Shown: positions 1 to 36,472 of the stretch, piece by piece
Numbering within the stretch: position 1 is the first letter of the stretch
Layout: each line of letters opens with the position of its first letter
Assembly: GCA_038824715.1 (NCBI GenBank)
Contig: JAWBPP010000003.1
Coordinates: forward strand, 1-36,472
Origin: Candidatus Anstonellaceae archaeon
Lineage (GTDB): Archaea; Micrarchaeota; Micrarchaeia; Anstonellales; Anstonellaceae
Direction of reading: 5' to 3'
DNA length: 36,472 nt
Program-made: the position numbers and the translations under genes
Notes under the pieces: generated by a model
Databases searched by the model: none
Told to the model about the DNA's origin: nothing
What the model saw: the letters and a program-made list of their open reading frames with translations, nothing else

Positions 1-127
1 TCACAATGTCAAGCGTCAGCCCAACATGTTCTGCTGTCGAGGCAACGGTTTTTTGCAGCTCCTCCTGCGTGGGAGCATCGCGCAATTCCGCATCGCGCCC
101 GTATAGCTTCAAGACCTGCTCATCCAT
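1..127 (-). CDS. Start of a gene running off the left edge; possibly Fe-S assembly SufB/SufD, judged only from its position downstream of sufC
   Basis: ATG at 127 (minus) with GGAGTGA 8 nt upstream. Frame stays open to position 1 (MDEQVLKLYGRDAELRDAPTQEELQKTVAS...). Lies 65 nt downstream of the sufC stop. The N-terminus is not diagnostic, so the function is a synteny guess. Confidence 0.3.
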   Translation of the reverse strand, partial: MDEQVLKLYGRDAELRDAPTQEELQKTVASTAEHVGLTLDIV

Positions 128-192
128 AGAAATCACTCCGCGTGCCTGCGTTCAGGCGCAGCCCATTCAGGCAATGTCTTCACATTCGCTTT

Positions 193-936
193 TCAGGCTG
201 GAACTGATGTGTTCACCCACCCGTAGCCCCTCTCCTCGAGCTTGTGGGCAAGCGCGCCTTCGCCTGACACGATTATCTTCCCCTCGCGCATCACATGCAC
301 GTGGTCGGCCTTCAGGTTCTTGAGAATCCTCGCATAGTGCGTTACAATAATTATCGACGTGCCTTCCTTCTTTATCATGCCAATTGTTTCGGCAATCTTG
401 GCAAGCGCATCCACGTCCAGGCCCGAGTCAAGCTCATCTAGCATCGCCAATTTCGGCTCAAGCACGGCCAATTGCAGTATCTCGCTCCTCTTCTTTTCGC
501 CGCCAGAGAACCCCTCGTTCACCCCTCGCTCTGCAAATGACTTTTCCATGCCCAATAGCTGCATCTTCTCGCGCAAAATCTTCTCAAATTCAGCAACGGA
601 CACTTCCTTTCCGAACCTCGCAACATACGCCCTCCGCAGGAAATTCGAAAGTGTTACTCCTGAGACCTCGTTGGGGTGTTGGAAAGCGAGAAACAGTCCT
701 GCCCTTGCCCGCTCATGCGGCTTCATGGCAAGCAGGTCTTTCCCTTCGAATTTCACCGCGCCTTCCACCTTGTATTTCGGGTGCCCTGCCAATGCGTTCA
801 AAAGCGTGCTTTTTCCCGAGCCGTTCTGCCCCATTATGACGTGCACTTCGCCTGGCTTGACGTGCAAATCCAGCCCCTTGACTATCTCCTTGTCCTCAGC
901 GTATGCTTTCAGCCCTTTCACTTCGAGCAAATCCAT
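193..936 (-). CDS. sufC: Fe-S cluster assembly ATPase SufC (ABC ATPase)
   Basis: Walker A GQNGSGKST, ABC signature FSGGEKKR, Walker B LAMLDELDSGLD, H-loop IIVTHY. Start placed at internal ATG 936 (MDLLEVKGL) with AGGTGA 7 nt upstream; the longer ORF to 1029 overlaps the upstream gene. Confidence 0.9.
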   Translation of the reverse strand: MDLLEVKGLKAYAEDKEIVKGLDLHVKPGEVHVIMGQNGSGKSTLLNALAGHPKYKVEGAVKFEGKDLLAMKPHERARAGLFLAFQHPNEVSGVTLSNFLRRAYVARFGKEVSVAEFEKILREKMQLLGMEKSFAERGVNEGFSGGEKKRSEILQLAVLEPKLAMLDELDSGLDVDALAKIAETIGMIKKEGTSIIIVTHYARILKNLKADHVHVMREGKIIVSGEGALAHKLEERGYGWVNTSVPA

Positions 937-958
937 GCATTTCACCTGCAAATATGGC

Positions 959-1303
959 TTAGGAATGGCGCGGCGTTGCCATGCAGACCACGCACGGGTC
1001 CTTGTTTCCCATGTTCGATTTTTTTGCAATCACAAGTATCTTCGCAACCTCAAAATCAAGCTCTTGCCCTTTCACTTTACCGCAGGCAATCTTCTTTGCG
1101 AGCGTCCTGCAGGCAGCCAAAGATTTCGAGTCGAGCTTCGTCCCGCCGCGCTTTCCAGAAACATACTGTGAAATGGCAGCAGATGTAGTGCCAAGGGTAG
1201 CGGCAATCTTGCTCTGCGCCATGCCTTGCTTTCCCATGTCAATGGCAAGCTCTCGGCAAATGGCAGGCAGGAGCTTCCAATGCACGTCTGCGCAGGGCAG
1301 CAT
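959..1303 (-). CDS. Small helix-turn-helix DNA-binding protein with six Cys (C-terminal CVVC); putative regulator
   Basis: 114 aa. HTH-like segment GMAQSKIAATLGTTSAAISQYVSGKRGG. Stop codon is 22 nt upstream of the sufC ATG on the same strand. Confidence 0.6.
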   Translation of the reverse strand: MLPCADVHWKLLPAICRELAIDMGKQGMAQSKIAATLGTTSAAISQYVSGKRGGTKLDSKSLAACRTLAKKIACGKVKGQELDFEVAKILVIAKKSNMGNKDPCVVCMATPRHS

Positions 1304-1464
1304 GTGTCATCACCTTGGCTCAAGCTGTTAACGATTGTTAATTTCTTGGCAGGGAGGTATTTAAGGCTGCCTACTCTCCGGAATCATGTTGTCAAACAAG
1401 GCAACACCTGTTAATGCTTTAAAAACACTTCTACACACAAAAATGCCAAGGGAGGCGAATAGAT

Positions 1465-2055
1465 ATGAGTATAGGTATGAAGACAGCATACGTCGCAAAT
1501 CTCGCAATCAGGGCTGGTGCTGCAAACGGCCAGGCAAACACGTTCGCACAGAAATGGACTGCTTACACAATTGCCAAAAGTGCGTGGCTATCTGCTCCAA
1601 AAAACGAAGAAAAGAGATTATCCCCCAAGGTGGATGAGGCCAAGGCAGAGCTCAAAATTGCACTTCCGCAGGAGAAGGCAGGTCTTGAGTCAGAGTCTGG
1701 CTTCGCGCAGCGCCTTTATGACCTTGCCAAGGCCCAGTACCGCAAGCACAAGGCGCTTGCAATAGGCACAGGGATAGTTGCAGGTATCGCACTTGTGGTC
1801 GGCGGCTTTGATGCATTTGCGCTTTCTCGAGGCAAGGACATTGTCGGGCTTATAACCAAGGAAACAAGCAAACTGCAGCTGCCGACTAGCGCAGAGGAGT
1901 TTTTCGGCTATTATATTCGCCCGCTTGCAGTCGGAGGAGTTGGCATCATTTCCGCCGCGTTCTCCATTTTCAGCAGGGGCAGGAAGAAAACTGCTGACCA
2001 AGTGGCGGATTCAGTCACTGATGTGGCAAAAGTGAAGATGCAGTACGATTACTAA
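1465..2055 (+). CDS. Hypothetical membrane protein (two predicted TM helices)
   Basis: GGGAGG 9 nt upstream of ATG 1465. Hydrophobic helices ALAIGTGIVAGIALVVGGF and LAVGGVGIISAAFSIF. No family recognised. Confidence 0.55.
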   Translation: MSIGMKTAYVANLAIRAGAANGQANTFAQKWTAYTIAKSAWLSAPKNEEKRLSPKVDEAKAELKIALPQEKAGLESESGFAQRLYDLAKAQYRKHKALAIGTGIVAGIALVVGGFDAFALSRGKDIVGLITKETSKLQLPTSAEEFFGYYIRPLAVGGVGIISAAFSIFSRGRKKTADQVADSVTDVAKVKMQYDY

Positions 2056-2064
2056 CAACTGCCC

Positions 2065-2712
2065 TTACTTGAAAACCCTGCCGGTTTCCTCTGCCCAGAG
2101 CAAGAGGTCAAGATGGGGCATGGGGATTCCAATTTCTCTGCAAAACTTTCCCATCTTCTTCTCTATTTCCAGGTAGCGCTTCTTTGTCAGCGTTTTCGGC
2201 ATCCTTATCACGCCGTGCTTTTCCAAATTTTTCAGGATATGCCTGTCAAGTATTGCAATCGTTTTGCCCCTGCCCACATTCCGCAGGTAGTGGCTTGCCT
2301 CCTTCCAGCCTATCCCCTTCACCAGTTTGAGGAGGACTTCTCTGGCTTCTTTTTCGGTGCCGTGGAATGTCGCCTCCTTCAGAGATTCAAAGCCGTCTTT
2401 TGAAAATTTCTCCCTTGCCGCAACGAGGTATTCTGCCTTCTTGTTATGGAAGCGCGTCTTTTTGGAAAGGACGCCGCTAATCTGCCTCGTGTTTCCTTTG
2501 TGCAGCAACCCTTTCTGCTTGAGTTCCTTTATCGCCGAATCGCACGAAAACGCCTTGCTCTGGGGGGTGAGTATGCAGAATGCCAGCTCTTCGAAAAGGG
2601 CAGGCCCGCCTTTTTTGCCGATTGACTCGAAATGCAGGAGCCTGCTTTCTATTTCGCCTTTTCTGCGCCTATAATTTTGAAGGAGAGTCTGGCGTCCTTT
2701 TTCCGTTTTCAT
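2065..2712 (-). CDS. ogg: Archaeal Ogg2-type 8-oxoguanine DNA glycosylase / AP lyase (HhH-GPD)
   Basis: About 215 aa. ILTPQSKA motif, HhH with catalytic Lys (GIGWKEASHYLRNVG) followed by ILDRHIL. ATGA overlap with the upstream MBL gene stop at 2709-2712. Confidence 0.75.
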   Translation of the reverse strand: MKTEKGRQTLLQNYRRRKGEIESRLLHFESIGKKGGPALFEELAFCILTPQSKAFSCDSAIKELKQKGLLHKGNTRQISGVLSKKTRFHNKKAEYLVAAREKFSKDGFESLKEATFHGTEKEAREVLLKLVKGIGWKEASHYLRNVGRGKTIAILDRHILKNLEKHGVIRMPKTLTKKRYLEIEKKMGKFCREIGIPMPHLDLLLWAEETGRVFK

Positions 2713-3260
2713 TTTTTCTCCTCCGTATTCCCGTGGCCCGGGCAGAGCAATTTGTAAGGGATTTTCTCAATTCGTCTCAGGCTTTCCTGCATCTGCTCGT
2801 CGCTCCCTCCAATGTCCGTCCTGCCCCAAACGCCATTGGCGAATTTCGTGTCGCCAGAAAAAAGCACGCCGGTTTTTTTGTCAAGTATGCAGATGCTCCC
2901 GTCGGTGTGCCCTGGCGTGTGGAAAAATTCGAGTTCGTGCGAGCCGAATTGCAGGGGCTTCATGCTGTTGGGCTTGGCATTTTCTGGAATAGCGATGTAA
3001 GCTCCTCCAAATTCGAATTCGGCAGGGTGAAGCAGCACTTCTTTCCAGTCGGGCTTCACGCCTTTTGTGTGATCAAAGTGCCCGTGCGTGAGTATGCAGA
3101 TGTCTGGAACAAAGCCGAAGTCAGAAAGCTTCCCATCTCCCGAATCGATAAGGAGCCTTTTGCCGCCCTCTTCAATCAAGTAAACGGTGCCGCACGTGCG
3201 GGTGTCCGTGCGGAGCATGAATGTATCGTGCGCGATTTTTTCGAATGGCAAAACCAGCAC
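2709..3260 (-). CDS. MBL-fold metallo-hydrolase
   Basis: Intact HxHxDH motif (ILTHGHFDH) plus downstream HTPGHT. GTG start immediately after the stop of the upstream gene (3261-3263). Confidence 0.75.
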   Translation of the reverse strand: MLVLPFEKIAHDTFMLRTDTRTCGTVYLIEEGGKRLLIDSGDGKLSDFGFVPDICILTHGHFDHTKGVKPDWKEVLLHPAEFEFGGAYIAIPENAKPNSMKPLQFGSHELEFFHTPGHTDGSICILDKKTGVLFSGDTKFANGVWGRTDIGGSDEQMQESLRRIEKIPYKLLCPGHGNTEEKK

Positions 3261-4043
3261 CTATTTTTTTTCCTTAATCGAGAACCTGCCTGGAGGAAGG
3301 GCGAGCAGTATTTCGTCAGCATTTGCTTTCAGCGCGCCTGCAATCAGTTTCGCAGCCTTCCCCTTTTCGTAATTCCCGGGTGAAAGTAGCACAGGGAGGC
3401 TGCTGGCTTTTGGATGGCAAATCGGAAGGCACGCAGCCACCGCGCCCTCCATCCCAATCGCCAATCCTAACGGGGTTGCCCGAAACCATTCCCGCTCTCC
3501 TGAAATTGCAAACCCTCCAGCTCCCACGTAGCCGCCCTGCGCGTGTTTTGACAGTTGCCCTTTTTCCACGGCATAGACATCAACTGCGGCAGAGCCGATT
3601 TTCCAAGCAGAGGAGTGCGAGGCTGCAAACTGCGCTGCCTCTTTCTTTTCCTGCCCGCTTGCTTTTTTCCCCCCCACAAGTATTGTCGCAGGGGCGCCCT
3701 GTATGTCGGCATGGAAGAACAAGTCCGCATCCGCCATGACTTTCGAAACAAGCAAGTCGTTCTGCTTGGCATCCCTGCCGGCAACAACTAGCTTGCCTTC
3801 TGAAGTGTAAAACCACCGGTATTTTTCAAACCACTCGCGCTTGCGCTTCATTTTTGGCGCAGCGTCCGCAGCAGCCTTTGCCGACGCAATTGCTCCCTCG
3901 CTCCTCGCCTTCTCGATTTCCTTTTCCGTTTCAGCTATCGCTCCCCTTGCCCCTTCCTCTTTTTTGGCATATTCCTTTGAAAGAGAGTAGTAGGCAGCAG
4001 CATTCTCCTGCGCGGATTTTCGCCAGTCCAGCCTTATTTTCAT
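3261..4043 (-). CDS. Truncated NFACT-family protein (coiled coil + NFACT-R/DUF814-like + C-terminal region, no NFACT-N)
   Basis: MKIRLDWRKSAQENAAAYYSLSKEYAKK coiled-coil start. Then KYRWFYTSEGKLVVAGRDAKQNDLLVSKVMADADLFFHADIQGAPATIL, typical of the NFACT RNA-binding domain. Alternative ATG at 4064. Confidence 0.6.
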   Translation of the reverse strand: MKIRLDWRKSAQENAAAYYSLSKEYAKKEEGARGAIAETEKEIEKARSEGAIASAKAAADAAPKMKRKREWFEKYRWFYTSEGKLVVAGRDAKQNDLLVSKVMADADLFFHADIQGAPATILVGGKKASGQEKKEAAQFAASHSSAWKIGSAAVDVYAVEKGQLSKHAQGGYVGAGGFAISGEREWFRATPLGLAIGMEGAVAACLPICHPKASSLPVLLSPGNYEKGKAAKLIAGALKANADEILLALPPGRFSIKEKK

Positions 4044-4119
4044 GATTCCACACCAGAACGGCATCTTCTCTCCGTCTCATTTAAAAATTCTATTCGCATA
4101 ATCAGAGCTTGGTGCGACC

Positions 4120-4446
4120 ATGAAGTGGAAGCAGTTCTTTACAGTGCTGGCGCTACTCTCGCTATTTTCCAACATAGCTTTCGCAGACCCCACCTCGCAG
4201 CTCAAGCAGGCGCTTAAAGACCTCTGCATAGGGCTGAAAAACATGGTTCCGGTCGCAGCCATGCTCATGGTTCTTCTTGCATCCGTCATATACGCAACTG
4301 GCCAGATGATGGGGGCGGAAACCCGCGCGCGCGCAAACGTGTGGGCGACCTCCTGCCTTACAGGCGCGCTCATCGGCATAATGATCTCAACTGTTGCGCC
4401 TGCAGTGCTTCAGATAATCAACAACAATACTCCAATCGACTGTTAG
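4120..4446 (+). CDS. Small secreted two-helix membrane protein with VirB2/TrbC-like pilin architecture (hypothetical)
   Basis: GGTG 5 nt upstream and TTTAAAAATTC TATA-like box about 35 nt upstream. Sec-type signal MKWKQFFTVLALLSLFSNIAFA|DP. Two hydrophobic helices separated by the basic loop GAETRARAN. Confidence 0.6.
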   Translation: MKWKQFFTVLALLSLFSNIAFADPTSQLKQALKDLCIGLKNMVPVAAMLMVLLASVIYATGQMMGAETRARANVWATSCLTGALIGIMISTVAPAVLQIINNNTPIDC

Positions 4447-4498
4447 CGCAGCTGGCACATCCTAATTCGTTTTTAAATTTAGGACGCATTCTTTCCAC

Positions 4499-6244
4499 AT
4501 GGAGCCAGCACTAGCCGTGGGCATCTCAGTCACAGTCATCATGCTCTCTGCCCTCATTTTCGACCGCCTGCGGCTTCCAAGCATCCTGGGCGTCCTTGCC
4601 GCAGGCATATTCATGGGCCCGTTTTCCCCGCTTGCAGGAGCGAACTTTTTCGGAATAGAAATGAACAGGCTCATCATCTTTGACCCATCAACCGTGAGCG
4701 TATTCGCGCTAATAGGCGCAGCGCTCATACTGTTCGGCATAGGCCTTGAGTTTTCCGCAGTGAAGCTGGTGCAGATAGGGGTTTTCACCTTCCTTGCCGC
4801 AGTGGTGAAGATAGGCCTTGTCTATCTTGCGGCTTACGCTGCTCTTTCAGGCATAGGGCTTCCGCCCCAGGCAGCAGCGCTTGTCGCCGTGGCGCTTTCC
4901 TTCTCAAGCACGCCCATAATTGTCAAGCTCCTCGAAGCGTCAGGCAAAATCAAGCGGCAGGAAGCCCCATTCATAATCTCCATACTCATAATCGAGGATT
5001 TGCTCATCGTATTTTTCCTGGGGCTTCTTTCCAACCCGGTAGGCGCGCATGAGTATTCATTCGCCCTCTCTCTTTTGCGCGTGGTGCTGACGTTCATTTT
5101 CGCCTACCTTATCCTCTCAAAATTCGTGAACATATTCCTGACGTTCGTTTCGCATTCTGACGAGCTTCTCATTCTTTCAACAGTGAGCCTGGTGCTAATC
5201 TTGGGCTTCGTATCCGAAGCAATCGGGCTTTCCTTCTCAGTTGGCGCCTTCCTTGCAGGAAGCACAATCGCAGGCGCTGCCCAATCCAGGAAAATAGAGG
5301 AGAAAATCCGGCCGTTCAACTCCCTTTTTGCCTCATTCTTCTTCTTTTCCATCGGCCTTTTCGTGAATGTGGGAAGCGTGCTTTCTTCCCTGTGGCTTCT
5401 CGCCATTTTCATCATAATAGGCATATTCGTGCGCTTCGCATCTGCTGGCGTATCATCGTATTTTGCTGGCATGCAGGGTAGGAGCGCGTGCTTTTGCGCA
5501 GCAGCCTTCCTTCCCATGTCTGAGCTTTCGCTTCTGCTGCTTTCGCATGGGCAGTCGTCAGGCCTGGTGCAGCCCGAATTCCTTGGCAGTTTCGCCTTCG
5601 CCATAATCGCATCATCATTTTTGTCTGCCTGGCTGCTTTCCCGCGAAAACGAAATCTACAACCTCCTGCTTTCGATTGCGCCTGAAATGGTGGTGAAGAA
5701 TTTCCGCCTTCTCCGCTCAACTGCATTCGGAATGCGCCGCGCGGTTTCCGAGGGCACGCATTACTACAAGGTAGTAGAAAAGCTCCCGACCATCTCTTAT
5801 TCCTACAAGCCAGAGCAGTTCTCAAGCCACGACGCCCTTGTGCTCACCTCGAAAAACTCGGCGCTGCTTGCGGTCCTTTCCGCCGCCTGCTATGCGCTTC
5901 TCTTCTTCGCCCAGGAGCCCGGCTGGGAGTTCCTCGACGGCTTTTTCGTGTTTTCCTTCCTGGCCTTTTTCGTGCTCTCAGCGCTTTTCCTGGTGAACCT
6001 GAGGGCAGCCACAAAATCGGTGATGAAGATGATGCTCCGCTCGGGCAGGGGGGCAAAATACTCTGCAGCAGGCTACTTTCTGCAATCCGCTCTCTTCCTC
6101 TGCCTTGCCGCTGCCTACATCTGGGCGTATTCGCTTGCGCCATCCTCGCTTTCGGTCATACTCGTCCTTCCCTGCCTTTTCTTTGCAGCAAGAAGCCTGG
6201 CGCAGACTTTCCGGTCTGTGTCATCAGGAGGGATAACGCTGTAG
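4499..6244 (+). CDS. Cation:proton antiporter (CPA2 / Kef-NapA type) with an extra C-terminal multi-TM module
   Basis: N-terminal roughly 390 aa is typical of the Na+/H+ exchanger family (RLRLPSILGVLAAGIFMGP, LFGIGLEFS). The C-terminal roughly 190 aa adds further hydrophobic helices instead of an RCK/KTN domain. TTTTTAAATTT box is centred about 25 nt upstream of the ATG (leaderless). Confidence 0.8.
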   Translation: MEPALAVGISVTVIMLSALIFDRLRLPSILGVLAAGIFMGPFSPLAGANFFGIEMNRLIIFDPSTVSVFALIGAALILFGIGLEFSAVKLVQIGVFTFLAAVVKIGLVYLAAYAALSGIGLPPQAAALVAVALSFSSTPIIVKLLEASGKIKRQEAPFIISILIIEDLLIVFFLGLLSNPVGAHEYSFALSLLRVVLTFIFAYLILSKFVNIFLTFVSHSDELLILSTVSLVLILGFVSEAIGLSFSVGAFLAGSTIAGAAQSRKIEEKIRPFNSLFASFFFFSIGLFVNVGSVLSSLWLLAIFIIIGIFVRFASAGVSSYFAGMQGRSACFCAAAFLPMSELSLLLLSHGQSSGLVQPEFLGSFAFAIIASSFLSAWLLSRENEIYNLLLSIAPEMVVKNFRLLRSTAFGMRRAVSEGTHYYKVVEKLPTISYSYKPEQFSSHDALVLTSKNSALLAVLSAACYALLFFAQEPGWEFLDGFFVFSFLAFFVLSALFLVNLRAATKSVMKMMLRSGRGAKYSAAGYFLQSALFLCLAAAYIWAYSLAPSSLSVILVLPCLFFAARSLAQTFRSVSSGGITL

Positions 6245-6342
6245 GAAAAGAAAAGGGGCAATAAGGAAAAACAAAACAAGAAGATGAAAACAAAAACGCA
6301 GGAGACAAAATCAAAAGAGAAATAAAAAATCGAAAACAAAAC
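6245..6342 (-). terminator. Oligo-T rich terminator region for the minus-strand gene ending at 6343
   Basis: About 100 nt that is almost pure purine on the + strand. It therefore reads as successive T-runs on the minus strand immediately after the stop at 6343. Confidence 0.45.
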
Positions 6343-6765
6343 TCAGTTCATCCTGCCAGAAGATGTGACTCCCTTGCCGCCTTCCTGGCTTCCAAGCTGA
6401 ATCCTGGGCGGCACGATTGGCGGCGACAGGTTAATCGCTCGGACAACAAGCGTCCCGTTCGTCCCGCAGGCGTAATTTATCGCGTTCAAAATCATCTCAG
6501 CGTAAGCATCAGGCAGCTTCTTCTCCTTCTCCCAGCGGTCGTTTATTTCCTTGACCAGCTTGGCATCCTCCTTGCTGGTTATGCTTCCGCCCATTTTGAG
6601 CTCGCCCACGCCGTCAAGGTAGGTCGCAGAATAGGAAAAGCCAATGGTCACTTCTGCTCCCTTAGCAGAAACAGATTCCACAGAAATGTTTATGTTCAAT
6701 CCCGCAACCTCGTCGTCCTTGTCGCGGCGCGCCTCGACCTTTGCCAGTTTTATCGCGGTTATCAT
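6343..6765 (-). CDS. Hypothetical protein
   Basis: ATG 6765 (MITAIKLAKVEARRD) with GGAGG 9 nt upstream; the longer ORF begins with TTG at 6792. No family recognised with confidence, only a vague SecB-like impression. Confidence 0.5.
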   Translation of the reverse strand: MITAIKLAKVEARRDKDDEVAGLNINISVESVSAKGAEVTIGFSYSATYLDGVGELKMGGSITSKEDAKLVKEINDRWEKEKKLPDAYAEMILNAINYACGTNGTLVVRAINLSPPIVPPRIQLGSQEGGKGVTSSGRMN

Positions 6766-6818
6766 ACTAATCAGCCTCCAAATTACCAACAACCATTCGA
6801 AACAGAAGGAAATTTAAA

Positions 6819-7490
6819 TCAGAGCCGCAGCTCCTGCCCTGGGCGGAGAGCCACTCCTTTGGTGAGCCCGCCCAAGTCAGACACGAACTCCTGAGGATCC
6901 TGCGCAATCCTGTCATAGGTCCCGTAGCGCATGGGCACTGCGACCTTGGGCCGCATCTCCTTCACTGCGCTGTTTGCTGCAAACGGGTCCATGGTCGCGC
7001 CCCCTCCTATTGGGACAAGCGCGACATCGCATCTCACTCTTGCCATATCGCTGAAGCTGTAGGTGTCGCCTGCATGGTAAACTGCAATCCCGTCTCCTTT
7101 CACAAGAAAGCCTACTGGGTATGCAGACTGGGGGTGGACGGCTTTTACCACTTCGATTTCAATCCCTTTTTTCGAGAACTTATCCCCAGCTCGCACGTCC
7201 ACCTTGAACCTGTCGGTCACGTTTATCTTGGAAAGGGCCGGCCTTGGGGCAACCACGTCCGAGTAGCACCGCTCGGAAATCTCCTTCACGGTCTCAGGCT
7301 CGCAGTTGTCAGGCTCCTCGTTTGAAAGGAAAATCATGTCGCATTCCCGCACTGCACGCGGGTTGAGAGCGGATTTCACAAGCCGCCTGTTGCCTCCCAA
7401 CATGTCTGAGACTGCCGGGTTGAAAAGCATGACCACGTTGCCAAGCTTTACCTGGAAGGCATTATGCCCAAGGTAGGTGATCGAGCGCAT
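6819..7490 (-). CDS. UPF0173-like MBL-fold protein with degenerate metal-binding motif
   Basis: MRSITYLGHNAFQV N-terminus and YHAGDT motif fit the UPF0173/MBL family. The position of THxHxDH reads LSNEEPDN. Alternative GTG start at 7511. Confidence 0.6.
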   Translation of the reverse strand: MRSITYLGHNAFQVKLGNVVMLFNPAVSDMLGGNRRLVKSALNPRAVRECDMIFLSNEEPDNCEPETVKEISERCYSDVVAPRPALSKINVTDRFKVDVRAGDKFSKKGIEIEVVKAVHPQSAYPVGFLVKGDGIAVYHAGDTYSFSDMARVRCDVALVPIGGGATMDPFAANSAVKEMRPKVAVPMRYGTYDRIAQDPQEFVSDLGGLTKGVALRPGQELRL

Positions 7491-7541
7491 GAGCGTTTCT
7501 TGGCTCCTCACATTTAAGATATTTACTGCGAAAAGCGTTGC

Positions 7542-8393
7542 ATGGCATCGCCGTCGTTGAAATTCGCATCCGCAGCGCTGCTGCTATTGCTTCTTTCGCC
7601 AATGCTCCACTCGGAGTTCTCGCTGCGCTCGCTTACAGTTTTTGCGAACGTGAACCTTGACGGCAGCGTGAATGTGGAGGAGCGGATTGAAATGGAGATG
7701 AAGGGCACTGTCTCCAAGGAGCTTTACGAGGCGACCCGTTCGGCTTACACGGATCTTGCCACTTGGAAGGCGCGCACAGGCCTTACTGAAATGCGCCACC
7801 ACGTGACAAGAGTCGCGGCAGACGTCAAGGACCTGCGAGTCACGCCTCAGCGCATAGATTATTGCAATTCGATTCTTGGCACCTGCTATGCCACGGTAGT
7901 GATAGACTATATTGTTCCTGCAGGAAAGGAAGGCTCTGGCCTTGTGAAGGTGGACCGCTACAAGCCGCGCACCGCAAAATATTCCCTCATACCAGAAGCG
8001 CTTTCATTCGAGCATACAAAGACAGGCGATCTTGTTCTCCCTTCAGGCACTCTGATTTCCATTGCCGTGCCACAAGCAGCCGAGAAAATCTACTTTTCCA
8101 GCCCCCCGCAGACAGTTGATGCCTCCGAAGGAAACTTCCGCTACGACCAGTCTTCAAACGTGCGCTATTACGTTGGCAGGGACAGGCTGTTCACATGGAA
8201 GGGCGATTCGCTCTCACGCTTCTCGTTCACCTACGAAATAGAGTCCCCTCTTGAATCCGAGGTGCTTGATTTCTTCCGTTCCTCGCAAGGCAGACTAGTG
8301 GAGTTCTTCTTCGGCCCACAGGGGCTGGCAGCCATTCTCATACTTGCCGCAGCAGGCGTTTCCATTTACCAGTTCAACAGGCTGAAATTATAG
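7542..8393 (+). CDS. Hypothetical secreted protein with C-terminal membrane anchor
   Basis: Signal-like N-terminus (AALLLLLLSPMLHS) and C-terminal TM GLAAILILAAAGVSIY. TTTAAGATATTTAC box ends about 16 nt upstream of the ATG (leaderless). Confidence 0.55.
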   Translation: MASPSLKFASAALLLLLLSPMLHSEFSLRSLTVFANVNLDGSVNVEERIEMEMKGTVSKELYEATRSAYTDLATWKARTGLTEMRHHVTRVAADVKDLRVTPQRIDYCNSILGTCYATVVIDYIVPAGKEGSGLVKVDRYKPRTAKYSLIPEALSFEHTKTGDLVLPSGTLISIAVPQAAEKIYFSSPPQTVDASEGNFRYDQSSNVRYYVGRDRLFTWKGDSLSRFSFTYEIESPLESEVLDFFRSSQGRLVEFFFGPQGLAAILILAAAGVSIYQFNRLKL

Positions 8394-8412
8394 CCGGTTC
8401 ATCTGTGATCCC

Positions 8413-9855
8413 ATGCTCCATCAGATAGAGTCCAAAATCCTCTCCTCCCTTTCTTCGAGAATGTCTGCACAGGAGCTTGCCTCTGCCTGCAATCTCCCGC
8501 TCGACTCTGTGCTCTCATTCTCCCAATCACTTCGCGACAAGGGCTATGTTTCCATTTCTCAGGAGGAAAAATCCGTGTGCAAGCTGACTTCAGAAGGCAC
8601 CCGTTTCCTTTCCGAGAAATTCCCAGAAGAGCGCGTCTATGCAGCAGCGCTCAAGTCAGCATCGCTTTCCTCGCTCACAAACGAAGAGCGCACAGTGGGG
8701 GTTGCCTGGGCGACAAAAAACGGCTGGGTGAAAATCACAAAAGGGGAACTTTCAGCAGCAAGCGCGCCGGAAGAGCCTTACTCGCTTGCAGAAGCGCTGC
8801 AGAAAATATCGTCTGGCAACGCACCCAGCGTCTCGCAAGATATTCAGGCAATCCTTTCCAAACGCAAGCTCGTGTCGCAGTCAACCGCAAAAACAATTTT
8901 CCTTGAGCCAACTGCAAAAGACTATTCTGCAGAACTGCCAGACGCAGCTTCCCCCGCGTCATCGCCATCAGGCGCGGTAAACCTCCTCACCCGCGAAATG
9001 CTCCTTTCAGGCTCATGGCAAAATGCCTTGTTTAGGAAATACGATGTCTCGGCTCCCGCAGAGCTTCCCTTAATAGCAAAACGCCATATGGTTTCCCGTT
9101 TGCGGCGCAGGATATCGCGGATTTTCACCGACATGGGCTTTGAGGAAATGGAAGGGCCGCAAGTGCAGTCCTCTTTCTGGAATTTCGACGCTCTTTTCCA
9201 GCCCCAGGACCATCCTGCCCGCGACCTTGCAGACACTTTCTACCTAAAGGGGAACTCGCCGCTCCCAGAAGACGCCGAACTCGTTTCAAAAATAAAAAAA
9301 GTGCACGAAAAATGCTGGGGCGGGGAATGGAAGGAGGAAAACGCCTGCAAGCCCGTGCTCCGCACGCACACTACTGCAGTTTCAGCCTATTACCTCTACA
9401 ATTTCTGCAAGGGCAACACCATCCCGAAAAAATACTTTTCCATAGGCAAAGTTTTCAGAAACGAAGCAACCGACTACAAGCATTTGGCGGAATTTTTCCA
9501 GGTGGAAGGCATAGTTGTCTGGGAAGGTGCCACCTTCAGGAACCTTCTTGGCTGCCTCAAGGAGTTCTACAGGAAGCTTGGCTTTGAAAAAATCCGCTTC
9601 CAGCCAAGCTATTTCCCCTATACCGAGCCCTCGCTTGAGATCTCAGTCTATTTTGAGAAGAAAAAGCAGTGGATGGAATTGGGCGGCGCGGGCATATTCC
9701 GCCCCGAAGTGTCAATACCGCTTTGCGACAGATACCCAGTTCTCGCATGGGGGCTGTCGCTTGAACGCCCGCTCATGCTCCTCAATGACATGGAGGACAT
9801 CAGAGATTTTTACAAGAGCAATGTAGGCTGGCTAAGAAGGCAGAAGGTGCAATAA
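8413..9855 (+). CDS. pheS: Phenylalanine--tRNA ligase alpha subunit (archaeal type)
   Basis: 480 aa. Class II motifs FRNEATDYKHLAEFFQVEG and GAGIFRPEV, HPARD motif, and an N-terminal winged-helix-like region. Confidence 0.9.
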   Translation: MLHQIESKILSSLSSRMSAQELASACNLPLDSVLSFSQSLRDKGYVSISQEEKSVCKLTSEGTRFLSEKFPEERVYAAALKSASLSSLTNEERTVGVAWATKNGWVKITKGELSAASAPEEPYSLAEALQKISSGNAPSVSQDIQAILSKRKLVSQSTAKTIFLEPTAKDYSAELPDAASPASSPSGAVNLLTREMLLSGSWQNALFRKYDVSAPAELPLIAKRHMVSRLRRRISRIFTDMGFEEMEGPQVQSSFWNFDALFQPQDHPARDLADTFYLKGNSPLPEDAELVSKIKKVHEKCWGGEWKEENACKPVLRTHTTAVSAYYLYNFCKGNTIPKKYFSIGKVFRNEATDYKHLAEFFQVEGIVVWEGATFRNLLGCLKEFYRKLGFEKIRFQPSYFPYTEPSLEISVYFEKKKQWMELGGAGIFRPEVSIPLCDRYPVLAWGLSLERPLMLLNDMEDIRDFYKSNVGWLRRQKVQ

Positions 9856-9914
9856 GCACAGGCAAGCGACGCGAATGTTGGGTGGCTCAGGGCGCAGAAG
9901 ATGCAATAAGAATT

Positions 9915-10595
9915 TCAGGTCGGCTTATTGGAGAAAATTCGGTAAATTTCGGCAGCCCTTGGATGATAAATCAAATACTTTGCCTTGAACCCGCTCCCCG
10001 CAACTTCAATTTCCAGTGCTCCTTCTACTCCGAGCGAGATTTTTTTAATTGGAACGTCTCCCTTCAGGAATTGCCGTATCCCCCATGTTCTTGAAGGAGT
10101 CTCCGGCACTTTTCCTATTTCCGGATGCCATAAATTGAATTCGCCAAACACTTCCTTAACTCCAAAAATCAAAAACGGCATCACTATGCGCCTGTTGGTT
10201 ATTATGATATCCTTGGGTCCTTCCCCAACTGAAATAGATGTTAAGAACCAAACGGAGCTTCTGACCAGACAAGGCGTGAGCGGAACGACTATTCTCTCGC
10301 TCTTAATCATCTTGAAATTTTGGTCAATAGTGATGAACTTTCTCCAGAATGTCCATTGCCACAAAGAAAAATCCCGCCTGCTTTTCACTGGCATTAAGCC
10401 ATAATAAATGATGGAATACAGCACAAGCGGAATCGCTGCCGCAGCCCAAATTAGCAATGGGGAAGGGATTGCCTGCGGAAACAAAAACCATGCGGGAAGG
10501 CTTGCCATGAACGCGAGTACGGACAACAGAAGCGACACTTGCAAGATGCAGAGAAAAACGAAAAGAGCTCTCATCAGCAGCATTTCTGCAAGCAC
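9915..10595 (-). CDS. Hypothetical membrane protein
   Basis: Hydrophobic N-terminal segments followed by a soluble domain. First codon is GTG, with in-frame ATGs at 10583 and 10574. No family recognised. Confidence 0.45.
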   Translation of the reverse strand: MLAEMLLMRALFVFLCILQVSLLLSVLAFMASLPAWFLFPQAIPSPLLIWAAAAIPLVLYSIIYYGLMPVKSRRDFSLWQWTFWRKFITIDQNFKMIKSERIVVPLTPCLVRSSVWFLTSISVGEGPKDIIITNRRIVMPFLIFGVKEVFGEFNLWHPEIGKVPETPSRTWGIRQFLKGDVPIKKISLGVEGALEIEVAGSGFKAKYLIYHPRAAEIYRIFSNKPT

Positions 10596-10625
10596 GCTTA
10601 AATATTTCCTGCCCGTTTTCCTGGC

Positions 10626-11324
10626 ATGGCCAGTTTCAAGTCCGTATCCCTTCTCCTAGTTTTCCTTGCCCATTCCTTGTTTGCAGCCGAAGTCACTTTC
10701 AACGTTTCAGGCGTGCGCGCGCTTGTGGAATACCAATACGACATCAATGTATCGCAGGCAATAGTGGGCGTGCGCTACCCAGGGACAATTCATGCAGTCT
10801 GGGCAATCCCACAGTCAGCGCTTTCCGGTCTGGAAGGCAAAACCGTGACTGTTAAAATAACAGGCAGGGCTGAAAATTCCTCGAGCGTGTTTTTCCTCTC
10901 GCCAATAAACACCGACGCTTACGAAACAGAGGTTTACCTATATTGCACTGTTGAAAAAGCAACATGCTCGAACGAATCTGTCCTAACTGCGGACATCCCC
11001 ATAACCATCCTCTTGCCGAGCAACGGCACATTTGAGCAGAAAATCACCCTCAAGGACGAAATCGTGGATTCTTCGCTTGGAGCTCTGCCTTCGTCAGCAG
11101 GAAGCATACTCGACTCGTTTTCCGAATTATTTTCAGGCAACCAGTCTGCGCCAAATGGAACTGGCGCATCAAACTCCTCTGAAGACTTCCTAGAGAGCCT
11201 CAAGCCAGAAGGCAATTCCAAGGACCCAATCGCTTTCCTGAGGCAAAACCAGCTTGTTTCGCTTACTGCGCTTGCGATAGTGGTTGTGATAACTGGCGCT
11301 TATCTGCTAAATTCCCGTGACTGA
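10626..11324 (+). CDS. Hypothetical secreted, probably N-glycosylated protein with C-terminal anchor
   Basis: Signal peptide MASFKSVSLLLVFLAHSLFA. Multiple N-x-S/T sequons (NVS, NSS, NGT, NQS). C-terminal TM LTALAIVVVITGAYLL. Confidence 0.55.
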   Translation: MASFKSVSLLLVFLAHSLFAAEVTFNVSGVRALVEYQYDINVSQAIVGVRYPGTIHAVWAIPQSALSGLEGKTVTVKITGRAENSSSVFFLSPINTDAYETEVYLYCTVEKATCSNESVLTADIPITILLPSNGTFEQKITLKDEIVDSSLGALPSSAGSILDSFSELFSGNQSAPNGTGASNSSEDFLESLKPEGNSKDPIAFLRQNQLVSLTALAIVVVITGAYLLNSRD

Positions 11325-11418
11325 GGCGCAGTAATTTATTTCCGCAGCATCCCTTCTTCCCTCATTGGGGTGGAGCTCTCCTGGCGCCACTGCTTAAAAA
11401 CTTCTGGAGGAACTTTTT

Positions 11419-12282
11419 ATGTTCGAAATAACTTTCCTTGGGACTTCCGCAGCCGTTCCAACCGTGCAGCGCAACCTCTCAGCAATAGCAGTGCGAAAGG
11501 ACGGCGACATCTTCCTTCTCGACTGTGCAGAGGGCACGCAAAGGCAGATGATGAAATTCGGGCTTTCCTACATGAAAGTGAAAGCAATCTTCATCACCCA
11601 CCTGCACCTTGATCACTTCCTCGGCGTATTCGGACTGGTCGAAACGATGAGGCTGAATTGCAGGAAGGACAAGCTTTCCATATACGGGCCGCGCGGCTCG
11701 AAAGCCACGTTTGGAAAGAAGGATTTCGTGGAAATAGTTGAAATCGATGACAAATGGTCTGCCGATTTTGGCGAGTTCACCGCCTCGTCCTTCAAAACCG
11801 AGCACGAGCACGACTCTATGGGGTTTGTCTTTGAGGAAAAGGGCAAGCGGCGCTTTTACGAGGACAAGGCAAAGGGGCTTGGCATAAAGGGCCCCATGTT
11901 TTCCGAGATAATGGAAAAGGGCAAGCTGAAAGTTGGAAATAAAACAATCAAGCTCTCGGATGTGACTTACGAGCAGCCCGGCAAGAAAATCGCCTACACG
12001 TCCGACACTATGCCCTGTGCTGCGACAGCCAAGGCAGCCAAGGGGGCAGACCTGCTAATACACGAATCCACTTTTGCAGAAGATAAAAAGGACGAGGCAA
12101 AGGAAGCAAAGCATTCCACCGCGGCAGGCGCAGCAGCAACCGCAAAAAAAGCAGGCGCAAAAATGCTTGTGCTCACGCACATTTCAGGAAGATACAGGGA
12201 CACCAAGCCGCTCCTCGACGAGGCAAAGGAAATATTCAGCAACGTTGTCGTTGCTGAAGACGGCACAAAAATCGAGATTTGA
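11419..12282 (+). CDS. rnz: Ribonuclease Z (tRNA 3' endonuclease)
   Basis: ITFLGTSAAVPT N-terminus, HLHLDHFLG motif, C-terminal LTHIS. GGAGG 8 nt upstream of the ATG. Confidence 0.85.
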   Translation: MFEITFLGTSAAVPTVQRNLSAIAVRKDGDIFLLDCAEGTQRQMMKFGLSYMKVKAIFITHLHLDHFLGVFGLVETMRLNCRKDKLSIYGPRGSKATFGKKDFVEIVEIDDKWSADFGEFTASSFKTEHEHDSMGFVFEEKGKRRFYEDKAKGLGIKGPMFSEIMEKGKLKVGNKTIKLSDVTYEQPGKKIAYTSDTMPCAATAKAAKGADLLIHESTFAEDKKDEAKEAKHSTAAGAAATAKKAGAKMLVLTHISGRYRDTKPLLDEAKEIFSNVVVAEDGTKIEI

Positions 12283-12339
12283 TTTTTCTCTGGCTGTTTA
12301 CTAAAGTATATAAGCATGGTGTTTTCCTAATCGCAACCC

Positions 12340-13167
12340 ATGCTCTACCCAGAAGACCTGAAACGCGCTGTTGCAGCTGCGCTGGCCGTTCTCCATCTCG
12401 CAACAGGCATTGCGCTGCAGTTCCGGGGCGCAATCAAAAGCTTTGAGCAGCGCCTGCAGGCCAAGCTGGTGGCTGCGCTTTCAGGTACAAAATGCGACTC
12501 GGCAGGCAAGCATTCGCATACCTTGGACGTGGAAGCGCTTTCAAGGCTTGCCAACGGAGAACCGATAACTGTCGTCCGGCCAGGGCTTTTGCTGACGCTT
12601 CGTCCCTATGTCTTCCCGGGCTCCCCCAAGTGCACCGATTCCCTTCTGCAAATCCGCAAGACAAGCTTTACCGAGCTTGCATCGCGCTACACCATCGGGG
12701 CAAAAGCCAGCTTCAGCTTTGACGGGTACGAAATAGAGCTTTCTGAAAATTTCGCGGTAGCCAGGGTATTTGAAGCCGAAGGCAAGGTGAGCTTTCTTTC
12801 CCTTCCGTACAATGTGAGCAGATTCAGGGTATTGGACGAATACAATAGGGAAAAGAACATCTCCTCTGAATGGACGCTGCAGCTTGCAAACCACGCCATG
12901 CTCGTGTGCGTGGAGCAGGCAATCGCCTCGCAAAAAACCGTTCAAGGCAAGGGAAACGGGGCGCCAGAGCCAAGCGATTCACTGCGGCAATTCCGCCAGG
13001 GTGCACCCTCCGAACAAAAATTGGCGCTTCCAACCGTGTCGATTCCAGCTGCTTTTTCAGCCCCCAGCTTCCGCACAGCAATTGGGTCCAAGAACAGCTG
13101 GCTGGCAAGAAGGAATCCCGCCCCAACCCAGCCGCCCAAGCTGTGCCTTGCCAGAAACAAGTGCTGA
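12340..13167 (+). CDS. Hypothetical protein (orphan; coding status uncertain)
   Basis: AAAGTATATAAGC box about 30 nt upstream of ATG 12340 (near-leaderless). No recognisable domain. The region is stop-poor in most frames, so ORF length alone is weak evidence. Confidence 0.35.
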   Translation: MLYPEDLKRAVAAALAVLHLATGIALQFRGAIKSFEQRLQAKLVAALSGTKCDSAGKHSHTLDVEALSRLANGEPITVVRPGLLLTLRPYVFPGSPKCTDSLLQIRKTSFTELASRYTIGAKASFSFDGYEIELSENFAVARVFEAEGKVSFLSLPYNVSRFRVLDEYNREKNISSEWTLQLANHAMLVCVEQAIASQKTVQGKGNGAPEPSDSLRQFRQGAPSEQKLALPTVSIPAAFSAPSFRTAIGSKNSWLARRNPAPTQPPKLCLARNKC

Positions 13168-13215
13168 TGCACCAAAAGAAGCGTTCTTTTCCAATTCGCG
13201 GAGCCGCCTAGTTCC

Positions 13216-13249
13216 ACGTCTAAAAAAGCATCTGTGGATGCTTTTTTAA
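13216..13249. repeat. Palindromic A6/T6 hairpin motif, copy A (terminator and/or promoter element)
   Basis: ACGTCTAAAAAAGCATC-TGTG-GATGCTTTTTTAA forms an 11-bp stem. It shares both 12-nt arms (ACGTCTAAAAAA ... GATGCTTTTTTA) with copy B at 16118-16150. Confidence 0.5.
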
Positions 13250-13289
13250 CCTTCTCCGCGCTGTTCCTTAAGTTTCTGAGGTGATTTAT

Positions 13290-14330
13290 ATGGTGGACAT
13301 GCAACTATTATCCAAGCTGACTGAATCATTCGGCGTCCCTGGACACGAGCAGGAAATAGCGAAAATAATGTCTGCCGAATTCAAAAAAGCCGGCTACAAG
13401 GTAGAAACCGACAGGTTCGGCAACGTGATTGCAAAGGCGCCCGGGGCGAAGAAAAAGCCCCTCATGCTGGGTGCGCACATGGATGAAATCGGCATGCTTG
13501 TCAAATTCATAAACGAAAAAGGCTTCCTGCGCTTCGTCAAGGTCGGCGGCATAGACAACCGCGTGCTTGTCAACCAGCGCGTGGTAATCGAGACTGAAAA
13601 GGGCAAGATTTACGGGGTAATCGGCAACAAGCCGCCGCATATGCAGCGGCCAGAGGAAATGAAAAACGCTATTGACAACAAGTCGCTTTTCATAGACATT
13701 GGCGCAAAGAACCGCAAAGACGCTGAAAAGATGGGCGTGCGGGTAGGCGACCCAATTGCGTTTGACCTTTCCACAAAAATGCTCAACGGCAAGCTCGTCA
13801 CAGGAAAAGCGCTTGACAACCGTGTGGGCTGCTACATACTCTTGGAAATCGCAAAGCGCGTGAAAAGCAAGAACGTCGTCCTTGTGGGCACAGCACAGGA
13901 GGAAGTCTCCACGTTCGGCAAGGGCGCAATGGTGGCTGCATACAACCTTGAGCCATCTGCCTTCATAGCGGTCGACACATCGATTGCAGGAGACCATCCA
14001 GAGATGAGCGAGGATGAGGCCCTCATACACATCGGCAAGGGGCCTGCGCTTTGCCTTGTGGAGGCAGGAGGCAGGGGCAATGTTGCCGACACGCAGCTTC
14101 GCAACCAGTGCATTTCTGTTTCAAAGAAGTCGAAAATCAACTGCCAGCTTGAGGTAATCGAAGGGGGCGCAACTGACGCGGCAAGCGTCTATGGCGAGCG
14201 GGGGGGCATACCGTCCATCGCAGTCTGCGTTCCAACCCGCTACATACATTCAAACGTTGCGGTCTGCTCGCTTGAAGACATCGAAAAGACCTCGAACTAT
14301 CTCGTGAAATTGATTGACGAGCTCGCATAA
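13290..14330 (+). CDS. M42 family (TET/FrvX-type) aminopeptidase
   Basis: GAHMDEIG, KALDNRVGC and GTAQEEVSTFG motifs. GAGGTGA 6 nt upstream of ATG 13290. Confidence 0.85.
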   Translation: MVDMQLLSKLTESFGVPGHEQEIAKIMSAEFKKAGYKVETDRFGNVIAKAPGAKKKPLMLGAHMDEIGMLVKFINEKGFLRFVKVGGIDNRVLVNQRVVIETEKGKIYGVIGNKPPHMQRPEEMKNAIDNKSLFIDIGAKNRKDAEKMGVRVGDPIAFDLSTKMLNGKLVTGKALDNRVGCYILLEIAKRVKSKNVVLVGTAQEEVSTFGKGAMVAAYNLEPSAFIAVDTSIAGDHPEMSEDEALIHIGKGPALCLVEAGGRGNVADTQLRNQCISVSKKSKINCQLEVIEGGATDAASVYGERGGIPSIAVCVPTRYIHSNVAVCSLEDIEKTSNYLVKLIDELA

Positions 14331-14347
14331 GCAATTCATGGCTTACG

Positions 14348-14890
14348 ATGCAAAAGGGATTCCTCTCCTTTGCACTTGGCGCAGTCTTCCTTCTTTCCAT
14401 TGTCTCATCAGGCGCCATCATCTCCTCTTCCAAGCCTGACACTTCATACGAGAAATACCGCCGCCTCCTTGTGGAAGGGGTGGCGATAAAGCAGGCGCTC
14501 TATTCATCGCTTTCCGATGCCGCCATCTCTTCGCTTGCCTCTTCAAGCGAAGCAGAGGGCAGCCAATATGCTGCAGTTCGCGCAGCCGTCTTTGCGCGCT
14601 TCCTGGAGTTCCAAGAGAAGCTTCGTGAAGATGGCTACGACGCTCTCTTTTGGTGCGGGGAAATTTCAGAAGAAGAACGCAGCAGCGCAGCCTTGCAGAT
14701 GCTTGAAGAAAAACGTTCAATACTGCCATCCGGCTCTATTGCTGCAGCAGCCTGCGCAGATTCTTTAGACGTCAACCTGCTTCAGCGCAGCATCCACATG
14801 AAAGATGTCGGTTTTTCATTTTATGACTCAAGCCTTGGGCTGGGAGTTGCTGCAAAACTCCCTTCTTCTTACGAGGTTGAATTCAAATGA
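14348..14890 (+). CDS. Prepilin-like protein 1 (class III signal-peptide-like N-terminus)
   Basis: MQKG|FLSFALGAVFLLSIVSSGAII N-terminus. 17 nt after the M42 peptidase stop. Its stop overlaps the next start (ATGA at 14887-14890). Confidence 0.55.
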   Translation: MQKGFLSFALGAVFLLSIVSSGAIISSSKPDTSYEKYRRLLVEGVAIKQALYSSLSDAAISSLASSSEAEGSQYAAVRAAVFARFLEFQEKLREDGYDALFWCGEISEEERSSAALQMLEEKRSILPSGSIAAAACADSLDVNLLQRSIHMKDVGFSFYDSSLGLGVAAKLPSSYEVEFK

Positions 14891-15246
14891 ACAGAATCCC
14901 TTTTTCAAAAGCGCAGGCAACTCTTGAGGCGCTCATGTCGCTTGCCACCCTCCTCTTGGCACTCGCGCTTTTCATTGCATCTGCGCAACATCTTGGCTCG
15001 AAGCTCAATGCCCTCTCACAATCATCGTCCGAGCGCTACCTCCTTTCGCACGAGGCACTTTCAATAGACACTGCGGCAGCTCTGCCTGGCACATCAGCCC
15101 CACGCATCTTCCATGGTTTTCCTTCAGGAAAAGGCAACGGCCTTCGCTCCAGAATCTCGAACGTTTCACAACCGGTTTTCAGCAGGATTTCATCGGATTC
15201 GAGAGGTAATTTTTATGCTGTGCACGAATGCTGCGAACCGATATAG
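14887..15246 (+). CDS. Prepilin-like protein 2
   Basis: MNRIPFSKA|QATLEALMSLATLLLALALFIAS gives Q at +1 and E at +5, as in archaeal/bacterial type IV pilins. ATGA overlap with the preceding gene. Confidence 0.6.
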   Translation: MNRIPFSKAQATLEALMSLATLLLALALFIASAQHLGSKLNALSQSSSERYLLSHEALSIDTAAALPGTSAPRIFHGFPSGKGNGLRSRISNVSQPVFSRISSDSRGNFYAVHECCEPI

Positions 15247-15721
15247 CGCAAACATACGCCAGCTGCCGCGCGCAGGCTGGCAATGCAATGCCCTGCAGGC
15301 ATTCTTTTCCCTAGATGCAATGCTTGCTCTTGCCATTGCAATCTTCGCATTCGCAGCGTTCTCCTTGCTTCTCTCGTCGGCAGGCGCATTTGCAGCTTCG
15401 CAGTCAAAACAAGCATCGTCAGAATCGCTCGCCCTGAGTTTTTCCTCGCACATTCTTGACAACTGCGCAGCGCGCCCCCCTTACAGCTCTCCTGATTCCT
15501 ACTCCAAAACAAACGAACTGGATGAAAATTGCCTGCATTCCATCCAGATGCAAGATGTGCTTGCACTCTCAGGCACAGCCTTCGCAAGCATCTCGCTGTA
15601 TGGTGCTGAAGGAGAGCTCTTTCATTCCGAATCAGGGACAAAAGGCGCAGAGGTTTTCTGCGCAAGGCGCCTCGCGTCAGTTTCAGGAAAAATGTCCCGC
15701 TTGGAGGTTTGCCTATCATGA
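15215..15721 (+). CDS. Prepilin-like protein 3
   Basis: ATG 15215 with GAGAGGT 8 nt upstream; 32-nt overlap with the previous gene. Hydrophobic segment LQAFFSLDAMLALAIAIFAFAAFSLLL follows a 27-aa polar leader. Alternative ATG at 15320. Confidence 0.5.
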   Translation: MLCTNAANRYSANIRQLPRAGWQCNALQAFFSLDAMLALAIAIFAFAAFSLLLSSAGAFAASQSKQASSESLALSFSSHILDNCAARPPYSSPDSYSKTNELDENCLHSIQMQDVLALSGTAFASISLYGAEGELFHSESGTKGAEVFCARRLASVSGKMSRLEVCLS

Positions 15722-16083
15722 GAAAAAAAGCTTTCCTGGCAAGCTTTGAAGCAGCATCAGCAATCTTGCTCCTAATCGTTGCAGCATCGGCACTCCAGCT
15801 TTACCAATTCCAAAAAACCTTTCCGCAGGAATTTTTCCTCTGCTCTGACGCAGCCGTCCTAATTTCAAAATCAGGCGATTTCTCCCGCGATTCTCTTTTG
15901 GCGCAGGCACAGGAAATATCTGAGCTTTCCGACATGTGCATCTCGATCCAAATCGCAGGTGAAGAGCTATTTTCGCCCTGCGGGAAGGAAAACGGAAGAG
16001 TATTCGCATTCACTCTTCCAGTCTGGCGCGAAGGGTTGCAAGAGCTCCAGGTCCGCTGCGAATGGCAGTCACAAAACCATTGA
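15718..16083 (+). CDS. Prepilin-like protein 4
   Basis: MRKKA|FLASFEAASAILLLIVAASAL. ATGA overlap at 15718-15721 and GGAGG 9 nt upstream. Confidence 0.55.
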   Translation: MRKKAFLASFEAASAILLLIVAASALQLYQFQKTFPQEFFLCSDAAVLISKSGDFSRDSLLAQAQEISELSDMCISIQIAGEELFSPCGKENGRVFAFTLPVWREGLQELQVRCEWQSQNH

Positions 16084-16117
16084 GGCGCTTTTTTTATCTT
16101 CGTAGGGTCCAGGCCCT

Positions 16118-16150
16118 ACGTCTAAAAAATCATTGACGATGCTTTTTTAT
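16118..16150. repeat. Palindromic A6/T6 hairpin motif, copy B
   Basis: ACGTCTAAAAAATCAT-TGAC-GATGCTTTTTTAT. Preceded by a T7 run (16089-16095) and the hairpin CGTAGGG-TCCAGG-CCCTACG (16101-16120). Confidence 0.5.
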
Positions 16151-16187
16151 TCGTTGCATGGCTACTTCCGTCAGTGGGTGATTCTCC

Positions 16188-17201
16188 ATGCGCGCATCTG
16201 TCCTAATCCTCCTGCTTGCAGTTCTCGCGTCTTCGGCATCCGCATATGAGCTTGCCATAAAGGCTACGATTTCGCAGGGAACCCTTGCAGTCGGCACCAA
16301 TGTTTCTGTGATGACCGGCGGCGTGGAACTCTACTCGCAGAAGGCTGGCACTGACGGCTATGCCCGCTTCAACGTAACAGAAGGCAGCTATTTTGTCATA
16401 CTGCGCCGCTACCCATATCCGACACAGGTGCTTCTCCAGACAGTGGAATCGGACGTTGACCGCACCTTCACAATCAACCCAGTCATGTCCTACTCGGGGC
16501 TTTTCGGCCAAATCACCGGCCCAGGCTCGTTCGAAGGCACAACTGTGTCGGTCTATTCAGGAAGCACGCTCGTGAAAAAGGCAAGCACGGACAAGAACGG
16601 CTTTTATTCAATGGCATTTATCCCTGAGGGCAATTACGACATTCTAGTGGAATCGCCAGGCTTTTCGCAGAAAAAGGAGCGCAGGAGCCTCGCGGTTTCA
16701 GAGTATGTGCAGTTCGATGCCCGGCTGGAACAAGAAGCGCCGGTTGCAAAGCCGCAATACTCTCTTGCAGTTCCATCGTCTGCAGAGCAAGCATCAGTCA
16801 TCACAGCCACTCTGATGCTCGGCGGGCAACCTGTCTCTGGCCAGATAGTTTATGTTTCCACTCCGTCGGGCGAAGTGCAGATAAAAACTGACGAATCCGG
16901 CGTTGCGAAGCTGAATGCAGCAGCGCCAGGGACCTATTCGTTCAGGTTCTCTAACCTCACCGCATCAACAGTCGTGCCTTCCAAGGTTGCGCCCAAGCCG
17001 AAAGCTGAGCCCCCGGTGCAGCCGCCCGCGCAGGAACCGCAGCAGCCGCAGCCAGCGCAGGATTATTCAGCCGCCCTAATCGCGTTTGCAGCCATAGCGG
17101 TCGCAATCGGCGCGCTTTTGGGCGCAGCGCTCCTGTTCAAGGCGCTAACAGGAAAGCACGGCAAGCCCAAGCACGGGCACAGCCATCACAAGAAGGAATA
17201 G
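16188..17201 (+). CDS. Surface protein with three carboxypeptidase-regulatory-like beta-sandwich repeats, Pro-rich stalk, TM anchor and His/Lys tail
   Basis: Signal peptide MRASVLILLLAVLASSASA. Repeats such as TTVSVYSGSTLVKKASTDKNGFYSMAFIPEGNYDILVESPGF. C-terminus PKPKAEPPVQPPAQEPQQPQPA + TM + KHGKPKHGHSHHKKE. GGTGA upstream of the ATG. Confidence 0.65.
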   Translation: MRASVLILLLAVLASSASAYELAIKATISQGTLAVGTNVSVMTGGVELYSQKAGTDGYARFNVTEGSYFVILRRYPYPTQVLLQTVESDVDRTFTINPVMSYSGLFGQITGPGSFEGTTVSVYSGSTLVKKASTDKNGFYSMAFIPEGNYDILVESPGFSQKKERRSLAVSEYVQFDARLEQEAPVAKPQYSLAVPSSAEQASVITATLMLGGQPVSGQIVYVSTPSGEVQIKTDESGVAKLNAAAPGTYSFRFSNLTASTVVPSKVAPKPKAEPPVQPPAQEPQQPQPAQDYSAALIAFAAIAVAIGALLGAALLFKALTGKHGKPKHGHSHHKKE

Positions 17202-17273
17202 GGCTGCAAGGTGCGAACATGCATCTCTCGCCAGAAAAAATCATCGCCGCAAGAGCGGCAAAAGGGAAGTAGC

Positions 17274-18230
17274 ATGCCGTTTTCCCCTGAAAAATTCATC
17301 CGAGAGGCGGTTTCCGGTATAAAATCAGCCGCAGGCAAGGGCAAAGCAATCATAGCTGTTTCAGGAGGGGTGGATTCCTCAGTCGCAGCCGTCCTCTCTT
17401 CCCGCGCCCTTGGCAAAAGCATCCGTTGCATATTCGTGGATACCGGGCTCATGCGCAAGGACGAAGGGGTGAATGTCAAGCGCATGCTTTCGTCTGCAGG
17501 CGTGAAGCTTGAGATAGTGGATGCAAGCAGGCAGTTCTTCTCTGCGCTTTCCGGAGTGGAGGAGCCGGAGAAAAAACGGAAGATAATTGGCGAAAAATTC
17601 ATCCGGGTTTTCGAGGCCGAGGCAAAAAAATGGGGGGCGGAATTCCTTGTGCAGGGCACAATCGCGCCTGACTGGATAGAATCTGGCGGAGGAAGCAGGC
17701 ACACCATAAAGTCGCACCACAATGTCGGTGGCTTGCCGGAGAAAATGCACATGAAGCTCATCGAGCCACTGCGCGACTTGTACAAGCACGAGGTGCGTGC
17801 AGTGGCGGTAGCGCTAGGCCTTCCTCCGGAAATTTCGCAGAGGCAGCCGTTTCCTGGCCCTGGACTTGCAGTAAGGATAGTGGGCGAGATAACTCCTGAA
17901 AAAGCTGAGATAGTGCGCGAAGCCTGCGCAATTGTCGAGGAGGAGCTTGAGGCAGCCGGTTCCCGCGGCGCCATAGAAAAGCCTTGGCAGTATTTTGCCG
18001 CGCTTCTCCCCACGAAAACGGTCGGTGTGAGGGGCGACGAGCGGGCTTACCAATACACCGTGGTCGTGCGTGCAGTGCGCTCGCTTGATGGCATGACAGC
18101 AAACTTCTCGCACATCCCGCCAGAAATCCTGCAGAAAATCTCCACAAGGATAACGAATGAAATCCGGGCAGTTGGGAGAGTGCTCTACGACATAACGAAC
18201 AAGCCGCCAGCAACTGTGGAGCTGGAATGA
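17274..18230 (+). CDS. guaAB: GMP synthase subunit B (ATP pyrophosphatase)
   Basis: PP-loop SGGVDSSV and the conserved C-terminal dimerisation region (RGDERAYQYTVVVRAV). Start placed at ATG 17274 (MPFSPEKFI). Confidence 0.9.
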   Translation: MPFSPEKFIREAVSGIKSAAGKGKAIIAVSGGVDSSVAAVLSSRALGKSIRCIFVDTGLMRKDEGVNVKRMLSSAGVKLEIVDASRQFFSALSGVEEPEKKRKIIGEKFIRVFEAEAKKWGAEFLVQGTIAPDWIESGGGSRHTIKSHHNVGGLPEKMHMKLIEPLRDLYKHEVRAVAVALGLPPEISQRQPFPGPGLAVRIVGEITPEKAEIVREACAIVEEELEAAGSRGAIEKPWQYFAALLPTKTVGVRGDERAYQYTVVVRAVRSLDGMTANFSHIPPEILQKISTRITNEIRAVGRVLYDITNKPPATVELE

Positions 18231-18802
18231 AGGTGCTTCGAATGGCGATTTTGATTGTGGACATGGGCAGCCAGTACACCCATGTCATATGGCGCACTGT
18301 CCGAGAGCTTGAGCACGAAGGCAAAATCGTTCCAAAAGAAGTTTCCGCAGCCGAGCTTTCGAAAGCATCAGCAGTCATACTCTCGGGAGGGCCTTCTTCG
18401 GTGAACACCGACCAGTTCTTTTCCCTCCCAGCATTCATCCAATCTTCAAGAGTTCCCATCTTAGGAATATGCCTCGGCCAGCAGCTCATAGCGCACTGCC
18501 TTGGCGGCAAGGTTGTCAAGGGCAAGAATGCGGAATATGGAATTTCCAAAATAGAGGTGGATTCGCCAGGAGTTTTGCTTGCAGGCCTCCCCAAATCCTT
18601 CAGCGCATGGGTCTCTCATTTTGACGAGGTTGCAAAAATGCCGCCAGGCTTTGCCTCGCTTGCGCACTCAGACACCTGCAAAATAGAGGCAATGGAAAAC
18701 CCGAAGAAAAAGATTTTCTCAGTGCAGTTCCACCCGGAAGTCTGGCACACGGAGCACGGCGAGAAAATAATCGGGAACTTCCTCGAGCAGTTGCAACCCT
18801 AG
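18227..18802 (+). CDS. guaAA: GMP synthase subunit A (glutamine amidotransferase)
   Basis: Nucleophile motif ILGICLGQQL and VQFHPEV. ATGA overlap with guaAB at 18227-18230. Confidence 0.9.
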   Translation: MKVLRMAILIVDMGSQYTHVIWRTVRELEHEGKIVPKEVSAAELSKASAVILSGGPSSVNTDQFFSLPAFIQSSRVPILGICLGQQLIAHCLGGKVVKGKNAEYGISKIEVDSPGVLLAGLPKSFSAWVSHFDEVAKMPPGFASLAHSDTCKIEAMENPKKKIFSVQFHPEVWHTEHGEKIIGNFLEQLQP

Positions 18803-18895
18803 TTTTCGCGGTATTGGCCTATATCTTCGTTGATGTGTCGAAGCCTATAAGGCATACAGATGTTTTATAATGGTATTTAGTGTAAATATCAAGTC

Positions 18896-19426
18896 ATGGC
18901 AACAGCAGCATTTCAAGAGGCTAAAATAGCTTCTGCGTCTCGAGTGAAAGCCGCGCCTGCAAAACCGCTTTCTCAAACAGAGCTTCTGAAAGTAGAAGAG
19001 ATAAGAAAAGATATACGCAGCTGCGTGGTTCGCCTGCCAGGGCTCAAAATACCAAAAAGCGTGAAAAAGCGAGTTGCGCACCTCTCTCGGAGTGCAAAGG
19101 AACGTCTCTGGGAAAAGCTGAACATCGACACCAGCGCAATCTTCTTCAGGAAGCTTAGCGAGCTGCATAGGGAGAATGCCGGGTTATCTGTGGAGCTGAA
19201 CTCGGAAACGAATGACGTTAAGCTCATATCTCTAAACCTCGACTCTTCAAAAGCAGAAAAAACAGTAGCAGTGTCCAAAGGGATGGTGCTTGAGATGTCT
19301 ACGGTACAAAATCTCTTTTTCAGTATGCACCTTGATAAGAAAAAATACTCCACGCACGACAAGGCAGGCGTCGCACAGACTATACACTTCGCCGCGCAGG
19401 TTCTTATGAAAAAGTCTCAGAAATGA
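18896..19426 (+). CDS. Hypothetical protein (orphan)
   Basis: TTTTATAATGG box about 28 nt upstream of the ATG (leaderless). Lys-rich, no recognisable domain. Confidence 0.4.
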   Translation: MATAAFQEAKIASASRVKAAPAKPLSQTELLKVEEIRKDIRSCVVRLPGLKIPKSVKKRVAHLSRSAKERLWEKLNIDTSAIFFRKLSELHRENAGLSVELNSETNDVKLISLNLDSSKAEKTVAVSKGMVLEMSTVQNLFFSMHLDKKKYSTHDKAGVAQTIHFAAQVLMKKSQK

Positions 19427-19499
19427 AAATGCAGGCTCAAGTTGAGCTTGCGCCCAACTGGCCAGTGCATTTATGTGAGCAGAAATGCAGGGGGCAGGA

Positions 19500-19579
19500 T
19501 TTTCACCCAGTTCAACCCGACGGGAATCTTCTGGGGGTGAACCATCAGGGGGTCTTCAGTTTGCATGCGCCCCCTAGGG
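19500..19579 (-). other. tRNA intron 2, non-canonical position inside the T-loop (80 nt)
   Basis: Interrupts TTCAAA|T. The 3' part of the insert (GGGTTGAACTG) is complementary, with bulges, to exon/intron CAGGTTCAAACCC. The boundary can slide within the A run. Confidence 0.65.
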
Positions 19580-19610
19580 TTTGAACCTGCGACGGCCTAA
19601 GCCATCAGAT

Positions 19611-19646
19611 TGCTTATTGCACAATTGCTACAAGCAAGTGCGGGAT
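19611..19646 (-). other. tRNA intron 1, canonical 37/38 position (36 nt)
   Basis: Lies between CTCAAG and ATCTGA. Contains CTTG complementary to the anticodon-loop CAAG, plus TTGCTT/AAGCAA internal pairing. The boundary can slide by one A. Confidence 0.7.
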
Positions 19647-19693
19647 CTTGAGTCTGACGCGTTAACCAAGCTCCGCCACCCCTGCATTTTTTC

Positions 19694-19763
19694 TACAGGG
19701 GGTCAAGTCCGGAAGGACTTGGCGGGTATTTGTGCGAAGCACAAATCTGACCGCCACCCCTGC
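19694..19763 (-). ncRNA. Unclassified 70-nt structured element with tRNA-like acceptor stem (strand uncertain)
   Basis: GCAGGGG/CCCCTGT 7-bp terminal helix, GGCGG/CCGCC helix enclosing the ATTTGTGC/GCACAAAT hairpin, and an AAGTCC-TTCC-GGACTT hairpin. Its first 13 nt (GCAGGGGTGGCGG), plus the two preceding genomic bases AT (19764-19765), are identical to the tRNA-Leu 5' end and its two upstream bases, giving a 15-nt exact repeat. Confidence 0.3.
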
Positions 19764-19792
19764 ATGGTATTTCGTATAATGAGAAAGCCTCT

Positions 19793-21112
19793 TTAAGCTG
19801 GCGGAACATCAGGCGGCTGCGCCCCTGGCTCGGAAGGAGGGGCAGTATCAGCAGGCTTCTTCTTCGAAATGTAGTAGAATATTCCGTAAAGCACAATCAG
19901 TATCGCAACCATGTAAATTGCAGCAGTGACAGGGGTTATGGCTCCAATGTCAAACACGTCTTTTTTCTGGGTCGTCGGGTTCACAACGGGGATATCGGGC
20001 TTTGGCGCCTCCTTTATGACATAAGTTCCGCTCTGCGTCGCGGTGTTGCCTTCCTTGTCCGAAACCCTGACGCTGTAGCGCACAGGCTTGCCTGGCGCCT
20101 GTGCCGGTATCTTTGCCTCGAATGCATTGTAGCCCACGGTGTAAGCCTGCACGCTCTTCTCCGCCCCGTCCACAGTGTATGATATCGCAACTGATTCTAT
20201 CCCGCTTGCAGCAGAGCCCGGGTCTTCCACAAAAAGGCTCACAGTTCCAACTCCCTCTGGCGAGACAATCGCCCTAAACTCCTTTATGTTTGGCTTTTGC
20301 CTGTCAAATGTCACTGTCGCGCTGTCCTGCTGCGAAAGGTCAAGGGGCAGGCTCTTTGTGGCTTCGCCGTATTTTATCAATATCTGCGGGGTCGGGTTGG
20401 TGATGTTCTCAAAGCTTACCTTTCCGTTTCTGTCAGCGCGTTCTTCCTGCCCGTCCAATTCCACAGAGGCCTGCACTGGGTTCTTATCATCGTCAGTAAT
20501 GGTCAGTTTCAGGCTATACACTCCGATTGTTATGTCGAGCGTCTTGTCGCCTGAAAGCTCCACTGAGTCGGTCTTCAGCCCGTTCAAGTATTCTGCCCTG
20601 ACAACATGGCTTCCGGGGGGAAGCCTAAAGCCTGCGCTTCCCACATTGTCAGTCGTCTTCACCTGGTCGCCCACAGTAACACGGGCAGATAGGGGCGCGC
20701 CCTTCTGGTTGTGCACCGTGACAAACAAGTAATAGGCAGGTATCTGGAAATCCACGATTCTGACTCTGTCATCATTCGGGTCTGCAGTCATCGTGCTGCT
20801 CGCGTTGCGGTTGCCATATCTGACATAAAGAGTGTACGTATAGTCGGTAGAGGTTTCAATCTCTTCGTAATTGGTGAACACGATATCGGCAAAACCGCTC
20901 GCGTTTGTAAGTTTGGGCTTGGTCCTGCCGGTCCCGAACATCGAACTCAATTGGTATTCAGCATAAACCTGCGCTCCCTCAACAGGCCTGAACTGCTCGT
21001 CATAAACCTGGACAGTGAGCCTCTGGGTGTATTTCGCCTCGGCAAGTGGAAGAAAAGCAGCGGCAATCAGGATGGCAAGGAGAAATGCAACTCGCATATC
21101 CCTAATTCGCAT
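19793..21112 (-). CDS. Surface protein with multiple carboxypeptidase-regulatory-like beta-sandwich repeats and C-terminal TM anchor
   Basis: Signal peptide MRVAFLLAILIAAAFLPLAEA. An AT-rich TATA-like box at 21118-21130 favours a leaderless start at ATG 21097. Repeats such as SARVTVGDQVKTTDNVGSAGFRLPPGSHVVRAEY. C-terminal TM plus a Pro-rich tail. Confidence 0.65.
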   Translation of the reverse strand: MRIRDMRVAFLLAILIAAAFLPLAEAKYTQRLTVQVYDEQFRPVEGAQVYAEYQLSSMFGTGRTKPKLTNASGFADIVFTNYEEIETSTDYTYTLYVRYGNRNASSTMTADPNDDRVRIVDFQIPAYYLFVTVHNQKGAPLSARVTVGDQVKTTDNVGSAGFRLPPGSHVVRAEYLNGLKTDSVELSGDKTLDITIGVYSLKLTITDDDKNPVQASVELDGQEERADRNGKVSFENITNPTPQILIKYGEATKSLPLDLSQQDSATVTFDRQKPNIKEFRAIVSPEGVGTVSLFVEDPGSAASGIESVAISYTVDGAEKSVQAYTVGYNAFEAKIPAQAPGKPVRYSVRVSDKEGNTATQSGTYVIKEAPKPDIPVVNPTTQKKDVFDIGAITPVTAAIYMVAILIVLYGIFYYISKKKPADTAPPSEPGAQPPDVPPA

Positions 21113-21173
21113 GGATAATTATTTAATCCATCCTCAGTGGGCGCAGCATCAAAAAATCAGGAAACGGCAAAAA

Positions 21174-21182
21174 CCTTTTATA
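21174..21182 (+). promoter_or_regulatory. TATA box of pilin gene A (CCTTTTATA)
   Basis: Same 9-mer at the same spacing as upstream of pilin gene B (65 vs 66 nt to the ATG). GGAGG Shine-Dalgarno site at 21236-21240. Confidence 0.5.
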
Positions 21183-21246
21183 TTGCATATGCGAATGTTG
21201 CATCAAGCGACCAAATTTGTACGGCTGGGAAAGCCGGAGGGTTTAC

Positions 21247-21708
21247 ATGGGGATTTTCCAAAAAGGGCAAGGTGCCACCGAATACCTGGTTCTCCTTGCA
21301 GTAGTCCTGATCATCGCACTCGTGTCAATAGCGCTCCTCGGGTTCTTCCCAGGGCTTGCAACAGACGCGAGGATAACGCAGTCCAACTCCTACTGGCGGG
21401 GCGAAGCAAGGCCGTTTGCAATCCTTGAGCACACAGTCGGAACAAGCGGAAACGCGACGCTCATCGTCCAGAACTATGACGCTTCAGGAACGCTCACTGT
21501 AACGAACCTCACTGTTGGAGCAGGTTCCAATGGGACTTCAATGTCCTTTGCTCCTGGGGAAATACGAACAGTCTCGGTCGCCAACGTGGTTTCCTCTCCA
21601 TCTGCAGGGCAGGTCTATGACCTAGCAGTCACGTTCTCCTACAACACCTCGAACGGCGTGGCTTCCAAGCAATACGGTTCAAAGAACATAATCGGGAAAG
21701 TGTCTTGA
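21247..21708 (+). CDS. Archaeal type IV pilin (class III signal peptide, DUF361-like), paralogue A
   Basis: MGIFQKG|QGATEYLVLLAVVLIIALVSIALLGFFPG. Alignable over its whole length with the ORF at 34825-35286. Several N-x-S/T sequons. Confidence 0.8.
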   Translation: MGIFQKGQGATEYLVLLAVVLIIALVSIALLGFFPGLATDARITQSNSYWRGEARPFAILEHTVGTSGNATLIVQNYDASGTLTVTNLTVGAGSNGTSMSFAPGEIRTVSVANVVSSPSAGQVYDLAVTFSYNTSNGVASKQYGSKNIIGKVS

Positions 21709-21711
21709 GCC

Positions 21712-21746
21712 CTTCTTTTTTCCTTTTCAATTTTTTCTTCCTTTCC
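21712..21746 (+). terminator. Oligo-T terminator after pilin gene A
   Basis: CTTCTTTTTTTCCTTTTCAATTTTTTCTTCCTTTCC immediately follows the stop codon. Confidence 0.5.
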
Positions 21747-21748
21747 AA

Positions 21749-22723
21749 TCAGTTTTTTTCAAAAACAAGGTAGCGAAGCCTGTTTCCTTCCAGCCTGTAC
21801 TTCGCTTGCTTTCCGATTAGCGAGCCTGCCTTTATGGAAATGAACGTTTCCTCCTCCACTCCTTTAGGAACGCTCCGTATCCCGAGAAGACTCAGTGCGT
21901 CTTCGCAAGGCACAACGAGTTTTTCATTTCCGATAAGAAATACGACAGTGGAGCCATCGAACGAGGCTCCTCCAAAAGTTCCGACCAACTCCTCCTCTTT
22001 CCCTTTTCGCACCATCCTCGAGCTGGAATTGAAATGCAGCTCGCCGTTCTTGAAAAGCACGTTTTCCACAAGCACGGTTTCGCCCTGCTTAGGCTGGTTT
22101 TTCCCGTCAGGCTGCCAGACCACCACTCTTCTGCAGTCCCTGCCCTGGCAAAGCAGAAATGAGGACAGCCGCTTCTTCTCCCCAGTTTTCTTGTCTATGT
22201 AATGGTAGTCCGGCTCGATCTCGCGCACTTCGCCTTCCACGCTGCATATTCCGTGCGAAAGCCCGGCTATTCTCGAGCCATCCCCAAATGACAAAACCTC
22301 CACTCTCCCGTTTTTTCCAAGGCTAATCTCACCATCACGGAAATACGCTCCTGAAAACCTGGCAGCATAGCCGGCCCGCAACCGCTTTTCGGCAAAAGAC
22401 GCATGTTCATTCCAGAGCACCACAGTTGCCTCGTGCTTGCCATCAGAAACGTGCAGCCTTACCGAGCGCGCCGCCCCTCCTGCAAATTCCTGGACAGGGA
22501 AAACCCTGTCCACATGCGCCTCGAACGAAAACGGCAGGCGAGTCTTTGCCGCCTGCGAAAGGGGAATCTCCCTCTCAGTATCAATGCCGTTCTCTCGGCA
22601 CAGGAGCAGCACTGCTGCGCTTGCAGTCAAAAGTCCGCCGAAAGAAGATATTTTCTCCTCTACCTTGCTGTCATAATCAGCGCCCAGCTTCTCGCGCAAT
22701 CTCTTTTCCAACTCGTCATCCAT
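21749..22723 (-). CDS. RPA-like single-stranded DNA-binding protein (multiple OB folds)
   Basis: N-terminal helical segment ISSFGGLLTASAAVLLLCRENGID, typical of archaeal RPA. OB-like segments include RVFPVQEFAGGAARSVRLHVSDGKHEATVVLWNEHA. No Zn-ribbon CxxC seen. Confidence 0.5.
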   Translation of the reverse strand: MDDELEKRLREKLGADYDSKVEEKISSFGGLLTASAAVLLLCRENGIDTEREIPLSQAAKTRLPFSFEAHVDRVFPVQEFAGGAARSVRLHVSDGKHEATVVLWNEHASFAEKRLRAGYAARFSGAYFRDGEISLGKNGRVEVLSFGDGSRIAGLSHGICSVEGEVREIEPDYHYIDKKTGEKKRLSSFLLCQGRDCRRVVVWQPDGKNQPKQGETVLVENVLFKNGELHFNSSSRMVRKGKEEELVGTFGGASFDGSTVVFLIGNEKLVVPCEDALSLLGIRSVPKGVEEETFISIKAGSLIGKQAKYRLEGNRLRYLVFEKN

Positions 22724-22781
22724 GCAAATCTCTGCCCTTTTCGAGCCAACACTTTAAAATCACCAAACGCATTATCCCTCT

Positions 22782-23681
22782 ATGAAAAAGCGCATTGCCA
22801 CAATCGGGCACCTAGTATACGACATTCGCAACTACGTGGAGGCTTTCCCAGAGCCAGACCACACGGCTCTCATGCGCATGCACCCCAAGGCGGGCGGGGG
22901 CGGCTCGGCTGCAAACGTCGCGGTGAATCTCTCCAAGCTTGGCTTCTCTTCAGGCGTGATTGCGAACATAGGCAATGACAGGCACGGGAAATTCCTCCTG
23001 TCCGACCTCAAGCGCTTTGGCGTGGACACCTCCCAGATAAAGGTTTTCCGTGGCATGACCGGGCTTTCGGTCATAATCATAGACGCAAAAGGAGAAGTGC
23101 GCATAATCGAGGACTTAGGGGTTGCCGACAGGCGCCGCGCAATCGACACTGATTTCATCCGCGATTCGCAGTTCCTGCACATGAGCGGCTGCGCGCTCCA
23201 CATGCTGGAATCTGCAAGCAAGGGGGCGTATTCATCAGGGATACCGATCTCCTTTGACCCAGGGAGGGCTGCCTCGCGCCTTGGCGAGCAAAAGCTAGCC
23301 CCGATCCTCAAGCGCTGCGAATATTTGATAATAAATCGAAAGGAGCTTTTTGCCATGACCGGCTCGCGCGAGGAGTCGGCTGCTTCCGAACTTGCTAAAA
23401 AGCATGATTTGATCTGCGTAATAAAGCAGGGCGCGCGCGAAATAATCGTGAAGACAAAGGAAGACTCCTCATTCACGGTAGAGCCGTTCCGCGTGAATCC
23501 TGTCGACACGCTTGGCGCGGGCGACGCGTTCTGCGCAGGCTTCATCGCAGGCATAAACGAAAAGAAATCCCTGTACGAATCAGTGCGCTTTGCAAATGCG
23601 GTTGCAGCGGCAAAGGTGCTCCGCAGGGGAGCGCAATCCCTCCCATCGCGCCGCTTCATCACGGAAAAATTCAAGGTCTAG
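22782..23681 (+). CDS. PfkB-family sugar/nucleoside kinase (ribokinase-like)
   Basis: N-terminal GG motif region and C-terminal DTLGAGDAFCAGFI anion-hole motif. Substrate not assignable. Confidence 0.8.
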   Translation: MKKRIATIGHLVYDIRNYVEAFPEPDHTALMRMHPKAGGGGSAANVAVNLSKLGFSSGVIANIGNDRHGKFLLSDLKRFGVDTSQIKVFRGMTGLSVIIIDAKGEVRIIEDLGVADRRRAIDTDFIRDSQFLHMSGCALHMLESASKGAYSSGIPISFDPGRAASRLGEQKLAPILKRCEYLIINRKELFAMTGSREESAASELAKKHDLICVIKQGAREIIVKTKEDSSFTVEPFRVNPVDTLGAGDAFCAGFIAGINEKKSLYESVRFANAVAAAKVLRRGAQSLPSRRFITEKFKV

Positions 23682-23688
23682 TGATTCC

Positions 23689-24447
23689 ATGCGCGCCCTT
23701 TTTGCATTCGTGCTTGCCAATAGCAAAAAGCCAATAGCGCGCAAAATAAAATCCGAAGTCGAAAATTTCTTGCAGCAAAAAGGCGTGCGCCTCTCCTCCG
23801 CAAAGCCCCAACTCATCATCACAGTCGGCGGCGATGGCACGGTTCTATTCTCCAAAAAATTCTATGGCATCCCTTACTTTGCCATAGGGAGCAGGACAAG
23901 CTTCATCTGCCAGGCCACATTTTCGGACTGGAGGGGAAAACTCGCATCAGCACTTCGCAAATTGCGCACCGAGCAGCGCCTCCTCCTAGCTTCCCATCTC
24001 AACGGCAAGCCCCTTCCGCTGGCGCTCAATGAAATCGGCATCCGGAACCCCGAGCCGCGGGTGCTCTCCATCCACCTCTCTTGCGGCATCGGCAGCCGAA
24101 GGGAAAGCACGGGCATCCGCTCCATGGTTTCGCAGCAAAACCATTTCGCCTTCCGCGCAGACGGCATTCTTTTCTCAACGCCAACAGGTTCCCCTGCCTA
24201 TTGCTACTCATGCGGGGGCAAAAAGATGAAAAAATCGGACTTGCGCTACCAGGCAGTTGCAATCGCGCCATTCCGCCGAGCCTTCAAGCCAACAATAATT
24301 TCCAGAAAATCCGCCTGCACTATCAGGATTTCAGGCAGGGAGCGCGCGCATATTTTCATCGACGGGCAGAAATTCGGCAGATTCACGGAAAAGGACACAT
24401 TGCTCATAACTGCATCGAAAAAGAATTTCCTGTTTGCAAAAGCATAG
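23689..24447 (+). CDS. nadK: NAD kinase
   Basis: IITVGGDGTVL, ALNE and ADGILFSTPTGSPAY motifs. Start at ATG 23689 (MRALFAFV), 8 nt after the PfkB stop. Confidence 0.85.
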   Translation: MRALFAFVLANSKKPIARKIKSEVENFLQQKGVRLSSAKPQLIITVGGDGTVLFSKKFYGIPYFAIGSRTSFICQATFSDWRGKLASALRKLRTEQRLLLASHLNGKPLPLALNEIGIRNPEPRVLSIHLSCGIGSRRESTGIRSMVSQQNHFAFRADGILFSTPTGSPAYCYSCGGKKMKKSDLRYQAVAIAPFRRAFKPTIISRKSACTIRISGRERAHIFIDGQKFGRFTEKDTLLITASKKNFLFAKA

Positions 24448-24513
24448 CTCTCGAGCCGCATCTGCATCTATAAGATAAAGCAAAGCCTGCGAGGCAGCCG
24501 ATTCCCGGCATCC

Positions 24514-25725
24514 TCATGCAAATATCATCCGCAGATAGAACAGCGGGTCAGTCGCTTTTTTCTTCGCCTCCTTGTTTGCAAGCATCCCGGCCAATTCATT
24601 CCGAAGCCATTCACTTTTTTGTGCCTTGCCGATAATGAAGTCAAGCAGCCACGCATTTGCGCCAAGCTTTTGCATGTTGTAGCTGTTCTGCACGTCGTTC
24701 CCGATTTCCTTCCAAAGATTTTTTTCGTAGAGCAAGCAATCAGCTTCACTAGCGCTTCCTCTTGCGATTTTCTCACCAAGCGTATCTGCAAGAATTTTCG
24801 CGCTTTTCATCCCGTTGCCTACTCCTTCTCCTGAAAAAGGGTCGATAAGGGAGGCGGCATCCCCCAGAAGAACAAACCCGTTTCCCGCGCATTTCCTTTT
24901 CGCTGAGGCAAGCGGCAGAGACCACCCCATAGCCTTTCCCTCGAGTTTCGCCTCTGCGAACCTTCCTGCAAATTTCGGATTTTTCAGGCATTCATCCAGC
25001 ACCTTCTGCAAATTCAGTTTCCTTTTCGTTATGTCTGAAAGCAGCATCCCCAAGCCAACATTTGCCGTGTTTTCCGAAAGCGGGAAAATCCAGAAATAGC
25101 CTGGCATGCACTCGGGCAAAAAATGTATTTCGATGTTGCCGCGCAAGCCCTTTATGCCGGAGTAATATGCGCGCAGAGCAGAGCAATAGTGCTTCGGCTC
25201 GATTGCAAAGCATCCGGTTTTCCTTGCCACGACGGAGTTTGCGCCGTCAGCCCCAACAATCAATTTCGCAAAAAATTCTTCTCCGCTTTTTGTCCGCACG
25301 CCAATGGCCTTCGTGCCATCGAAAATAATGTCTGAAATTTCGCATTCTTCCTTTACTTCGCAGTTTTTCTTCGCATTCTGGAAAACAATCGCATCAAACT
25401 CCTGCCTCCTGCAGACAAATCCTCCCGCCATTTCCTTTCCGTCAGCAAGCAGCGGTATCTCGACCTCGCTTCCGTTCGGGGAAGAAAACACCAGCCCGCT
25501 GCTCCTCAAAAACCCCTTTGCTTTCAGCTCATCTTCGAGCCCTAACTCTGCAAGCACATTGAGCGCCTTGCCCCCAATCGCATCGCCGCACGGCTTGTCG
25601 CGCGGAAATTTTTCCTTTTCCAGAAGAAGCACCTTTGCCCCTTTTTTCGAAAGCAAAGCAGCGCAAGAGGAACCGGAAGGACCGGCACCGACTATTATGG
25701 CGTCATAGGGTGCAGTGTTTTGCAT
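24514..25725 (-). CDS. Geranylgeranyl reductase family flavoprotein (probable digeranylgeranylglycerophospholipid reductase)
   Basis: YDAIIVGAGPSGSS FAD motif, PCGDAIG motif, LLGDAA. Start at ATG 25725 preferred over 25779. Confidence 0.8.
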   Translation of the reverse strand: MQNTAPYDAIIVGAGPSGSSCAALLSKKGAKVLLLEKEKFPRDKPCGDAIGGKALNVLAELGLEDELKAKGFLRSSGLVFSSPNGSEVEIPLLADGKEMAGGFVCRRQEFDAIVFQNAKKNCEVKEECEISDIIFDGTKAIGVRTKSGEEFFAKLIVGADGANSVVARKTGCFAIEPKHYCSALRAYYSGIKGLRGNIEIHFLPECMPGYFWIFPLSENTANVGLGMLLSDITKRKLNLQKVLDECLKNPKFAGRFAEAKLEGKAMGWSLPLASAKRKCAGNGFVLLGDAASLIDPFSGEGVGNGMKSAKILADTLGEKIARGSASEADCLLYEKNLWKEIGNDVQNSYNMQKLGANAWLLDFIIGKAQKSEWLRNELAGMLANKEAKKKATDPLFYLRMIFA

Positions 25726-25808
25726 GCTGCCACTTGCCCATGCAAACATATATAAACTCCGTGTGTTAAAAGAAGTCAATTAGTGTTTATGCATCTCGGA
25801 GGGAAATA

Positions 25809-27089
25809 ATGCGTCCATTCATGCTTGCAATTGCAGTGCTGGTTGTTCTTTCATTTTCATTCGCAGCCATTGGGCCCAAAGTGCTTCCAGTGGGGCCGGT
25901 CGGCCAGTGCACGCTTTCTCCCTCAAGCATCGATGTCGGTTTTAGCGCACAGACTTCGGTCGTCCCATCGTGCACAGTGGACGGCGAAGAAGTGCCCTGC
26001 CCAGGGCTTTCCTGGAGTGCGACAATAGGGACGCTTAGCGGCGGACCATTCTCGGTTACGCATAACTCTGGCAGCACAGCCGGCACAGGCACGCTCTCAG
26101 CCGCAGGCCCGGGCTTTTCATGTTCCATTCCAGTAACAGTCCGAGCTCCCTCTTCTGGGGGTTCAGGCGGAGGAAGCGGCTCCACGGGCGGAGCATCCTA
26201 CAGGACGGCAACCACTGTTTCAACCACCTGCGCAGGCAAAGAGGGCGCGATAAAGGTCGCCTATCTTGTGAAATCAGCCCCAAGCGCAATTGTGGATGTG
26301 TTCTACACAGGCGATGGCGGCTTCAAGAAAATCTTCACGCAGACGGTGAATTCCAACGCCACAATCCCATTCACGCCTCCTCATGTCGGTTCCTATGAGC
26401 TCCACGTTTCCCTTGGCGCAGACCAAACAACTGCGACCTTCCAAGTTCCGGCATGCACTGGCACTGACAGGGCGCAAGAAACCATGGTGAACCTGCAGCC
26501 AGTGCGCGAGCTGGTTTTCTCCAAAACAATCGATTACGGCAAAGGGATTTCCAAGGAGTTCAAAGTGTACAAGGTGACTGAGAGCTCAACAGAAAGCTAC
26601 ACTACCGAAGTAGCACTCACCTATGCGAACATCGGGGCGAGCACAATACCTTCCATTACCATAACCGATTCGGTTCCAAAAAGCGTGGTTTCCTCAAACG
26701 GGCAGCTCCTGTTTGACAACAAGCCATCTGCATTCTCAATTACTGATTCAATTTCCTTCTCGTGGGATGCCTCTCTTGTTTCCCCTGGCCAGAAACTGCG
26801 CTATTCCTACCGATTCCAGAGGCTTGTGACCGCGCAAATGCTCGAGAGTTTCGAACCTCCACGCGCTGCGATTGGCAATTCTCCGTTCCCCGTGATTGGG
26901 GCAGGGGTTGCAGGGGGAGCACAGCCTGACTTGCTTGCCTCAATGGTGGACTTTGCAGGCGTCAACATCCCGTTCTTCCTGCTAGTTGTGGCAGGTGTGA
27001 GCCTGCTTGCAGTGGCACTTTTCCTCTCGTTCGTCTTTGGCTCGAAAAAGAGAAGCTACGGCATAGAAAAAGACAGCGGGCAGCAGTAG
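25809..27089 (+). CDS. Hypothetical secreted protein with C-terminal TM anchor
   Basis: Signal peptide MRPFMLAIAVLVVLSFSFAA, Gly/Ser linker SSGGSGGGSGSTGG, C-terminal TM FFLLVVAGVSLLAVALFLSFVF. Confidence 0.55.
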   Translation: MRPFMLAIAVLVVLSFSFAAIGPKVLPVGPVGQCTLSPSSIDVGFSAQTSVVPSCTVDGEEVPCPGLSWSATIGTLSGGPFSVTHNSGSTAGTGTLSAAGPGFSCSIPVTVRAPSSGGSGGGSGSTGGASYRTATTVSTTCAGKEGAIKVAYLVKSAPSAIVDVFYTGDGGFKKIFTQTVNSNATIPFTPPHVGSYELHVSLGADQTTATFQVPACTGTDRAQETMVNLQPVRELVFSKTIDYGKGISKEFKVYKVTESSTESYTTEVALTYANIGASTIPSITITDSVPKSVVSSNGQLLFDNKPSAFSITDSISFSWDASLVSPGQKLRYSYRFQRLVTAQMLESFEPPRAAIGNSPFPVIGAGVAGGAQPDLLASMVDFAGVNIPFFLLVVAGVSLLAVALFLSFVFGSKKRSYGIEKDSGQQ

Positions 27090-27101
27090 GCTTTCCGCCA
27101 A

Positions 27102-27566
27102 TCACTGTTTTTCATCCTTAGAATAAGTCAGCCCGTCAAGGACGCGCACATAATCGTGCAGCTCCTCCTGCCTGAAGAATCTCTTCACTTCCTTTTCGGC
27201 AGTCTCCTTTGAGTCTGAAGCATGAATTATGTTGTATTGCGTCGAAAGCGCGAAGTCCCCGCGTATTGTCCCGTTCTCAGCGTTCCGCGCATTCGTGGCG
27301 CCGCACATCTTGCGCACTATCTCGACTGCGTCCTTTCCCTCAATCACAGCCACAACCACCGGGGAAGAAGACATGAATTCCACGAGTGCCGGGAAAAACG
27401 GCTTGCCCTTGAGGTGCGAATAGTGCTCCTCGAGAAGGGAATGCGAAAGCTTCACCATCTTCATGGCGGCGATCGAAAAGCCGCGTCGCTCGAACCTGGA
27501 GAGCACAGAGCCGCAAAGCCCGCGCTGCACGCAGTCTGGCTTGAGTATGATGAGCGTGCGTTCCAT
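27102..27566 (-). CDS. ndk: Nucleoside-diphosphate kinase
   Basis: MERTLIILKPD start, GTIRGDF, NIIHASDS active-site His. Last gene of the conserved L7Ae-S28e-L24e-Ndk cluster. Confidence 0.9.
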   Translation of the reverse strand: MERTLIILKPDCVQRGLCGSVLSRFERRGFSIAAMKMVKLSHSLLEEHYSHLKGKPFFPALVEFMSSSPVVVAVIEGKDAVEIVRKMCGATNARNAENGTIRGDFALSTQYNIIHASDSKETAEKEVKRFFRQEELHDYVRVLDGLTYSKDEKQ

Positions 27567-27625
27567 CAGAACCACTTCCGTAAACGCATTTCTCCGCAGG
27601 CGGGATCCTCTCCGCTTCATGCGCA

Positions 27626-27892
27626 CTATTTCTTGGCAGGGGCTGACTTCTTCTCAGCCATCTTTGCCTCTATTTCCTTTGCAAGGGCCGACTCCTTTTT
27701 CTCCTCTGCCTTCTTCTCGCTCGTGAGTATGACTCCCTTATTGGTCCACTTGACAAGCCTCCCCTCGCGGCGAAGCGAGAGCTGGTTGAGCCTGCACTTG
27801 GAAGAGCAGAACGGTATTGCGGTGCCGTCCTTCATGACGAATATCTCGCCCGTGCCCTTTGCTATCTCATTGTTGCAGAACGAACAGAACAT
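27626..27892 (-). CDS. rpl24e: Ribosomal protein eL24 (L24e) with Lys/Glu-rich C-terminal extension
   Basis: Zinc-ribbon CSFC...CSSKC and the conserved FVMKDGTAIPFCSSKC. Tail EKKAEEKKESALAKEIEAKMAEKKSAPAKK. Confidence 0.9.
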   Translation of the reverse strand: MFCSFCNNEIAKGTGEIFVMKDGTAIPFCSSKCRLNQLSLRREGRLVKWTNKGVILTSEKKAEEKKESALAKEIEAKMAEKKSAPAKK

Positions 27893-27914
27893 ACAATCAA
27901 CCTAATCCCAATCT

Positions 27915-28130
27915 TTACTTTGACTTAATCTCTTTCGCTTCTCGCTCGGTCTCAAGGAGCATCATGATGTCTCCTTTCCTGACAGGGCCCTTGGCGTTCC
28001 TGCGGATGACGCGGCCCTTGTCCTTGCCGTCGAGAACCTTGCACATTATCTGGTAGACCTCGCCGTGTATGCCGGTCTTGACGACCACTTCCACGACTTC
28101 AACAGGGATTCCTTCGTTTGAAATTGCCAT
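27915..28130 (-). CDS. rps28e: Ribosomal protein eS28 (S28e)
   Basis: 71 aa. [50 protein letters not shown] matches the family pattern. Confidence 0.9.
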
Positions 28131-28144
28131 CTAACCAACCGCTC

Positions 28145-28666
28145 TTACTCCTTCTTCTCTTCAGCCTTTGGCGCCTTTTCTTTCTTTGCCCTCGGGGCCT
28201 TCTCCTTCTTTTCCTTTGCAGGCTTTTCCTCTTTCTTGTGCTCGTGTTTCTCAGCAGGCTTTGCCTCAGCTACTTTCTCTTCCTTTTTCGCCTCTGGCTT
28301 TGCTGTGAACTTTCCGACTTTGCCTGCGATGTCCTTCACAAGCTCCGCAGCATTCCCAGCCTTCTCGATCGCGATTGCAGCCGAAGGGACGGACAAGCCG
28401 GCTGCCGCGCCAAGCTCTTTCTTCGTCGGCACATAGCAGTAAGGAATATTCTTCTCCCCGCAAATCATGGGGATGTGGAGCACCACTTCCTCCGGGTCAA
28501 CATCCTCGGCGATTACGACAAGTGCCGCGTTCCCGCTCTCCACCGCTTTTGTAGTCTCGTTCGCGCCTTTGCGAATCCTTCCGGTGTCGGATGCGACAGT
28601 GATTGCTTCAAGCGCCTTTGCCTGCACATCCTTCGGTGTTTCAAACTTAACGTATGACTTTGCCAT
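28145..28666 (-). CDS. rpl7ae: Ribosomal protein L7Ae (K-turn binding) with a roughly 53-aa Lys/Glu/Pro/Ala-rich C-terminal tail
   Basis: [11 protein letters not shown] start and [35 protein letters not shown] core. Tail [52 protein letters not shown]. The longer ORF start at 28708 lies inside the 5' UTR hairpin. Confidence 0.9.
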
Positions 28667-28672
28667 ATTACC

Positions 28673-28713
28673 AACCTCGTTCCTCCCGCAAAGCGGGCGG
28701 AGTTTCATAGGCT
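28673..28713 (-). promoter_or_regulatory. Candidate K-turn hairpin in the rpl7ae 5' UTR, overlapping the Shine-Dalgarno site
   Basis: AGCC-UAU-GA-AAC-UCC-G-CCCGC-UUU-GCGGG-A-GGA-AC-GA-GGUU. This gives a C-helix AGCC/GGUU, a 3-nt bulge, tandem GA/GA and an irregular distal helix. It ends 6 nt before AUG 28666. Confidence 0.35.
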
Positions 28714-28806
28714 CTTATCAAGAAGAGCAGACGCATTTAGTGGCGACGGGTTTATATCTTTATCGAAATGCCCGTCCCTAGTCTATAGGCGTCTTATACG
28801 GTTAGT

Positions 28807-29742
28807 TTAGTGCCGCTCGCCGATTTCGCGGAAGGCGGCATCCTCCGGTGTATTGCCTGTCAGGAAGTGCGTGTAGTCCATCTGCATCCCGTAGCCCATG
28901 GCATGGGTGTCGCCCGGGCACGCGCCAGGCATTATCTTGTGTGCAGTCGCCCCGAAGCTCAAGTGCATCCCAATGACATCGTCCACGTGCCGCCTCTTCG
29001 TTTCTTTCAGGAAAAGCCCTAGGTTGCTCTGCTCTCCCCACCTGTTCATGAGCCAAGTCGGGTAGGCTGTCATCATCTCACGCACTTGCTCAGTTCTCCA
29101 GTCGTTTCTGTACGTCGTAGCCAAGTAAATCCCGGGTGTTGTCTTTGGGTGTGCCTCCAGGAATTCTTTGTAATTGGAAAACCTGCTGTATGCGATCAAC
29201 TCAGTCAATTCGCCTTTGTCATAAAGCCCTTTCGCGTATGAAAGCGCGTATCCGGTGATAAGCACCCTCGGGGCTTTTGCAAATCTCGTGTCGTCTGGGT
29301 CTGTCGTTATCCTCCTGCAAGTCATAATTTTTCCTCCGGGCTCGTCCACTCCAATAAGCTGCGAATATTTGGAAGGCATTGCGTCCACCCTCTGCGCGAT
29401 AAGCGCAGCGCCGATAACGCCGTCAATTTCTGCCACCCAAACAGGCGTGGTTCCATTCGCCCGTATCCACTCCAGCTCCTTGACATATTTCTCAACAGAA
29501 GCATCAGGCTCCATTTTCGCCCAGCGCTTGTTCAGGATGGCGGCAATCGCGCGTATTTCCGAACCTGTCAGAGCCTTTGGTTCAATGGCTCTTGTGCCCA
29601 TGATGGACTCGGTTTTGAGCGGAGCTACAGTCGACCGAATGATTGCATCTCCGCCGCCTCCCCTGCCACTATGGTCTGCGTTGAATTGTAAAAGAAACGG
29701 CTTTGCCATCCAGAACTTCTGCATGGCGCACAATATGGGCAT
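28807..29742 (-). CDS. Hypothetical protein (weak GNAT-like acyltransferase impression only)
   Basis: Segment PVWVAEIDGVIGAALIAQRV resembles a GNAT beta-strand, but no clear acetyl-CoA motif is present. CTTTTTTAATC box at 29747-29757 favours a leaderless start at ATG 29724 or 29709. Confidence 0.45.
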   Translation of the reverse strand: MPILCAMQKFWMAKPFLLQFNADHSGRGGGGDAIIRSTVAPLKTESIMGTRAIEPKALTGSEIRAIAAILNKRWAKMEPDASVEKYVKELEWIRANGTTPVWVAEIDGVIGAALIAQRVDAMPSKYSQLIGVDEPGGKIMTCRRITTDPDDTRFAKAPRVLITGYALSYAKGLYDKGELTELIAYSRFSNYKEFLEAHPKTTPGIYLATTYRNDWRTEQVREMMTAYPTWLMNRWGEQSNLGLFLKETKRRHVDDVIGMHLSFGATAHKIMPGACPGDTHAMGYGMQMDYTHFLTGNTPEDAAFREIGERH

Positions 29743-29970
29743 ATGTGATTAAAAAAGCACACGAAGCGGATTAAAAACCGTTCGTTGCAGACAGGAACCA
29801 ATCGTGCCAAAGGGTGAAAAAAATGCTCTCATCTGCAAAGCGGTCTGCGACAGCAGGTTCAATACAACCTCTGCCATTTTGTTTCAGCTGGTCCAATGCT
29901 CTGTTCCATGGAATAAGGACGGGGCAGACATCTTCCTTGCAGGACTTTGCACTTGAAATACTGGATCTCA

Positions 29971-31149
29971 ATGGGTCTGCAAGCCAAACAGCCCAGTGAA
30001 GGCTCGGTGCAAATCATCTTCTCGGGTGCTCAAATGAAACTCAAGGATGGCAAAGGCGAACCTCTGATGCAACCTGGAGGGAAACCAGCTCCCTTTTCAA
30101 TCCAGCCTGGCGCTGCGCTTCTTGCCAAAAACATCGCAGGCTCTCTCGACTCGCGCGTTCTGCAGCAAATCTCGCAAATAAGCTCGCTTGTAATGTCTGC
30201 CTCGCAAAGGCAGCATCCTGCAAACCAACTGGACTTGATAACTGCAATGGAGCAGGTAAGCGTCCTGCTTTCGGAAATGGCAGCAAAAAATTCCGGAAAG
30301 GCAGCTCCTGTGAAACACGCCTTTCAGCCAAACCTCCTTGCTTTCGAGGCAGCAAACAGCCTTTATCCGCCTGACTTTCATGCCACTCTCAAGCTGAACC
30401 TGCACGAAAAATGCGCGGAACTTGGAATATCCGGGCAAGGCGCATTGCATCTTGCCCTTCCGCTCACAAAAGAGAACATTGAGGAATGCCTGCAAATGAT
30501 GTGCCATTCCCTGCTCTCCTATTCGCCATCAAAGCCTCTACAACGGATTCTGGATGCGAAATACTTGCAAAAGCTTGCGGATATCTGCGCAACTTTTCCG
30601 AACGAGGCAAGCCCAGCCATAACGCTTGCCAACATGGGTGCGCTGATGGAGGGAATCGCCGACCTTACAGGCGAGCCTGTCCGGGCAGAATACAGCTATT
30701 CCGGGCAGACGCACATCTTGAGTATTAATGGCGAATCACTCGTCGTTTCCTGCTCTGCAGATGCAAAGGGAGCGGCTGAAGCCATCTCCGCGTACAACGA
30801 ACAAAGCAACGTAAACATTCCAGTGCCTGATTTCATTGAGCTCTATGCAAGCTCCCCCTCGCAGCCGCTTCAAATGCTTGCTCCAGGGAACAGGGCGTGC
30901 AGATATTTCCTAAAATCAAAAGACAAAGGCGGAATAGTCAACATACATCTGGATGATGAGAGCGCATCCCTGCGGCTGCTCGTTCACGGCAACAAATTCG
31001 AGCTCCTCTTTTCCTATCCAGTGCGCCTTAGCATGGCAGGCGAGTTGTCTCCGAAAAACGAGCTATGGCCTGCCGTGCGGCATATGGCAGCTGTCATTCT
31101 CAACAGGTACGACAAGGACGCTCTGGAAAGCCTGCCATTCATTTTCTAG
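29971..31149 (+). CDS. Hypothetical protein (orphan, about 370-392 aa)
   Basis: Long uninterrupted ORF. First codon of the track ORF is TTG (29947). ATG options are 29971, or 30034 (GGGTG 6 nt upstream). No domain, TM segment or signal peptide recognised. Confidence 0.45.
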   Translation: MGLQAKQPSEGSVQIIFSGAQMKLKDGKGEPLMQPGGKPAPFSIQPGAALLAKNIAGSLDSRVLQQISQISSLVMSASQRQHPANQLDLITAMEQVSVLLSEMAAKNSGKAAPVKHAFQPNLLAFEAANSLYPPDFHATLKLNLHEKCAELGISGQGALHLALPLTKENIEECLQMMCHSLLSYSPSKPLQRILDAKYLQKLADICATFPNEASPAITLANMGALMEGIADLTGEPVRAEYSYSGQTHILSINGESLVVSCSADAKGAAEAISAYNEQSNVNIPVPDFIELYASSPSQPLQMLAPGNRACRYFLKSKDKGGIVNIHLDDESASLRLLVHGNKFELLFSYPVRLSMAGELSPKNELWPAVRHMAAVILNRYDKDALESLPFIF

Positions 31150-31484
31150 CAGCACCCGCAGCTTCCGGGCTTGTATTGCGCAAGGCCAACCGAGATTTTC
31201 AGCACGAGCCTTGCACTCCCATCCTTTTTCTCGTAATATTTCGTGCCCTTCTCGGCTTCGATTGCCTCGAAAACCAGCCGTGAATCATCCGCATCGCGCG
31301 GGTTCTCCCAAAAATGGCGGTTGATGTCTGAAAGAAGCCTTCGCTTCACAGCCCCGTTCAAATCATCGCTTCTTTTCCCAACCAGCGTTATGCTGCCTTC
31401 TCGTTTGTCTATGTCTCCAGAGAGCAAGTCAGCTGGCTTTATCAGAATTCCGAATTTCGAATAAGGAGCAAGCGGGCCTTTCAT
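31146..31484 (-). CDS. Hypothetical small protein ending in GSCGCC
   Basis: ATGA start/stop overlap with the upstream dehydrogenase gene (31481-31484). No family recognised. Confidence 0.45.
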   Translation of the reverse strand: MKGPLAPYSKFGILIKPADLLSGDIDKREGSITLVGKRSDDLNGAVKRRLLSDINRHFWENPRDADDSRLVFEAIEAEKGTKYYEKKDGSARLVLKISVGLAQYKPGSCGCC

Positions 31485-32470
31485 TTTCTCACTATGTTTA
31501 CCGGCTTTCCTGCCAGCTGCCCTTTAACATTCTCAAGTGTGGTGTCGCAAATCCTCTGCAGCGCCTCGTTGCTGTTGAATGCGTTGTGAGGGGTGACAAT
31601 CACTTTTGGGTGGTTCAAAAGCACGTGGTTGGCAAGCACGGTCTTCAGGTCGCACTCCTGCGCAAAATCAGGCGAAAGAATCTGCCTTTCCTCCTTGATG
31701 CTGCACTCCTCTTCAAGCACGTCCAGCCCTGCTGCAGATATTTTTCCAGAGTCAAGCGCGGAAATGAGCGCCTTTGCATCCACCAGCCCGCCTCGCGCGG
31801 TGTTCACAAGCACAACCCCCTGCTTCATCTTCGCAATTGCCTGCGCATTTATCATGTGCTTTGTTTCAGCATTCACAGGAGCGTGCAGGCTGACTACATC
31901 GGATTGTGCAAGTAGTTCATCAAGCGAAACGAGCTTGCACTTCAGCTTCCTTGCCTCATCGGGCGTAGTGTGCGGGCTGTGCGCAATCACTTTCATGCCG
32001 AAAGCGCGCGCCATCTTCGCAACGTGCCTGCCGATTTTTCCCAGCCCCACTATCCCCAGCTTTTTTCCCTGAAGGTCGAAAGTCCGCAATCCGTCAATTG
32101 TAAAGTCGCCACGCCGAGTCCTTTCAATGGACGGCAGCAGCTTTTTCGAAAGCGCAAGGATGAGCGCAAACGTGTGCTCTGCAACCGTCTCCGAACCGTA
32201 TGATGGCACGTTGCAAACAGCTATGCCGCGCTTCGCGCATGCCTCAAGGTCGATATGGTCAAATCCAGTGGACATCGTCGCAATCATCTTTAATTTAGGG
32301 AGCTGTGACAACTCCTTCTCGCCGATTTTAGAGTAAATGAAAAGGCAAATTATCTCCGCCTCAGCAGCCTTCGAGATATTTTCTGGAAAAGAATTTTTCC
32401 TCCCATTTCTCAAGCTCGAAAAATACGATATTTGCCAGGGAATCGCCTCCAATCCATTCCATACGCGCAA
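31481..32470 (-). CDS. D-isomer-specific 2-hydroxyacid dehydrogenase (D-lactate/glycerate dehydrogenase-like), N-terminus frameshifted
   Basis: NAD motif GIVGLGKIGRHVA, MSTGFDHIDL, catalytic-region VIVTPHNAF. The main ORF begins with TTG and a non-conserved 30 aa. The conserved N-terminus is in another frame (see 32361-32462). Confidence 0.8.
   Translation of the reverse strand: MRVWNGLEAIPWQISYFSSLRNGRKNSFPENISKAAEAEIICLFIYSKIGEKELSQLPKLKMIATMSTGFDHIDLEACAKRGIAVCNVPSYGSETVAEHTFALILALSKKLLPSIERTRRGDFTIDGLRTFDLQGKKLGIVGLGKIGRHVAKMARAFGMKVIAHSPHTTPDEARKLKCKLVSLDELLAQSDVVSLHAPVNAETKHMINAQAIAKMKQGVVLVNTARGGLVDAKALISALDSGKISAAGLDVLEEECSIKEERQILSPDFAQECDLKTVLANHVLLNHPKVIVTPHNAFNSNEALQRICDTTLENVKGQLAGKPVNIVRK
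32361..32462 (-). pseudogene. Out-of-frame N-terminal segment of the 2-hydroxyacid dehydrogenase
   Basis: ATG at 32462 encodes MEWIGGDSLANIVFFELEKWEEKFFSRKYLEGC then TGA (32361-32363). IVFFE..W...F/YL is the usual N-terminal strand/helix of this family. The main frame is +1 relative to it. Confidence 0.6.
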
Positions 32471-32537
32471 GCTGCTGCGTCCATCCTAAAATATCTCTCC
32501 CCATTCTGTCTCGCTTTTCCGTAACCTTTCGCCTTTC

Positions 32538-34007
32538 CTAACCGAGGAAATTCCGCTTCCATGCGGTTTTCATTATCGCATCGCTCAACCTTGCTCGGTT
32601 GTCCGAAAGCGCAAGGTCCATCACTTCCTCTGCAGCCTCGGAATACTCTCCGTCCTCCTCGAGCGCAAACGCGCCAAGGGTTTTTTCAATGCCCTTGCCT
32701 ATTCCAGAAGGCAGACGCCTCACATTTTCCATGCAGACATATCGTGTGGAGTCGGAAATGTCCTCGTCAAAAGAAACATACATCTCGCGCACAGTGTCTA
32801 GCTCTTTTTCGCTAAGGGCAGACAGGCCAAGCAACTCCGGCGGAATACCGATGGAGTAAAGCGCAGAGCAGAACGGTATTGCCCTGGGAAGGGAAATCCC
32901 TCTGAGCGAACGCGAATAGCCGAAAAGCCCTATGTGGAGCTTCCTTGCTCTTCTGGAGGGGGTGTGCCTTGAAAGAGTGGCAATCAACGGGGACAAGGCG
33001 GCAACTTCTTTCTGATATTGTTCGATTGCCTTATCTACTACGGCATTCGCTCTCGTCTCATCCACCTGCAGGGGCTTTTTCCGTGCAGTTTCTCCAATCT
33101 CCTCCACGCCCCTCCTCACCACGCTTTCCGGATAATCGTACTTGAACGAGGACTGCAGCGTGAATGTCTGCACCGATGGATATTCCTTGAGGCAATTTTT
33201 CGTATTTGTCGGCTTTAGGTTGCCGCGAAACGGTGCGCTTCCCACTCCGATAATGGGCAGTATTTCAACCGAAGTTTTTTCCTCAAGCGCATGGAGCTTC
33301 TGCAGGCACAACTTGTTCAGAAGCACTGCAGAAAGCGAGCCGTAGTTTAGCGCAGGGTCGCTTCTCGCAAGGAACACGCGCTGGTATTCGAATTCCTTGC
33401 CTTCAATGTATTCGCCCACAATCCTGTCAGCATTTGAAAGAGAGTCCCTGTCTTCCACAAGCGGGATGAGCGAAATTTCCTCAGGCGCGAACTTCCCCAC
33501 CCACTCGCTCACAGTCAAGTCCCCGACGCGCGTGTCCTTCTTTCCAACCACGACTTTCCTGTAATAATCGTAAATCCTCTGCAGCTCCTTGCCAGAGGTG
33601 CACATGGGCAGTATCACTTCCCAGACAGGCGCCGATGCTTCCCCTGATGCCGCAGCCGCAATGTCAAAATTCCTGGGTATGGATTCAAGCGACTCGAGAA
33701 GTATTTTCCCCTGCGCGCGCTCGACGTTTGGGTTGGGCACGCGAAGCGTCAGGTAAATGTCAGCCCCAAGACGGTTTTCGGAAAAGAATTTCGGGTAGCG
33801 GGAAAGCAGCTTTTCAACGACGTGGTTGTCCACTTCCTTGCCTTCGCAGTCCCACATCTGCTCCTGCATCTCAAGGTGCGAAAAAACATAATAGCACTCC
33901 TTGATTTCGGTCTCGCCGGCAAGAACTTCGCTGTCTGAAAAGAACGGCGAGTTCACATTGTCCGGGTGCTGCGTGCTCATGCAGCGCGAAACTTTCCTTT
34001 TTGCCAT
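32538..34007 (-). CDS. ppcA: Archaeal-type phosphoenolpyruvate carboxylase
   Basis: N-terminal RKVSRCMSTQHPDNV signature of the PepcA family; length about 490 aa. ATG 34007 preferred over GTG 34016. Confidence 0.85.
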   Translation of the reverse strand: MAKRKVSRCMSTQHPDNVNSPFFSDSEVLAGETEIKECYYVFSHLEMQEQMWDCEGKEVDNHVVEKLLSRYPKFFSENRLGADIYLTLRVPNPNVERAQGKILLESLESIPRNFDIAAAASGEASAPVWEVILPMCTSGKELQRIYDYYRKVVVGKKDTRVGDLTVSEWVGKFAPEEISLIPLVEDRDSLSNADRIVGEYIEGKEFEYQRVFLARSDPALNYGSLSAVLLNKLCLQKLHALEEKTSVEILPIIGVGSAPFRGNLKPTNTKNCLKEYPSVQTFTLQSSFKYDYPESVVRRGVEEIGETARKKPLQVDETRANAVVDKAIEQYQKEVAALSPLIATLSRHTPSRRARKLHIGLFGYSRSLRGISLPRAIPFCSALYSIGIPPELLGLSALSEKELDTVREMYVSFDEDISDSTRYVCMENVRRLPSGIGKGIEKTLGAFALEEDGEYSEAAEEVMDLALSDNRARLSDAIMKTAWKRNFLG

Positions 34008-34019
34008 TGCTCCCACAAC

Positions 34020-34772
34020 CTAAATTTCAACCACTAGCCCATCTTTAGCAGCAATCGTGTTTTTGAACATTCGTCTTGCAGAGGCGAGTGCCTTGTTCCG
34101 CAATGCGCTGCTGGAATAGTTGCTCGCATCAAAATGCGTAAGAGCCAGCTTTTTTGCGCCTGCCTTTTTTGCAAGGCTTGCGGCAGTTTCGGGATTCAGA
34201 TGCGGCCAGCGCTTCGATATTTCCGAGCCTGGCAAAAGTGAGCATTCGGTTATGAATAGGTCGGCATTCCTCGCGAGCTTGAGCAGGTTCCCGCAAGGGC
34301 CAGTGTCCGTGCAATACGCAATTGTCCTCCCTTCCGCTTCAAGCCTGTAGCCAAAGCACGGGTCGGCGTGCTTCAGCGGAAGGGATGAAATCAGGTATGG
34401 CGCATCCTTCGGCGCCCCTTCAAACGGCAGCAGCCTCGCGTTCGCTTTCAGCATCCCCAACGGCGCAGTGTAAGGATGGCCCAGCAACAAGCCTAGGGGC
34501 TTCAGATATTGCCTCGGTGCAAATATGCGCGCCACGATCTCCTCTGGAAGCCTTGCAAGCGTGTGCAGCCCTTCAATATGGTCAAGATGCAAATGGGAAA
34601 TGAAAACATCAATACGTTTCGCGTCTGCAAATTCGCATTCTTCCTTCACTTTCGCAAAGCCGCCTCCCGCATCGAATACAATTAGCCGGTCCTGCATGCG
34701 AATGGAAACGCACGGCGTGCTTCCAGTTCCGCTTGGAAACCAGCCGTTCGTGCCTAAGAACTTCAGCTTCAT
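34020..34772 (-). CDS. MBL-fold metallo-hydrolase (RNase Z/ElaC-like subgroup)
   Basis: MKLKFLGTNGWFPS start, ISHLHLDHIEG motif, C-terminal LTHFD. GGAGGGG upstream of ATG 34772. Confidence 0.75.
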   Translation of the reverse strand: MKLKFLGTNGWFPSGTGSTPCVSIRMQDRLIVFDAGGGFAKVKEECEFADAKRIDVFISHLHLDHIEGLHTLARLPEEIVARIFAPRQYLKPLGLLLGHPYTAPLGMLKANARLLPFEGAPKDAPYLISSLPLKHADPCFGYRLEAEGRTIAYCTDTGPCGNLLKLARNADLFITECSLLPGSEISKRWPHLNPETAASLAKKAGAKKLALTHFDASNYSSSALRNKALASARRMFKNTIAAKDGLVVEI

Positions 34773-34792
34773 GGCTAGCCCCTCCTGCTTAA

Positions 34793-34823
34793 GCAAAAGA
34801 AAAAAAGAAGAAAAAAACAAAAG
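34793..34823 (-). terminator. Oligo-T terminator after pilin gene B
   Basis: Minus strand reads CTTTTGTTTTTTTCTTCTTTTTTTCTTTTGC immediately after the stop at 34825-34827. Confidence 0.5.
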
Positions 34824-34824
34824 C

Positions 34825-35286
34825 CTAGGAGTACTTGCCCACAAGGTTCTTTGCGCCAGCCTGCGTGCCTGCAATGCCGCTCGGGCTGTTGTAGGTTATC
34901 TCCATCTTGAAGTCGTAAAGCGTCCCGGCGCCGGTACCTGCAAGCCCCGCGTTGTTGATTGTCACGGTGTAGGTGCTTCCGCTTCCGACCATTACGTTCG
35001 GGCTGACACTCACGCTCCCGACTTTCACTGCTGTCAGGTTGTATGCACCGTCAGCCTTCTTGTTCTGGAGAACGAGCGTTGCGTTCCCGTCGTTGCTTAT
35101 GCCGTAGTCGATTATGGCAAACGGCTGCGCCTCTCCGGTCCAGTATGCCTGCGACTGCTGAATCTTCGCGTCGGACGAAAGCCCGGGGAAGAATCCAAGC
35201 AGGGCAAGGGCCACAAGCGCGACAATCAGCACCGCGCCAAGGAGGACCAGGTACTCTGTCGCACCCTGTCCTTTCATAATGCCCAT
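34825..35286 (-). CDS. Archaeal type IV pilin (class III signal peptide, DUF361-like), paralogue B
   Basis: MGIMKG|QGATEYLVLLGAVLIVALVALALLGFFPG. GAGGGG 5 nt upstream of ATG 35286. Conserved GNAT sequon shared with paralogue A. Confidence 0.8.
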   Translation of the reverse strand: MGIMKGQGATEYLVLLGAVLIVALVALALLGFFPGLSSDAKIQQSQAYWTGEAQPFAIIDYGISNDGNATLVLQNKKADGAYNLTAVKVGSVSVSPNVMVGSGSTYTVTINNAGLAGTGAGTLYDFKMEITYNSPSGIAGTQAGAKNLVGKYS

Positions 35287-35351
35287 CCAAACCCCTCGCA
35301 TCGCCTAATTTTGGCGTTTTACTTTGACGTTCTACCACTTCGGATGGGAGC

Positions 35352-35360
35352 TATAAAAGG
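35352..35360 (-). promoter_or_regulatory. TATA box of pilin gene B (CCTTTTATA on minus strand)
   Basis: Identical 9-mer and spacing to pilin gene A. Confidence 0.5.
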
Positions 35361-35517
35361 GTTTGCATTTTTCCGTCGTTCGAGAGACCAGGCGCAATCA
35401 GAACAGCCTCTGCAGCAAATCTGAACGCATTTCCGTAAACAGCGCCTCGTTTGCCTATGCTGTAAAGCAACAATTAAAACCTGTTCGTGTCAGAAAACGG
35501 GAATAAAGGGTGGAACA

Positions 35518-35898
35518 ATGAGCGTGGCTGTTCGCAATATCTTCAAGAACCATTCCATTTCGCCTAAGGATATCTCACGCGACATCAAAGACGGGCTCAA
35601 GCTTGTCAAGGGAAAAGGTACGTTCCTTCAAGGCGTGAATCTCATTTTTGGGGCTCTTCGGAACGCATCACAGAAAAACAGGCACCACGTCCGCCCGCAG
35701 GTCTCAGGCAGCTGGGAAGGCAACAGGAAATGCACTATTGGCATCTATTGCGAAAATTCTTTTCCGCTGGCCTCCGTCACAATCTCGAAGCACAGCCCCG
35801 CGAAAATCCGCGCGTTTTTCGGAGGTAAAAAGGTTACTGTTGAGCAGCTTGCCCAGAAAATCATGGGCTACGCCGGTGTTCCTCAGCTCATGCAATGA
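35518..35898 (+). CDS. Hypothetical protein (orphan)
   Basis: GGGTGG 5-6 nt upstream of the ATG. Basic, with no recognisable domain. Confidence 0.35.
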   Translation: MSVAVRNIFKNHSISPKDISRDIKDGLKLVKGKGTFLQGVNLIFGALRNASQKNRHHVRPQVSGSWEGNRKCTIGIYCENSFPLASVTISKHSPAKIRAFFGGKKVTVEQLAQKIMGYAGVPQLMQ

Positions 35899-36104
35899 TT
35901 ATCGGCAGCGAGGGAAATCTGGAAGATGGCTGCTGATGAGGCAAGGGGCGTTGGCACAAAGTTAGCTTTATAAACAAAACCCTCCTAATTACAAGCCGCA
36001 CGGGCCGACAAAGCCGTTTGCAGACGGTTCTCGGGCAGAGACTGTGCAGGAAAGGAAGAAAGAGGTAAATCGCCTCCGTCAGGGCGACATCAGCGCTGGA
36101 CACT

Positions 36105-36458
36105 ATGTCTGGTTGCGATGAATTCACCAAAAATCGAACAATCCCTAATACCTCCCACGGCGTTTCATCTGCCGCTCGGAGAGGAAGACTGAATAAGTCG
36201 CTTGTTCTCTGCGCGGGATTTTCACAAGTTCAAAAATTTCATAGATTCATACTCATGCCCGTTTATCGGGCTTGGGCGTTTTCCCCTCTTTGGGGAAGCG
36301 TAGGTTCTGGTTTGATGAACTGGAGCCAACTTTGCTTGCGGGCGTTGAACGCGCTGGATTCACAGATGAACGCGCGGGAGTTTGCAGGGATTTCACGAGT
36401 ACGAAGAGAGCGACTGATACTCACAAAATTTGAGTTCAAAAAGCGTTTAAGAAATTAA
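36105..36458 (+). CDS. Questionable ORF (hypothetical)
   Basis: Open frame only: no Shine-Dalgarno site, no TATA box at leaderless distance, and no recognisable domain. The region also contains several hairpins. Confidence 0.15.
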   Translation: MSGCDEFTKNRTIPNTSHGVSSAARRGRLNKSLVLCAGFSQVQKFHRFILMPVYRAWAFSPLWGSVGSGLMNWSQLCLRALNALDSQMNAREFAGISRVRRERLILTKFEFKKRLRN

Positions 36459-36472
36459 ACGCCTAGTATATG

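Follow-up and report, generated by a model that had tools for sequence, protein, structure and literature searches.

A four-gene cassette conserved across Micrarchaeota probably encodes a minor-pilin-like surface complex

Four chained genes, here called A, B, C and D, probably encode a minor-pilin-like surface complex, since their products have N-termini of the kind that marks type IV pilins and their order is kept in all of the loci examined. The genes lie in a stretch of 36,472 nucleotides from a Candidatus Anstonellaceae archaeon (contig JAWBPP010000003.1), which was analysed as a whole and is referred to below as the window. Our main reading, to which we give a probability of roughly 0.5, is that A–D are four type IV pilin-like proteins that act as a minor-pilin set, starting or capping filaments of DUF361-type pilins by means of a machine encoded elsewhere. 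Micrarchaeota are tiny archaea that rely on host cells, and the four proteins are concrete candidates for their host-attachment apparatus. They belong to a single-copy block of five genes that is conserved across the Micrarchaeota, and its four pilin-like products are nevertheless still annotated as hypothetical.

Results

Layout and transcription of the cassette

The first-pass annotation of this DNA had described four chained ORFs on the plus strand, and both their coordinates and their junctions were borne out when the sequence was read again (Table 1). Genes A and B overlap through an ATGA at 14887-14890, as do genes C and D at 15718-15721, and genes B and C share 32 nt (15215-15246), with a GAGAGGT placed 7 bases 5' of the ATG at 15215. 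ORF calling puts the first ATG of C at 15113; the ATG at 15215 is the better start, because homologues begin with MC(K/R)N, which aligns with the MLCTN of the window's protein. An antisense ORF on the minus strand (15213-15719) was taken as spurious, the conserved proteins being those encoded on the plus strand.

The cassette appears to be part of a longer transcription unit. The gene for an M42 family aminopeptidase, the real start of which is probably the ATG at 13290, ends 17 nt before the start of A. As this gap contains neither a T-rich box nor any other promoter-like element, the unit probably runs M42-A-B-C-D, and co-transcription of the cassette with the M42 gene, which is probable on the same reading of the sequence, is a point that had been missed before. 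The palindromic element with a TATA-like box upstream of the M42 gene is probably the promoter of this unit, to judge from its sequence, and most of the related loci retain a T-rich box and a GAGGTG Shine-Dalgarno site in front of M42. Within the window, GATGCTTTTTTA occurs in two copies only, one inside this element and the other at 16138-16149, in the spacer that follows D. This spacer, as read from the sequence, consists of a T7 run (16089-16095), a hairpin (CGTAGGG/CCCTACG, 16101-16120) and the second GATGCTTTTTTA copy, and it probably combines the terminator of the cassette with the promoter of the next gene. A scan of the DNA for promoters and terminators of the bacterial type was uninformative, the source being an archaeon.

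Table 1 Features of the window discussed in the text. The arrow (↓) marks the predicted cleavage site.
Feature	Position	Strand	Description
Palindromic A6-GCATC/GATGC-T6 with TATA-like T-rich box	13216-13248	+	about 40 nt 5' of the M42 start
M42 family aminopeptidase	13281-14330	+	PF05343, E = 1.5e-92
Gene A	14348-14890	+	180 aa; leader MQKG, then FLSFALGAVFLL
Gene B	14887-15246	+	119 aa; leader MNRIPFSKA, then QATLEALMSL
Gene C	15215-15721	+	168 aa; 28-aa leader ending in QA, then FFSLDAMLAL
Gene D	15718-16083	+	121 aa; leader MRKKA, then FLASFEAASAILLL
Spacer between D and the next gene	16089-16149	+	T7 run, hairpin, second GATGCTTTTTTA copy
Surface protein	16188-17201	+	CarboxypepD_reg-like beta-sandwich domains; PF13620, E = 1.6e-13
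DUF361-type pilin	21217-21708	+	MGIFQKG↓QGATEYLVLL; probable start 21247; PF04021 20.4 bits, cut-off 23.7
Second DUF361-type pilin	34825-35301	-	MGIMKG↓QGATEYLVLL; PF04021 21.6 bits, below cut-off

Conservation in relatives and family status

Genes A–D are real. The order M42 peptidase-A-B-C-D-beta-sandwich protein-GMP synthase (guaA) was found in 41 of 41 loci, as far as the contigs reach, so that the fixed order A-B-C-D, for which a conservation check had been proposed, is kept in every one of these related loci. All named relatives that carry the cassette are Candidatus Micrarchaeota or Micrarchaeia. Gene order is, however, highly conserved throughout this lineage, housekeeping genes included, and adjacency alone therefore tells little about function.

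Each of the four genes represents one separate family and is present in a single copy in its locus. We collected ten homologues of A (38-87% identity), seventy of B, which are all unannotated and, where named, all from Micrarchaeota, and eighty of C, a family for which only 56 clusters were found among 1.84 billion representatives. The B and C families were found in the Micrarchaeota lineage only, and a profile search with B returned Micrarchaeota proteins alone, none of them with a Pfam domain. Overall identity within families is as low as 25-45%, and for C it drops to about 25-30% across the 41 loci. A scan of genome contigs with peptide patterns recovered just one species, because the patterns were narrow, and an exact-sequence look-up of B matched no contig. 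In profile-profile comparisons among the four families only the N-terminal motif aligned, in register and without significance, and on these grounds the idea that A–D are recent paralogues was rejected.

Matches had been expected to pilin models such as PF04021, PF07790, PF07963 or those of NCBIfam, and yet none of the curated pilin or prepilin models in Pfam and NCBIfam matched A, B, C or D at its threshold; weak matches far under threshold were seen to ComGF (E = 0.089), T2SSK_1st (0.09) and ComGE (0.23). When the members of the families were scanned individually against Pfam, the C and D families gave no match to PF04021 (Class_IIIsignal), and the B family gave matches to it that were always below threshold. 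PF04021 is the commonest Pfam match of the B family, found in 6 of its 23 members with a best E of 0.015, and the window's own B had no match to it. Sequence and profile searches of the PDB with B, C and D yielded nothing significant, and across Pfam, NCBIfam and the PDB profile searches no homology to known minor-pilin families was found.

A common N-terminal motif

All four families follow a common design, in which a variable basic leader is followed by G or A at position -1 and then by a hydrophobic helix. G/A occupies -1 in 99 of 99 distinct N-termini (16 for A, 23 for B, 30 for C and 30 for D), and K/R dominates at -2 to -4 of the leaders, the window's C having Q at -2. The mean column identity is 0.28-0.52 in the leaders of B, C and D, rises to 0.77-0.91 in mature residues 1-10, which are the best-conserved block, and comes to 0.58-0.70 beyond mature position 25. 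Conservation steps up exactly at the predicted cleavage site, and the hydrophobic N-terminal helix is the best-conserved stretch of each protein. Because it is conserved across relatives, the pattern lies far above chance. The first-pass annotation had classed the N-termini as class III (type IV prepilin-like), and the motif, the invariant G/A at -1, the acidic residue of B, C and D and the jump in conservation at the predicted site support this: the four products are best described as proteins with class III signal peptides, which would be cleaved behind the invariant residue.

The S/T-L/F-E/D-A signature that had been ascribed to all four proteins holds for B, C and D and fails for A, which has no acidic residue in its N-terminal motif and a leader of only 3-4 residues. 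Likewise, the acidic residue expected near +5 is present in B and C, falls at +6 in D if cleavage follows G/A, and is missing from A. An acidic residue at +5 is a hallmark in bacteria and optional in archaea. A version of the FlaFind pattern, applied by eye, is failed by A and C.

Within the A family, G at -1 and K/R at -2 are found in 16 of 16 members and S at +3 is invariant; a 17th row (L020), in which the regular expression matched inside a truncated ORF, is left out of this count. All 23 members of the B family have G/A at -1, Q at +1 and E/D at +5, the window's B having Q and E at the latter two positions. This N-terminus aligns in register, without significance, with that of the window's DUF361-type pilin, and Q at +1, part of the [KR]G↓Q feature of DUF361 and EppA-substrate pilins, is a property of B and not of A, C or D. 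C has A/G at -1, F/Y at +1 and D at +5 in 30 of 30 N-termini, and even its remotest members retain G/A↓[FV]x[ST]xD. For D, A/G at -1, E at +6 and A at +7 are invariant (30 of 30).

Beyond the helix, conserved cysteines were found in A (Cys103 and Cys136), C (Cys149 and Cys166, placed in the last two strands) and D, where four are invariant among 22 sequences (C42, C74, C88 and C114 of the 121-aa protein counted from M15718, or C45, C77, C91 and C117 when numbered by the first A7 row). Such conserved pairs fit with an extracellular location.

Structural models of A and C

We used AlphaFold models of A and C to check for a pilin fold, with a mixed outcome. The model of C (pLDDT 84.1) combines one unbroken helix of 54 residues (30-83) with a four-stranded antiparallel sheet, and its predicted secondary structure supports a pilin-like architecture. 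The model of A (pLDDT 85.6) has a helix at 3-27 that breaks at the invariant P30-D31, followed by helices 35-65 and 70-94 and then an alpha/beta domain; with its broken helix and two extra long helices, it is, as predicted, not a textbook pilin. Support from structural searches is absent for both proteins, since Foldseek against the PDB returned no pilin for either: for A there was no meaningful match (best E = 0.2), and for C the top 50 were ribosomal protein uS3 (E about 0.01). When the C profile was compared with the PDB, the best match, not significant at E = 0.21, was to archaellin 5tfy from Methanospirillum and fell on its N-terminal helix, in a register that sets the D+5 of C on E5 of the archaellin.

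Neighbouring surface protein, window pilins and assembly genes

The gene directly behind D in all loci that reach it encodes a surface protein with a Sec-type signal, beta-sandwich domains and a stalk rich in Pro and Gln; it also has a transmembrane helix at the C-terminus and a basic tail rich in His. This protein had been put forward as a partner of A–D in a tip or adhesion complex, a proposal that is weakened by what we found: a tip-adhesin role is unlikely given the C-terminal membrane anchor and what seems to be a promoter of its own, a TATA-like TTTTTAT box followed by a GGTGAT/GGTGG Shine-Dalgarno site, both conserved in the related loci inspected. In one related locus (L012) a 4-nt overlap with D had been called, suggesting translational coupling; this was rejected, as the conserved box and Shine-Dalgarno site favour a GTG start further downstream and a promoter separate from that of D. 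Identification of the protein as the Micrarchaeota S-layer protein was also rejected, the one described having a mass of 101 kDa.

Two clear pilins had been noted elsewhere in the window, and both were confirmed, each with a sub-threshold match to PF04021. The one at 21217-21708 is a candidate major pilin, whose filaments the products of the cassette could join. Equally, a Pfam search of about 45 candidate ORFs in the 36 kb agreed with the first-pass annotation that the window holds no pilus ATPase, platform protein or prepilin peptidase. An ORF downstream of the pilin at 35301 (32538-34016, 492 aa) was considered as a pilus ATPase and proved to be an archaeal PEP carboxylase. That annotation had, however, missed a gene for a CpaF/FlaI-like ATPase of 766 aa, situated 0-2.5 kb upstream of M42 in seven related loci; the ATPase scores 23.1 bits against PF00437 (cut-off 24.9), and its gene stands without a neighbouring platform gene. 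The cassette is flanked by M42 peptidase and GMP synthase genes rather than by a pilus assembly operon, with a lone divergent ATPase near the loci of some relatives. In archaea, pilin genes often lie apart from the genes of the machinery, and type IV pilus loci repeatedly contain a set of about five minor pilins as well as S-layer-like proteins anchored at the C-terminus (PMC4858521). Micrarchaeia genomes and MAGs have been reported to carry the type IV pilus genes FlaIJK (PMC8561730).

Discussion

Under the main reading, a single transcript, probably M42-A-B-C-D, would yield A–D in approximately equal amounts by way of their overlapping start and stop codons. Each protein would insert so that its short basic leader remains on the cytoplasmic side of the membrane, and cleavage behind the invariant G/A would fall to a PibD/FlaK/EppA-type prepilin peptidase whose gene lies elsewhere. 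The conserved hydrophobic N-terminal helices could then pack against each other, giving a low-abundance heteromeric pilin-like complex, the minor-pilin set, for which we infer both the extraction from the membrane and the stoichiometry. With this complex, a type IV pilus machine from another part of the genome would start or cap filaments of DUF361-type major pilins, of which the window has two, a partnership that we likewise infer. A, being the largest of the four and the sole member that lacks an acidic residue, may be the end subunit.

The same processing by a prepilin peptidase could instead yield a pseudopilus or surface complex that stays short and anchored in the membrane, comparable to the T2SS pseudopilus or the Sulfolobus bindosome, and that would work with the beta-sandwich protein in envelope architecture or host contact. 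The constant position of the beta-sandwich protein behind D, its anchoring in the membrane in place of secretion and the lack of machinery in cis all fit such an arrangement, as do the C-terminal anchoring of the S-layer-like proteins that recur in archaeal type IV pilus loci (PMC4858521) and the suggestion that the Micrarchaeum S-layer protein may require a separate membrane stalk. Against this, the beta-sandwich gene appears to have its own conserved promoter-like box, groups with guaA and is linked to the cassette by adjacency only, and even a pseudopilus requires an ATPase and a platform protein; we regard this arrangement as possible, if on the unlikely side.

Two further readings dispense with the prepilin peptidase altogether. 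A–D might be ordinary single-pass proteins held by an uncleaved signal anchor, their class III likeness being convergent and any complex they form unrelated to type IV filaments. In favour of this, curated pilin families gave no match and the fold searches no pilin, and the helix of A is as long as a membrane span and gives way, after a break, to a separate domain; the operon partner, moreover, is a cytoplasmic M42 aminopeptidase. What an anchor hardly explains is the invariant G/A at the boundary of leader and helix in four unrelated families, the invariant D/E five or six residues into the transmembrane helix or the sharp step in conservation at that boundary, and the unbroken helix predicted to run into the globular domain of C, as in pilins, together with true pilins of the same KGQ...E layout in the same window, also speaks against it, so that we hold it to be decidedly unlikely. 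Cleavage by signal peptidase I, which would turn A–D into small secreted proteins with Sec signal peptides, is highly improbable. Although B has A-x-A-like motifs past its hydrophobic stretch (IASA↓Q and AHAAKA↓Q) and neighbouring surface proteins do carry Sec signals, A, C and D have no conserved A-x-A site, and hydrophobic stretches of 20-25 residues that contain a charge are too long and too polar for an h-region. Furthermore, signal peptides that are discarded drift, whereas in each protein nothing is better conserved than this stretch.

The kind of system favoured by the main reading is already well described in archaea, where pilin-like genes away from the machinery, minor-pilin sets and anchored S-layer-like partners are all known. 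Among archaeal systems we compared the cassette with the Epd (EppA-dependent) pilus of Methanococcus maripaludis, which is the archaeal TFF 'system 1', reported in DPANN too. There, the minor pilins EpdA/B/C (MMP0233, 0236 and 0237) serve a DUF361-type major pilin encoded elsewhere, so that both cases combine several small co-transcribed class III proteins with a major pilin at another locus (PMC4858521; 10.64898/2026.04.22.720090). In addition, the window's pilins are of the KGQ...EY DUF361 type, Q at +1 is shared by B, and the ATPase near some relatives' loci is closest to CpaF/FlaI. By contrast, EpdA/B/C lie within an 11-gene locus that includes the ATPase, the platform protein and EppA, whereas A–D are detached from such genes and sit behind an aminopeptidase gene; A–D have no detectable homology to curated pilin families; and the residue at +1 is F/V/Y, not Q, in A, C and D. 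Stand-alone archaeal PilA/DUF361 major-pilin genes (Makarova et al. 2016; PMC4858521) resemble the cassette in lying away from ATPase, platform protein and peptidase genes. They differ from it in being singletons or tandem paralogues that are predicted major pilins, whereas A–D are four unrelated single-copy families in strict order.

The cassette also recalls GspH-I-J-K of bacterial type II secretion and FimU-PilV-PilW-PilX of type IVa pili, which likewise comprise four distinct pilin-like genes in fixed order with overlapping frames. The G/A↓F-x-x-x-D layout of C is close to the bacterial G↓FTLIE, the C-terminal cysteine pair of C recalls the pilin disulphide loop, and one member of each set, here A, lacks the acidic residue, as do GspK and PilX. 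The bacterial proteins, however, come from another domain of life and have no detectable homology to A–D, and their genes, unlike A–D, are found in or beside machinery operons; the tip-complex role, demonstrated for them, is a proposed one for A–D. A bolder version of the main reading, which we consider rather unlikely, would make the cassette an independently evolved archaeal counterpart of the bacterial four-protein priming and tip complex, with A as cap, B, C and D as adaptors and the complex deciding which host is recognised. If that were true, the complex and not the major pilin would set what the pilus binds.

A–D would add four families to those archaeal class III signal proteins that escape the current family models. 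Another group of proteins with class III signals is formed by the sugar-binding proteins of the Sulfolobus bindosome, which are large substrate-binding proteins encoded beside ABC transporters, whereas A–D are 120-180 aa in length and have no recognisable binding domain; the two share a class III N-terminus and, possibly, residence at the cell surface rather than in a long filament.

Four chained genes in a fixed order

The four proteins A, B, C and D are encoded by consecutive genes on one strand, A being joined to B and C to D by ATGA stop/start overlaps, while the reading frames of B and C share 32 nt, as the first-pass annotation had described. The sequence GAGAGGT lies 7 bases 5' of the C start ATG at 15215. 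A further in-frame ATG is found upstream, at 15113, but 15215 is the better start, since homologues begin with MC(K/R)N, matching MLCTN of the window's protein in alignment.

A single-sequence search of 5.8 billion proteins returned ten homologues of A (38–87% identity), and profile searches returned 70 proteins for B and 80 for C. None of the B and C homologues is annotated, and every named source is Candidatus Micrarchaeota or Micrarchaeia. The word-indexed search with B recovered only this lineage. For C, HMMER run exhaustively against 1.84 billion cluster representatives found just 56 clusters; C is therefore lineage-restricted. Homologues of D were drawn from the fetched loci only.

Six-frame ORFs from 40 related loci were then scored with HMMs for the four proteins and their neighbours. 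This revealed the order M42 aminopeptidase–A–B–C–D–CPD (a CarboxypepD_reg-like surface protein)–GMP synthase subunit B–GATase subunit at every locus, as far as the contig extends, even where C shares only ~25–30% identity with its counterpart in the window. Judged from these sequence comparisons, A–D are real genes in a fixed order, and the four-gene arrangement whose conservation had been in question is kept in all loci compared. The sole break seen in A-B-C-D-CPD adjacency is a ~1.5 kb insertion between D and CPD in L016 (8911–10458), where a TATA-like box still lies 5' of CPD. The overlap of D and CPD in the L012 gene calls probably reflects an over-extended call. On the 182-kb contig of L010, the region 3' of the conserved block (16623–20075) carries an RVT_1 reverse transcriptase fragment, a ParE toxin and a phage-type integrase, suggesting that this genome gained a mobile element close to the locus.

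Features of the cassette and related loci (window coordinates unless a related locus is named)
Feature	Position	Strand	Description
Element, first copy	13216–13248		palindromic, with GATGCTTTTTTA; ~40 nt upstream of M42 start
M42	13281–14330	+	aminopeptidase; probable start 13290
A	14348–14890	+	180 aa
B	14887–15246	+	119 aa
C	15215–15721	+	168 aa
D	15718–16083	+	121 aa
Element, near copy	16117–16149		12-mer at 16138–16149; ~40 nt upstream of CPD gene
CPD	16188–17201	+	beta-sandwich surface protein
Pilin	21217–21708	+	DUF361-type; motif KG/QGATEYLVLL
Pilin	34825–35301	-	DUF361-type; motif KG/QGATEYLVLL
ATPase, L011	4733–7033		766 aa
ATPase, L022	3788–6088		766 aa
ATPase, L021, L023, L024, L032, L036			766 aa

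Transcription units

A begins 17 nt past the M42 gene (PF05343, E = 1.5e-92), and this spacer holds no T-rich box. Two ~33-nt elements of the form ACGTCTAAAAAA(G/T)CAT...GATGCTTTTTTA lie upstream of M42 and CPD, the first of them palindromic, and the 12-mer GATGCTTTTTTA occurs at these two sites only within the 36-kb window. Most related loci keep, 5' of both genes, a T-rich TATA-like box and after it a GGTGAT/GGTGG Shine-Dalgarno site. In the window, a T7 run and hairpin lie 3' of D. From this distribution of signals we infer that M42-A-B-C-D and CPD-guaA form two transcription units; the repeated element may act as a promoter or operator common to both, bracketing the first of these. Further upstream, a 275-aa ORF (12340–13167) with no Pfam or NCBIfam match lies in the ~1 kb that separates RNase Z from M42; the interval is a 164-nt spacer in the close relative L001 and holds an ORF of 182 aa in L010 (compared by length only). 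The window's ORF may be a lineage-specific insertion, or not a gene.

A pilin-like N-terminal design

When distinct N-termini of each family were aligned at the predicted cleavage site (marked by a slash), A conformed to [KR]G/[FV][LI]SF (G at -1 in 16/16 true members), B to [KR][GA]/Q-x-S-L-E-A-L-L (Q+1 and E/D+5 each in 23/23), C to [AG]/F-[WF]-S-I-D-A-A-F (D+5 in 30/30, the motif being retained in the remotest members at ~20% identity) and D to [AG]/F-L-F-S-L-E-A-A (E+6 in 30/30). The proposed acidic residue near +5 thus holds for B and C and, shifted by one, for D, but is absent from A. Mean column identity is 0.28–0.52 in the leaders of B, C and D, steps up at the predicted cleavage boundary to 0.77–0.91 over mature residues 1–10, the top block in each protein, and is 0.58–0.70 past mature position 25. 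The leader varies, the small residue at -1 is invariant, and the conserved hydrophobic helix is apparently retained on maturation; this is a pilin-like pattern and supports the class III assignment. A crude six-frame motif scan of the window found this layout in only eight ORFs, among them A, B, D and the two clear pilins; its Q at -2 kept C out. In profile–profile comparisons the four families were unrelated outside the motif, which was in register among them, as it was with the DUF361 pilin of the window.

No Pfam or NCBIfam model matched A–D at threshold. When members were scanned singly against Pfam, the commonest match for B was PF04021 Class_IIIsignal (6/23, best E 0.015, sub-threshold), while no pilin model matched members of C or D. 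The four families are therefore new; the kind of system, pilin-like sets, is already well known. The B and C database searches gave no bridge to known pilin families, and PDB profile searches gave nothing significant. The label "pilin-like" rests on N-terminal design and the predicted C structure, not homology. The best PDB profile match of C was the N-terminal helix of Methanospirillum archaellin 5tfy (E = 0.21, not significant), in which D+5 aligns with archaellin residue 5.

The AlphaFold2 model of C (pLDDT 84.1, 80 sequences) has a disordered leader, a continuous helix (30–83), two short helices and a four-stranded antiparallel sheet, by description a pilin "lollipop". That of A (pLDDT 85.6, 10 sequences) is less pilin-typical, with a helix at 3–27, a break at invariant P30-D31, then a pair of long helices and, after them, an alpha/beta domain. 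Foldseek comparison with the PDB, suggested earlier for such models, gave nothing useful for A (best E 0.2) or C (top matches ribosomal uS3, E ~0.01). Cys103/136 in A, Cys149/166 in C (nearly invariant, in the last two strands) and four invariant cysteines in D are conserved, and such pairs fit an extracellular location.

Assembly machinery and surface proteins

As the first-pass annotation had noted, the window lacks assembly machinery: Pfam searches of ~45 candidate ORFs over 36 kb found no T2SSE/FlaI-type ATPase, T2SSF/FlaJ-type platform protein or prepilin peptidase. Its content is archaeal housekeeping (PheRS, RNase Z, split GMP synthase, archaeal PEP carboxylase, L7Ae, NDK), and the cassette sits unusually, behind an aminopeptidase gene and distant from any assembly genes. 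Seven of the related loci carry a divergent secretion ATPase of 766 aa (PF00437, 23.1 bits, just under the cut-off of 24.9) 0–2.5 kb upstream of M42; its nearest PDB relatives are CpaF, Archaeoglobus GspE (afGspE) and FlaI, and no adjoining TadC/FlaJ platform gene was found at related loci. This associates the cassette, weakly, with a Tad/Epd-type machine.

Published work supports the framework of a pilin reading: FlaIJK-type pilus genes are reported from Micrarchaeia MAGs (PMC8561730); archaeal pilin genes are often distant from their machinery, and both sets of ~five minor pilins and C-terminally anchored S-layer-like proteins are recurrent in archaeal T4P loci (PMC4858521); and Epd-like "system 1" is reported from DPANN archaea (preprint 10.64898/2026.04.22.720090). 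We favour, at a probability of about 0.5, a model in which A–D are type IV pilin-like proteins produced in matched amounts; a prepilin peptidase encoded elsewhere would cut each after G/A, and the conserved helices would join them into a minor-pilin-like complex serving filaments made of DUF361 major pilins. What we infer here is their cleavage, assembly and stoichiometry, and any role of A as a cap. That the four are plain signal-anchored membrane proteins is improbable, and that they are Sec-secreted very improbable, as conservation at their N-termini is not what a plain membrane anchor or a discarded Sec signal would lead one to expect.

CPD had been proposed as a tip or adhesion partner. 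It combines a Sec-type signal, CarboxypepD_reg-like beta-sandwich domains and a Pro/Gln-rich stalk with a C-terminal transmembrane helix and basic tail, which mark it as a protein anchored in the envelope and not as a tip adhesin that is secreted. It is conceivable, if rather doubtful, that A–D form a short pseudopilus anchored in the membrane, or an envelope complex, acting with CPD, the neighbour of D; that they are an archaeal tip or priming complex which evolved independently and sets host recognition is unlikely. Identity of CPD with the Micrarchaeum harzensis S-layer protein was rejected, the described protein being 101 kDa.

What is striking from sequence is the stability of gene order around four unannotated families that, by the B and C searches, appear confined to Micrarchaeota. 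This short genome stretch is also unusually rich in anchored surface proteins. A second beta-sandwich protein (19793–21112, - strand; CarboxypepD_reg/Big_1, Sec signal, C-terminal transmembrane helix) is divergent from the nearby DUF361-type pilin gene, and L001 has a pair alike in sizes and orientation (14216–15517 and 15670–16137), a 433-aa protein with a faint CarboxypepD_reg match and a divergent 155-aa ORF. Three + strand ORFs (7542–8393, 10626–11324 and 25809–27089), with no Pfam match, each combine a Sec-like signal at the N-terminus with a transmembrane helix at the C-terminus.
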